Below are positions 1-48,482 of a stretch of 48,482 nucleotides of DNA, one piece after another; position 1 is the stretch's first letter; each line of letters starts with the position of its first letter. Location of the stretch: NCBI GenBank assembly GCA_041483195.1, contig JBGPFC010000033.1, positions 1-48,482 on the forward strand. Direction: 5' to 3'. This DNA comes from Candidatus Eiseniibacteriota bacterium. Lineage in GTDB: Bacteria > Eisenbacteria > RBG-16-71-46. The notes beneath the pieces were generated by a model that was not told where the DNA came from, did not search any database, and was given only the letters and a program-made list of their open reading frames with translations. The position numbers were made by a program, and so were the translations under genes.

Positions 1-630
1 CATCTGATCGCGACCGTAGACGCGCTGCGGCACCCAGCCGTGCTTGCCGATCGCCACCGTGACGTCACGCCCCGCGTTCGCGAGCTCGTACGCGATCTGG
101 AGTCCCGACTGTCCCGAGCCGACCACCAGCACGCCGCCGGGTGGCAGGTCCTCCGGGGCCCAGTAGTCGTCGGTGTGAAGCGACTGGATCGATGCCGGCA
201 GGTTCGCGGCGAGCGCCGGCGTGTGCGCCGGGCCGAACGCGCCGGTGGCCACGATCACGTGGCCGGCATGGAGCTCGGAGTGCGGCGTGCGCACGAGGAA
301 CCCGCCGCCCTCCGCGGGACGCACTTCGCCGACGGGTGACCCGCCGCGGACCGGCGCGGCGAACGAGGCCGCGTAGCCTTCGAGGTAGGCGAGCAGGCCC
401 TGAGTGTCGAGGAACGCTTCCGGCTCGGGCCCGTGGTACTCGTAACCCGGAAGCAGGTTCAGCGAGTTCGGACTCACGATGTGGAACGAGCGCCACCGCC
501 GCGTGCGCCACGTGTCACCGAGCGCGCCGCGTTCGAGCACGACGTGCTCGATGCCGCGCCCGGTCAGCTCATGGCTCGCCGACAGGCCGGCCTGCCCGGC
601 TCCGATCACGACTGCTGCGATGCGTTCCAG
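1..630 (-). CDS. Flavin-containing monooxygenase-type NAD(P)/FAD-dependent oxidoreductase, 3' end outside window
   Basis: Not in the ORF track. Manual translation: LERIAAVVIGAGQAGLSAS (FAD GxGxxG)...VVLERGALGDTWRTRRW...VIVATG...SLHTDDY...VLVVGSGQSGLQIAYEL (NADPH GxGxxG)...RVYGRDQM. In-frame TGA upstream at 697-699 and no ATG, so start inferred at CTG 628-630. Confidence 0.88.
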   Translation of the reverse strand, partial: MERIAAVVIGAGQAGLSASHELTGRGIEHVVLERGALGDTWRTRRWRSFHIVSPNSLNLLPGYEYHGPEPEAFLDTQGLLAYLEGYAASFAAPVRGGSPVGEVRPAEGGGFLVRTPHSELHAGHVIVATGAFGPAHTPALAANLPASIQSLHTDDYWAPEDLPPGGVLVVGSGQSGLQIAYELANAGRDVTVAIGKHGWVPQRVYGRDQM

Positions 631-882
631 ATTGGACCCCGCCGGTGGGAGCTTCCGCGACCGACTCGGCGCGAAGATCGGCCAGATCGGCGCCGGTCAC
701 AAGTTGTCGAGCGTCGCCGTCTCGCTCACGGGGGTGCCGGTTCAATTCCGGCCGTTGCGACGCGCGCGCAAGTTGGTGCGGCGCGTGGCTGGGCTGCATC
801 GCTCGAGGCCTGGAGTGTCCGGCTGTGGGATTCGCGCGTACCCGTTGTGGACACGGCGCATGGTGCGGACGGCGGGTGCGAG

Positions 883-958
<76 letters not shown>

Positions 959-980
959 GCGATGATGCGGAAGGCGGCAG

Positions 981-1010
981 AACGTAGCCGCGATGCGGCG
1001 ATCAGGGCAA
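981..1010 (-). promoter_or_regulatory. Putative sigma70-type promoter of tRNA-Glu
   Basis: TTGCCC-N18-TACGTT on the minus strand, 22 nt upstream of the tRNA 5' end. Confidence 0.5.
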
Positions 1011-1100
1011 GCGAAAAGGGGAGGGCCGCGCGGGTCGGCAGCAGCGGAGCGCCAGCGCGCGGAATTCAGCGGAGGGCGGGTGCAGACTCCGTGGTGGCGC

Positions 1101-3407
1101 TCACGGCTTGGGCGGGGCTGGCTTCGCCAGCGCCATGACGCGCGCTTCGTCGACCAGGCCCTTCTCGATGAGATCGCTCGCGGCGCGCTCGGCCGCCGCG
1201 CGATCCTCGAAAGCACCCAGCACCACCCGGTACATCGCGACGTTGTCCTCAGTCACGGTGAGCAATCGCCCCGGCAGCCTGGTGCTCGCGGCGAGCTTGG
1301 TGCGCTCCTGCCCGGCGCGATCCTCATTCAGATAGCTCCCGACCGCGACGCCGAACAGTGGGCGACTCGCCGCGGGCTTGGTCGAAGTGGTCTTCGCGAT
1401 GGTCGGCGCCCGAAGCGTGGCGGTCGGTATGGTGACCGTCGGCATCGGCCGCACGGACTGAGCGACCGGCACGGTCCGCGTGGTGCGGACCACCTCGGCA
1501 CCCGTCACCGCTCCGCTAGATGCCGCCGTCGCGGGCCGCGGCGGCGCGGGCGCTACGTACTTCGCCCTGGCCGGCTCGGTGGCAGGTGGCGCCACGGCGT
1601 TCTCGAGCGCCGGCGAGCTCTCGTTCGTGACTTGCGTGATCGGTGCTTCGCTCCGCGGCGGCTCGGGAGGCACGGGAGTCGTCGGTGCCGGCGAAACCGG
1701 GACGGATTGAGAGGCAGCGACGGTGGGCCTGGACGCGCCGGTCGTCTTCCCGGATCTCGCGCCGAAGCGCATCGCGAGCATCGCTCCAATCACGACCACC
1801 GCGACCGCGGCCGCCGCCAGCATCCAGCGCAGCGCCCCATTCCCCGCGCGCTGCCGCTCCTGATCGAACTCGAGCTTGCGGCGCAGGCGCGGCGGCAGCG
1901 TGGTGCTCACGTGCGTCGCTTCGAGGTCACGCGGTGCGAAAGCGCGGGGCAAGGCGACGGTCGTCGACGCGGCCGCTACACGCTGCGGCTCGGCGACGGC
2001 TTCGGCACGAGCCGGCGCGGGCGGCGCGACATTGGATTCGGGCGCGACCGGCGAGAATGCGGGAGCGGGCGCCGGCTCCGTCCGCGCGAGTTCGGATGCC
2101 GCGGGTCTCGGCTCCCCCGCGACCGGCACAGGCGCCGTGTCTCCGAACGAACTCAGCCAGGTCTCCCAGGCATCCTGCGTCCCCGCGGGCTGCACGGGTG
2201 AGGCGGTCACGTGCTCCTCGGCCTCGACCTCGAGTTCGGGCAACAGCTCCGGAGGCGCAGCCGGGACGATCGGCGGCGCGGGCGCCTCGGCCGCCCCGGG
2301 CGCGCGCAATACCGGCGGCGCGGGCGCTTCAACGATCTCGGGCGCGCGCAATACCGGCGGCGCGGGGGGTTCGGCGATCTCGGCGATGCGCGCCTCGGGC
2401 GGCGGCGGCGCGACGAACGCAGGCGGCGCATGCATCACGGGCGGCGGTGGCGGCGCGACGCTCGCGGTCACCGGGACGGCCGTCACCACCGGTGGGGGCA
2501 TCGCGACCGCGGTGATGCTCACGCCCGCCTGAGGCGCGGACCGCTCGGCGGCCGACGCGGAGGACGCGACGCCCGCATCGCCCGGCGAACGCAACACGCT
2601 CCGGAATTCGGTGTCGCGCGCCACGGCGTGCACGTGCTCGGGCAGCACGCACGGGGAATCCTCGACGAACGCATTGAGCATCGCCTGCGCGGCGACGGTG
2701 TTGATCTCGCGCGGAATGCCGTGAGTCAGCGCGTGCACCTCGAGGCAGGCCTCGCGCGGGAAGATGCTGATCGCGTGTCCGCCGGCGACCGAGATGCGAT
2801 GGTGGATGTAATGCTCGGTGTCGTCCGGGCTGAGCGGGTTGAGCCGGTACTGCACGGTGATGCGCTGCCGCAGCGGGCGCAGCTCGGAGCTCGCGAGCTT
2901 CGCCTCGAGCTCGGGCTGCCCGACCAGGAACACCTGGATGAGCTTTTCACCCTCCGTCTCGAGGTTCGAGAGCAGCCGAATTTCCTCGAGCAGCTCCCGG
3001 TCGAGATTCTGGGCCTCGTCAAGCAACAGGATCGCGCGGTGGCCATGTCCTCGCACCGACTGGAGAAAACGCTCGAGGTGCACCAGCGCCTGCGGCTTGG
3101 TCATCGACCCCGTCAGCGCGAGCCCGAAACGCAGGCAGATTTCTTCGAGCAGCTCGTCGCGACTCAGCGCGGAGTTCGTGATGAGCGCGACGACCGCGCG
3201 CGATTCCCATTCGCTGAGCACGTCATAGAGCGCGGTCGTCTTCCCGGTGCCGACTTCGCCGGTGATCATGACGAATGGCTCGCGGTTCTCGATCCCGAAG
3301 CGCAGGTGGGCGAGCGCCTCCTGATGCTCCCGGCTCGGATAGACGAAGCGTGATTGATGGCCGGCCGCGAACGGATTCTCGCGCAGGCCGAATTGGCGTT
3401 CGAACAT
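1101..3407 (-). CDS. ExeA/GspA-type AAA ATPase with Pro/Ala-rich linker, one TM helix and C-terminal SPOR domain
   Basis: FGLRENPF start, Walker A GEVGTGKT, Walker B LLLDEAQNL, LVGQPEL, LRQRI, GIPREIN; TM WMLAAAAVAVVVIGAMLAM; SPOR-like FGVAVGSY...YRVVLGAFEDRAAAERAASDL. Confidence 0.88.
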   Translation of the reverse strand: MFERQFGLRENPFAAGHQSRFVYPSREHQEALAHLRFGIENREPFVMITGEVGTGKTTALYDVLSEWESRAVVALITNSALSRDELLEEICLRFGLALTGSMTKPQALVHLERFLQSVRGHGHRAILLLDEAQNLDRELLEEIRLLSNLETEGEKLIQVFLVGQPELEAKLASSELRPLRQRITVQYRLNPLSPDDTEHYIHHRISVAGGHAISIFPREACLEVHALTHGIPREINTVAAQAMLNAFVEDSPCVLPEHVHAVARDTEFRSVLRSPGDAGVASSASAAERSAPQAGVSITAVAMPPPVVTAVPVTASVAPPPPPVMHAPPAFVAPPPPEARIAEIAEPPAPPVLRAPEIVEAPAPPVLRAPGAAEAPAPPIVPAAPPELLPELEVEAEEHVTASPVQPAGTQDAWETWLSSFGDTAPVPVAGEPRPAASELARTEPAPAPAFSPVAPESNVAPPAPARAEAVAEPQRVAAASTTVALPRAFAPRDLEATHVSTTLPPRLRRKLEFDQERQRAGNGALRWMLAAAAVAVVVIGAMLAMRFGARSGKTTGASRPTVAASQSVPVSPAPTTPVPPEPPRSEAPITQVTNESSPALENAVAPPATEPARAKYVAPAPPRPATAASSGAVTGAEVVRTTRTVPVAQSVRPMPTVTIPTATLRAPTIAKTTSTKPAASRPLFGVAVGSYLNEDRAGQERTKLAASTRLPGRLLTVTEDNVAMYRVVLGAFEDRAAAERAASDLIEKGLVDEARVMALAKPAPPKP
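2297..2366. repeat. Two-copy direct repeat, 42-bp period, in the ExeA linker
   Basis: cgggcgcgcgcaataccggcggcgcggg at 2297-2324 and 2339-2366; encodes PAPPVLRAP twice. Confidence 0.85.
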
Positions 3408-3460
3408 GTGTGGTCGTCCCGATTCGTAGGGGCGGCGTCAGCGTGCCGCCATGGTGCAGG

Positions 3461-3487
3461 TTATCGGCCGGGGGAGGGCCGGACTTG
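3461..3487 (-). promoter_or_regulatory. Sigma28 (FliA/WhiG)-like promoter of the ExeA-SPOR gene
   Basis: CAAG-N15-GCCGATAA on the minus strand, 53 nt upstream of the ATG; sigma28 consensus is TAAA-N15-GCCGATAA. Confidence 0.7.
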
Positions 3488-3516
3488 GGTCGATCCGCGG
3501 GCGAGCGTCGTGGCCT

Positions 3517-4074
3517 TCAACCGCGCTCGACCGGGAGCAGCTCGCCGATCGAGAACAGGGCGGTGAACGGAAAACCGCGCTGCTGAAAGATCTGCGAAGC
3601 GCCCTGCTCGCGATCCACGACCGCGACCACGCGGACCACCTCGGCCTTGTAGGACTCGGCGGCCTCGGCGGCGATCAGCGCGCTCTCGCCGCTGGTGATG
3701 ACGTCGTCGAGGATCGCGACACGCTTGTGCCCGGCGAGATTGCCCTCGACCTGGCCGCGCAGGCCGTGATCCTTCGTGCTGCGGCGCACCAGGAAACCCT
3801 CGAGCGGCTTGCCCTGCTCCGCGCTGAGCAGCATGAGCCCCGCGACCAGCGGATCGGCCCCGAGGGTAAGCCCGCCCACCGCCGTGATCTTCTCGGGGAG
3901 GAGCACCTCGTAGAACATCTTCGAGATCATCCGCAGACCCTCCGGATGCAGGCTGGTCTTGCGCACGTCGATGTAGTAATTGGAGGTGGCTCCGGAGCTG
4001 AGAACGAATTCGCCGAACCGCATCGAGCGGTCGAGGAGCATCTGGCGTAGCCGGTCGCGTTCGATCTTTTCCAT
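3517..4074 (-). CDS. pyrE: Orotate phosphoribosyltransferase
   Basis: FGEFVLSSGATSNYYIDVR, GGLTLGADP, VRRSTKDHG, PRPP-binding VAILDDVITSGES; start trimmed to ATG at 4074 (MEKIER). Confidence 0.96.
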   Translation of the reverse strand: MEKIERDRLRQMLLDRSMRFGEFVLSSGATSNYYIDVRKTSLHPEGLRMISKMFYEVLLPEKITAVGGLTLGADPLVAGLMLLSAEQGKPLEGFLVRRSTKDHGLRGQVEGNLAGHKRVAILDDVITSGESALIAAEAAESYKAEVVRVVAVVDREQGASQIFQQRGFPFTALFSIGELLPVERG

Positions 4075-4136
4075 GGGTCCCCACCGTGAAGTCGCGCGTG
4101 ATGACGATCGGAGCGTCGTGCTCTCGGTTCGCTCGA

Positions 4137-4166
4137 AGTGTGCCCGCGCCGCGCCGGCCAAGTCAA
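4137..4166 (-). promoter_or_regulatory. Putative sigma70-type promoter of pyrE
   Basis: TTGACT-N18-CACACT on the minus strand. Confidence 0.45.
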
Positions 4167-4251
4167 GCCGCGGCCGCCCCTTCGCGTGCATTCCGCGCCA
4201 TCGCGCACGCGCCGCCCGCTCGCGCCGTGCGCCGGGGCGACGACACCGTGC

Positions 4252-4281
4252 TTGACCCGGGCTTCGGGCGCTCCCTAGACT
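4252..4281 (+). promoter_or_regulatory. Putative sigma70-type promoter of the S8 protease
   Basis: TTGACC-N18-TAGACT, followed by GGAGG at 4314-4318 and ATG 4329. Confidence 0.65.
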
Positions 4282-4328
4282 TGATACGCCGTGCGACCGG
4301 CGTCACCGAGAGCGGAGGGTGCGGTCGC

Positions 4329-7300
4329 ATGATGCGATCGAGGCGAATGCGACACGAGTGTTTCTGGCTGGTGATTGTTGGATTTGGCCTCGCCGGGCCG
4401 GGTCCCGCACTCGCATTGGACCTTCCGATCCGGCATCCGGGCCGCGATGCGATCGCCGCGCCCGCCTTTCTCGGCGACCGTCTCGAGATCCAGTTGCGGC
4501 CGGGGCCCGCGCGCGACGCGCGGCGCGCTCGGGCGGAGCCGGGCGTGGCGCGGTTCGCGGCGCTGGGTGTGGCTTCGATCGACCGCGTCGCGGCATCGCT
4601 GGGCGGGGCGCGCTTCGAGCACGAATTTCCGGGCGAGACGCCGCCCGGTCCCGGAAGCGATGAGCCCGACTTCACGGCGTTCTATCGGGTGCTGCTGCCC
4701 GCCGCCGCCGATCTCGAGGACGCGCTCGCGCGTTTCCGCGCGCTCCCGGACGTCGCGAGCGCGGATCCGATCGCGGTGCTGCCGGTTTCGGCGGTGCCGA
4801 ACGATTCGCTGTGGAGCGTCTCGAGCTGGTTCTACCAGCCGTCGCGCCGCGACCTCCACGCGCCCGAGGCGTGGGACGTCACGCGGGGCGACACCTCGAT
4901 CGTCGTCGCCATCCTCGACACCGGGGTGCTCTCCTACCACCCCGACCTGGGCGGCGAGGTCGCGGGGTCGAGCGGGCAGATGTGGACGAATTGGCGGGAG
5001 CGGGGCGGGACGCCGGGTGTCGACGACGACGGCAACGGCTACGTGGACGACGTCGCGGGCTGGGACTTCGTGAATCTGGGATCAGGCTTCGGCATTACCG
5101 TCGGAGAAGATTGGCGCGACGAAGACAACGATCCGAGCGACTTCGCGGGGCACGGCACGGCGGTGGCCGGCGTGGTGGGCGCGATCACCGACAATACCAT
5201 CGGCGTGGCGGGCACCGCGTGGAACGTGCGGCTCATGCCGTTGCGCATCGGCTGGTCGAGCACCGCCCTGCCGGGCGGCGAGGTCGACATGTCGTATGCC
5301 GCCGCCGCGATCCGCTACGCGACGCGCAACGGCGCGAACGTCATCAACTGCTCGTTCGCGACGCTCAACCTGAGCGGCCTCTACGCTGCGGCCGCCGCCG
5401 CGGTGCAGGCCGGGGTCGCGATCGTGAGCGCGGCCGGGAACGATTTTCAGCCGCACGACCTCGCCGACCGCGACGACGTGATCGCGGTGGCGGCCAGCGA
5501 TCCCACCGACTCGATCCCCGCGTTCTCGAATACCGGCGCGTTCGTGGATCTGGCGGCGCCCGGGGTCAACATCGCCTCGACCGCGCTGGTCCACGCCGGA
5601 AGCGACAGCATCGGATCCCGCCAGCCGTTCTACCAGGGCGACTTCACCGGCACGTCGTTCTCGGCGCCGCTGGTGGCGGGGGGCGCCGCGCTGCTGCAGG
5701 CGCGGCGTGTCGCGCTCGGGTTGCCGCCGCTGCTCCCGATGACGCTGCTCCTGCGCCTGCGCGAGACCACGGACGACATCGCCTCGCGCAATCCATCGAC
5801 CACCGGCTACGGCACCGGACGGCTCGACCTCGCGCGCGCGCTCAACGATCCGCCGACGTCGTTCGCGCGCCGCGGCGGGGCGCGCAGCGTCGGGCCGCCG
5901 GTCGTCTTCGCGACGCGCTCGGGGAAGAGCCGCGTGGCGATCGCGACCTTCGATTCGAAGCTGCTGATGCTGGATGGGGCGAGCGGCGACACGCTGTGGA
6001 GCGCGACGCTGCCCGGCCGTCCTGCGAGACAGATCGCCGCGGCCGATCTGGGCGCGGGCCGCGGGATCGGGATCTTCCTCGGCACCGCGAACGGAAGGCT
6101 CGCGGGGTACGGACTCGACGGCGCGCCGCTCGCCGGATTTCCGGTCATCGGTCCGGGCGCGTTCTACGCGATGAGCGCGGGGCCGGCGCTCGGCGACGTG
6201 GACGGAGACGGCGTGCTCGACGTGGTGTGCGGTGCCGACGACGGCAGCGTGTGGGTGTGGCAGGCGGACGGCACCCCCTTCCCGAACTTCCCGGTCTCGA
6301 CCGGCAGCCTGCCGCTGGCCGGGCCGATCGCGCTCGCGCCCGGGATCGGGGGCCCATTCGCGCAGATCGTCGCGGCGAATCGCGACGGCTCGGTGCACCT
6401 GCTGCTCGCGGATGGCGGGGAGCCGGCGGGCTGGCCGGTCGCGCTCGCGAGCGCGACCGCCGCGCCGGTGATCGCCCGGCTCGGCGCGCGGCCCGACACC
6501 GTGATCCTGGTCCCGTCCGGGACGTCGCTGCGTGCGCTGAACGTGGACGGCGGCGCGCGATTCGCGGTGTCACCGGGCGGAACCCTGTCGCAGGACCCGG
6601 CGCTCGGCGACCTCGATCTCGACGGCTTCGACGAGATCGTGGTCGCCTCGAGCTCGCCGAACCGCGTCGCGGCGCTCGACTCGGTGGGCGCGATGCGCGC
6701 CGATCGCGGCTTCCCCTATGCCCTCGCGGCCGCGCCCCAGGGCCCGCCGGTGATCGGCGACCTCCAGACCCGCCTCCAGCCCGGGATCCTGGTCTATGCG
6801 GGGAGCACGCAGGTCGCGCTGAGCGACAGCGCGAAGTTGCTCGCCGCATTTCCGAAACCGGGCGGCGCGGGAGCCACCCCGACGCTCGCCGAGATCGACG
6901 GCGATGGCCGCACCGAGGTGATCGCGGGCACCGGCCCGGAATCATCGCTCTACGTCTACGACGCGGGCGCCGGCACCTGGCACGGAGGCGGGAACGCGTG
7001 GCCCACGCCGCGCGGCAACAGCGCGCGCACCGGATCCCGGCTCTACGCGCCGCCGCTCCCCGCCATCGACGACGTCGCGCCGTCCGCGATCGGGGACCTC
7101 GGCGCGGACTCGATCGCGGTGGACACGACCGGCCACGTGCTGGTGCGGCTGCGCTGGACCGCGCCAGGCGACGACGGCTCGACCGGACAGGCCGCGGGGT
7201 ACGAACTGCAATCCACCACGCAGAAGGGCGCGGCCGGAGACTTCGCGAGCGGGGTGCGCACCGATCTGCCGGCGCCCGGTGCGGCGGGCGCCATCGAGCG

Positions 7301-7718
7301 CTTTACGCTCGGCGCGCTCGCGCCCGGCACGACCTACTACTTCGCGCTGCGCGCGCGCGATCCGGCCGGCAACCGGGGCGCTTCATCGAACGTGTTCGGC
7401 CTGCTCACGCCGCTGGGACCGGCATTGCGCCGGCTCGGGGCCGGCGTCGCGGTCGCCAGCCGGATTCAGCCCGCGGCGCGCCCGGTCACGCTGTTGTGGC
7501 GCGGGGGACGCGGGGCATCGGGCGCGAACCAGCAGATCCGCCTCTACGACCTGAGCGGGCGGCTGCTGCGCGTGCTTCCGCTGCCGGCCGACACCGCGGG
7601 CAGCATTCAATGGGACGGCCGGGACCAGAGCGGACGCCTGGTCCCGGCCGGGATGATATTCGCGCGCCTGATCAGCGGATCCTTCCACGCTCAGGCGCGC
7701 GTCGTGCTCCTTCCGTGA
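4329..7718 (+). CDS. Secreted subtilisin-family (S8) serine protease with FG-GAP-like repeats, FN3-like domain and FlgD-Ig/T9SS-like C-terminal domain
   Basis: Signal peptide; triad ILDTG, HGTAVAG, GTSFSAPLVAG; AAGN oxyanion; DDDGNGYVDD calcium loop; GDVDGDG/GDLDLDG/EIDGDG repeats; WTAPGDDG...YYFALRARD; C-terminal IRLYDLSGRLLR...WDGRDQSGRLVPAG. Confidence 0.92.
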   Translation: MMRSRRMRHECFWLVIVGFGLAGPGPALALDLPIRHPGRDAIAAPAFLGDRLEIQLRPGPARDARRARAEPGVARFAALGVASIDRVAASLGGARFEHEFPGETPPGPGSDEPDFTAFYRVLLPAAADLEDALARFRALPDVASADPIAVLPVSAVPNDSLWSVSSWFYQPSRRDLHAPEAWDVTRGDTSIVVAILDTGVLSYHPDLGGEVAGSSGQMWTNWRERGGTPGVDDDGNGYVDDVAGWDFVNLGSGFGITVGEDWRDEDNDPSDFAGHGTAVAGVVGAITDNTIGVAGTAWNVRLMPLRIGWSSTALPGGEVDMSYAAAAIRYATRNGANVINCSFATLNLSGLYAAAAAAVQAGVAIVSAAGNDFQPHDLADRDDVIAVAASDPTDSIPAFSNTGAFVDLAAPGVNIASTALVHAGSDSIGSRQPFYQGDFTGTSFSAPLVAGGAALLQARRVALGLPPLLPMTLLLRLRETTDDIASRNPSTTGYGTGRLDLARALNDPPTSFARRGGARSVGPPVVFATRSGKSRVAIATFDSKLLMLDGASGDTLWSATLPGRPARQIAAADLGAGRGIGIFLGTANGRLAGYGLDGAPLAGFPVIGPGAFYAMSAGPALGDVDGDGVLDVVCGADDGSVWVWQADGTPFPNFPVSTGSLPLAGPIALAPGIGGPFAQIVAANRDGSVHLLLADGGEPAGWPVALASATAAPVIARLGARPDTVILVPSGTSLRALNVDGGARFAVSPGGTLSQDPALGDLDLDGFDEIVVASSSPNRVAALDSVGAMRADRGFPYALAAAPQGPPVIGDLQTRLQPGILVYAGSTQVALSDSAKLLAAFPKPGGAGATPTLAEIDGDGRTEVIAGTGPESSLYVYDAGAGTWHGGGNAWPTPRGNSARTGSRLYAPPLPAIDDVAPSAIGDLGADSIAVDTTGHVLVRLRWTAPGDDGSTGQAAGYELQSTTQKGAAGDFASGVRTDLPAPGAAGAIERFTLGALAPGTTYYFALRARDPAGNRGASSNVFGLLTPLGPALRRLGAGVAVASRIQPAARPVTLLWRGGRGASGANQQIRLYDLSGRLLRVLPLPADTAGSIQWDGRDQSGRLVPAGMIFARLISGSFHAQARVVLLP

Positions 7719-7742
7719 GCGCGAGGACTGGCTTCGCGGCGG

Positions 7743-8213
7743 CTACTGGTGCAGGATCGGTGGCGGGTCGTCGCTCGGAGGATCGGAGGGCGCGACGGAG
7801 GGCCAGAGCCGCACCGTGGCGACCGACGAGGGGGCGCTGGTGTTGCCCGCCCTGTCCACCGCGCGCACGCGATAGTAGAGCGTGGTCTCGGTGCTGACGA
7901 TCGGAAGCCGCATACGATTGCTCCCTGTGACATCGACGAGCGGCACGTACGCGTTCTCGCGTGCGGGAGACGGGGAGTAGACGAGCACTTGATACTTCGC
8001 CAGATCGGGTTCGGAATTGTTCGACCACTGCAGCATGTCGAGCCCAGTCACGGCATCGACTACGACCGACATGCCGGACGGTGCGAGCGGGGCGGTGGTG
8101 TCGAGCGTGGGAACGACCCGGGTCGGCGATGCGCTATTGCCGCTGCATCCGGCGAGCGCCGCGGCCGCCGCAAGCGCGAGCAGCGAAGTGAATGGATGAC
8201 GGGAGTACTTCAC
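7743..8213 (-). CDS. Small lipoprotein with fibronectin type III-like domain
   Basis: GTG start with GAGGAGG SD (8221-8227); lipobox LAGC; DTTAPLAPSG...LQWSNNSEPDLAKYQV...YYRVRAVDRAGNTSAPS. Confidence 0.85.
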   Translation of the reverse strand: MKYSRHPFTSLLALAAAAALAGCSGNSASPTRVVPTLDTTAPLAPSGMSVVVDAVTGLDMLQWSNNSEPDLAKYQVLVYSPSPARENAYVPLVDVTGSNRMRLPIVSTETTLYYRVRAVDRAGNTSAPSSVATVRLWPSVAPSDPPSDDPPPILHQ

Positions 8214-8302
8214 GACCGTGCCTCCTCGATTCTTGAGTGATCGAAAGAATGGTGCGCAGGGCGGTATCGACCCGGGTGCCTGCCAGGGCGGGGGATGACT
8301 CG

Positions 8303-8318
8303 TGCAATCGGGATGCCA
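8303..8318 (-). promoter_or_regulatory. Sigma54 (-24/-12) promoter of the FN3 lipoprotein
   Basis: TGGCATCCCGATTGCA matches TGGCAC-N5-TTGCW with exact GG-N10-GC spacing. Confidence 0.72.
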
Positions 8319-8434
8319 TGGACGGCGTTGAGCTCCGCAACGGCCAGCGTGCGTTTTCGCAGCGCCTAAGCTCCGCGCGATCGCCTCATCGGCCGGCGAC
8401 GGCCGGGGCGGATCCATGCGCGCTGCAACGGACG

Positions 8435-10315
8435 TTGCGCCCCGGGTTGCGCGCTGCGCGCCCTCGAGCCTCCCGCGCCGCTCGCCTCGCGCTCGCGGCC
8501 TTGCTCGTTGCATCGGTGGGCGCGCCTCGCCCGGCGGCCGCCGCAGCCCCCGGCACGAGCTCCGCGAGCGTGCCCCCGAAGTTCTTCCCACCGCTCGCGC
8601 ACGCGCCGCTCGATCCTCCGCTCGCGATCACCGGCGGCTTCGGCGAGTACCGGGTCGGGCACTTCCACGCCGGCGTGGATCTCGGCACCGGCGGGAGGGT
8701 CGGAAAGCCGGTGTACGCGCCGCTCTCGGGGCGCGTCGAGCGCGTGCGCGCGTCGGGCGTGGGGTACGGACGCTCCATCTATATTCGGGCGCGCGACGGG
8801 CGGCTGCTCCAGCTCGGCCATCTCGACGCGTTCGAGGAGCCGCTCGCCTCGTGGGTTGCGGTGGCGCAGGAATCGAGCGGTCAGTACGAGCAGGACCTGT
8901 GGCCGGATGCCTCGCGATTTCCGGTGCGAGCGGGCCAGCGTGTGGCGTGGAGCGGCCAGAGCGGCGCAGGCGGCCCGCACCTTCACTTCGAGATCCGGCG
9001 CGGCGACATGGCGCTCAATCCACTGCGGGCGGGCCTGCGCATCGCGGACCCGCTGCCGCCGACGCTCGTGAGCCTCACCCTTCAGCCGCTCGACGACACG
9101 ACGCGCGTTGGGGGCGAAGCGTCGCCGGCATCGATGCCGAGCTTTGCCCCGTACAAGGTGGCGCTCCGGGCGCCCGTCGAGAGCGTGTACGTCTCGGGCT
9201 CGGTTCGCGCGGTGGTCGGAGCACGCGATGGGACGTGGCGCGGGGTGGATCGCATGGTGCCGTGGTCGGTCGAGGAGGAATGGGACGGGCGCCGGGTCGC
9301 GTGCCGCTTCGACAGCATCTCGTGGGCGACCGACATGCCCGAGGGCGACTACGTCTTCGATGTGGGCCGTGTGGTCGGAGACAAGGGCATCGTGCTCTGG
9401 GCGCCCGCGAGGTTCAGGCCGCGCGTGATCGTCGCGGACGCGCCGCTCGACGAGGCCGCGGGGACGATCACGGTGCATCGCGGAGATCCGCCGCGCCGTC
9501 TCATCCTCATCGCGCGCGATCTGGGCGGCAACGCCGTGAAGCGGACGGTGGTGCTCAGTCCCTGGGATCGCGCGAGCGGAGCCGGGCCCGCGCTCCGGCC
9601 CCGAAGGCCCCACGAGAGCGCCTTCACGGCAGGCGAGCTCGAGCGCACGCGCTTCTCCCACCTGGTCGCGTTCGAAGCTGTCGTACCGGGCGAGCAGGGC
9701 CTGCCCGCGTTTCGCTGGACCATTCCCCGGGATGGCCTGTTCGAGCCTGCCGTGTTCCTCGCGGAGAGCCTGGGCGCGATGCGGGGAACGCGCGAGCTCG
9801 TGCCGCTCGGACTGGCGTACGCGCTCCATCCGATCATGACGCCCATGCGGGGCGCCATGCGGGTCGGCATCTCGGCGCCTCCGCAGCCGGTGCCCCGCGG
9901 CACAGCGCTCTACCGCGATCAGGGCGATGGCTGGGAATGGGTCGGCGCGGCGTTCGATTCGGCGAGGAACCTCATCGGCGGCGACACCCGCCGCCTCGGC
10001 GCGTTCGCGCTCTTCGCCGACACGCTCGGGCCGCGCATCGCCCCGCTCGCGCCCGCGGCGCACGCGGTGCCCGCGCCATACAATCGCTGGGCGCTCGAGG
10101 CGCGGCTCACGGAGGAGGGCAGCGGCGTCGATGCGCGCGCCAGCGGGTTCGAGGTGGACGGCGCGCGCGTGCCGTCGGAATGGGATGCCGAGGAGCAGAC
10201 GCTCCGCTGGCGGCCGCATCATGCGCCATCGAAGGGCACGCACCGCTTCACGGTGTTCGCGCACGATCGCGCGGGGAACGCCGCGCTCCGCAGCGGAACC
10301 TTTGTGCTAGATTAG
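8435..10315 (+). CDS. M23-family metallopeptidase with C-terminal Ig-like extension (start uncertain)
   Basis: GGFGEYRVGHFHAGVD (HxxxD), GYGR, SGAGGPHLHFEIR (HxH); signal-like RAARLALAALLVASVGA. ORF track begins at 8237, which would overlap the divergent sigma54 promoter, so TTG 8435 preferred. Confidence 0.85.
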   Translation: MRPGLRAARPRASRAARLALAALLVASVGAPRPAAAAAPGTSSASVPPKFFPPLAHAPLDPPLAITGGFGEYRVGHFHAGVDLGTGGRVGKPVYAPLSGRVERVRASGVGYGRSIYIRARDGRLLQLGHLDAFEEPLASWVAVAQESSGQYEQDLWPDASRFPVRAGQRVAWSGQSGAGGPHLHFEIRRGDMALNPLRAGLRIADPLPPTLVSLTLQPLDDTTRVGGEASPASMPSFAPYKVALRAPVESVYVSGSVRAVVGARDGTWRGVDRMVPWSVEEEWDGRRVACRFDSISWATDMPEGDYVFDVGRVVGDKGIVLWAPARFRPRVIVADAPLDEAAGTITVHRGDPPRRLILIARDLGGNAVKRTVVLSPWDRASGAGPALRPRRPHESAFTAGELERTRFSHLVAFEAVVPGEQGLPAFRWTIPRDGLFEPAVFLAESLGAMRGTRELVPLGLAYALHPIMTPMRGAMRVGISAPPQPVPRGTALYRDQGDGWEWVGAAFDSARNLIGGDTRRLGAFALFADTLGPRIAPLAPAAHAVPAPYNRWALEARLTEEGSGVDARASGFEVDGARVPSEWDAEEQTLRWRPHHAPSKGTHRFTVFAHDRAGNAALRSGTFVLD

Positions 10316-10401
10316 CCGCGAAACGCAACGCGGAACGCACCCGAGCCCGCGGCGACGCCGGTTCTCCGGTCGAGACCCCCGGCGGTAGCGCAGGACGCGC
10401 C

Positions 10402-13400
10402 ATGGAACACGCCGACTTCGTCCACCTTCACAACCACAGCGACTACTCGCTGCTCGACGGCGCGAGCCCGATCTCGCGCATGGTGGAGCGCGCGGCCCAG
10501 CTGCGCATGCCGGCGCTCGCGCTCACCGACCACGGCTCGCTGTTCGGAGCGGTCGAGTTCTACCAGGAGGCGCGCCGGGCGGGGGTCAAGCCCATCCTGG
10601 GGATGGAGGCCTACGTCACGCGCGGCTCCCGCAGGGATCGCACGCGCGACACGGCGCACCACCTGGTGCTGCTCGCGCGCGACGAGCGCGGCTTCAAGAA
10701 CCTGATGCGGCTCTCGTCGCTCGCCTTCCTCGAGGGTTTCTACTACAAGCCCCGCGTGGACCACGAGCTGCTCGCGCAGTACGCGGGCGGCCTGCTGGCG
10801 CTCTCGGCATGCCCGAAGGGGGAGATCGCGACCGATCTGCTCGATGACAACGAGCCTCGTGCGCTCGAGACCGCGATGATGTATCGGGACATGTTCGGCG
10901 CCGAGCATTTCTTCCTCGAGATCCAGAACCACGGGCTCGAGATCGAGGATCGCATTCGCGCGCGGGTCACGGCGCTCGCCATGCGCACCGGGATCCCGCT
11001 GGTCGCCACCAACGACTGCCACTACCTGCGGCACCAGGACGCGGATGCCCACGACGTGCTGCTCTGCATCCAGACCGGCAAGACGGTGGACGACACGAAG
11101 CGCATGCAGATGAACACCGACCAGCTCTTCTTCCGCTCCGCGGACGAGATGAGGGCCGCCTTCCCCGACGCGCGCGAGGCGCTGCACAACACCCTCACGG
11201 TCGCGGAACGCTGCAACCTCCAGCTCGACTTCGGCCGGCCGCTGCTGCCCGAGTTCCCGCTCCCGAAGGGAGCGGAGAGCGCGGAGGCCTACCTGCGCGA
11301 GCTGGCGTGGCAGGAGCTGCGCACCCGCTACGGTGAGATCACCGAGGCGATCCGCGAGCGCTTCGAATACGAACTCTCGGTGCTGTGCCACATGGGCTTC
11401 GCCTCCTACTTCCTGATCGTGCGCGACTTCATCGCATACGCGCGCAGCCGCGGGATCGGCGTGGGCCCCGGACGCGGCTCGGTCGCGGGCTCGCTGGTCG
11501 CCTACGCGCTGCGGATCACCGACATCGACCCGCTCCAGCACGGGCTGATCTTCGAGCGGTTCCTCAACCCGGAACGCGTGTCGATGCCCGACATCGACAT
11601 CGACTTCGACGACTTGCGGCGGGGCGAAGTCATCGAGTACGTGAAGCACAAGTACGGCGAGGCGAACGTCACCCAGATCATCACCTTCGGCACGATGGGG
11701 GCGAAGGGCGTCATGCGCGACGTGGGCCGCGCGCTCGGCATGCCGTTCGGCGACGTGGACAAGATCGCGAAGCTGGTCCCGGACGGTCTCGGCATGACCC
11801 TGGAGCGCGCCATCGAGCTCTCTCCCGATCTCAAGAACCTCCCGCAGCGCGGCGCTCCCTACGATCGCCTGCTGCGCAGCGCGCGCGCGCTCGAGGGGCT
11901 CGCACGCCACGCCTCGACCCATGCCGCCGGCGTGCTCATCACCCCCGGCCCGCTGCTCGACTTCGTCCCGCTCTACCGGCAGAAGGATGAAACCGTCACG
12001 ACCCAATGGGACATGAAATCGGTCGAGAAGGCCGGGCTGCTCAAGATGGACTTCCTCGGTCTGCGCACGCTCTCGGTGCTCGCCGGCGCGGTCGAGCTCG
12101 CGAGCCGCGGGCGGGAGACGCCGCTCGACCTGCAGCGGCTCCCGCTCGACGACGCGGCCGCCTACGAGGTATTCCAGCGCGCCGACACCGTCGCGATCTT
12201 CCAGTTCGAATCGAGCGGGATGCGCGACTACCTGCGGCAGCTGAAGCCGACGGTGTTCGAGGACCTGGTCGCGATGAACGCACTCTACCGCCCGGGTCCG
12301 ATGGAGAACATCCCGTACTTCATCGAATGCAAGCACGGGCGCAAGGTGGCGAGCTTCGAACACCCGGACCTGAAGCCGATCCTCGAGGGCACCTACGGCG
12401 TGTTCGTGTACCAGGAGCAGGTGATGAAGGCGGCGAACGCGCTCGCCGGCTTCTCGCTCGCGCAGGCCGACGAGCTGCGGCGCGCGATGGGCAAGAAGCG
12501 GCCCGAGGAAATGGAAGCCAAGCGCCAGGCATTCGTCGAAGGCTGCAGGCACCGCAAGATCCAGGCGGCGAAGGCCGAGAAGATCTTCGCGACGATGGAG
12601 AAGTTCGCGGGCTACGGCTTCAACAAGTCACACAGCGCGGCGTACGCGCTGCTCGCCTACCAGTGCGCCTGGCTCAAGGCGCATTTCCCCGCCGAATTGA
12701 TGGCCGCGACGCTCACCAGCGAAATGGCGGACAGCGCGCGCATCGTGACGCTGATCGAGGAATGCCGGCGGATGAAGATCGAGATCCTCCCGCCCGACGT
12801 GAATCGCTCCGACTGGGGGTTCACGCTCGAGGAGGGGCACATCCGGTTCGGGCTGGGCGCGGTGCGCAACGTCGGGCAGAACGCCGTCGAGTCCCTGATC
12901 GCCGCCCGCTCCGAAGGCGGGCCGTTCCGCGACCTCTTCGATCTCCCGCGCCGCGTGGACGCGGGCAGCCTCAATCGCCGGGTGCTCGAGAGCCTGGTCG
13001 CCGCCGGCGCCTGCGACGCGTTCGGTGCCGAGCGCGGCGCGATGCACGCCGGAGCGGGCCGCATGCTCGAGCAGGCGGCGGCGCTCCAGCGCGATCGCGC
13101 GAGCGGCCAATCGTCGCTGTTCGGCGAGCAGGCGGGGGACGGCGGCGTCGCGGTGGTCGCGCCGCCGCTCCCGGGCGCCGCGCCATGGTCCGGCCGCGAT
13201 CGCAGCGCGCACGAGAAGGAAGTGCTGGGATTCTATTTCTCGGAGCATCCGCTGGAGCCGCTGCGCGAGACGCTCGCGAAGGTGACCACCCACACCGTCG
13301 CCGATGCGCTCGCGCTCGAGGACGGCGCCGAGGTTCGGCTCGGCGTGGTGGTGCTCGAGGTCAAGAAGATCACCACCCGCGCCGGGAAGCAGATGGCGGT

Positions 13401-13836
13401 CGCCACGGTCGAGGACCTGAGCGGTCGCATCGAATGCACCGCTTTTCCCGAGCTGTACGACGCCGCGCGCGAGCTGCTGCGGGACGAGCGCATCGTCGTG
13501 CTCTCGGGGCGCGTCGAGGTGCGCGAGGATCGAGGCGTCAAGGTGCTGCTGGCCGAAGCCCGCACGCTCGAACAGGCCCAGGCCGAGTTCCGGCCCTGCC
13601 TCCACATCGAGATCCGCTCGGACGCGCTGTCGGTGGAATGGCTGGAGCAGGTGGACGAGGTGCTGTCGGCCCATCCCGGGGACTCCGACGTGTACCTGCA
13701 CATCGTCATGCCCGATCGCTCGCGCAAGGCGAGTCGCTCGCGGCGCTATCGCGTGTCCGAGGGCGACCCCGTGCTCTCGGGGCTGCGCGAGCGGTTCCCG
13801 TTCGTTCGCGTCGGCTGGGGAAAGGGCATCGCGTGA
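10402..13836 (+). CDS. dnaE: DNA polymerase III alpha subunit
   Basis: MEHADFVHLHNHSDYSLLDGA, GPGRGSVAGS, FERFLNPERVSMPDIDIDF, LLKMDFLGLRTL, FAGYGFNKSHS, C-terminal OB fold. Confidence 0.99.
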   Translation: MEHADFVHLHNHSDYSLLDGASPISRMVERAAQLRMPALALTDHGSLFGAVEFYQEARRAGVKPILGMEAYVTRGSRRDRTRDTAHHLVLLARDERGFKNLMRLSSLAFLEGFYYKPRVDHELLAQYAGGLLALSACPKGEIATDLLDDNEPRALETAMMYRDMFGAEHFFLEIQNHGLEIEDRIRARVTALAMRTGIPLVATNDCHYLRHQDADAHDVLLCIQTGKTVDDTKRMQMNTDQLFFRSADEMRAAFPDAREALHNTLTVAERCNLQLDFGRPLLPEFPLPKGAESAEAYLRELAWQELRTRYGEITEAIRERFEYELSVLCHMGFASYFLIVRDFIAYARSRGIGVGPGRGSVAGSLVAYALRITDIDPLQHGLIFERFLNPERVSMPDIDIDFDDLRRGEVIEYVKHKYGEANVTQIITFGTMGAKGVMRDVGRALGMPFGDVDKIAKLVPDGLGMTLERAIELSPDLKNLPQRGAPYDRLLRSARALEGLARHASTHAAGVLITPGPLLDFVPLYRQKDETVTTQWDMKSVEKAGLLKMDFLGLRTLSVLAGAVELASRGRETPLDLQRLPLDDAAAYEVFQRADTVAIFQFESSGMRDYLRQLKPTVFEDLVAMNALYRPGPMENIPYFIECKHGRKVASFEHPDLKPILEGTYGVFVYQEQVMKAANALAGFSLAQADELRRAMGKKRPEEMEAKRQAFVEGCRHRKIQAAKAEKIFATMEKFAGYGFNKSHSAAYALLAYQCAWLKAHFPAELMAATLTSEMADSARIVTLIEECRRMKIEILPPDVNRSDWGFTLEEGHIRFGLGAVRNVGQNAVESLIAARSEGGPFRDLFDLPRRVDAGSLNRRVLESLVAAGACDAFGAERGAMHAGAGRMLEQAAALQRDRASGQSSLFGEQAGDGGVAVVAPPLPGAAPWSGRDRSAHEKEVLGFYFSEHPLEPLRETLAKVTTHTVADALALEDGAEVRLGVVVLEVKKITTRAGKQMAVATVEDLSGRIECTAFPELYDAARELLRDERIVVLSGRVEVREDRGVKVLLAEARTLEQAQAEFRPCLHIEIRSDALSVEWLEQVDEVLSAHPGDSDVYLHIVMPDRSRKASRSRRYRVSEGDPVLSGLRERFPFVRVGWGKGIA

Positions 13837-14795
13837 CGACCTGGCTCGACTTCGAGAAGCCGGTGATCGAGCTGGAGCAGCGCATCCAGGAGCTCAAGAC
13901 GCACGCCGCCCAGAAGGGGCTCCAGGCCAACGACGAGATCCATGACCTCGAGCGCGAGGCGGAGGATCTGCGGCGCGAGATCTACGCGGCGCTCACGCCG
14001 TATCAGCGGGTTCAACTGGCGCGTCACCCGCGCCGTCCGTACGCGCTCGACTACATCGAGCGCTGCTTCACCGGCTGGACCGAGCTGCACGGCGACCGCC
14101 ACTTCGCCGACGATCCGGCGATCGTGGCCGGGCTCGCGTCGCTCGACGGGAGGCCGGTCATGGTGATCGCGCAACAGAAGGGGCGGGACACGCGCGAGAA
14201 TCTCCTGCGCCGGTTCGGGATGCCGAGCCCCGAGGGCTACCGAAAGGCGCTGCGTCTGATGCATCTCGCCGAGCGCTTCCGCGTGCCGGTGGTCACGCTG
14301 GTGGACACTCCCGGAGCGTATCCCGGGCTCGGGGCCGAGGAGCGCGGGCAGGCGGAGGCGATCGCGGTCAACCTGCGCGAGATGGCCCGGCTCGAGACCC
14401 CGATCGTGACCGTGGTGATCGGGGAGGGCGGGTCCGGCGGGGCGCTCGCGATCGCGGTGAGCGACGTGGTGCTCATGTTCGAGAATTCGATCTATTCCGT
14501 GATCACCCCCGAAGGGTGCGCCGCGATCCTGTGGCGCGACGGCAAGAAGGCGCCGCTCGCGGCGGAAGCCCTCAAGCTCACCGCGCCCGACCTCGAGCGG
14601 CTCGGGGTGATCGACGGCATTCTCGAGGAACCGGTGGGCGGCGCGCACCGCGATCCGGACGCGGCAGCTGGCACCCTGCGCGCCGCGGTGAGCGGGCACC
14701 TGGACCGCCTGTGCGGGGTATCGGTGGAGGCGCGTCTCGAGAACCGGCTGCTCAAGTTCCGGCGGATGGGAGTGGTGCGCGAGGGCGGAGCTTGA
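13833..14795 (+). CDS. accA: Acetyl-CoA carboxylase carboxyltransferase alpha subunit
   Basis: GTGA overlap with dnaE; WLDFEKPVIELE, LARHPRRP, ELHGDR, FGMPSPEGYRKALR, DTPGAYPG, AEERGQ, GEGGSGGALA. Confidence 0.99.
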   Translation: MTTWLDFEKPVIELEQRIQELKTHAAQKGLQANDEIHDLEREAEDLRREIYAALTPYQRVQLARHPRRPYALDYIERCFTGWTELHGDRHFADDPAIVAGLASLDGRPVMVIAQQKGRDTRENLLRRFGMPSPEGYRKALRLMHLAERFRVPVVTLVDTPGAYPGLGAEERGQAEAIAVNLREMARLETPIVTVVIGEGGSGGALAIAVSDVVLMFENSIYSVITPEGCAAILWRDGKKAPLAAEALKLTAPDLERLGVIDGILEEPVGGAHRDPDAAAGTLRAAVSGHLDRLCGVSVEARLENRLLKFRRMGVVREGGA

Positions 14796-14821
14796 CCCTC
14801 GGAAAACGCAGTTGATAGACT
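14792..14821 (+). promoter_or_regulatory. Putative sigma70-type promoter of trm112-porU
   Basis: TTGACC-N18-TAGACT overlapping the accA stop codon. Confidence 0.7.
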
Positions 14822-14850
14822 TGCCTTCACTCGAATCATCCGTGGCGCGG

Positions 14851-14970
14851 GGGACTCCGATCGCAAGTGGTTACGAGCCGCAGTGGGCCGACCGGTCCGG
14901 CGCAGCTTGGGCGGCGCCTCCCGTCGGCTTCGTCTAGTTCCACCTTCCACGCGCGTAACCAGGGAGTCCC
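14851..14970 (+). promoter_or_regulatory. Rod-like structured 5' leader sequestering the trm112 SD
   Basis: Nested complementary pairs GGGACTCC/GGAGTCCC, TGGTTACG/CGTAACCA, GTGG/CCAC, GCCGAC/GTCGGC, GGCGC/GCGCC; outer stem ends at the base before ATG 14971. Confidence 0.6.
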
Positions 14971-15138
14971 ATGGCCCTCAGTCCCGATCTCCTGAGCATT
15001 CTGGTCTGCCCGGCCTGCAAGGGCGACCTCGCATACAACGAGGCCGCTCAGACCCTCAGCTGCGACCGCTGCCGGCTGCGCTACAAGGTCGTCGACGACA
15101 TTCCGGTGATGCTGGTCGAAGAGGCCGAGAAGTTCTGA
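14971..15138 (+). CDS. Trm112/YcaR-family small zinc-ribbon protein (55 aa)
   Basis: Below ORF-track cutoff: [62 protein letters not shown]; family motifs ILVCP.CK and Y...D.IPVML..EA. Confidence 0.95.
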
Positions 15139-18100
15139 GCGATCGACACATCGCGCGCCCGCCGCATCGCACCGGCCGAGCCGGTCTCACGCTCGCCGTG
15201 GCGACGTTCCTCTGTGCCGCCCGCGCCGGCAGCGCCGGCGCCTCGCCCGCCGGCGTTCAGCTCCTGCCCACGGGCCCATCGCTGGTGCGGTTTGCGGTGG
15301 AGGTGCCGGAGGCTCGCGTGATTTCGGCCCCCGGCGCGAGCGACCTCTCCGAGGTGCTCATCGACGGATTCGGCAACGACGGCCCGCCCGGCGCGCCCGC
15401 GCTGCCGGTGCGCGTCATCCTGGTCGCGGTGCCGCCGACGGGCGACGTGCAGGTGCGCGCGAGCGCCAGCGGCGAGCGCTTCGCCGATGGCGTCCTGCTC
15501 GCCCCGATGGCCACCCTCGACCGCGGCGCCGAGGGCGAGCCCCCGCGCTACGATCGCTCGGCAGACGCCTATGGCGCGCGTGCCTCGCGCACGCCTCAGC
15601 CGGCGCGCGTGCTCGGCGTTTCGTGGATGCGCAACCAGCGCGTCGCGAGCATCGCCGTCTCGGCCGCCGACTACGTCCCGGCCACGCGGCACCTCGCCCT
15701 CTACCGCCGTGTCGACGTCGAGCTCGGGGTCGCCGCGGCCGGCAATGCGGGTCCGCCGGCCGAGGCCATCGATCCGTTCGAGGAGGTCTATCGCGAGGTG
15801 CTGGTCAACTACGAGCAGGGCCGGCACTGGCGGCGTCCCGCGGGCGGGCGTTCGTTCCCGGGGGCCGGATTGGATCGTGCGACCCTCGATGCGCTCGCGG
15901 CGCCCGCGGTGCCGGAGACCAGCGTCTACGTGGGACGCACCTGGATCAAGATCGCGATCCCGCGCACCGGATTCTACAAGCTGGATTTCGGGCAGCTCCG
16001 CAACTTCTCGCTGTTCAGCGCGCTGGTTCGCCCCGACAGCGTGCGGCTCGATTCGGTGCGGCTCTTCACCTGGCCCGGAGTCCCGGTCCTGCCGGAGGCG
16101 AACTACTGCGACACCTGTGATTTCCGTGAGGTCGCGATTCAGTTCGCCGAGGATGGCGACGGATTGTTCAACCACAACGCCGACGCCTTCTACTTCTTCG
16201 CGATGGGCGCGAGCGACTGGGCCGATCTCTACGATCCCGCCCAGCCCGACACCGTGTTCATCAACCATCCTTACGAGACGAAGAACTACTACTACCTCAC
16301 CGTCTCCACCAGCGATCTGCCGGTGGGGGGGGGCCGTCAGCGCATCGCGCAACGGTCGGGTCAGGTGCAGAACGTCGCCGGTCGTTCCCCGTCGCCGGCG
16401 GGTGTGGGGTTCACGACCCCCGCCACGTTCGAGGCCCGGGTCCACGCGGAGCTGGACATCGAGTATTTCCCCGATCTGTCGCCGCTCTACTACGGGCCGG
16501 CCGGCCCCTTCAGCGATGCGTTCTGGGAGAAGTGGTTCTGGCGAAGCATGAGCCTCGGCAACCTGTTCGCTCCCACGGTCGACGCGATCGGGATCGATTC
16601 GACCCAGGCCGGCAGCGTGCGCATCCGGCAGTGGGGTCTGCCCGACCCGAGCGACACCTGTCTCTACTCCGTGCGCAATGCCCAGCACCTGCTCGACGTG
16701 GCGGTCAACGGGGTGCCGTTGCCGCGCGAGGGGTGGGATGGAACCGCCGCGTTCTCGTTCGAATCCGCGACCGCCGCGCTGCTCACCCACAACTCGGTGA
16801 GCCTGACCATTCCGGTGATTCCGGGGTGCGGAAAGCGCTTCGATCGGAGCGCGCTCGCCTGGATCGAGCTTCGCTATCGGCGCCGCTTCGTCCCGATCAA
16901 CAACGAGCTCGCGTTCGACACCGACCCGGGCGGCGGGAACTACCTTTTCGATATTTCCCCCTTCACCTCGCTCGTCCCTCCCCGCGTGTTCGACGTCACC
17001 GACGCCTACGCGCCGGTCGAAGTGGTGAACCTCGGCTATTCCGATCTGGGCGGGGGCAACTGGGGGCTCTCGTTCCAGAGCATCGAGACCGAGCGACACC
17101 GATATCGGATCGTGCGCGATTCCAGCATCATCAAGGTTCCCGACCTGAGCGTTTTCGCCGCGCCGGCGACCAGCCTGCGCAATCTCCGCAGCCGCACGCG
17201 GGGCGCCGATTACGTGCTCATTTACTACGACGGCTTCCAGGCGGCGGCCGACTCGCTGATGCGCTGGCGGCAGTATCGATTGCCCCTCACGGGCCAGTCG
17301 GCTCCGTACGAAGTCGAGGAGATCCCGATCTCGGCCCTCTACGATCAGTTCTCGGGGGGCCGCACCGATCCGTCCGTGATCCGCAATTTCCTGCGTGCCG
17401 CATTCTTCAACTGGAGCAAGCGTCCCGCCTTCGTGACGCTGTTCGGGGACGCGTCATACGATTTCAAGAACCTCAAGGGCCTGGCCGGCGCCGGACAGCC
17501 GGGCACGCTGGTGCCCTCTTACGAGAACGGGTTCGCGATCAACAAGCAGTTCGCGACCGACGATTGGCTGCTGAACGTCGACGACGCGACGGTCAACATC
17601 CCCGACTTCTTCGGCGGGCGGATCCCGGCCGGCGATCCCAGGACCGCGCTCGACTTCGTGATGAAGAAGGTGCTGCTCTACGAGCGCTCGGCCCCGCTCG
17701 GGGCGTACCGCGACAAGGTCATGCTGATCGCAGACGACAACCTGCAGGGCGCGAAGGACGATCCCCTCCACTGGGCGCACCTGCGGCAGACCGCGGTACT
17801 CGACACCGCGCACACGCCGGCCCACATCGATCGCGCCTACGTCTACCTGCACACCTACCCCGACGGGCCGGGGAACACCAAGCCCGGAGCGAAGGCCGAT
17901 ATCAAGCTCAACCTGAACAACGGGGTGGCGATGTCGAACTATATCGGCCACGGGAGTCCCTTCAAGCTGGCGGACGAGACCGTGCTGAGCGACGTCGATG
18001 CCGGCACGTTCACCAACGCCACGCGCCCGACCCTGTTCGTCGCGGCGTCGTGCGATGTCGGGAAATTCAACGACCCCACGGTGCAGAGCCTGGGGGAGCG

Positions 18101-19502
18101 GCTGCTGCTCGCGCCATCGGGCGGTGCGATCGCCGTGATCTCGGCCACCGAGCTCGCGTACAGCGACTTGAACGTCGAGCTCAACTGGGCGTTCGACGAT
18201 CAGCTCTTCGACCGCTCGAGCCCCTCCGGGCAGTACGCGAAAGGCATCGCGCAGTCGCTGCTGATCGCGAAGATCCTCACGTCGAACAACAACGATTTCA
18301 ACATCACGAACAACAGCAAGTATCAGGTCATGGGCGATGCCGGGACGCAGCTGAACCTGCCGCGACTCTGGGCGGACGTCGCGGTGTACGGGTGCGACAC
18401 GTGCACCGTGCCGCTCACCGAAATCCAGCGCGGCACCACCGTGAACTTCCGCGGACGCGTCCTCGATCGCCCGGGGGGCGCGCCGGTGTCGTACGACGGC
18501 AAGGCCGACATGCTGATCGAGGATTCGGCGCAGCGCGAATCCGCGCCCGACTGCGCGCTCTTCCCCGGCTGCAACAATCCGCCGATCACCTACTACGTCG
18601 GGGCCGGGCCCATGTATCGCGGAGACGTGGTGGTGAAGGCGGGAGCGTTCCAGGGCAAGTTCGTGGTGCCGTTCGAGGCGAAGGGCGGGGCGCGCGGCCG
18701 GGTGCGCGCCTACCTCCAGGGTCGGGCGGCGGGGCAGGCGTTCGACTCCGACGGTGCGGGAAGCATCCCCACCCAGGTCTCGCCCGGACCACCCGTGAGC
18801 GGCGACGACGAGGGACCCCGCATCATCCTCTCGTTCGCGAGCGGATCCACCACGGTCAAGCCCGACGCGGTGCTGCGTATCGACCTCTACGACCCGAGCG
18901 GCATTCTCACCACTGCCCACACGCTGCAGAACGGGATCGTGATCACGCTGGACCAGAACACCACCGCCCGGGTGGACGTCACATCCAGCTTCCGCTACGC
19001 GACCGGGTCGTACACGACCGGGTCCGCCAGCTGGCAGCTGCCCCATCTCGCGGCGGGCAAGCACAGCATCAAGGTGTCGGCGGCCGACAATCTCGCCGCG
19101 GGGCTCAACGCCGCTTCGCACCGCTCCACCGCGGTGATCGAGATCGACGTGCAGGACGCCCCGCCCCTCAACATCCTGAACACGTACCTGTTCCCGAATC
19201 CGATCGAATCCGATCTTTCGGGGCGTTCCGGTGGGCAGTTCGTGGTGGATGCGCGCGGCGACAGCGTGAACGCGCTGCTCAACATCTACACCGTCTCCGG
19301 GAGGCTGGTCCGGCGGCTGCGCTCCCTGGGCCGGCAGGGGCAGATCCAGATGCCCTGGGACGGGATGGACGACGAGGGCCATCCCCTTGCGAATGGCACC
19401 TATCTGTTCCGCGTACAGATCAACGCCCGCCAGGCGGACGGCGAATCCAGCGCCCGACAGCGGGCGGCGGCGGAAGGGCGGTTCGTGGTCCTGAATCGCT
19501 GA
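15135..19502 (+). CDS. porU: PorU-like C25 (gingipain-family) cysteine peptidase / T9SS sortase
   Basis: C25 propeptide-like [48 protein letters not shown]; catalytic NYIGHG and ASCDVGKF; C-terminal FPNP...[10 protein letters not shown]...[18 protein letters not shown]. Start inferred at CTG overlapping the trm112 stop; alternative GTG 15198. Confidence 0.88.
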
Positions 19503-19610
19503 TTTGGAGTGGAAAAAAATGTCTGGAGCGAGCCCGGTGCTCCCGGTGTAGTATTCGGGCTGGGAGTCCGCTGCGCCTGCCGACGTCCGCCCGGAAAGGG
19601 TCTTTTCACC

Positions 19611-20558
19611 ATGCGTTTGACGATTGCGATCCTGACACTCATCTCCGCTATCTCGTTGACGGGCAATGCCCTCGCCCAGGGCACCGGCCGCGAGCTCGAC
19701 ATCCAACCTGGGGCTCGTCAGAACGGGCTGGGGGCCGCGGGAGTTGCGCTGGCAGACGACGCGACCGGCGTCACCTGGTGGAATCCGGCCGGCCTCGGGT
19801 TCGTGAGCCGGACCGCCCTCGAGCTCACCTATGCGCAGCTTGCCCCGGGTCTCGCCGACGACGTCAACTACAACTACCTCACGTACGTCCATCCACTCGA
19901 GGGTTGGGGCGCATTCGGCGTCGGCATCGTGTTCGTCTCGCTGGGACAGATCGACGGCACGGATATCAACGGCAACCCGACCGGCAGCTTCGGCGCGAAC
20001 GCGGTCGCGCCGGCGGTCTACTACGGAACGCGCGTTCTGCCCGATTTCTCGGTGGGCGCCTCGCTCCGTTACGTGCGCCTGCAGTACGCGCCCAACAGCC
20101 TGAGCGGGGTGGGTTCGACCTTCGCGCTCGATCTCGCGGGGCTCTACCGCATCCCGGCCGCGCGACTCAATTTCGGCCTCAATGTCCAGAACCTCGGTCC
20201 GAGCATCACCTTCATCAACGAGGACCAGGCGAGTCCGCTGTCTCGAAACGTGAAGGTCGGGGCCGCGTGGGAAGTTTATTCGAGCGAGCAGGTGGGAGTG
20301 ACGGTCGTCGAGGACTTCAATCAGTCGCTGGTGACCGACGTGTTCCGCACCTACAACCATGGCCTCGAGCTGCGCGTCGCGCAGCAGCTGGCCGGGCGCA
20401 TCGGCTGGTACTCCGATCCCTACGGTCACATCTCGGATCTCACCTTCGGCCTCGGCGTGAACTGGGGAGGACTGAGTCTCGATTTCGGCAGTATTCCCCA
20501 GGCGAAGGATGAGGGCCTCGACAACGTCAAGAAGATCACGCTGGGCTATCGTTTCTAG
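19611..20558 (+). CDS. porV: PorV/PorQ-family outer-membrane beta-barrel
   Basis: Signal peptide; LDIQPGARQNGLGAAGVALADDATGVTWWNPAGL signature; DLAGLY; LNVQNLGP; terminal ITLGYRF; directly downstream of porU. Confidence 0.88.
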   Translation: MRLTIAILTLISAISLTGNALAQGTGRELDIQPGARQNGLGAAGVALADDATGVTWWNPAGLGFVSRTALELTYAQLAPGLADDVNYNYLTYVHPLEGWGAFGVGIVFVSLGQIDGTDINGNPTGSFGANAVAPAVYYGTRVLPDFSVGASLRYVRLQYAPNSLSGVGSTFALDLAGLYRIPAARLNFGLNVQNLGPSITFINEDQASPLSRNVKVGAAWEVYSSEQVGVTVVEDFNQSLVTDVFRTYNHGLELRVAQQLAGRIGWYSDPYGHISDLTFGLGVNWGGLSLDFGSIPQAKDEGLDNVKKITLGYRF

Positions 20559-20717
20559 CAGGCCGCCGATCGCAACCGGATGAGGAGCGCGCTTGCCCCC
20601 GCGGCAAAGCCGGCGTGCCACCTCGGTCCTTCACGCGTTTCCGGCAGCGCCCGAAGCGTGTTCGCGCCATCCCGCGGCGCGGTTCGCCACGGCGCTTACC
20701 ACCTCCACGCCTCGGTG

Positions 20718-23700
20718 ATGCGCACGATCCTTCGCCCTCGATTCCTCCCGCTCGCTCTCGCCGCCCTGCTCGCGTCCGCTCCGGCGCACGCGGGGGAGGG
20801 GCTCGTCGTACGGCCGGCGCTCCCGCGCACCGCGGCCGCGGCGCGCGCCGCGCGCGCCGGCACGTCGCCCGCGGGGGGGACGCGCGCCGAATGGCTGCGA
20901 ATCCAGGGCGAGCGCGAGCGACATTGGCGTGGCTTCCGCGACCAGATCGGCGCGCCCGAGGTGGACTGGTCCGCGCGCGCGGCGCGCCGCAGCGGATGGA
21001 AGCCGTCGCCGGGGCCCGCGCGCAACCCGCATCTGCTCGGCGCCAACCCGCACGTGGCCGCGGCCTCGACGCCTCCCGAGACGCTGCGCATCGCGATCCT
21101 GCGTGTCGACTTCCGCACCGACCGGGGCGGAGGCGCTTCCACCGGCGATGGCCGCTTCGATCTGGGCGCGCTCGCGCCGGGAGCGCCTCCGATCGATCCT
21201 GCGCCGCACGATCGCAAGTTCTACCTGCGGCACCTCGAGGCGCTGAGTCGGTTTTACTCGGCGGAGAGCTACGGGCGTGTGGTCGTGGTGGGCGACGTGT
21301 GGCCGCGGGGACCGGGCCAGGACAGCCTCGCGTACTCGATCAGCGACATGGCGGACCTCGGCCCGTGGGAATTCGGGCCGGGCATCTACCGCGCGGCGGT
21401 CCACATGTTCCAAACCATGCTGTATGCCGCCGACACGCAGGCGAAGGCGCTGGGCGACTCGATCCCGTGGCGTGACATCGACCGCATCATCGTCATCCAT
21501 GCGGGAAGCGACCTGCAGAGCGATCTCCGGCAGGACAGCAAGGAAGACATCCCGACCTTCACCCTCGGCGTCACCGACACCGACCGCGTGGTCTTCGACA
21601 AGGGCAGCCTCGACACGGTCCTCGTCGACCGTGCTGCGTTTATTCCCGAGACCATCAACCAGGACGGATACTACGGCGCGATCAATGCCGTGCTCGCGCA
21701 CGAATGCGGCCATCTGTTCTTCGGGTTCCTCGATGTCTACGACATCGAGAGCGGATTTCCCACGGTGGGATATTGGAGCCTGATGGACAGCGGAAACCTC
21801 GCGGGCGCCGTGATCCCCCAGGCCAACGGCGACGACATTTTCGCGGTGGGGCTCCTGCCGCCCAGCGTCGATCCGTTCCAGCGCTTCCTCACGACCGACG
21901 TGCTCGATTTTGCCGAGGTCTCCTACGCCGACACCATGGCGCTGCGCGACGGGGAGCGCTTTCCGGACGTGCGCAGCGTGCGGCTCACCTCCGACGAATA
22001 TCTGCTGCTCGAGAATCGATGGATCACCCCATTCGACACCCTGCTGCTCGACCAGGATCCCGAGACGCACGTGATCCTCGGCCCCGAGCACCCGGATCGT
22101 TTCGAGTACGATTCGCTGCTGCCGGGGAGCGGCATTCTGGTGTGGCACGTTGACGAGAGCGTGATCCCGTTCTTCGAGGCCTCGCTCCGCATCAATCCGG
22201 ATTTCGGCCTGAACTCGAACTTCCGGCGACTCGGGCTCTCGGTCATCGAGGCGGACGGCCTCGGGGACCTGGGCGACCCGGGCTCGCCGTTCATCCTCGG
22301 CAGCTACCGCGATCCGTACTTCCGCAGCAACAACGCGGTGCTGAGCGACGAGACCGAGCCCAATCTGATCCCCAACGTGCGCACCCGGCCCCACCTGCGA
22401 CTCGAATTCCTCGACGAGCCGAGCGACTCGATGCGGCTGATCGCGAGTCGCGCGTGGCAGCTCCCGGGATTCCCGATTCAGGCGGATTTTCCGCCGGGCG
22501 GCCCGCAGCTGCTCGCGATCGACGCGGACGGAGACCCGAGCGATGCCTCGCGGGAGATCTGCTGGGCGGGCGGCGACACCGCGCGCTCCGACAGTTCCGC
22601 GCTGTTCGCCGTGCGCCGCAACGGTCGGGGACTCTTCGGATCCTCGCTGGCATTCGCGAACCTCGACACGCGACCGCGCCCGGTGATGGCCGCGATCGCG
22701 ACCGGGACGGGTGGCGGCGCGGCCACCGGGCCTTCGTGGTTCGCGGTCTCGACGTTTCCCACCGGGCCCGACCTCGCGACGCCCGGCGGACGCGTGTGGA
22801 TGATCGACGAAACCGGACAGCCCCGGCCGGGATGGCCGGCCGCGCTGCCGGCGCTGGTCTCGACGCCCCCGGTAATCGCGGGCGCGTACCCCGGCGCGAT
22901 GGTGTTCGTGGGCTGCGAAGATGGCCGCGTGTACGCGATCGATCTCGATGGCCACGTGCATCCCGCCAGCGATCCGCCGCTCGCGGCCGGGATGCGCGGC
23001 CGGCTCGCGGTGGCGGCGGTCAGCGGCATCACGCTCCCCGGAGGGACGCCGGCGTCCGGGTGGGCGGTCGCGGCCGGAAGCGCCTCCGGTGACGTCGCGG
23101 TGTTCACGATCGATCCGGCCGCTGGCGCCTCCGCCCCGCTGAATCGCGTGCAGGGGTGGCCGCAGCGTCTCATGAGCGGCACGAGCTTCGAGCCCGATTT
23201 CCTGTGGATCGACTTCGATGGGCTGGGGACCGCGAGCTCGAATCCCTCCGGCTGCGACGCCTCGCTTCCGGAGCTGGTGGCCCACCACGCCAATCGGCTA
23301 TGGGCCTTCTGTGCGACCGGGCGATCGTTGCCGGGCTGGGGCCGGGTCGGCGGTGACACGCTGGTCGCGTCGCTCGGCGCGGGCGATCCCGATGGCGACG
23401 GCTTTCCCGAGGTGCTCACCCAGACGCCCGACTCGCGCGTGTCGTTCATCAACCAGAGCGGTTATCCGTCGCCCGGCTGGCCACGCGCCGGATCGAAGGA
23501 GGGCGAGCTCGAGGAAAATCCCGATCTCACCTATCCGCGACCCCCGATGCGATTCCCCACGATGAGTCCGGCGCTCGCCATCGATGTGGACGGAGACCAT
23601 GCCAGCGAGATCGTCGCGCTCAACACCAGCGGCATCCTCGCCGCGCTGCGGGCGGATGGTCGAACTCCCGAGGGCTGGCCGCTCGCGACCGGCTCCGGAG

Positions 23701-24188
23701 CGGGGGGATCGCCGGTCGCCGCCGATCTCGCCGCCGATGGACACCTGGAGATCGTCGCGCCCGACCGGCTCGGCGAGCTGGTCGCGTTCTCGCTGCCCGT
23801 CGATTTCGACGCGCTGTCCGATTCCTGGCCCATGCTGGGCGGGGATCCGGGCCGCACCTCGGCGCTTCCCGGCACCCGCATGGGGGCGACGCCCGCCGCG
23901 GCGCGCGGTCCGCTGGTGCATGGCTCGCTCAAGGTGTTCCCCAATCCCGCGCGGCGGCGGCCGGTCTCGTTCGCATATCAGCTCAGCGAGCCCGCCGACG
24001 TCGAATTCCGCATCCTCGACCCGTCGGGGCACGAGGTGGCATCATTCGTCCGCAATGGTCATCGCGCGGATAATCTCGAGACGTGGGATCCGGGCCGGCT
24101 GCCGGCCGGCCTCTATGTCGCGCAGCTGCGATTTCGCGGCAATGGACACGAGATGGTGCAGATGATTCCGGTGGGGTTGATCCGATGA
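20718..24188 (+). CDS. Secreted M6 (immune inhibitor A-like) metalloprotease with FG-GAP-like repeats and T9SS-like CTD
   Basis: Signal peptide; IVIHAG; AHECGHLFFGFLDVYD; Met-turn GYWSLMDSG; EYLLLENR; GILVWHVDE; GDPDGDG/DVDGD repeats; C-terminal LKVFPNP...FRILDPSG...LPAGLYVAQL. Confidence 0.85.
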   Translation: MRTILRPRFLPLALAALLASAPAHAGEGLVVRPALPRTAAAARAARAGTSPAGGTRAEWLRIQGERERHWRGFRDQIGAPEVDWSARAARRSGWKPSPGPARNPHLLGANPHVAAASTPPETLRIAILRVDFRTDRGGGASTGDGRFDLGALAPGAPPIDPAPHDRKFYLRHLEALSRFYSAESYGRVVVVGDVWPRGPGQDSLAYSISDMADLGPWEFGPGIYRAAVHMFQTMLYAADTQAKALGDSIPWRDIDRIIVIHAGSDLQSDLRQDSKEDIPTFTLGVTDTDRVVFDKGSLDTVLVDRAAFIPETINQDGYYGAINAVLAHECGHLFFGFLDVYDIESGFPTVGYWSLMDSGNLAGAVIPQANGDDIFAVGLLPPSVDPFQRFLTTDVLDFAEVSYADTMALRDGERFPDVRSVRLTSDEYLLLENRWITPFDTLLLDQDPETHVILGPEHPDRFEYDSLLPGSGILVWHVDESVIPFFEASLRINPDFGLNSNFRRLGLSVIEADGLGDLGDPGSPFILGSYRDPYFRSNNAVLSDETEPNLIPNVRTRPHLRLEFLDEPSDSMRLIASRAWQLPGFPIQADFPPGGPQLLAIDADGDPSDASREICWAGGDTARSDSSALFAVRRNGRGLFGSSLAFANLDTRPRPVMAAIATGTGGGAATGPSWFAVSTFPTGPDLATPGGRVWMIDETGQPRPGWPAALPALVSTPPVIAGAYPGAMVFVGCEDGRVYAIDLDGHVHPASDPPLAAGMRGRLAVAAVSGITLPGGTPASGWAVAAGSASGDVAVFTIDPAAGASAPLNRVQGWPQRLMSGTSFEPDFLWIDFDGLGTASSNPSGCDASLPELVAHHANRLWAFCATGRSLPGWGRVGGDTLVASLGAGDPDGDGFPEVLTQTPDSRVSFINQSGYPSPGWPRAGSKEGELEENPDLTYPRPPMRFPTMSPALAIDVDGDHASEIVALNTSGILAALRADGRTPEGWPLATGSGAGGSPVAADLAADGHLEIVAPDRLGELVAFSLPVDFDALSDSWPMLGGDPGRTSALPGTRMGATPAAARGPLVHGSLKVFPNPARRRPVSFAYQLSEPADVEFRILDPSGHEVASFVRNGHRADNLETWDPGRLPAGLYVAQLRFRGNGHEMVQMIPVGLIR

Positions 24189-24991
24189 GGCGGGCACCGT
24201 GCCGCGCGACGCGGCTCGTGATCTCGCTGGGGTTGGCGGTGTGCGGCGCGCTGTGCGCGGCCAGGGCGCACGCCGAGCTCGGCGCCGGCTCGGCGCTCGC
24301 GCTGCCCCTGCTCGCGAGCGGCGAGAAGCCTGAGCTGATCCTGGCGCAACGCACCATCGATCGTGCGTGGGGACCGTCCGAGGACTCCACCTACGTCGAG
24401 GTCGCGGTTCCCGGCTGGCGCTCGGAGGGCATCGCGTTCGCGATGTCCGCGGCGATTCCCGGCGCGGGGCACGCCTACGTCCACGAGAGCAGCGGATTGT
24501 TCTTCGCGGTGGTCGAGGTCGCGGCCTGGACGCTTCGCCGGCACTGGCAGGGTCGTGCCGATCGTCTTCACTCCTGGGCGCTCGGGTTCGTTGGCGACCC
24601 GCGCGACAGCAACGCGACCTGGTCGTTCCGCCGCTGGGAACGGGTCACCGACAAGGACGCGGCCGACCTGAGGGCGCTCTACGCAGCGGACCCCGAGACG
24701 TTCTTCGCATGGATCGCCCGCGACCCCCAGTACCTGGCGGGTTGGTCCACCAACGCGATCCCGCCGCGCGACGAATTTCGCAATGCGCTGGATCGCGGCG
24801 AGGGCATGCTCGCGCGCAAGCGATATGCGACGACCGCGATCTGGATCAATCACCTGCTCGCGGGGCTCGACGCGCTGCGTGCCGCGCGCATCGCCAACCT
24901 GCCGCTCGGGCGCGATCTCGAGCTCAAGCTCGGTGCGGGCTGGCGGGGCGAATCGCCGACGCTGCTCGCCGCGGTGGGGAGGCGCTTCTGA
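24185..24991 (+). CDS. Exported/membrane protein of unknown function (DUF5683-like S.xxPGxG motif), paralog A
   Basis: ATGA overlap with upstream gene; signal peptide; SAAIPGAGHAY...FFAVVEVAAW; AIWINHLLAGLDA; ends AVGRRF. Confidence 0.75.
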   Translation: MRRAPCRATRLVISLGLAVCGALCAARAHAELGAGSALALPLLASGEKPELILAQRTIDRAWGPSEDSTYVEVAVPGWRSEGIAFAMSAAIPGAGHAYVHESSGLFFAVVEVAAWTLRRHWQGRADRLHSWALGFVGDPRDSNATWSFRRWERVTDKDAADLRALYAADPETFFAWIARDPQYLAGWSTNAIPPRDEFRNALDRGEGMLARKRYATTAIWINHLLAGLDALRAARIANLPLGRDLELKLGAGWRGESPTLLAAVGRRF

Positions 24992-25935
24992 CGCGCCGGG
25001 TGATTCCCTCGGCGCTCGCGCTGGCCGGGCTGCTCGCCGCCGCGGGCGCGCGCGCCGACGTCACGGCGGGCGCGGCCGTGGCTCCCGGCGCGGCGATCCT
25101 CGCCGGGGTCGCGGCCGATTCCCTCGCGAACGCCGCGCGCGCGGGTGAAGCCGCCGGCCCGCCGCGCCCCTCAACCGCGGCGGCCGCGCCGACCACCGAC
25201 ATCGCGCCGCGCATGATCTCGGCGCTCGCGCTGCCCGCGCCCGATCTCGAACTGCTCGGGCTGGGATCGCGTCGCGGGCGATCGATCACGTCCCGGGATC
25301 GCGGCGGCGCGGGGATGCGGGTGCTGAGCGCCGAGCGCGCGCGAATCCTGCTGCGTTCGCTCACGCTGCCGGGCTGGGGGCAGGCGACGGTGGGTCATCA
25401 CCGCGCGGCGGGCGTGTTTCTGATCGCCGAGACCGGAGTGTGGGCTTCGTTCACGGCATTCCGCATCCAGCAACAGATGCGCCGCGATTCGTACGAGCGC
25501 ACCGCGCGGCTGGTCGCCGGCATCGACCTGCGCGGGCGCGACGAGGAGTTTCACCGCATCGTGGGCTCGTTCCTGAGCAGCGACGAGTACAACCATTTCG
25601 TCGTGTTCCGCGACGCCGCCAACCTCTTCTACGACGATCCCGTGAAGTACCGGGAGTACATCGCGAAGCACGAGCTGCACGGCAAGGATGCCTGGACCTG
25701 GCCGAGCGTCGAGAGCCTGTTGCGTTATCGCGGCCAGCGGAAGAAATCGCAACGCGCGGCGCAGCGGGCCAACACGACGCTCGCGATCGCGGTCGCGAAC
25801 CGGCTGGTCAGCGCGGTGCATGCGACGCGCGTCGCCGGACAGACGCCCCACCCGCACGCGTGGAATCTCGAGATCGCCCCGGCCCCGGGCGACGACGCCA
25901 CCGCGTTTCGCGCGGGAGTGCGCGCCCGCTTCTGA
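24988..25935 (+). CDS. Exported/membrane protein of unknown function, paralog B
   Basis: CTGA overlap with GGGGAGG SD 5 nt upstream (alternative GTG 25000); signal peptide; SLTLPGWGQA...FLIAETGVW; IAVANRLVSAVHA; ends GVRARF. Confidence 0.75.
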   Translation: MTRRVIPSALALAGLLAAAGARADVTAGAAVAPGAAILAGVAADSLANAARAGEAAGPPRPSTAAAAPTTDIAPRMISALALPAPDLELLGLGSRRGRSITSRDRGGAGMRVLSAERARILLRSLTLPGWGQATVGHHRAAGVFLIAETGVWASFTAFRIQQQMRRDSYERTARLVAGIDLRGRDEEFHRIVGSFLSSDEYNHFVVFRDAANLFYDDPVKYREYIAKHELHGKDAWTWPSVESLLRYRGQRKKSQRAAQRANTTLAIAVANRLVSAVHATRVAGQTPHPHAWNLEIAPAPGDDATAFRAGVRARF

Positions 25936-25953
25936 GGGGGAGGCAGTTCTCGC

Positions 25954-26898
25954 GTGACGATCACCCTGTGGTTGGCCGTGGCGCTCGCGGCGCCGGGCCC
26001 CGTCGGGCAGGCGGGCGCCGATACGCTGCCGCTCGTGATGCGTCCATCCGAAACCGTGGTCGCCCGCGGTGACGGCCGCGGCCAGGCGATCGAACCCTCC
26101 GGCCTCGCGCTCGACGCGTTCGGCCGGCTCTACGTGGCGGATGCGACGCTCCATCAGATCCAGCGCTTCGATGCGCGCGGCGGATTTCTCGGCACCGCGG
26201 GTTCGCTCGGGAGCGACCCTGGCCAGTTGCGCCGCCCCGGGGCGCTCGCCCTGCTGGGCACGCTGAGCGTTGCGGTGCTCGATCTCGAGAACCGGCGGGT
26301 CGTGACCTACGACTTGTTCGGGCGTCTGGTCGGCACGCTCATCGATCTCGCCGATCCCGTGCTGCTCGACCCGCTCGGGCGGGTGGACCCGGTCGCGCTC
26401 GCGGCAGACCGGGGCGGTGCGCTGGTGATCGCCGACGCCGATCGTGATCGCGTGCTCTCTTTCGATTTCAGCGGCCGCTTCCTGCGCGCGATCGGGGGAC
26501 TGGGCACGTCGCCCGGGTCGTTCCGCGGTCTGCGCGGCGTCGGCTTCACGCCACGCGGCGAGCTGGTCACCGCGGAGCGGCTCAACGCGCGGGTGCAGCG
26601 ACTCGACGCCGGCGGCCGGCCGGCCGCGACCTGGCCGATCGATGTGCGCCCGGGACGCGGAGCGCTGCCGGTGGCGGTGGACGACTCGTCGCGCGTCGCG
26701 GTCGCCGACGAGGCCTCGGGCCGGTTGTGGCTGTTCGACCCGTCGGGACGCCTGCTCGCCTCCCTCGGTGGATTCGAGGGGCCGCGCGCGCTGGCGTTCG
26801 CGCGGGACGGCGCGCTGCTGGTCGCCGAGGGGCGAGCCGGGCGCGTGCGGCGGGTGACGATCGAGCCGCGCGTTCGCCCGCCGGACTCCGGGGAATAG
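25954..26898 (+). CDS. Exported NHL-repeat beta-propeller protein
   Basis: GGGGGAGG SD; signal peptide; PSGLALDAFGRLYVAD...IQRFD, GSDPGQLRRP, PVALAAD.GGALVIAD, GPRALAFARDGALLVAE. Confidence 0.88.
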   Translation: MTITLWLAVALAAPGPVGQAGADTLPLVMRPSETVVARGDGRGQAIEPSGLALDAFGRLYVADATLHQIQRFDARGGFLGTAGSLGSDPGQLRRPGALALLGTLSVAVLDLENRRVVTYDLFGRLVGTLIDLADPVLLDPLGRVDPVALAADRGGALVIADADRDRVLSFDFSGRFLRAIGGLGTSPGSFRGLRGVGFTPRGELVTAERLNARVQRLDAGGRPAATWPIDVRPGRGALPVAVDDSSRVAVADEASGRLWLFDPSGRLLASLGGFEGPRALAFARDGALLVAEGRAGRVRRVTIEPRVRPPDSGE

Positions 26899-26901
26899 GC
26901 G

Positions 26902-29900
26902 ATGCCCGAACGCGCGGGCGCCCTCCTCGCGGTCGCGCTCGCGATGGTTCTGCTCGCGTCGCCACCGCGTGCGCGCGCCGCGAGCGATGCCGGCTGCGGC
27001 GTGTCTGCGATTCCGGTGCGCGAGGGCGCCGGCGTCTACCACCTGCCGCACGGGTTCATCCGCGCCGGAAGCGATTCGGTGTGGACGCGACGCGGCGCGC
27101 TGACGCGGGGCACGGACTACGTGCTCGACCGGTTGCGCGGCGAGTTGCGGCTGCTCGGCCGCGTGCCCGCCGGTGAGACGCTGTGGGCAGCCGGTTGCTG
27201 GCTGATCCATCCGCCCCCGATCGATCTCCAGATCAACCACTATCGGCCGCTCGCGCTCGCCGCGCCCGAGAGCGCGAAGACCGGAGCCATCGAGGTGCCG
27301 GTCCGGCCGGCGACGCACCGCGATCCCGGCACCGCGCCCGCCGGCGCCGCGCTGAGCGTGAACGGCAACAAGACCATCGCGATCGAGTTCGGCTCATCGC
27401 AGGACGCGTTCCTGCGTCAGAGTCTCGATCTCGCGGTGAGCGGAACGCTCGCGCCCGGCGTCACGCTGACCGGCGCGCTGTCGGATCGCAACACGCCGCT
27501 CACCTCGTCGGGCTCGACACAGGATCTGCAGGCGCTCGACCGCGTGCTGATCGAGTTGCGCACGCCGCAGGCGAGCGCGGCGCTGGGCGACGTGACCCTC
27601 AGCATTCCGCACGGTGATTTCGGGCGCATCGAGCGGCGGCTGCAGGGGGTGCGCGGCGAGTGGGGAGTTGGAGGATTTCAGGGCACGGTCGCGGCGGCCA
27701 GCGCGCAGGGTGAATATCGCCGCCTCCAGCTGTTCGGCGTCGAGGGCAGGCAGGGTCCCTACGTGATGACCGACCGCGACGGAAACCCCGGCGTCTCGGT
27801 GGTCGCGGGCAGCGAGGTGGTGACCGTGGACGGCGCGCGGATGACGCGCGGCGAGAGCGCGGACTATTCGATGGACTACGAGCGCGGCCAGCTCACCTTC
27901 TCGAATCGCCGGCCGATCTCGTCGGCCAGCCGCATCACCGTCGAGTATCAGTTCGCGGTGAATCGCTATCGGCGCAACCTCGCGGCGTTCGATGGACGCT
28001 GGGAGGGCAAGACGATTCACGGGTTCACGCGCCTGCTGAGCGAAGGCGACGATCGCGGACGCCCGCTCGACATCACGCTCGACGCGCAGGACCGTCTCGC
28101 GCTCGCGTACGCTGGCGACTCGCTGGGCCGCGCGCTGGGCCCGGGGGTCACGGCCGGGGGCGGCGACTACGACACGGTGCGCGTCGCCGGCGTCCTGATC
28201 TATGCGTTCGCCAGACCCGACTCCGGCCGGTTCGCCGTGCGATTCGCCAGGGTGGGACAGGGGCTCGGCTCCTACGCCGACTCGGCGAGCATCGCCGGGC
28301 GCATCGCCTACAAGTACGTCGGCCCCGGAAGCGGTGCCTTCGTGATCGGACGCGCGCTCCCGCTGCCCGAGAGCCATCAGCTCTGGGCGGGGGGCGGGGG
28401 CGTACGGCTCGGGGCGCTGACACTCGAGACCGAAGGCGCGGTCTCGCGCCAGGACCTGAATGTGTATTCGCCGATCGACGACGGGGACAACGTGGGCCAT
28501 GCGGGGCGCGCCGCGCTCGCGATCGAGGGCGCGGCGCCGGGCGCGCTCGGTCATGCGGGCCTCAGCGTGACCGCGCGCGCCGTGGACCGCCGCTTCGCGC
28601 CGTTCACGCGTCTCGAGCGCCCGTTCGCGCAGGAGGACTGGGGTCTTCCGGTGGACGCGGACCTCGAGCATCAGCACCGGCTCGAGGCCGCGGGCTTCGT
28701 GAAGCCGCGTTTCGGGGGCGACCTCCGCGCCACGCTCGCGCGGCTCGATCTTCCCGGCGGCTTCACATCGCTCCGCCGCGGGCTCGACTGGACGCGCGAC
28801 GGAATGCTGGCGACGCAGCTCGCGATCGAGCGCGCGGACGCGCGCGATCCTCACCGCCGCTTCCGCGACGGCGGCCGCGAACGGGCTCGCGGCGAGCTGC
28901 GGCTGCGCACCGCGTGGCTCGAGCCCGCGTTGCGCGGCGAGTTCGACGCGCGCCGCGTTCCGAGCGACAGCGTGAGAGTCGGAGCGCGGGTGCGGGAGGG
29001 AACGCTCGAGCTGGCGAGCGCCCGGCGCTTCGCATGGCACGCGGTGGCGGGATATGGATTGCGGCGCGACGCGCTGCGGTCCGCGACCGGCTTCGACGAT
29101 CAGAGCGAGGCTCGAACCCTGCGCTTCGCGCTCGACGGCCCGCCCGGGGGCCCGCTGGGTCTCGCGCTCGCCTACCAGCGGCGCGACCTCGAACCGCTCG
29201 CCAGCCCGGTGCGCACCCGGAGCGAGCTGGCGAGCACGCGGCTGCGATACGACGATGCGAAGCGCGGCCTGAGCGCGAGCGCGAGCCTCGAAGTCACAGC
29301 GGAGGGCGAGAACCGGCGGGTGCGCACGCTCACGTTCGTCGGCTCGGGACAGGGACCCTACGACGCGCTGGGAAACTTCGTGGGCAGAGGGGACTACGTG
29401 CTGGGGATCGGTGTGAGCGATGCGCTCGAGCGCGTCGCCCGCACGGCGCTCAGCGCCCGCATGGCGTGGCAGTTCGGCGAATCCGAAGCCTGGCGTGGCT
29501 CGCGGGCGGAGTTCGATTTCGAGACCGACGCGCGCCGCCGCGGCGAGTTCCGCCCCGGCGACGCCCTGGTCTCGCCCGGGGCGGTGCTGGCGGACGCCTC
29601 GCTCGCGCGCGGGAGCGTGCTCCAGCGCCTCGATACGGAGATCGCTCCGGATTCGCGCGCCGGCGCGCTGCGTCTCCTGATCGAGCGCCGGGTGAGCGCC
29701 GATCGTTCCTTCGACAACTTCGGGCAGAGCCAGGACGAGCGCACGGTGTCGCTGCGCTGGCGTGCGCGCCCCGGGGCGGTGGTGAGCACCGAGGTCGAAG
29801 CGCGGCTCCGCCGCCAGGAAGCCGCGCAATTGCTGCTGGGCGTTCAGCCCTATCGACGGGTGCTGCTCGAAAACGGCGGCACGGCGCAACTGGTCGTGAC

Positions 29901-30249
29901 CCCCGATGCGCGATTGCGCGCGGTGGGGGCGCTCGAGGCCTCGTGGGTGAGGCCCGAGGATCAGAACGACGTCACGCGCACGGTGCGGGTGGGGCCCGAT
30001 CTCGGGTTCGCGCTCGGCGCGCGGGGCCGGCTGGAGCTCGGCGCACGTCGGACCTTCGTGAGCGGCCCGCCGGTCGCGGGCCTGCTGCCGACCGCCGATC
30101 CGCTCGCGCCCCCGCACTGGGAAGGCAACGCGCGGATGGACTACCGGGTGCGCGAGACCACGACGCTGGGCGTGAGCTTCAATGCTCGAGACGTGCCGCA
30201 CGCGGCGTCGCGTTACACCGGGCGCGCCGAGCTCCGGGCGTTCTTCTGA
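26902..30249 (+). CDS. Large outer-membrane protein with SprA/Sov-like segments (1115 aa)
   Basis: Signal peptide; QSLDLAVSGTL...GDVTL...LQGV; two GS..V....L.RG.DY..DY..G.L.F modules; amphipathic beta pattern; terminal ELRAFF. Confidence 0.65.
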   Translation: MPERAGALLAVALAMVLLASPPRARAASDAGCGVSAIPVREGAGVYHLPHGFIRAGSDSVWTRRGALTRGTDYVLDRLRGELRLLGRVPAGETLWAAGCWLIHPPPIDLQINHYRPLALAAPESAKTGAIEVPVRPATHRDPGTAPAGAALSVNGNKTIAIEFGSSQDAFLRQSLDLAVSGTLAPGVTLTGALSDRNTPLTSSGSTQDLQALDRVLIELRTPQASAALGDVTLSIPHGDFGRIERRLQGVRGEWGVGGFQGTVAAASAQGEYRRLQLFGVEGRQGPYVMTDRDGNPGVSVVAGSEVVTVDGARMTRGESADYSMDYERGQLTFSNRRPISSASRITVEYQFAVNRYRRNLAAFDGRWEGKTIHGFTRLLSEGDDRGRPLDITLDAQDRLALAYAGDSLGRALGPGVTAGGGDYDTVRVAGVLIYAFARPDSGRFAVRFARVGQGLGSYADSASIAGRIAYKYVGPGSGAFVIGRALPLPESHQLWAGGGGVRLGALTLETEGAVSRQDLNVYSPIDDGDNVGHAGRAALAIEGAAPGALGHAGLSVTARAVDRRFAPFTRLERPFAQEDWGLPVDADLEHQHRLEAAGFVKPRFGGDLRATLARLDLPGGFTSLRRGLDWTRDGMLATQLAIERADARDPHRRFRDGGRERARGELRLRTAWLEPALRGEFDARRVPSDSVRVGARVREGTLELASARRFAWHAVAGYGLRRDALRSATGFDDQSEARTLRFALDGPPGGPLGLALAYQRRDLEPLASPVRTRSELASTRLRYDDAKRGLSASASLEVTAEGENRRVRTLTFVGSGQGPYDALGNFVGRGDYVLGIGVSDALERVARTALSARMAWQFGESEAWRGSRAEFDFETDARRRGEFRPGDALVSPGAVLADASLARGSVLQRLDTEIAPDSRAGALRLLIERRVSADRSFDNFGQSQDERTVSLRWRARPGAVVSTEVEARLRRQEAAQLLLGVQPYRRVLLENGGTAQLVVTPDARLRAVGALEASWVRPEDQNDVTRTVRVGPDLGFALGARGRLELGARRTFVSGPPVAGLLPTADPLAPPHWEGNARMDYRVRETTTLGVSFNARDVPHAASRYTGRAELRAFF

Positions 30250-31955
30250 TGGCCGCGCGCATACACCTGCCCGTTCTCGCGCTGGCCGCGGTGGCGCTGG
30301 CCGCGCGTTGCGCCGCGGCCGCTCCCGCGACCCGCGTCGAATATCGGGGGCGGGTGCTCACCGATCGCCAGGTGGAGAGCATGCTCGCGCCGCCCCTGCG
30401 GAGTCCCACGGACTCGACAGCGCTCGCACGGGCGCTCGACGAGATCGTGGGGCAGCTCCAGGATGCCGGTTATCTCGATGCGCGCGCGGCCGCGCGGTGG
30501 GACAGCCTTCCCGGCCCGCGTCTCGCGATCACGATCGACGAAGGTCCGCGCTACCGGCTCGGCACCGTACGATTCGCGATGCCCGCGAGCCTCGACTCCA
30601 TGCGCTTCGCATCGGCGCTGGGAGTCGCACCGGGAGACCGCGCGTCACCGCGGGGCGTGGGAGAGGCGGTCGATCGCGCGCTGCGCGCGGTGACGGACCG
30701 CGGGTACCCGTACGCGTCGCTCGGCGTCAGCGGATGGGACGCCGACAGCGGCGTGGTCGCGCTCCGTCTCTCCGGCGCGCTCGGGCCGCTGGTGACGATC
30801 ACCCGAGCGCGCGTCGAAGGCCTGCGGGTCACCCGAGACGCGATCGCGCAGAAATCGATGGGGCGCCTCGCCGGGCTCCCGTACAATCGCGAGGCGGCGC
30901 TGATCGCGCGCGATCGGCTCGTGCAGCTCGGACTGTTCAGCCGCGTGACGCTCGAAGGGCTCGAGGGCGAGCCGGAATGGAATCGGGCGCAGCTCGTGTA
31001 TCACGTCGATGAGCCGCGCTACAACCGGTTCGAGGGCGTGGTCGGGGTGCAGGGCGATGCCGGGACGGTGGGTCTCGCGCAACTCGATCTCGGCAATTTG
31101 CTCGGCACCGGCCGCGCCCTTTCGCTGCGCTGGCAATCCCGCGGCCGCGGGCTCGCGGACTTCGGGGCGCGCTACGCAGAGCCGCTGCTGTTCGGCGCGC
31201 CGCTCCGGCTGGAGGCGGCGGTCGATCAACAGGTGCAGGACACGATCTTCGTTCGGACGAGGTGGGGCGGGCGCGTCCAGTTCGCGCCGTCCCCGCAGGA
31301 GAAGCTGGAAGCCGGCCTCGAGGAGGAACGGGTGGTCCAGGAAGCGGGCGAGGTGGAGCAGGCCCAGCTGCAGAACACGGTCTTCGCCCTCGAACGCGAT
31401 ACGCTCGATCCGCCGCTTTCCCCGCGGCGCGGCGCGCGCGTTCGGCTCCAGGCGACGCAGATCTTCAAGCGCGAGCGGCTTCGCCCGGAGGGGCAGCGCA
31501 CCGCGCGCGAGAGCGCGGTCGCGATCCGAAGCGCATGGAGCCAGGCCTTCACGAGCGCGAGCGGTCTATCGCTCGAGCTGCAGGGCGACGCGCGCTTCAG
31601 CTCGCAGCGCGTGCTGCCGCTCTACGAGCGGACCCCGGTCGGGGGCGCCACCACGTTGCGCGGGCACGATGAGGAGGCGTTCCGGGCCGATCGTGTCGCG
31701 CTGTCGCGCCTCGAGTACCGCTGGTTCCTCGCAGAGGCGCAGCGCGTCTTCCTGTTCTGGGACCATGCGTGGATGGCGACGCGGGAGCCGCTGGTCGCGG
31801 GCGGCGACCGCCTCGAGACGCTGCAGCGCGACGGCCTCGGCTTCGGACTGCGGCTCGAGGCGAACGGCGGACTGATCGGCGTCGAATACGGCCTCGAGCC
31901 GGGCAAGGCGCCACTCGATGGGAAGATCCACCTGCGGCTGGTCTCGACGTTCTGA
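30249..31955 (+). CDS. Omp85 (BamA/TamA-like) outer-membrane protein with POTRA domains
   Basis: TGATG overlap; POTRA-like GYLDA...IDEGPRYRL, RGYPYA, LVQLGLFSRV; NLLGTGR; lid loop VGGATTLRGHDE; LEYR; terminal RLVSTF. Confidence 0.88.
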   Translation: MAARIHLPVLALAAVALAARCAAAAPATRVEYRGRVLTDRQVESMLAPPLRSPTDSTALARALDEIVGQLQDAGYLDARAAARWDSLPGPRLAITIDEGPRYRLGTVRFAMPASLDSMRFASALGVAPGDRASPRGVGEAVDRALRAVTDRGYPYASLGVSGWDADSGVVALRLSGALGPLVTITRARVEGLRVTRDAIAQKSMGRLAGLPYNREAALIARDRLVQLGLFSRVTLEGLEGEPEWNRAQLVYHVDEPRYNRFEGVVGVQGDAGTVGLAQLDLGNLLGTGRALSLRWQSRGRGLADFGARYAEPLLFGAPLRLEAAVDQQVQDTIFVRTRWGGRVQFAPSPQEKLEAGLEEERVVQEAGEVEQAQLQNTVFALERDTLDPPLSPRRGARVRLQATQIFKRERLRPEGQRTARESAVAIRSAWSQAFTSASGLSLELQGDARFSSQRVLPLYERTPVGGATTLRGHDEEAFRADRVALSRLEYRWFLAEAQRVFLFWDHAWMATREPLVAGGDRLETLQRDGLGFGLRLEANGGLIGVEYGLEPGKAPLDGKIHLRLVSTF

Positions 31956-31958
31956 GGG

Positions 31959-34076
31959 ATGGGGATGGATCAAGGAACGCTGACTGCGCGGGTGGATGCG
32001 ATGCTGGGTCCGGACGGCACGCTGCGCGAGCGCTGGCCAGGATACGAGCCTCGCGAAGGACAACTCGGCCTGGCGCTGGACGTGGCCGGCGCCATCGAGC
32101 GCGGAGGCGTGCTGCTGGCGGAGGCGCCGACCGGGGTGGGGAAGTCGCTGGCCTACCTGCTGCCGTGCGTGCTCCACGCGATCGAGACCGGGCGGCGCGT
32201 CGCGATCGCGACCTGCACGCGCTCGCTTCAGGATCAGTTGTTCGAGCGCGACCTGCCCGCGCTGCTCGCGCTGCTCGACGTGCGTCTGCCCTGCGCGCGC
32301 CTCAAGGGCAAGCAAAACTATCTGTGCGAGCCGACGCTGGCGCTGGCGGAGGGCCACGGCGCCGAAGAGACCGAGACGCTGGAGGCGGTGCGTCGCTGGG
32401 CCGCGGCCGACGCCGAGGGCGATCTCGACCGGTTTCCCGCGGCCGATCCCGAGTCGTTCCGGCGGATTCGCCCGCGCATCGCCGCCGATCCGCACGCCTG
32501 CACCATCACGACCTGCCGGCGCGGCCGCGAGTGTTTCTGGGTGCGCGCGCGCCGCTCGGCCGCGGAGGCGCGACTGCTGGTGGTGAATCACGCGCTGCTC
32601 GCGCTCTCGGGGGAGGTCGAGGGACTGTTGCCCGACTTCGACGTGCTGATCGTGGATGAAGCCCATCGTCTCGAGGGCGTGCTGCTCGCGCAGCTGGAGT
32701 GCGCGATCACGCGCGGGCGCTTCGAGGAACTGCTGCGCTTGATCGGGACCGGCCGCCGCGCGCCCCGCCGCGGCTCCGATGCCGCCGTGGGCGGGCTGCT
32801 CGCCCGCATGCGTGCCTACGCCGCGCCGCTGCTCGATTCGCGCGGAGCCGGGGCGCGCGAAACGCTCGAGGAGATGGCGGACCGCGTGCCGCGGTGCCGG
32901 GACGACGTGGAGCGATTGTTCGCGCGGCTCGACCCGCCCGGCGAGCGCGACGACGTCTATGGCGCGCGCGCCCGCTACCATTCGGCCGAGGAGCTGCTGG
33001 GCCGCGATCTCGAGCCCCTCGAGAGCGCGCTCGCGCACTGCGCTGCGTTCGCGCGCGCGCTGCAGCGTCTCGCGGACGGGCTGGTCGACGCCGGGCCCAC
33101 CGGCGCGGAGCTGGCGGCCGAATCGCTCCAGCTCGCCGCGCGCTGGACCCTGCTCGGCGCGGATCTCGTACGCGTGACCGACGCGCGCGATCGAGATTGG
33201 GTGTACTGGCGCGCCGCCGGCGGCCGCGGCGTCGAGCTGCGGGGCTCTCCGATTTCGGCCGCTCCGTATGCGCGGCGGCTGGTGCTGGATCGGGCCCGCG
33301 CCACGCTCCTGACCTCGGCGACGCTGTCGGCGGGGGGGGACTTCGCGTTCGTGGCCGAGCGCCTCGGGCTGGGCGAGGCGCGGGGACGCGAGTACCGCGC
33401 GGGGACGTATCCGACGCCGTTCGCGCTCGAGCGCCAGATCGCGAGCTTCGTCTTCGACGGCGGCCCCGACGAGTCGGAAGCCGTCGCGAATCTGGTGACC
33501 GCGCTGTCGCGCGCGACGTCGCGCAATCTGCTCGCGCTGTTCACGTCGCACGAGCGGCTGCGGCGCGCGCGGGAGCGCCTGATCGAGCTGCTGCCGCGCG
33601 CGACCGTGCTGCTCGCGCAAGAATGGGACGGACCCGCGAGCACCGTCGCCGAGCGCTTCCGGCTCGAGCGCGGGGCCGTCTTGCTCGGGGTCCAGAGCCT
33701 GTGGGAAGGTGTCGACTTCCCGGGTCCGGCGCTCGAGATCCTGGTGGTCGCGAAGCTGCCGTTCTCGGTGCCCGATGATCCGCTGGTCGAAGCGCGGGGC
33801 GAGAGGCTGCGGGAGCGGGGGCTCGATCCGTTCCGCCACGACGCGGTGCCGGAGGCCGTCCTGCGTTTCCGGCAGGGCGTCGGTCGGCTCATCCGGCGGG
33901 CCGACGATCGCGGCGTGCTGGTGGTGTGCGATCCGCGACTGGAACGGGCGTCGTACCGGACGCCGTTTCGCGATGCGGTGCCGGGGAGCTGGCGGCTCGA
34001 GCGCGACGCGCTTGCGCTCGCGGATCGGGCGGCGCGCTTTCTGAGCGGGCCGGTCGCGGTGGAGGAGGAAGCGTGA
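31959..34076 (+). CDS. dinG: DinG/YoaA-family ATP-dependent helicase with Fe-S cluster ligands
   Basis: PREGQ Q-motif, EAPTGVGKS, KGKQNYLC and C...C...C, IVDEAH, LTSATL, LFTS, WEGVDFPG, KLPF, QGVGRLIR. Confidence 0.93.
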   Translation: MGMDQGTLTARVDAMLGPDGTLRERWPGYEPREGQLGLALDVAGAIERGGVLLAEAPTGVGKSLAYLLPCVLHAIETGRRVAIATCTRSLQDQLFERDLPALLALLDVRLPCARLKGKQNYLCEPTLALAEGHGAEETETLEAVRRWAAADAEGDLDRFPAADPESFRRIRPRIAADPHACTITTCRRGRECFWVRARRSAAEARLLVVNHALLALSGEVEGLLPDFDVLIVDEAHRLEGVLLAQLECAITRGRFEELLRLIGTGRRAPRRGSDAAVGGLLARMRAYAAPLLDSRGAGARETLEEMADRVPRCRDDVERLFARLDPPGERDDVYGARARYHSAEELLGRDLEPLESALAHCAAFARALQRLADGLVDAGPTGAELAAESLQLAARWTLLGADLVRVTDARDRDWVYWRAAGGRGVELRGSPISAAPYARRLVLDRARATLLTSATLSAGGDFAFVAERLGLGEARGREYRAGTYPTPFALERQIASFVFDGGPDESEAVANLVTALSRATSRNLLALFTSHERLRRARERLIELLPRATVLLAQEWDGPASTVAERFRLERGAVLLGVQSLWEGVDFPGPALEILVVAKLPFSVPDDPLVEARGERLRERGLDPFRHDAVPEAVLRFRQGVGRLIRRADDRGVLVVCDPRLERASYRTPFRDAVPGSWRLERDALALADRAARFLSGPVAVEEEA

Positions 34077-35586
34077 TCGAGCTGGGAGCTGAGCCTCTCA
34101 CGCTGGACGACGTGATTCGTGTCGCGCGCGAGCGCGAGCCCGTCGCGCTCGCCGCCGCGGCCCGCACGCGCATGGTCGCGAGCCGCGCGGTCATCGATGC
34201 CGCCGTGCGCGAAGGACGCGTGATCTACGGCGTCACCACCGGCTTCGGCGAGCTCAAGAACCAGCATATCCCCCCCGATCAGGTGCGGCGGCTCCAGATC
34301 AACCTGCTGCGCTCGCACTGTGCGGGCGTCGGGCCGCCCGCCTCGCGCGAGGTGGTGCGCGCGATGCTCCTGCTGCGCGCCGCTTCGCTCGCGGCGGGGC
34401 ATTCGGGCTGCAGGCCCGAGATCGTGGTCGCGTTGCTCGCGCTGCTCGAGCGAGACGTCACGCCGGTCGTGCCGCTCGATGGCTCGGTCGGAGCGTCGGG
34501 CGACCTCGCGCCGCTCGCGCACCTCGCGTCGGTGCTGGTGGGGGAGGGCGAGGCGTGGCTCGCGGAACAGCGCATGCCGGCCGCGCTCGCGTTGCGTGGC
34601 GCGGGGCTGCAACCGCTCGAGCTGGAGGCGAAGGAGGGGCTGGCCCTGATCAACGGCACCCAGCTCTCGACGGCGCTGGCCGTGCTCGCATGCGCGGACG
34701 GCCGGCGAGTCTGGGAGGCCGCGGTGGCCGCCTCGACGCTTTCGACCGAAGTCCTGCTGGGCTCGGTGCAGCCCGCGCGCGAGGACGTGCAGTCGCTCCG
34801 GCCCTACCCGGGCGCGCTCGAGACCGCGCGCCGCATCCGCGCGTACGCGGAGGACAGCGCGCTGGTCGCCTCGCACGCGAACTGCGGCCGCGTGCAGGAC
34901 GCGTACAGCCTGCGCTGTGTCCCGCAGGTGATGGGCGCGTCATGGGACGCGCTCGATCACGTGGAGCGCCAGCTCACCATCGAGATCAACGCCGTGAACG
35001 ACAACCCGCTGGTGTTCGCGGCGTCGCAGGAGGTGGTGTCGGCCGGCCTGTTTCACGCCCAGCCGGTGGCGCTCGCGGCCGACTATCTGAAGATCGCCGT
35101 GGCGGAGATCGCATCGCTCAGCGAGCGCCGCATCGACCGCCTGCTCGACGCCCGCGAGTCCGAGCTGCCCGCGGTGCTCGCCTCGAATCCGGGCCTGGAG
35201 TCGGGCTACATGATGGCCCAGTACACCGCGGCGGCGCTGGTCTCCGAGAACAAGGTGTTCGCGCATCCGGCGAGCGTGGACTCGATCCCGACCGGCGCCG
35301 GAATCGAGGATCACGTCAGCATGGCGCCGATCGCCGGCCGCCACGCGCGCGCGGTGGTCGAGAACGCGGCGCGCGTCGTCGCGCTCGAGCTCTTGTGCGC
35401 GTGCCGCGCGCTGGAGTTTCGCAGGCCGTTGACCGCCGGCAGTGGATCCGAGCGGCTGTACGGCGCGATCCGTCGGCTGGTGCCGGCTCCGGATGGCGAC
35501 CGTCCGCTCTCCGGCAACTGCGAGACGATCGCGCGCTGGGTGCTGTCGCGGGCTCCGGAGCGGCTGGCGGACGAGGTGCTGAACCC

Positions 35587-35590
<4 letters not shown>
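34073..35590 (+). CDS. hutH: Histidine ammonia-lyase
   Basis: GTGA overlap; [21 protein letters not shown]-forming [37 protein letters not shown]. Confidence 0.97.
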
Positions 35591-37269
<1,679 letters not shown>

Positions 37270-37271
37270 CG

Positions 37272-38567
37272 ATGACGCTCCGCCCCTCGCGCGATCCGTC
37301 GGTGAAGCCGGTCGCCGGACGCACGGCCTATCTCATCCTGCACAACACCTCGGAAGTGGTGACGCCCGATCGCGAGGGCCGGCGCATCCTGCGATACCCG
37401 AAGGGCGCGGTCGTGTTCCAGGACGGCCGAGTGCTGGAGGTCGGTCCGGCGGCCGAGCTGCACACACGCCACCGCGACGCGCGGCCGCACAACGCGAACG
37501 GGCGGCTGGTGACGCCCGGTCTGGTGGATTGCCACACCCACATGATCTTCGCCGGACACCGGGCCGGTGAGTTTCACCGGCGGCTGAAGGGCGAGAGCTA
37601 CGCGGAGATCGCGGCGGGGGGGGGCGGCATCCGCGCCACCGTCGCGGCGACCGCTTCCGAGCGCGACGACGTCCTGGAGAAGACGCTCGCCAACCGCCTC
37701 GAGCGCTGGCGCGCCAACGGCTGCACCACGGTCGAGGTGAAGAGCGGCTACGGTCTCACGCCCGCCGGAGAATTCCGCATGCTGGAGCTGATGCGCGGCG
37801 CGGCGCAGCGCGTGCCGGTACGCGTGCATCGCACCGCGCTCCTGCTGCACGCGCTGCATGAGAGCTATCGCGATCGTCGCGAGCAGCTGGTGGACGACAT
37901 GTGCGAGCGCGTCCTGCCGGAAGTCCGACGGCGGGAGCTCGCGAGCGCGGTGGACGCGTTCTGCGAGGATCTGGCGTTCAGCGTCGACGAATGCCGCGCG
38001 CTGCTCACCCGCGCGCGCGACCTGGGACTCGCGGTCAAGCTGCACGCCGACCAGCTCTCGCGAAATGGCGGCGCCGCGCTCGCGGCAGAGCTCGGCGCCT
38101 GCTCGGCCGATCATCTCGAGAGCGCGACCGAAGCGGACTGGCGGCTGCTCGCCGCCGCGGGAACGGTCGGGGTGCTGCTGCCGGCCGCCGCGCTCACGCT
38201 GCGGCAGCGCCTGCCCGAGGCGAACCTGCTCCGCCGCAGCGGAGCGCGCGTGGCGATCGCCACCGATTTCAATCCGGGGACGGCGCCCGCCCAGTCGCTG
38301 CTCGAGTGCGCAGCGCTCGCATCGCGGATCTGCGGTTTCGACGCAGAGGAGACGCTGATGGCCGTGACGTGGAACGCGGCGCGGGCGCTGGGGGTCGAGG
38401 CCGAGGCGGGGCATCTGAATCCCGGCGCGTTCGGCGATGCCGTGATCTGGGAGTGCGAGACCATGGAGGAGCTTCCTTACTGGATGCCCGCGGTGCGGCC
38501 CGATTGCGTCTTCCTGCGGGGGGCCGATCTCGCGCTCCCGACGGTGGAGCGCCGGGTGTGGCCGTGA
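37272..38567 (+). CDS. hutI: Imidazolonepropionase
   Basis: PGLVDCHTH, YAEIAAGGGGI, EVKSGYG, KLHADQL, SADHL, ATDFNPG. Confidence 0.96.
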   Translation: MTLRPSRDPSVKPVAGRTAYLILHNTSEVVTPDREGRRILRYPKGAVVFQDGRVLEVGPAAELHTRHRDARPHNANGRLVTPGLVDCHTHMIFAGHRAGEFHRRLKGESYAEIAAGGGGIRATVAATASERDDVLEKTLANRLERWRANGCTTVEVKSGYGLTPAGEFRMLELMRGAAQRVPVRVHRTALLLHALHESYRDRREQLVDDMCERVLPEVRRRELASAVDAFCEDLAFSVDECRALLTRARDLGLAVKLHADQLSRNGGAALAAELGACSADHLESATEADWRLLAAAGTVGVLLPAAALTLRQRLPEANLLRRSGARVAIATDFNPGTAPAQSLLECAALASRICGFDAEETLMAVTWNAARALGVEAEAGHLNPGAFGDAVIWECETMEELPYWMPAVRPDCVFLRGADLALPTVERRVWP

Positions 38568-38634
38568 GCCGAGCGGGCGCGACGCGCGCCCGGTTGGACC
38601 CGCTTTCCCCCGCACATGGAGATCCAATCCACTC

Positions 38635-40167
38635 ATGACCCGAATCGTCGAGTGCGTTCCCAATTTTTCGGAGGGCCGGCGCCGCGAAGTGGTCGAGGCG
38701 CTCATCCAGACCATCACCTCGGTGACGGGCGTGACGATGCTCGATCACGAGATGGACCCCGACCACAACCGATCGGTGCTCACGTTCGCCGGGGAGCCGG
38801 ATCCGGTGACGGACGCCGCGTTCCGCGTCGTGGCGCGCGCCGCGGAGCTCATCGATCTCAACCAGCACCGCGGCCAGCATCCGCGGATGGGCGCGACCGA
38901 CGTCGTGCCGCTGGTGCCGGTCGAGGGCCTGACCCTCGACGATTGCGCGGAACTCGCGCGTCGACTGGGGAGGCGGATCGGCGAAGAGCTCGCCATCCCG
39001 GTGTTCCTCTACGAGGCCGCCGCCTTGAGCCCCGCGCGCGTGAGCCTCGCCGACGTGCGGCGCGGGGAGTTCGAGGGCCTGCGCGATGCGATCGGCAAGG
39101 ACCCATCGCGTAAGCCCGACTTCGGCCCGGAGCGGATTCACCCGAGCGCCGGCGCGACCGCGGTCGGGGCGAGGCGGTTCCTGGTCGCGTTCAACGCGAA
39201 CCTGAACACCGGAGACGTCCGGGTGGCGAAGGCCGTGGCCGCCGCGATCCGCGAGCAGAGCGGCGGGCTGAAGAACGTGCGAGCGCTGGGCTTCTCGATC
39301 GAAGGCGGCCGCCGCGCGCAGGTCAGCATGAACCTCGTGAACACCGAGGCCACGCCCATCCACCGGGTGCTGGCGCTGGTGCGCGACGAGGCCGCGCGCC
39401 ACGGGGCCGCGATCTCGGGGTGCGAGGTCGTGGGACTGGTGCCGGAGGCCGCGATGCTCGATGCCGCGGCCCACGCGCTGCAGCTCGAGGGATTTCGCCG
39501 CGACCAGGTGCTCGAGCTGCGGCTCAAGCACCCGCCGCTCACCGAGGCGGTCGCGATCGGATCGTTCTTCGACGAGGTCGCCTCCCCCACACCCACGCCC
39601 GGCGGTGGCACCGTGGCGGCGGTGGTGGGCGCGCTCGCGACCTGCCTGACCACCATGGTCGCGAACCTCACGATCGGAAAGAAGAAGTACGCCGCGCACG
39701 AGGCGGCGCTGCTCGAGCTGAAGCGCGATGCAGACGGCCTGCGTCGCGAGCTGCTCGAGCTCGGGCGCCGCGACAGCGAGGCGTTCGACGCCGTGCTGAG
39801 CGCGAGGCGCCTGCCGCAAACCACACCCGATGAGATCGCGGCTCGCGAGCGGGCACTCACCGCGGCGGGCCTCACGGCGGCACGGGTGCCGCTCGCCACC
39901 GCTTCGGCCTGCGTGCGGGTGTTGGGGCTGGCCGGGGTCGCCGCGCGCCACGGCAACGTGAACGCGGCTTCCGACGCCGGGGTGGCGGGCCTGCTGGCCC
40001 GGGCCGCGGCGGAAGGGGCGTTGCTGAACGTGCAAATCAACCTGAAGTCACTCGAGGCCGGGGCCGATAAGAAAGATGTGGAGACGGATTTGCAGCGCCT
40101 TCAGGACACTCTGGAGTCGTCGGCCCGAGGCTGTCTGGATGCGGTGCATGCTGCCTTGAACGCCTGA
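38635..40167 (+). CDS. ftcd: Bifunctional glutamate formimidoyltransferase / cyclodeaminase
   Basis: VECVPNFSEGR, DPDHNRSV, HPRMGATDVVP, GARRFLVAFN, AQVSMNL; cyclodeaminase part PTPGGG, GNVNAASD, NVQINL. Confidence 0.96.
   Translation: MTRIVECVPNFSEGRRREVVEALIQTITSVTGVTMLDHEMDPDHNRSVLTFAGEPDPVTDAAFRVVARAAELIDLNQHRGQHPRMGATDVVPLVPVEGLTLDDCAELARRLGRRIGEELAIPVFLYEAAALSPARVSLADVRRGEFEGLRDAIGKDPSRKPDFGPERIHPSAGATAVGARRFLVAFNANLNTGDVRVAKAVAAAIREQSGGLKNVRALGFSIEGGRRAQVSMNLVNTEATPIHRVLALVRDEAARHGAAISGCEVVGLVPEAAMLDAAAHALQLEGFRRDQVLELRLKHPPLTEAVAIGSFFDEVASPTPTPGGGTVAAVVGALATCLTTMVANLTIGKKKYAAHEAALLELKRDADGLRRELLELGRRDSEAFDAVLSARRLPQTTPDEIAARERALTAAGLTAARVPLATASACVRVLGLAGVAARHGNVNAASDAGVAGLLARAAAEGALLNVQINLKSLEAGADKKDVETDLQRLQDTLESSARGCLDAVHAALNA
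40044..40070 (+). promoter_or_regulatory. Sigma28-like promoter inside the ftcd 3' end, facing the TPR gene
   Basis: GAAG-N15-GCCGATAA, about 150 nt upstream of TTG 40222. Confidence 0.62.
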
Positions 40168-40221
40168 CAGGGACGGTTCGTAGCCGGTGCGCGTCCTCGG
40201 CGCATCGCGGAGAAAGCCAGC

Positions 40222-42198
40222 TTGGAAAAGGCGATCGAGATCAAGCGTCGGGCCCAGCGCTGTATTCAGAACGGCGATCTGGAAGGTGCGCTCAGCGAGT
40301 ACGAAAAGCTGGTCGCAGTCGACGACGCGGATCCTTACAATTTCGTGCTCCTCGCGGATCTGCTCTATAAGAAGAGCGATCATTCCGGCGCGAGCCAGCG
40401 CTACCTGTCGGCCGCGGGAGCTTACGAGAAGGCCGGTCTCTACAAGAACGCGATCGCCGTCTGCAAGAAGATGATGCGGCTGTCGCTTTCGCCAACGCTG
40501 GTCGTGCAGCGGCTGGCGGCTCTCCATCGGCTCGACGGCCTGTCGACCGAGTCGGCGCTCTACTACATGCAGCACGCCGAGCTGGTTCTCCGCGAGGATC
40601 GTGCGCCACAAGCCGCCGAATCGCTGCGCATGGCATTCGAGGTGTGCCCCGAGAACATCAAGGCGCTCGAACGGCTCGCCGAAGTCTGCGTGCTGGCGGG
40701 CGACGAGGCCGGAGCCGCCGAGGCCCTCGCCCAGGGTGTCCGGCAGTATCAGCACTCGGGGCAGCTGGTCGACGCGGATCGGTGCCGGACCCGGCTCGAA
40801 CAGTTGAGACCGGGAGGGAGCGCCGAGATCGAGTCGCTGGGCGCCGGGGCCGTCCCCGATGAGGCGAGTGCCGAAGCGCCGCCCGGACGCAACGGCGAGT
40901 CGTTGGTCATCGAGCGCAACGTTCCGCAGTTCGAGGGGACGCTGGCATCGCGCGCGCCGGTCCTGGCGGAACCGGAGCGGGTCAGCCCGCCGTCTCCCGA
41001 GGTCGAGCGCGGGGCGATCGCCGACGCGCCCGAACCGCAGGCGCGGGCCGTCGTGGCGGAGACTCGTTCCAGCGAAGCCCCGGGGCTCCAGTTCGAGGCC
41101 CCCGTTGCACCGGCCGATTCCGCCCACCGCGAGGCCGCGGGCACGGGCCCGTCCGAGGGCATCGTCCGCGTCGAGGGGTTGCTCGCCCAGGCGCAGGAAC
41201 AGTTTCGATCCGGCAATCGCGACCTCGCGAGCGCGACGCTGGTGGAGGCCGCGCGGGCCTATGACGAACTTGGACAGAACGACAGTGCCGCGACGATCTA
41301 CCGCAGCTTGAGCAAGAGCGCGCACGCGGGGGCCGAGGTCATGATGCTCTGGCTGCGGAACTGTGAAAAGCGCCGCGATCTGGTCGAGGCGGCGCAGGTC
41401 GCGTGCGAGCTGGGCGATCGCGCCCTCAACGAGAGCGATCTCCCAGGCGCCCGCGGATGGTTCCAGCGGGCGACCACCCTGGACGGCTCGAACGCGCTCG
41501 CGCATCGCCGCCTGCAGCGGCTCGCGGCCGCCGCCCCGGATCTCTCGGCTCAGCCTGCCGCGCACGGCGCGATGACGCAGGCGATTCCCAGATTCGAGGA
41601 AGCACCGGTGACGGCCGCGGCCGCGCCGGTGGAAATCGCGCCGGCCGCCGCCGCACCCGCGCCGGCGGCCCAGCCGGCGCCGGCGCCCGCGTCTCCCGGG
41701 GCGACGCCGAGCTTCGAACCTGGCCGCGTCGAGGTCGCGGTGGGACGTGGCGAGGCCGTCACCTTCGATCTCGGATCGCTGGTTTCGGAATTCCAGCGCG
41801 GCATCGAAGCGCAGATCTCCGGCGATGCGCAGGGTCACTACGATCTGGGCATGACCTATCGCGAGATGGGACTGCTCGAGCAGGCGGTGGACGCATTCCG
41901 TACCGCGGGTCGCGATCCGCAGTTCGAGTCCCGCTGCGCCGAGATGACGGGACGATGCATGCTGGATCAGGGGCGATTCGACGAAGCCGCCCAGGAATTC
42001 ATGGCGGCGCTCGAAACGCCGGGGCTTCCCCCGACATCGGTCGCCGATCTCAGATATCAACTCGGCCTTGCCCACGAAGCGGCAGGGCGCGTGCAGGAAG
42101 CCCTCGCCGAGTTCGAGCTGGTGTACTCGGCGCAGGCGAGCTATCCGGATGTGTCGCTGAAGATCCGAGTCCTGCGCAAGAGCCTGGAGAGCCGCTGA
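40222..42198 (+). CDS. Cytoplasmic multi-TPR protein (N- and C-terminal TPR clusters, acidic Pro/Ala linkers)
   Basis: TTG start with GGAG SD; GLYKNAIAVCKK; C-terminal HYDLGMTYREMGLLEQAVDAF and RYQLGLAHEAAG...ALAEF...YPDV. Confidence 0.85.
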   Translation: MEKAIEIKRRAQRCIQNGDLEGALSEYEKLVAVDDADPYNFVLLADLLYKKSDHSGASQRYLSAAGAYEKAGLYKNAIAVCKKMMRLSLSPTLVVQRLAALHRLDGLSTESALYYMQHAELVLREDRAPQAAESLRMAFEVCPENIKALERLAEVCVLAGDEAGAAEALAQGVRQYQHSGQLVDADRCRTRLEQLRPGGSAEIESLGAGAVPDEASAEAPPGRNGESLVIERNVPQFEGTLASRAPVLAEPERVSPPSPEVERGAIADAPEPQARAVVAETRSSEAPGLQFEAPVAPADSAHREAAGTGPSEGIVRVEGLLAQAQEQFRSGNRDLASATLVEAARAYDELGQNDSAATIYRSLSKSAHAGAEVMMLWLRNCEKRRDLVEAAQVACELGDRALNESDLPGARGWFQRATTLDGSNALAHRRLQRLAAAAPDLSAQPAAHGAMTQAIPRFEEAPVTAAAAPVEIAPAAAAPAPAAQPAPAPASPGATPSFEPGRVEVAVGRGEAVTFDLGSLVSEFQRGIEAQISGDAQGHYDLGMTYREMGLLEQAVDAFRTAGRDPQFESRCAEMTGRCMLDQGRFDEAAQEFMAALETPGLPPTSVADLRYQLGLAHEAAGRVQEALAEFELVYSAQASYPDVSLKIRVLRKSLESR

Positions 42199-43043
42199 TG
42201 CTTCGACCGCCCCCCGCATCGGGCGGTCCGCGGGTCGACCTGCACGCCCACACCACGTATAGCGACGGGATCCTGTCTCCCGCCGCGCTGGTGCGCCTCG
42301 CGATCGAGAAGGGGCTCGCCGCGCTCGCGGTCACGGACCACGACACGACCGAGGGCCTGCCGGAGGCGCGTGACGCCGCCGGATCCGACCTCGTGCTGGT
42401 GCCGGGGATCGAGATCTCCACCAGCCTCGGCGGGCTCGACCATCACATCCTCGGCTACTACATCGATCCCGCGAACGAAGCGTTGAAGGGACGGCTCGCG
42501 CAGTTTCGCAGCGAGCGGCTCGACCGCGTTCGCGAAATGGCAGCGCGTCTGAGCCGGCTGGGCGCTGAGGTGGACGTCGAGGAGGTGCTGAACCTCGCAG
42601 GCCACGGGGTGGTCGGACGCCCGCATCTCGCCCAGGTGCTGGTGCGCTCCGGGCACGCCGAGGATGTCGACGAAGCGTTCCGCCGCTTCCTCGGGCTGAA
42701 GGGCACGGCCTACGTCGCGCGACCCGCGTTTCGGCCCGATGAGGCGATCGCGCTGATCCGGGATGCGGGCGGCGTGAGCGTGCTCGCGCACCCCGGGCCG
42801 GGGCTGGTGGACTCGGTGGTGGAGTCGCTGGCGGCGGATGGTCTGCGCGGCATCGAGGTGTGGCATCCTCAGCACGGACCGGTCGCCGTTCGCCGATATC
42901 AGGCGCTGGCGGAGCGTCTGTCGCTGCTCGAGACCGGCGGCTCCGATTATCACGGCCCCGGGCGCAGCATGGACCTGGGCGACCTCGCCGTTCCGTTCCG
43001 GGTGCTCGCGCCTCTCCAGCGCGCCGCCGGGATCCGCGGCTGA
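42198..43043 (+). CDS. PHP-domain phosphoesterase (YciV/TrpH-like)
   Basis: TGATG overlap; DLHAHTTYSDG, TDHD, PGIEIS, HILGY, GRPH, VLAHP, GGSDYHG. Confidence 0.93.
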   Translation: MLRPPPASGGPRVDLHAHTTYSDGILSPAALVRLAIEKGLAALAVTDHDTTEGLPEARDAAGSDLVLVPGIEISTSLGGLDHHILGYYIDPANEALKGRLAQFRSERLDRVREMAARLSRLGAEVDVEEVLNLAGHGVVGRPHLAQVLVRSGHAEDVDEAFRRFLGLKGTAYVARPAFRPDEAIALIRDAGGVSVLAHPGPGLVDSVVESLAADGLRGIEVWHPQHGPVAVRRYQALAERLSLLETGGSDYHGPGRSMDLGDLAVPFRVLAPLQRAAGIRG

Positions 43044-43070
43044 CCGGGGCGCGATCCGCGAGCCGGTTCG

Positions 43071-43100
43071 TTGACGGCGGGACGACCGCCCCGGTAGTCT
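43071..43100 (+). promoter_or_regulatory. Putative sigma70-type promoter of the ECF S-component gene
   Basis: TTGACG-N18-TAGTCT. Confidence 0.62.
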
Positions 43101-43149
43101 CCGCGTTCCGGTCCGCTCCCGTCCCTCACGCCCGGCGGAGATCCTCGCA

Positions 43150-43689
43150 ATCGCACCACCGTCCGTTTCGACGCGGCGCCTGTCCTACGCGGCTCTCATG
43201 GTGGCGGCCGGGCTCACGGGCGTTTACGCGGAGACCATTCCCAACTTCGAGGTACTGACGCTGGTCGTGTTCTGCGCCGGCGTGCTGCTCGGAGTGCGGG
43301 ATGGAGTGCTGGTCGGGGCGATCACCATGCTCGTGTACTCGGTGCTCAATCCGTACGGCGCGGTGCATCCGCTGGTCACGCTCTCGCAGGTCGCGGGTGA
43401 AGTGGTCGCGGGCGCGGCGGGCGGCGCATTCGCGCGGACGGGACTCGCGACCGGCGCCGTCGGTCTTCGCGCGATCGTGCTCGCGCTCTCCGGGCTCGTC
43501 ATCACCGCGATCTTCGATTTCATCACGAATCTCACGACCGGGCTGTTGTTCGGACAGATGCGGGTCACGTTGATCGGGGGAATTCCCTTCTCGCTATGGC
43601 ACATGGGCACCAATGTCGTGTTGTTCGTGGCGCTCGGCACGCCGCTGGTCGGTGCGCTCGCGCACTACCGCTCGCGGCTCTCCTCGTAG
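43150..43689 (+). CDS. ECF transporter S component (CbrT-like)
   Basis: About six hydrophobic helices; STRRLSYAALMVA N-terminus, IPNFE, GIPFSLWHMGTN. First ATG (43198) lies inside helix 1, so start inferred at ATC 43150 behind GGAG. Confidence 0.78.
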   Translation: MAPPSVSTRRLSYAALMVAAGLTGVYAETIPNFEVLTLVVFCAGVLLGVRDGVLVGAITMLVYSVLNPYGAVHPLVTLSQVAGEVVAGAAGGAFARTGLATGAVGLRAIVLALSGLVITAIFDFITNLTTGLLFGQMRVTLIGGIPFSLWHMGTNVVLFVALGTPLVGALAHYRSRLSS

Positions 43690-45392
43690 CGCCGGTCGCG
43701 TCGCCGGCGGCCGCCCAGGCGCCGGACGCGAACCGCACGACCCTGTCCGGCTCGGCGCTCGCGGACGCGCGAGCATGGTGGAGCGAAATCGGCCGGGCCG
43801 GCGGGTGGGGCGGCTGGAATCCCACGCCGGCCGCCCCGTGGGCGCTGGCGGGTCTGGTCGCCGGCGCATGGGCGTTGGACGATCCCGCCGGGCTTCAGAT
43901 CGAGACGCCAGCCCCGGGCATTCTGTCCGCTCGCGCGCCGCTCGCCTGGTCCGACTCGCTCGCGTTCCGGCTCGCGGACGGCGGGGCGTGGAACGGGTAC
44001 GACGCGACGCTCGCCCGCGCCTCGACTGAACGCGTGTTCGTGGCGCGGCCGCGGACGCGCTCCACGTTCAGCCTGTTGAACGGCGCCTACAACCTCGACG
44101 AGACCGGGCTACGGATCGAGCGTGGCGATTCCTCGCGCACGCTCGCGGTCGAGACCGCGAGCGGGACGCATGGCGAGCGCGGAGCGCTGGGGGTGGGCGG
44201 CAAGCACCTGTGGGGCGCCTCCGGAAGATGGAGGCGCGGCGCGCACGCGCTGGACATGGCGTTTACCCAGCGGGGCGCGGCCGACCGGCTGAGGGGCGGC
44301 GAGGAAGAGACCGCGGCGGGAGAGAGCGGCCATCTCGGCTACCGCGTCGTCGCGGGATCGCTGCGCGCGGGGATGATGCTCGCACGCGGCCACGAGGTGC
44401 ATCGGAGCTTCCTGCCGGATCGCGACACGCAGCTGTGGTCGCGGCGCGACGCGCAAACCAACCGCGTCGCGGCCGATGCGGAGCTCAGGCGCGACGGCCA
44501 GGTCCTCGCGGCGCGCGTGGACTGGAGCGGCGGGCGCGTGCGGCGCGACTTCGGACCGGCCTTCGACCGGCGCGCGTCTGCGACCTGGGCCGCCCTCCGC
44601 TGGAGCCGGCCCACGGGAGAGGGCACGCTCGATATCGGCCTGGGGGCCGGGCACCACGACGCCCTCGGCGGCGTGGATCTCGCTCCTTCGGCCGGCTACC
44701 GGTTCGCCGCACGGTCGATCGGCGGGCGATTCACCATCACTCGCCTGCTCACGCCGGTGTGGTCCGACCTCGTCCCGGGTGATTCACCGTACTTGCAGCG
44801 CACGTGGGTCACGGGATCCGAGGTGTTCGCGGGCAATGCCGGATCGCGCGAGGCGCGAGCGGGATTCTGGATGGGACGGAGCGCAGACCGCGCGATCGTG
44901 ACACGCGCGCCGATCGAAGAGGAGTGGCTTCGCGACGGATTTCGCCGCGACCCCGTCCCCTACGACTTCGGCCTGCTGTTCGCCAGCGCGTCGTGGAGCC
45001 GCTCCCACGCCGGCTTGCGCGCGGAGGGCTTCGCGCTCGCCCGGGATCGGTCCGCATCGCAGCCGTGGATCGATCCCGGCAGCGGCGGGCGAGCGGCGGC
45101 CGAGTGGAGGTTCCGCGCGTTCCAGGGCGATCTGGGCGTCATCCTGCGCGCGGAGGCGGAAGCGATCGGGCCGCGGGAGACCGAGGCGCCCGGTAACCAT
45201 CGCCTGCCCGGTGAGGTCAGCTTCGGCGCGAGCGCGGTGCTCACGCTGGGTGACGCGATCGTGACCCTGCGCGGGCGCAATCTGGAAAATAACATCCGGG
45301 AAGAGACGTGGATCGATCACGCGACCGGCCTTCCGGCAAGGGGCGTCGGCCGCGAGTTGCGGCTCGCCCTGGTGTGGCCGCTCTTCAACTGA
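43596..45392 (+). CDS. Putative outer-membrane beta-barrel (putative porin / TonB-receptor-like)
   Basis: Signal-like ALPLAALLVAPVASPAAAQA; alternating beta pattern; C-terminal LRGRNLEN...GRELRLALVWPLFN; start uncertain. Confidence 0.65.
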   Translation: MAHGHQCRVVRGARHAAGRCARALPLAALLVAPVASPAAAQAPDANRTTLSGSALADARAWWSEIGRAGGWGGWNPTPAAPWALAGLVAGAWALDDPAGLQIETPAPGILSARAPLAWSDSLAFRLADGGAWNGYDATLARASTERVFVARPRTRSTFSLLNGAYNLDETGLRIERGDSSRTLAVETASGTHGERGALGVGGKHLWGASGRWRRGAHALDMAFTQRGAADRLRGGEEETAAGESGHLGYRVVAGSLRAGMMLARGHEVHRSFLPDRDTQLWSRRDAQTNRVAADAELRRDGQVLAARVDWSGGRVRRDFGPAFDRRASATWAALRWSRPTGEGTLDIGLGAGHHDALGGVDLAPSAGYRFAARSIGGRFTITRLLTPVWSDLVPGDSPYLQRTWVTGSEVFAGNAGSREARAGFWMGRSADRAIVTRAPIEEEWLRDGFRRDPVPYDFGLLFASASWSRSHAGLRAEGFALARDRSASQPWIDPGSGGRAAAEWRFRAFQGDLGVILRAEAEAIGPRETEAPGNHRLPGEVSFGASAVLTLGDAIVTLRGRNLENNIREETWIDHATGLPARGVGRELRLALVWPLFN

Positions 45393-45425
45393 ACCCCGGA
45401 GACTCGCCCCCCGGGAGCTGACTAG

Positions 45426-45839
45426 TTGCCGGCTCTTTCCGCACCCGAACGGCGCGGGGCGCTGATCGTGGTCGCGTTGCTCGCGATCGGCGCGAGCTAC
45501 GATCTGTGGCGCGCCACGCGTCAGCCGGTCCCCGCCCGTTACCCCGGTCCCGCGACCCGCACGTCCGACCCTGCCGTTCCGGTCGCTGCGCTCGCCGGCG
45601 CATCACCCGATACGACGGCGTCCGCGAATCCCGGTGCGACGCGCGTGGACCTCAACCGGGCCGACGTCGTCGAGCTCGACCGGCTGCCGGGCATCGGCCC
45701 GGTGCTCGCCAGGCGGATTGTCGAGCATCGCAGCCGGCACGGGCCGTTCCGCCGGATCGAGGAATTGCGCGCCGTGCGCGGTGTGGGACCGCGGCTGCTC
45801 GAGCGGTTGCGTCCGCACGTGCGGCTGGGATCCAGCTGA
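45426..45839 (+). CDS. comEA: ComEA-like helix-hairpin-helix DNA-binding protein
   Basis: TTG start with GGGAG SD; N-terminal TM; VDLNRADVVELDRLPGIGPVLARRIVEHR...GPF...EELRAVRGVG. Confidence 0.9.
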   Translation: MPALSAPERRGALIVVALLAIGASYDLWRATRQPVPARYPGPATRTSDPAVPVAALAGASPDTTASANPGATRVDLNRADVVELDRLPGIGPVLARRIVEHRSRHGPFRRIEELRAVRGVGPRLLERLRPHVRLGSS

Positions 45840-45949
45840 GCCGCAGCGGGCTCGGCCCGGCGCCCCGCTCGCTCGGATCCGGGCACGGAGCGTCTCGGGG
45901 GAATTGCAATTCGCGCATCGCCCGGCCGGGATAGCGTGCAGTTTCCCCT

Positions 45950-45977
45950 TCAGTCCGCGGGCCATATCGACCGATAA
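45950..45977 (+). promoter_or_regulatory. Sigma28-like promoter of pilB-pilT
   Basis: TCAGTC-N14-ACCGATAA; spacer one base longer than the other two copies. Confidence 0.55.
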
Positions 45978-46132
45978 GACATTCGGGTCACTTCGTCGCG
46001 GGAGACTGCGATGGAGCGGCGGGTCGGTTGTATGCGTCGAGCCCGGCCGCACGGCCCGTGCCCGACGTTTTCTGGGTTCCAGCTGCGCTCCGAGACTGGG
46101 GAGCGATCTCGCACCTACCGCGGAATGGTCAC

Positions 46133-47827
<1,695 letters not shown>

Positions 47828-47871
47828 CAGCCGCGCACACGACCGATGACGCACGGAAGGAGACAGCCGAC

Positions 47872-48482
47872 GTGGTGACGCTCAGACAGTTGCTGGAAGA
47901 CATGGTCGTGCGCAAGGCGTCCGATCTTCACATCACCGCCGGGGTGCCTCCTGTGTTCCGGGTGGACGGCTGGATCACGCCGTCCGAGTACGACGTGCTC
48001 ACCCCCGAGACCACGGCCCAGATCTGCTACAGCGTGATGTCGGACGAGCAGCGCAAGCGGTTCGAGACCACCAAGGAGCTCGACTTCTCGTTCGGCGTGA
48101 AGGGCCTGTCCCGCTATCGCGCGAACGTCTTCCTGCAGCGCGGCGTGGTGTCGATGGCGATCCGCCAGATTCCATACGAGATCCTGGCGATGGAGAAGCT
48201 GGGCCTGCCGCCGATCGTGCGCGATTTCACGAGCCGCCAGAAGGGCATGGTGCTCCTCACCGGCCCGACCGGCAGCGGCAAGTCCACGACCCTGGCCTCG
48301 ATGCTCGACAAGATCAACGGGACCCGGCAGAGCCACATCATCACGATCGAGGACCCGATCGAGTACATCTTCCGAGGCCAGAACTGCCTCATCAGCCAGC
48401 GAGAGATCGGCGCCCACTCACGGTCGTTCCCCGACGCGCTGCGGGCCTGCCTGCGCGAGGACCCGAACGTCATCTTCGTCGG
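47872..48482 (+). CDS. pilT: Type IV pilus retraction ATPase PilT, 3' end outside window
   Basis: Not in ORF track; AGGAG SD, GTG start; VTLRQLLEDMVVRKASDLHITAG.PP, ELDFSF, RYRANVF, GPTGSGKSTTLA, HIITIEDPIEY, QREIG, LREDPNVIFV. Confidence 0.96.
   Translation, partial: MVTLRQLLEDMVVRKASDLHITAGVPPVFRVDGWITPSEYDVLTPETTAQICYSVMSDEQRKRFETTKELDFSFGVKGLSRYRANVFLQRGVVSMAIRQIPYEILAMEKLGLPPIVRDFTSRQKGMVLLTGPTGSGKSTTLASMLDKINGTRQSHIITIEDPIEYIFRGQNCLISQREIGAHSRSFPDALRACLREDPNVIFV

Follow-up and report, generated by a model that had tools for sequence, protein, structure and literature searches.

The closest described relatives of the locus presented here are the type IX secretion systems (T9SS) of Bacteroidota. 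According to passages of PMC10994853, the GldLM motor is thought to be necessary for pulling carrier and cargo off SprA in these systems, and Flavobacterium requires energy to free substrates from SprA. A 2026 preprint describes SprA as the largest barrel known. SprA and PorV without other T9SS parts were known before from Ignavibacterium and Melioribacter, for which a portion of PMC11705866 lists partial systems (PorV, SprA and Plug only). Here we analyzed a stretch of 48,482 nucleotides (the window) from the genome of an uncultured Candidatus Eisenbacteria bacterium. Our preferred reading, held with modest confidence, is that its porU-to-Omp85 locus provides the sorting and accessory half of a type IX-like secretion system lacking a motor.

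Gene content and conservation of the locus

The following features were retained, the last eight forming the locus:

4416..7718 (start approximate), + strand: S8 protease with FG-GAP, FN3 and a C-terminal sorting tail (CTD), from family matches and the CTD
14971..15138, + strand: small gene, presumably a Trm112-like zinc ribbon, whose stop overlaps the porU start
15135..19502 (putative CTG start), + strand: PorU, a sortase-like C25 peptidase that cleaves CTDs and carries one itself (NF033707)
19611..20558, + strand: PorV-type carrier barrel (NF033709)
20718..24188, + strand: M6-family metalloprotease with FG-GAP repeats and a CTD, from family matches and the CTD
24185..24991, + strand: mA, an exported membrane protein related to DUF5683, with a beta-hairpin and Phe at its C-terminus (PF18935, orthologues)
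24988..25935 (putative CTG start), + strand: mB, a paralogue of mA (profile comparison, model)
25954..26898, + strand: exported NHL beta-propeller (PF01436)
26902..30249, + strand: compact SprA paralogue of 1115 aa (homology and predicted structure), hereafter the barrel
30249..31955, + strand: short Omp85-family protein with POTRA domains and a barrel (family match)

The eight co-oriented genes that the initial annotation had recognized between 15135 and 31955 are real and have a coding-type GC3, with intergenic gaps of 108, 159, -4, -4, 18, 3 and -1 bp in gene order. Overlap with the upstream stop suggests CTG starts for porU (15135) and mB (24988). Long alternative ORFs in the other frames and on the minus strand had low GC3 or no family match and were dropped, and no RNA was listed for window positions 22000-31955. 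The edges of the operon are blurred, because it continues uninterrupted into dnaE-accA-trm112 on the upstream side and dinG on the downstream side. The Trm112-like gene was present in 25 of 40 syntenic loci and probably lies outside the secretion system. Five of the eight locus proteins end in Phe, as first noted; genome-wide, 125 of the 2616 called proteins of at least 180 aa end in Phe or Trp.

The porU-like identity was upheld by a score of 460.3 bits against NF033707 (cut-off 420) and by catalytic His939 and Cys973 motifs kept in 35/35 aligned sequences. The adjoining PorV is the best PorV match in the genome; it exceeded the subfamily cut-off (NF033709, 183.4 bits, cut-off 90) and stayed under that of the PorV equivalog model (117.5 bits, cut-off 250). 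The three CTD-bearing proteins counted earlier in the window are indeed the S8 protease, PorU and the M6 protease. The S8 protease is further cargo encoded outside the locus. The M6 protease, which keeps its HExxH-D motif, is likely cargo as well, and with a presence in 33 of the 40 syntenic loci it is dispensable in some families. Using a home-made CTD profile seeded with the PorU and M6 tails, we detected CTDs in 144 of 3337 called proteins (E<1e-5), without a match at any position other than the C-terminus.

The cluster is conserved phylum-wide, its order being kept in 40 loci from 17/17 sampled families of Ca. Eisenbacteria (barrel in 40 loci, Omp85 in 40, porV in 39, mB in 39), and the placement of the host genome outside Bacteroidota was supported. 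The genes downstream co-occur with porU and porV across Eisenbacteria. Within this phylum, neither of the two outcomes that had been named against the first interpretation, a complete canonical T9SS elsewhere in a Bacteroidota genome or downstream genes not co-occurring with porU/porV, arose.

The 1115-aa barrel and its candidate partners

The label SprA-like, given initially to the 26902 protein, held as distant homology and not as family membership (TIGR04189, 17.8 bits, cut-off 200). We rejected this protein as the SprA orthologue. The true, full-length SprA (2070 aa, 523.6 bits, cut-off 200), missed in the initial annotation, is encoded on contig C8 (52347-58559). Residues 148-353 of the barrel are collinear with SprA residues 173-440 (92.8%), and residues 298-383 with 679-762 (97.2%). 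The predicted model is a single-chain barrel that has two extracellular insertions and, at the N-terminus, a small beta domain. A manual tally of the secondary-structure string put its strands at about 38, and turn/loop parity was consistent with this count. Its top Foldseek match was SprA (E 3e-8), and 687-712 residues aligned end to end with SprA structures, with modest scores (TM 0.21-0.27; Z 14-16.6, tied with AlgE and OprD). The barrel is a SprA paralogue, unstudied and unannotated, and is predicted from its model to be as large as SprA or larger at half the length. Its profile had no match among PDB sequences at E 1, and Atlas matches were unnamed clusters only, with SprA_N at 0.87 as a lead. 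At 50% identity, the family comprises 4704 clusters (up to E 0.001), although the shared domain may have drawn in SprA for some of them. Beyond the two sampled phyla, the few source names were Zixibacteria, Latescibacteria and Gemmatimonadota, and a locus scan using one distant homologue found nothing. A complex prediction of PorV with barrel residues 146-850, cut to fit, scored 0.00 and was counted neither way. The barrel was found in 115 of 121 phylum genomes (117 minus 2 motif-only matches).

Several other locus genes look like undescribed accessory parts. The short Omp85 scored 65.7 bits against the BamA model TIGR03303 (cut-off 297) and was rejected as the main BamA, the true one being on contig C24; a TamA-like gene is also separate. 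We consider it a candidate dedicated assembly factor. The NHL gene immediately precedes the barrel gene in the syntenic Eisenbacteria loci and in L208, and its product is a candidate plug or adaptor for the barrel; a lipoprotein box was not consistent among its orthologues (4/30 by a simple pattern, with uncertain starts). The two membrane proteins are paralogous, as first proposed (hhalign 99.8%). Weak matches to PF18935 were obtained for 24/32 mA and 14/31 mB orthologues (best E 7e-5), and none for mA and mB of the window themselves. The mB model (pLDDT 91.8) shows a long helical hairpin, a small tip domain and a C-terminal beta-hairpin. At E 0.001 Foldseek returned no match for it, and all that it resembled were generic helical hairpins (best Z 9.3); GldM/PorM rows were weak (E about 1) and set aside as chance.

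To compare distributions, we used 151 Bacteroidota-group genomes, of which 120 carry SprA, 31 do not and 37 have GldM over cut-off. The barrel was found in 103/120 SprA-positive versus 0/31 SprA-negative genomes, hence only alongside SprA (103/103). It is dispensable for canonical secretion, because 17 of the 120 SprA-positive genomes lack it, including 8 of the 37 with GldM. The short Omp85 occurred in 89 genomes, every one with the barrel, and 14 barrel-bearing genomes lacked it at the threshold used. Confined to genomes with SprA and without GldM, mB was present in 66/83 of these versus 0/37 with GldM. As these counts come from related genomes, each co-occurrence pattern may be a single event; the GldM-positive and the SprA-negative genomes probably each represent one or two clades.

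We also considered that two unrelated modules stand side by side, a possible but clearly less probable explanation. The porU-porV-M6 genes would then serve ordinary T9SS sorting, and a different outer-membrane function, for instance exporting or taking up a polymer or large protein, would fall to barrel, Omp85 and propeller (mA/mB included or not), the range shared with SprA arising from the need of very large barrels for an FCB-type BAM. This would agree with the housekeeping genes dnaE and accA in the operon and with the barrel gene being mostly unaccompanied outside Eisenbacteria. No Omp85, NHL, mA, mB or PorV gene was found near it in 80 Ignavibacteria-type loci (45 with full 10-kb flanks) or in 30 loci with 1.5-kb flanks; NHL adjoined it in 1 of 20 wider loci. 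T9SS machinery was likewise missing among the neighbours of mB orthologues in 9 loci. Furthermore, the joint loss of BamG/BamH, SusCD and SprA in Chlorobiota, described in part of PMC12611786, could yield such nesting without a common function. Against two modules, SprA is the closest relative of the barrel by both structure and profile, and linkage to T9SS genes recurs elsewhere. Among GldM-positive genomes, 16 have the Omp85 orthologue, and in 6 of these it precedes gldM by 6-8 kb (porP-gldK-gldL-gldM-gldN were verified in L264); M6 and mA orthologues adjoin lptG/F-sprA in 5 picked loci from another phylum. Because the genes are mostly unlinked outside Eisenbacteria, a single machine is something we infer.

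Translocon and undetected motor

No PorK/L/M/N or PorZ was found above cut-off among the 13 window proteins scanned, in line with the first inspection, and the locus here has no linked motor gene. The genome-wide family search located sprA on C8 and a sub-cut-off PorZ-like gene on contig C2 (a 753-aa CTD protein, 84.1 bits, cut-off 260), and did not find a GldKLMN motor or ring. SprA was present in 118/121 phylum genomes. GldM (E 0.001), GldN and GldL over cut-off were each detected in 0/121, GldL giving one weak match inside a 1185-aa frame. The GldM search responded in 37/151 Bacteroidota-group genomes, while the GldN model, which had no positive control in genome searches, passed its cut-off on L264 proteins. 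GldK, searched in this genome only, gave nothing beyond a partial, sub-cut-off match in an 887-aa frame on contig C3, which we rejected as a ring subunit. PorP/SprF type B carriers had no match in the genome in a search without a responding control.

It is unlikely, in our view, that a motor is hidden in these genomes, i.e., that counterparts of GldLM and GldKN are too diverged for the family models and that the system is a canonical T9SS with scattered genes. Such divergence would fit the PorV and PorZ-like proteins of Eisenbacteria falling under equivalog cut-offs; the motor and ring searches relied on HMMs only, and the energy needed for substrate release in Flavobacterium, as covered in the passages of PMC10994853, speaks for a motor. 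However, SprA and PorU still pass their cut-offs in the phylum where GldM, GldN and GldL do not, the sole GldK match is partial, and 83 of the 120 SprA-positive genomes in the Bacteroidota-group sample likewise have no GldM over cut-off. Very improbable, and largely refuted, is the barrel as sole translocon of a compact, self-contained locus: its SprA homology, its size and its adjacency to porU-porV throughout the phylum would suit that role, but SprA is encoded on C8 and nearly phylum-wide, the barrel never occurred without SprA in 151 genomes whereas SprA occurred 17 times without it, and with sprA and the PorZ-like gene on other contigs the locus fails as a secretion system of its own.

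Proposed mechanism and comparison with described systems

Under the preferred motor-less reading, proteins with a signal peptide and CTD (144 in the genome), the M6 protease among them, would cross the outer membrane through the C8 SprA. The window PorV would carry cargo out, and PorU would cut the CTD and then release the cargo or link it to a surface glycan; homology supports these steps. More tentatively, the barrel may be a second large pore that depends on SprA, most likely serving some cargo or carriers as an auxiliary exit or as a hand-over channel. The short Omp85 may assemble or partner it, and the NHL propeller may plug or adapt it. Through their C-terminal hairpins, mA and mB could form membrane oligomers that may replace the missing GldKN hub. 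If energy is needed, its most likely source would be an ExbB-ExbD-ExbD-TonB-type set located elsewhere in the genome (C24 or C1), although this link is a guess. In the phylum, SprA, PorU and PorV occur and about 4% of the proteins carry the cargo tag, but a motor was undetected; this puts the energy source in question, and the operon supplies candidate parts for motor-less secretion.

A bolder and rather doubtful extension is that the motor-less form is widespread and possibly the original T9SS of the FCB group. It would combine SprA with a paralogue of some 38 strands that has its own Omp85 assembly factor, and an mA/mB oligomer in place of the GldKN hub would be coupled to an ExbBD-type motor; Bacteroidia would later have swapped mA/mB for GldKLMN, many keeping the second barrel. 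If so, no single-chain beta-barrel larger than the paralogue would be known, and it would be amenable to study in existing model strains. As the barrel is found in 29 of the 37 motor-bearing genomes sampled, its deletion and purification are feasible in cultured Bacteroidota.

The initial proposal of a variant T9SS-related export system with possibly new parts is thus supported as regards the motor and ring, which were not found, and several accessory candidates, and not as regards the translocon, which lies outside the locus. Like the T9SS of F. johnsoniae and P. gingivalis, the system has SprA and PorU over curated cut-offs, adjacent porU and porV, many cargo proteins with a C-terminal sorting tail and a PorZ-like CTD protein. 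Unlike them, it has no motor, ring or PorP/SprF carriers that we could find here, and the operon of porU-porV also holds five genes absent from the T9SS components described in the portions of the literature cited. The window Omp85 resembles BamA, TamA and TamL in its POTRA domains, barrel and conserved RG motif at the loop-6 position; it differs in scoring under the BamA cut-off and in that its orthologues track the giant barrel. With DUF5683 (PF18935), mA and mB share a helix-PG-G motif at the N-terminus and, at the other end, a hairpin whose last residue is Phe, but they have a large central helical domain, and one DUF5683-like protein from a GldM-positive genome matched over the N-terminal part only. 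The barrel is collinear with SprA/Sov (TIGR04189; PDB 6H3I, 8GL6, 8GL8) in its first seven strands and in the small beta domain, and aligns with it end to end; it differs in being about half as long, in lacking most of the cap, in having about 38 predicted strands versus 36 and in coexisting with a true SprA. The partial T9SS of Ignavibacterium and Melioribacter likewise have SprA and PorV without the motor, although the portion of PMC11705866 concerned names no PorU operon, second barrel or mechanism. Taken together, the results favour a motor-less T9SS variant with undescribed accessory parts.

An eight-gene locus conserved in Eisenbacteria

The window (contig C33) belongs to a genome of 4.17 Mb, with approximately 70% GC and a completeness of 96.8%. 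Its phylum was assigned from the names of the close homologues of the 1115-aa protein encoded at 26902, most of the named ones being Ca. Eisenbacteria. The stretch 15135-31955 is filled by eight genes in one orientation, namely porU, porV, an M6 protease gene, two genes for paralogous membrane proteins (mA, DUF5683-related, and mB), an NHL propeller gene, the 1115-aa barrel gene and a short Omp85 gene, with successive intergenic distances of 108, 159, -4, -4, 18, 3 and -1 bp. Five of the eight proteins end in Phe, well over background since only 125 of 2616 called proteins of at least 180 aa end in Phe or Trp (3337 genes called genome-wide with a simple codon model). The near-abutting, co-oriented arrangement and Phe ends described in the initial annotation were thus borne out. 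The genes at 15135 and 24988 have an apparent CTG start overlapping the upstream TGA, judging from frame and signal-peptide position, a pattern resembling the ATGA overlaps of other genes in this operon.

Among 121 Eisenbacteria genomes, the barrel gene was matched in 117, or 115 after dropping two matched solely by a short segment common to SprA. We fetched 40 loci, chosen for family spread and long contigs, in which tblastn found the genes in the same order: barrel and Omp85 (40 each), porV and mB (39 each), mA (35), porU (34), M6 (33) and NHL (30). With profiles made from these same 40 loci, NHL reached 40 and mA 38. A contig end truncates one locus, and porU was frequently beyond the 20-kb stretch; M6 was truly absent from six uncut loci. 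The locus is real and conserved, and its downstream genes do accompany porU and porV. The operon is not wholly secretory, since dnaE-accA commonly lie upstream of the eight genes.

Further along the window, the genes after dinG (34073-40167) presumably serve histidine utilisation (ammonia-lyase, urocanate hydratase, imidazolonepropionase and formiminotransferase, labelled by recognition); hutH was found in 0/40 related loci within the stretch fetched. The region 40222-48482 includes a TPR protein weakly similar to SgmX (68.7 bits vs 1800), an outer-membrane-like protein (43596-45392) and what we take to be a PHP-domain gene, a ComEA-like gene and pilB/pilT-type ATPases, some of them labelled by recognition.

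Sorting genes and cargo

Against the PorU model, whose cut-off is 420 bits, the first gene scored 460.3, and all 35 aligned sequences retain the His939 and Cys973 motifs. The second was over the PorV/PorQ subfamily cut-off and under the PorV equivalog cut-off, and is the best PorV match of the seven PorV-family genes in the genome. The third encodes an M6 protease whose HExxH-D motif is intact and which carries a C-terminal sorting tail (CTD). A CTD profile seeded from the PorU and M6 tails gave 145 C-terminal matches in the genome (144 at E 1e-5), approximately 4% of called proteins, and no internal-only ones.

Three more PorV-family genes (C7:107688-114435, C11:52357-59451, C14:26726-35296) are each grouped, in one orientation, with a gene for a CTD protein and with a large gene that, by recognition, we take to be TonB-dependent-receptor-like, suggesting private carrier-cargo-receptor sets. 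At C23:185-2128, a PorV-family barrel with a fused C-terminal extension (647 aa) is directly 3' of a CTD protein.

A compact SprA paralogue and the other secretion components

No Pfam family was over threshold in the 1115-aa protein. Its AlphaFold2 model (pLDDT 87.7, pTM 0.76; 68 of the collected homologues) predicts a run of 38 long strands, antiparallel and spanning residues 150-1114, a count read from the secondary-structure string and best taken as 36-40. Short turns alternate with loops, and the loop side carries two insertions. The top two Foldseek matches were SprA (E 3e-8 and 1e-7, TM ~0.2). By VIA, 687-712 residues, the whole barrel, aligned with SprA (rmsd ~9, Z 14-16.6); smaller barrels equalled SprA on Z but aligned over only ~230-370 residues. 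Against a profile of 21 Eisenbacteria SprA sequences, residues 148-353 and 298-383 gave collinear matches, and the N-terminal domain (45-103) matched the same SprA beta domain. Because of the Foldseek, VIA and collinear profile matches, we conclude that the protein is a compact SprA paralogue. The SprA likeness in the initial annotation holds as distant homology, but the protein is not the translocon orthologue, as a full-length SprA (2070 aa, 523.6 bits, cut-off 200) lies on contig C8; the results speak against the barrel as the main pore. Conservation is highest in the N-terminal strands, and strands 3 and 4 are short, which would fit lateral opening.

Genes elsewhere in the genome
C8:52347-61139, divergent: sprA and lptF/lptG-like genes
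C2:95401-97662: PorZ-like CTD protein (753 aa, under cut-off), within a polysaccharide synthesis gene cluster
C9:40632-43877 and C5:96771-99572: protease-propeller-Omp85 fusions
C27:18635-23989: 1784-aa protein with a weak barrel-profile match (E 7e-4) over the conserved N-terminal strands, which may represent a third large barrel of more distant kinship

The setting of the PorZ-like gene would be consistent with a role in delivering a surface anchor. The BamA gene of this genome lies on C24, and C9 carries a TamA-like gene. The divergent sprA arrangement recurred in 19/20 Eisenbacteria loci and in five loci of the other phylum sampled. Another fusion is at L266:2456-5734; in this locus and two others (L267, L269) from other genomes, the fusion-type gene sits between M6 and mA orthologues, beside sprA.

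SprA was found in 118/121 phylum genomes (113 over cut-off), GldM and GldN in 0/121, and GldL as a single weak match. Profile searches of our own genome found no GldM, GldL, GldN or PorP; GldK, searched in this genome, gave one partial match in a long frame. As a control, the GldM search was over cut-off in 37 of 151 Bacteroidota-group genomes. The lack of PorK/L/M/N and PorZ reported for the locus held; the PorZ-like gene under cut-off lies outside it, on C2. Besides Tol-Pal, two sets that we take, from similarity and recognition, to be ExbB-ExbD-ExbD-TonB-like (C24:31559-37534, C1:153888-162811) each adjoin TPR-type genes; exbB-exbD-exbD is immediately 3' of the barrel gene in 2/20 loci (L209, L214). 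As a lead only, the C24 and C1 sets are candidates for the missing energy source.

In the 151-genome fixed sample (the phylum of an Ignavibacteria-type genome), SprA occurred in 120 genomes, 83 of them without GldM over cut-off. The barrel occurred in 103, all with SprA, in 0/31 genomes without SprA and in 29 of the 37 GldM genomes. Short Omp85 was matched in 91 genomes; leaving out two BamA-size frames, all 89 had the barrel, and 14 barrel genomes had no short Omp85 at E 1e-30. After removal of two motif-only matches from 68, mB was in 66 genomes, all SprA-positive and GldM-negative. The mA profile, which also matches mB, hit 62 genomes and, by reading of the table, 0/37 GldM ones. A tree of 40 sequences separates mA from mB at 100/100, and each branch includes sequences from both phyla, making this an old pair. 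These co-occurrence counts are among kin, and each pattern may reflect one or two events.

Outside Eisenbacteria, neither 80 Ignavibacteria-type loci nor 30 short Bacteroidota-group loci showed Omp85, NHL, mA, mB or PorV next to the barrel gene; NHL was adjacent in 1/20 wider loci, and mB orthologues had no machinery neighbour in nine loci. Short Omp85 lay 6-8 kb upstream of gldM in 6 of the 16 GldM genomes having it, with one order verified (L264: Omp85, small gene, hemD, porP, gldK, gldL, gldM, gldN). Five loci, selected by coordinate proximity, have orthologues of M6 and mA adjoining lptG/F and sprA, and L266 has porX downstream. The stand-alone barrel and mB suggest against one machine, and the Omp85-gldM and mA/M6-sprA proximity for a T9SS link.

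Proposed mechanism and known systems

In F. johnsoniae, cargo loading into SprA and PorV binding need no energy, and extraction does (PMC10994853). By analogy, cargo would load into SprA and bind PorV without energy, with extraction energy-dependent. PorU would then replace the CTD with a surface anchor, its activity as described in PMC12398890. Homology supports these steps here. From homology, model shape and distribution, we infer roles for the barrel, Omp85, propeller and mA/mB; the modelled mB, which combines a long helical hairpin and a beta-hairpin at its C-terminus, suits an oligomer.

A complete T9SS was found only in Bacteroidetes (PMC4793230), SprA is treated as FCB-wide except Chlorobiota (PMC12611786, whose supplements may list more phyla), and for Ignavibacterium and Melioribacter no T9SS parts beyond SprA, PorV and Plug are noted (PMC11705866). 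T9SS parts outside Bacteroidota were thus already known. A preprint regards SprA as the largest barrel known and leaves out barrels of >26 strands (10.64898/2026.03.07.710327). A full-text search, covering few subscription papers, returned no paper on T9SS in Eisenbacteria, this barrel family or DUF5683 function, nor the second barrel, its Omp85 or the mA/mB pattern. The locus would work like a T9SS, but on the motor and ring it falls outside the canonical family.
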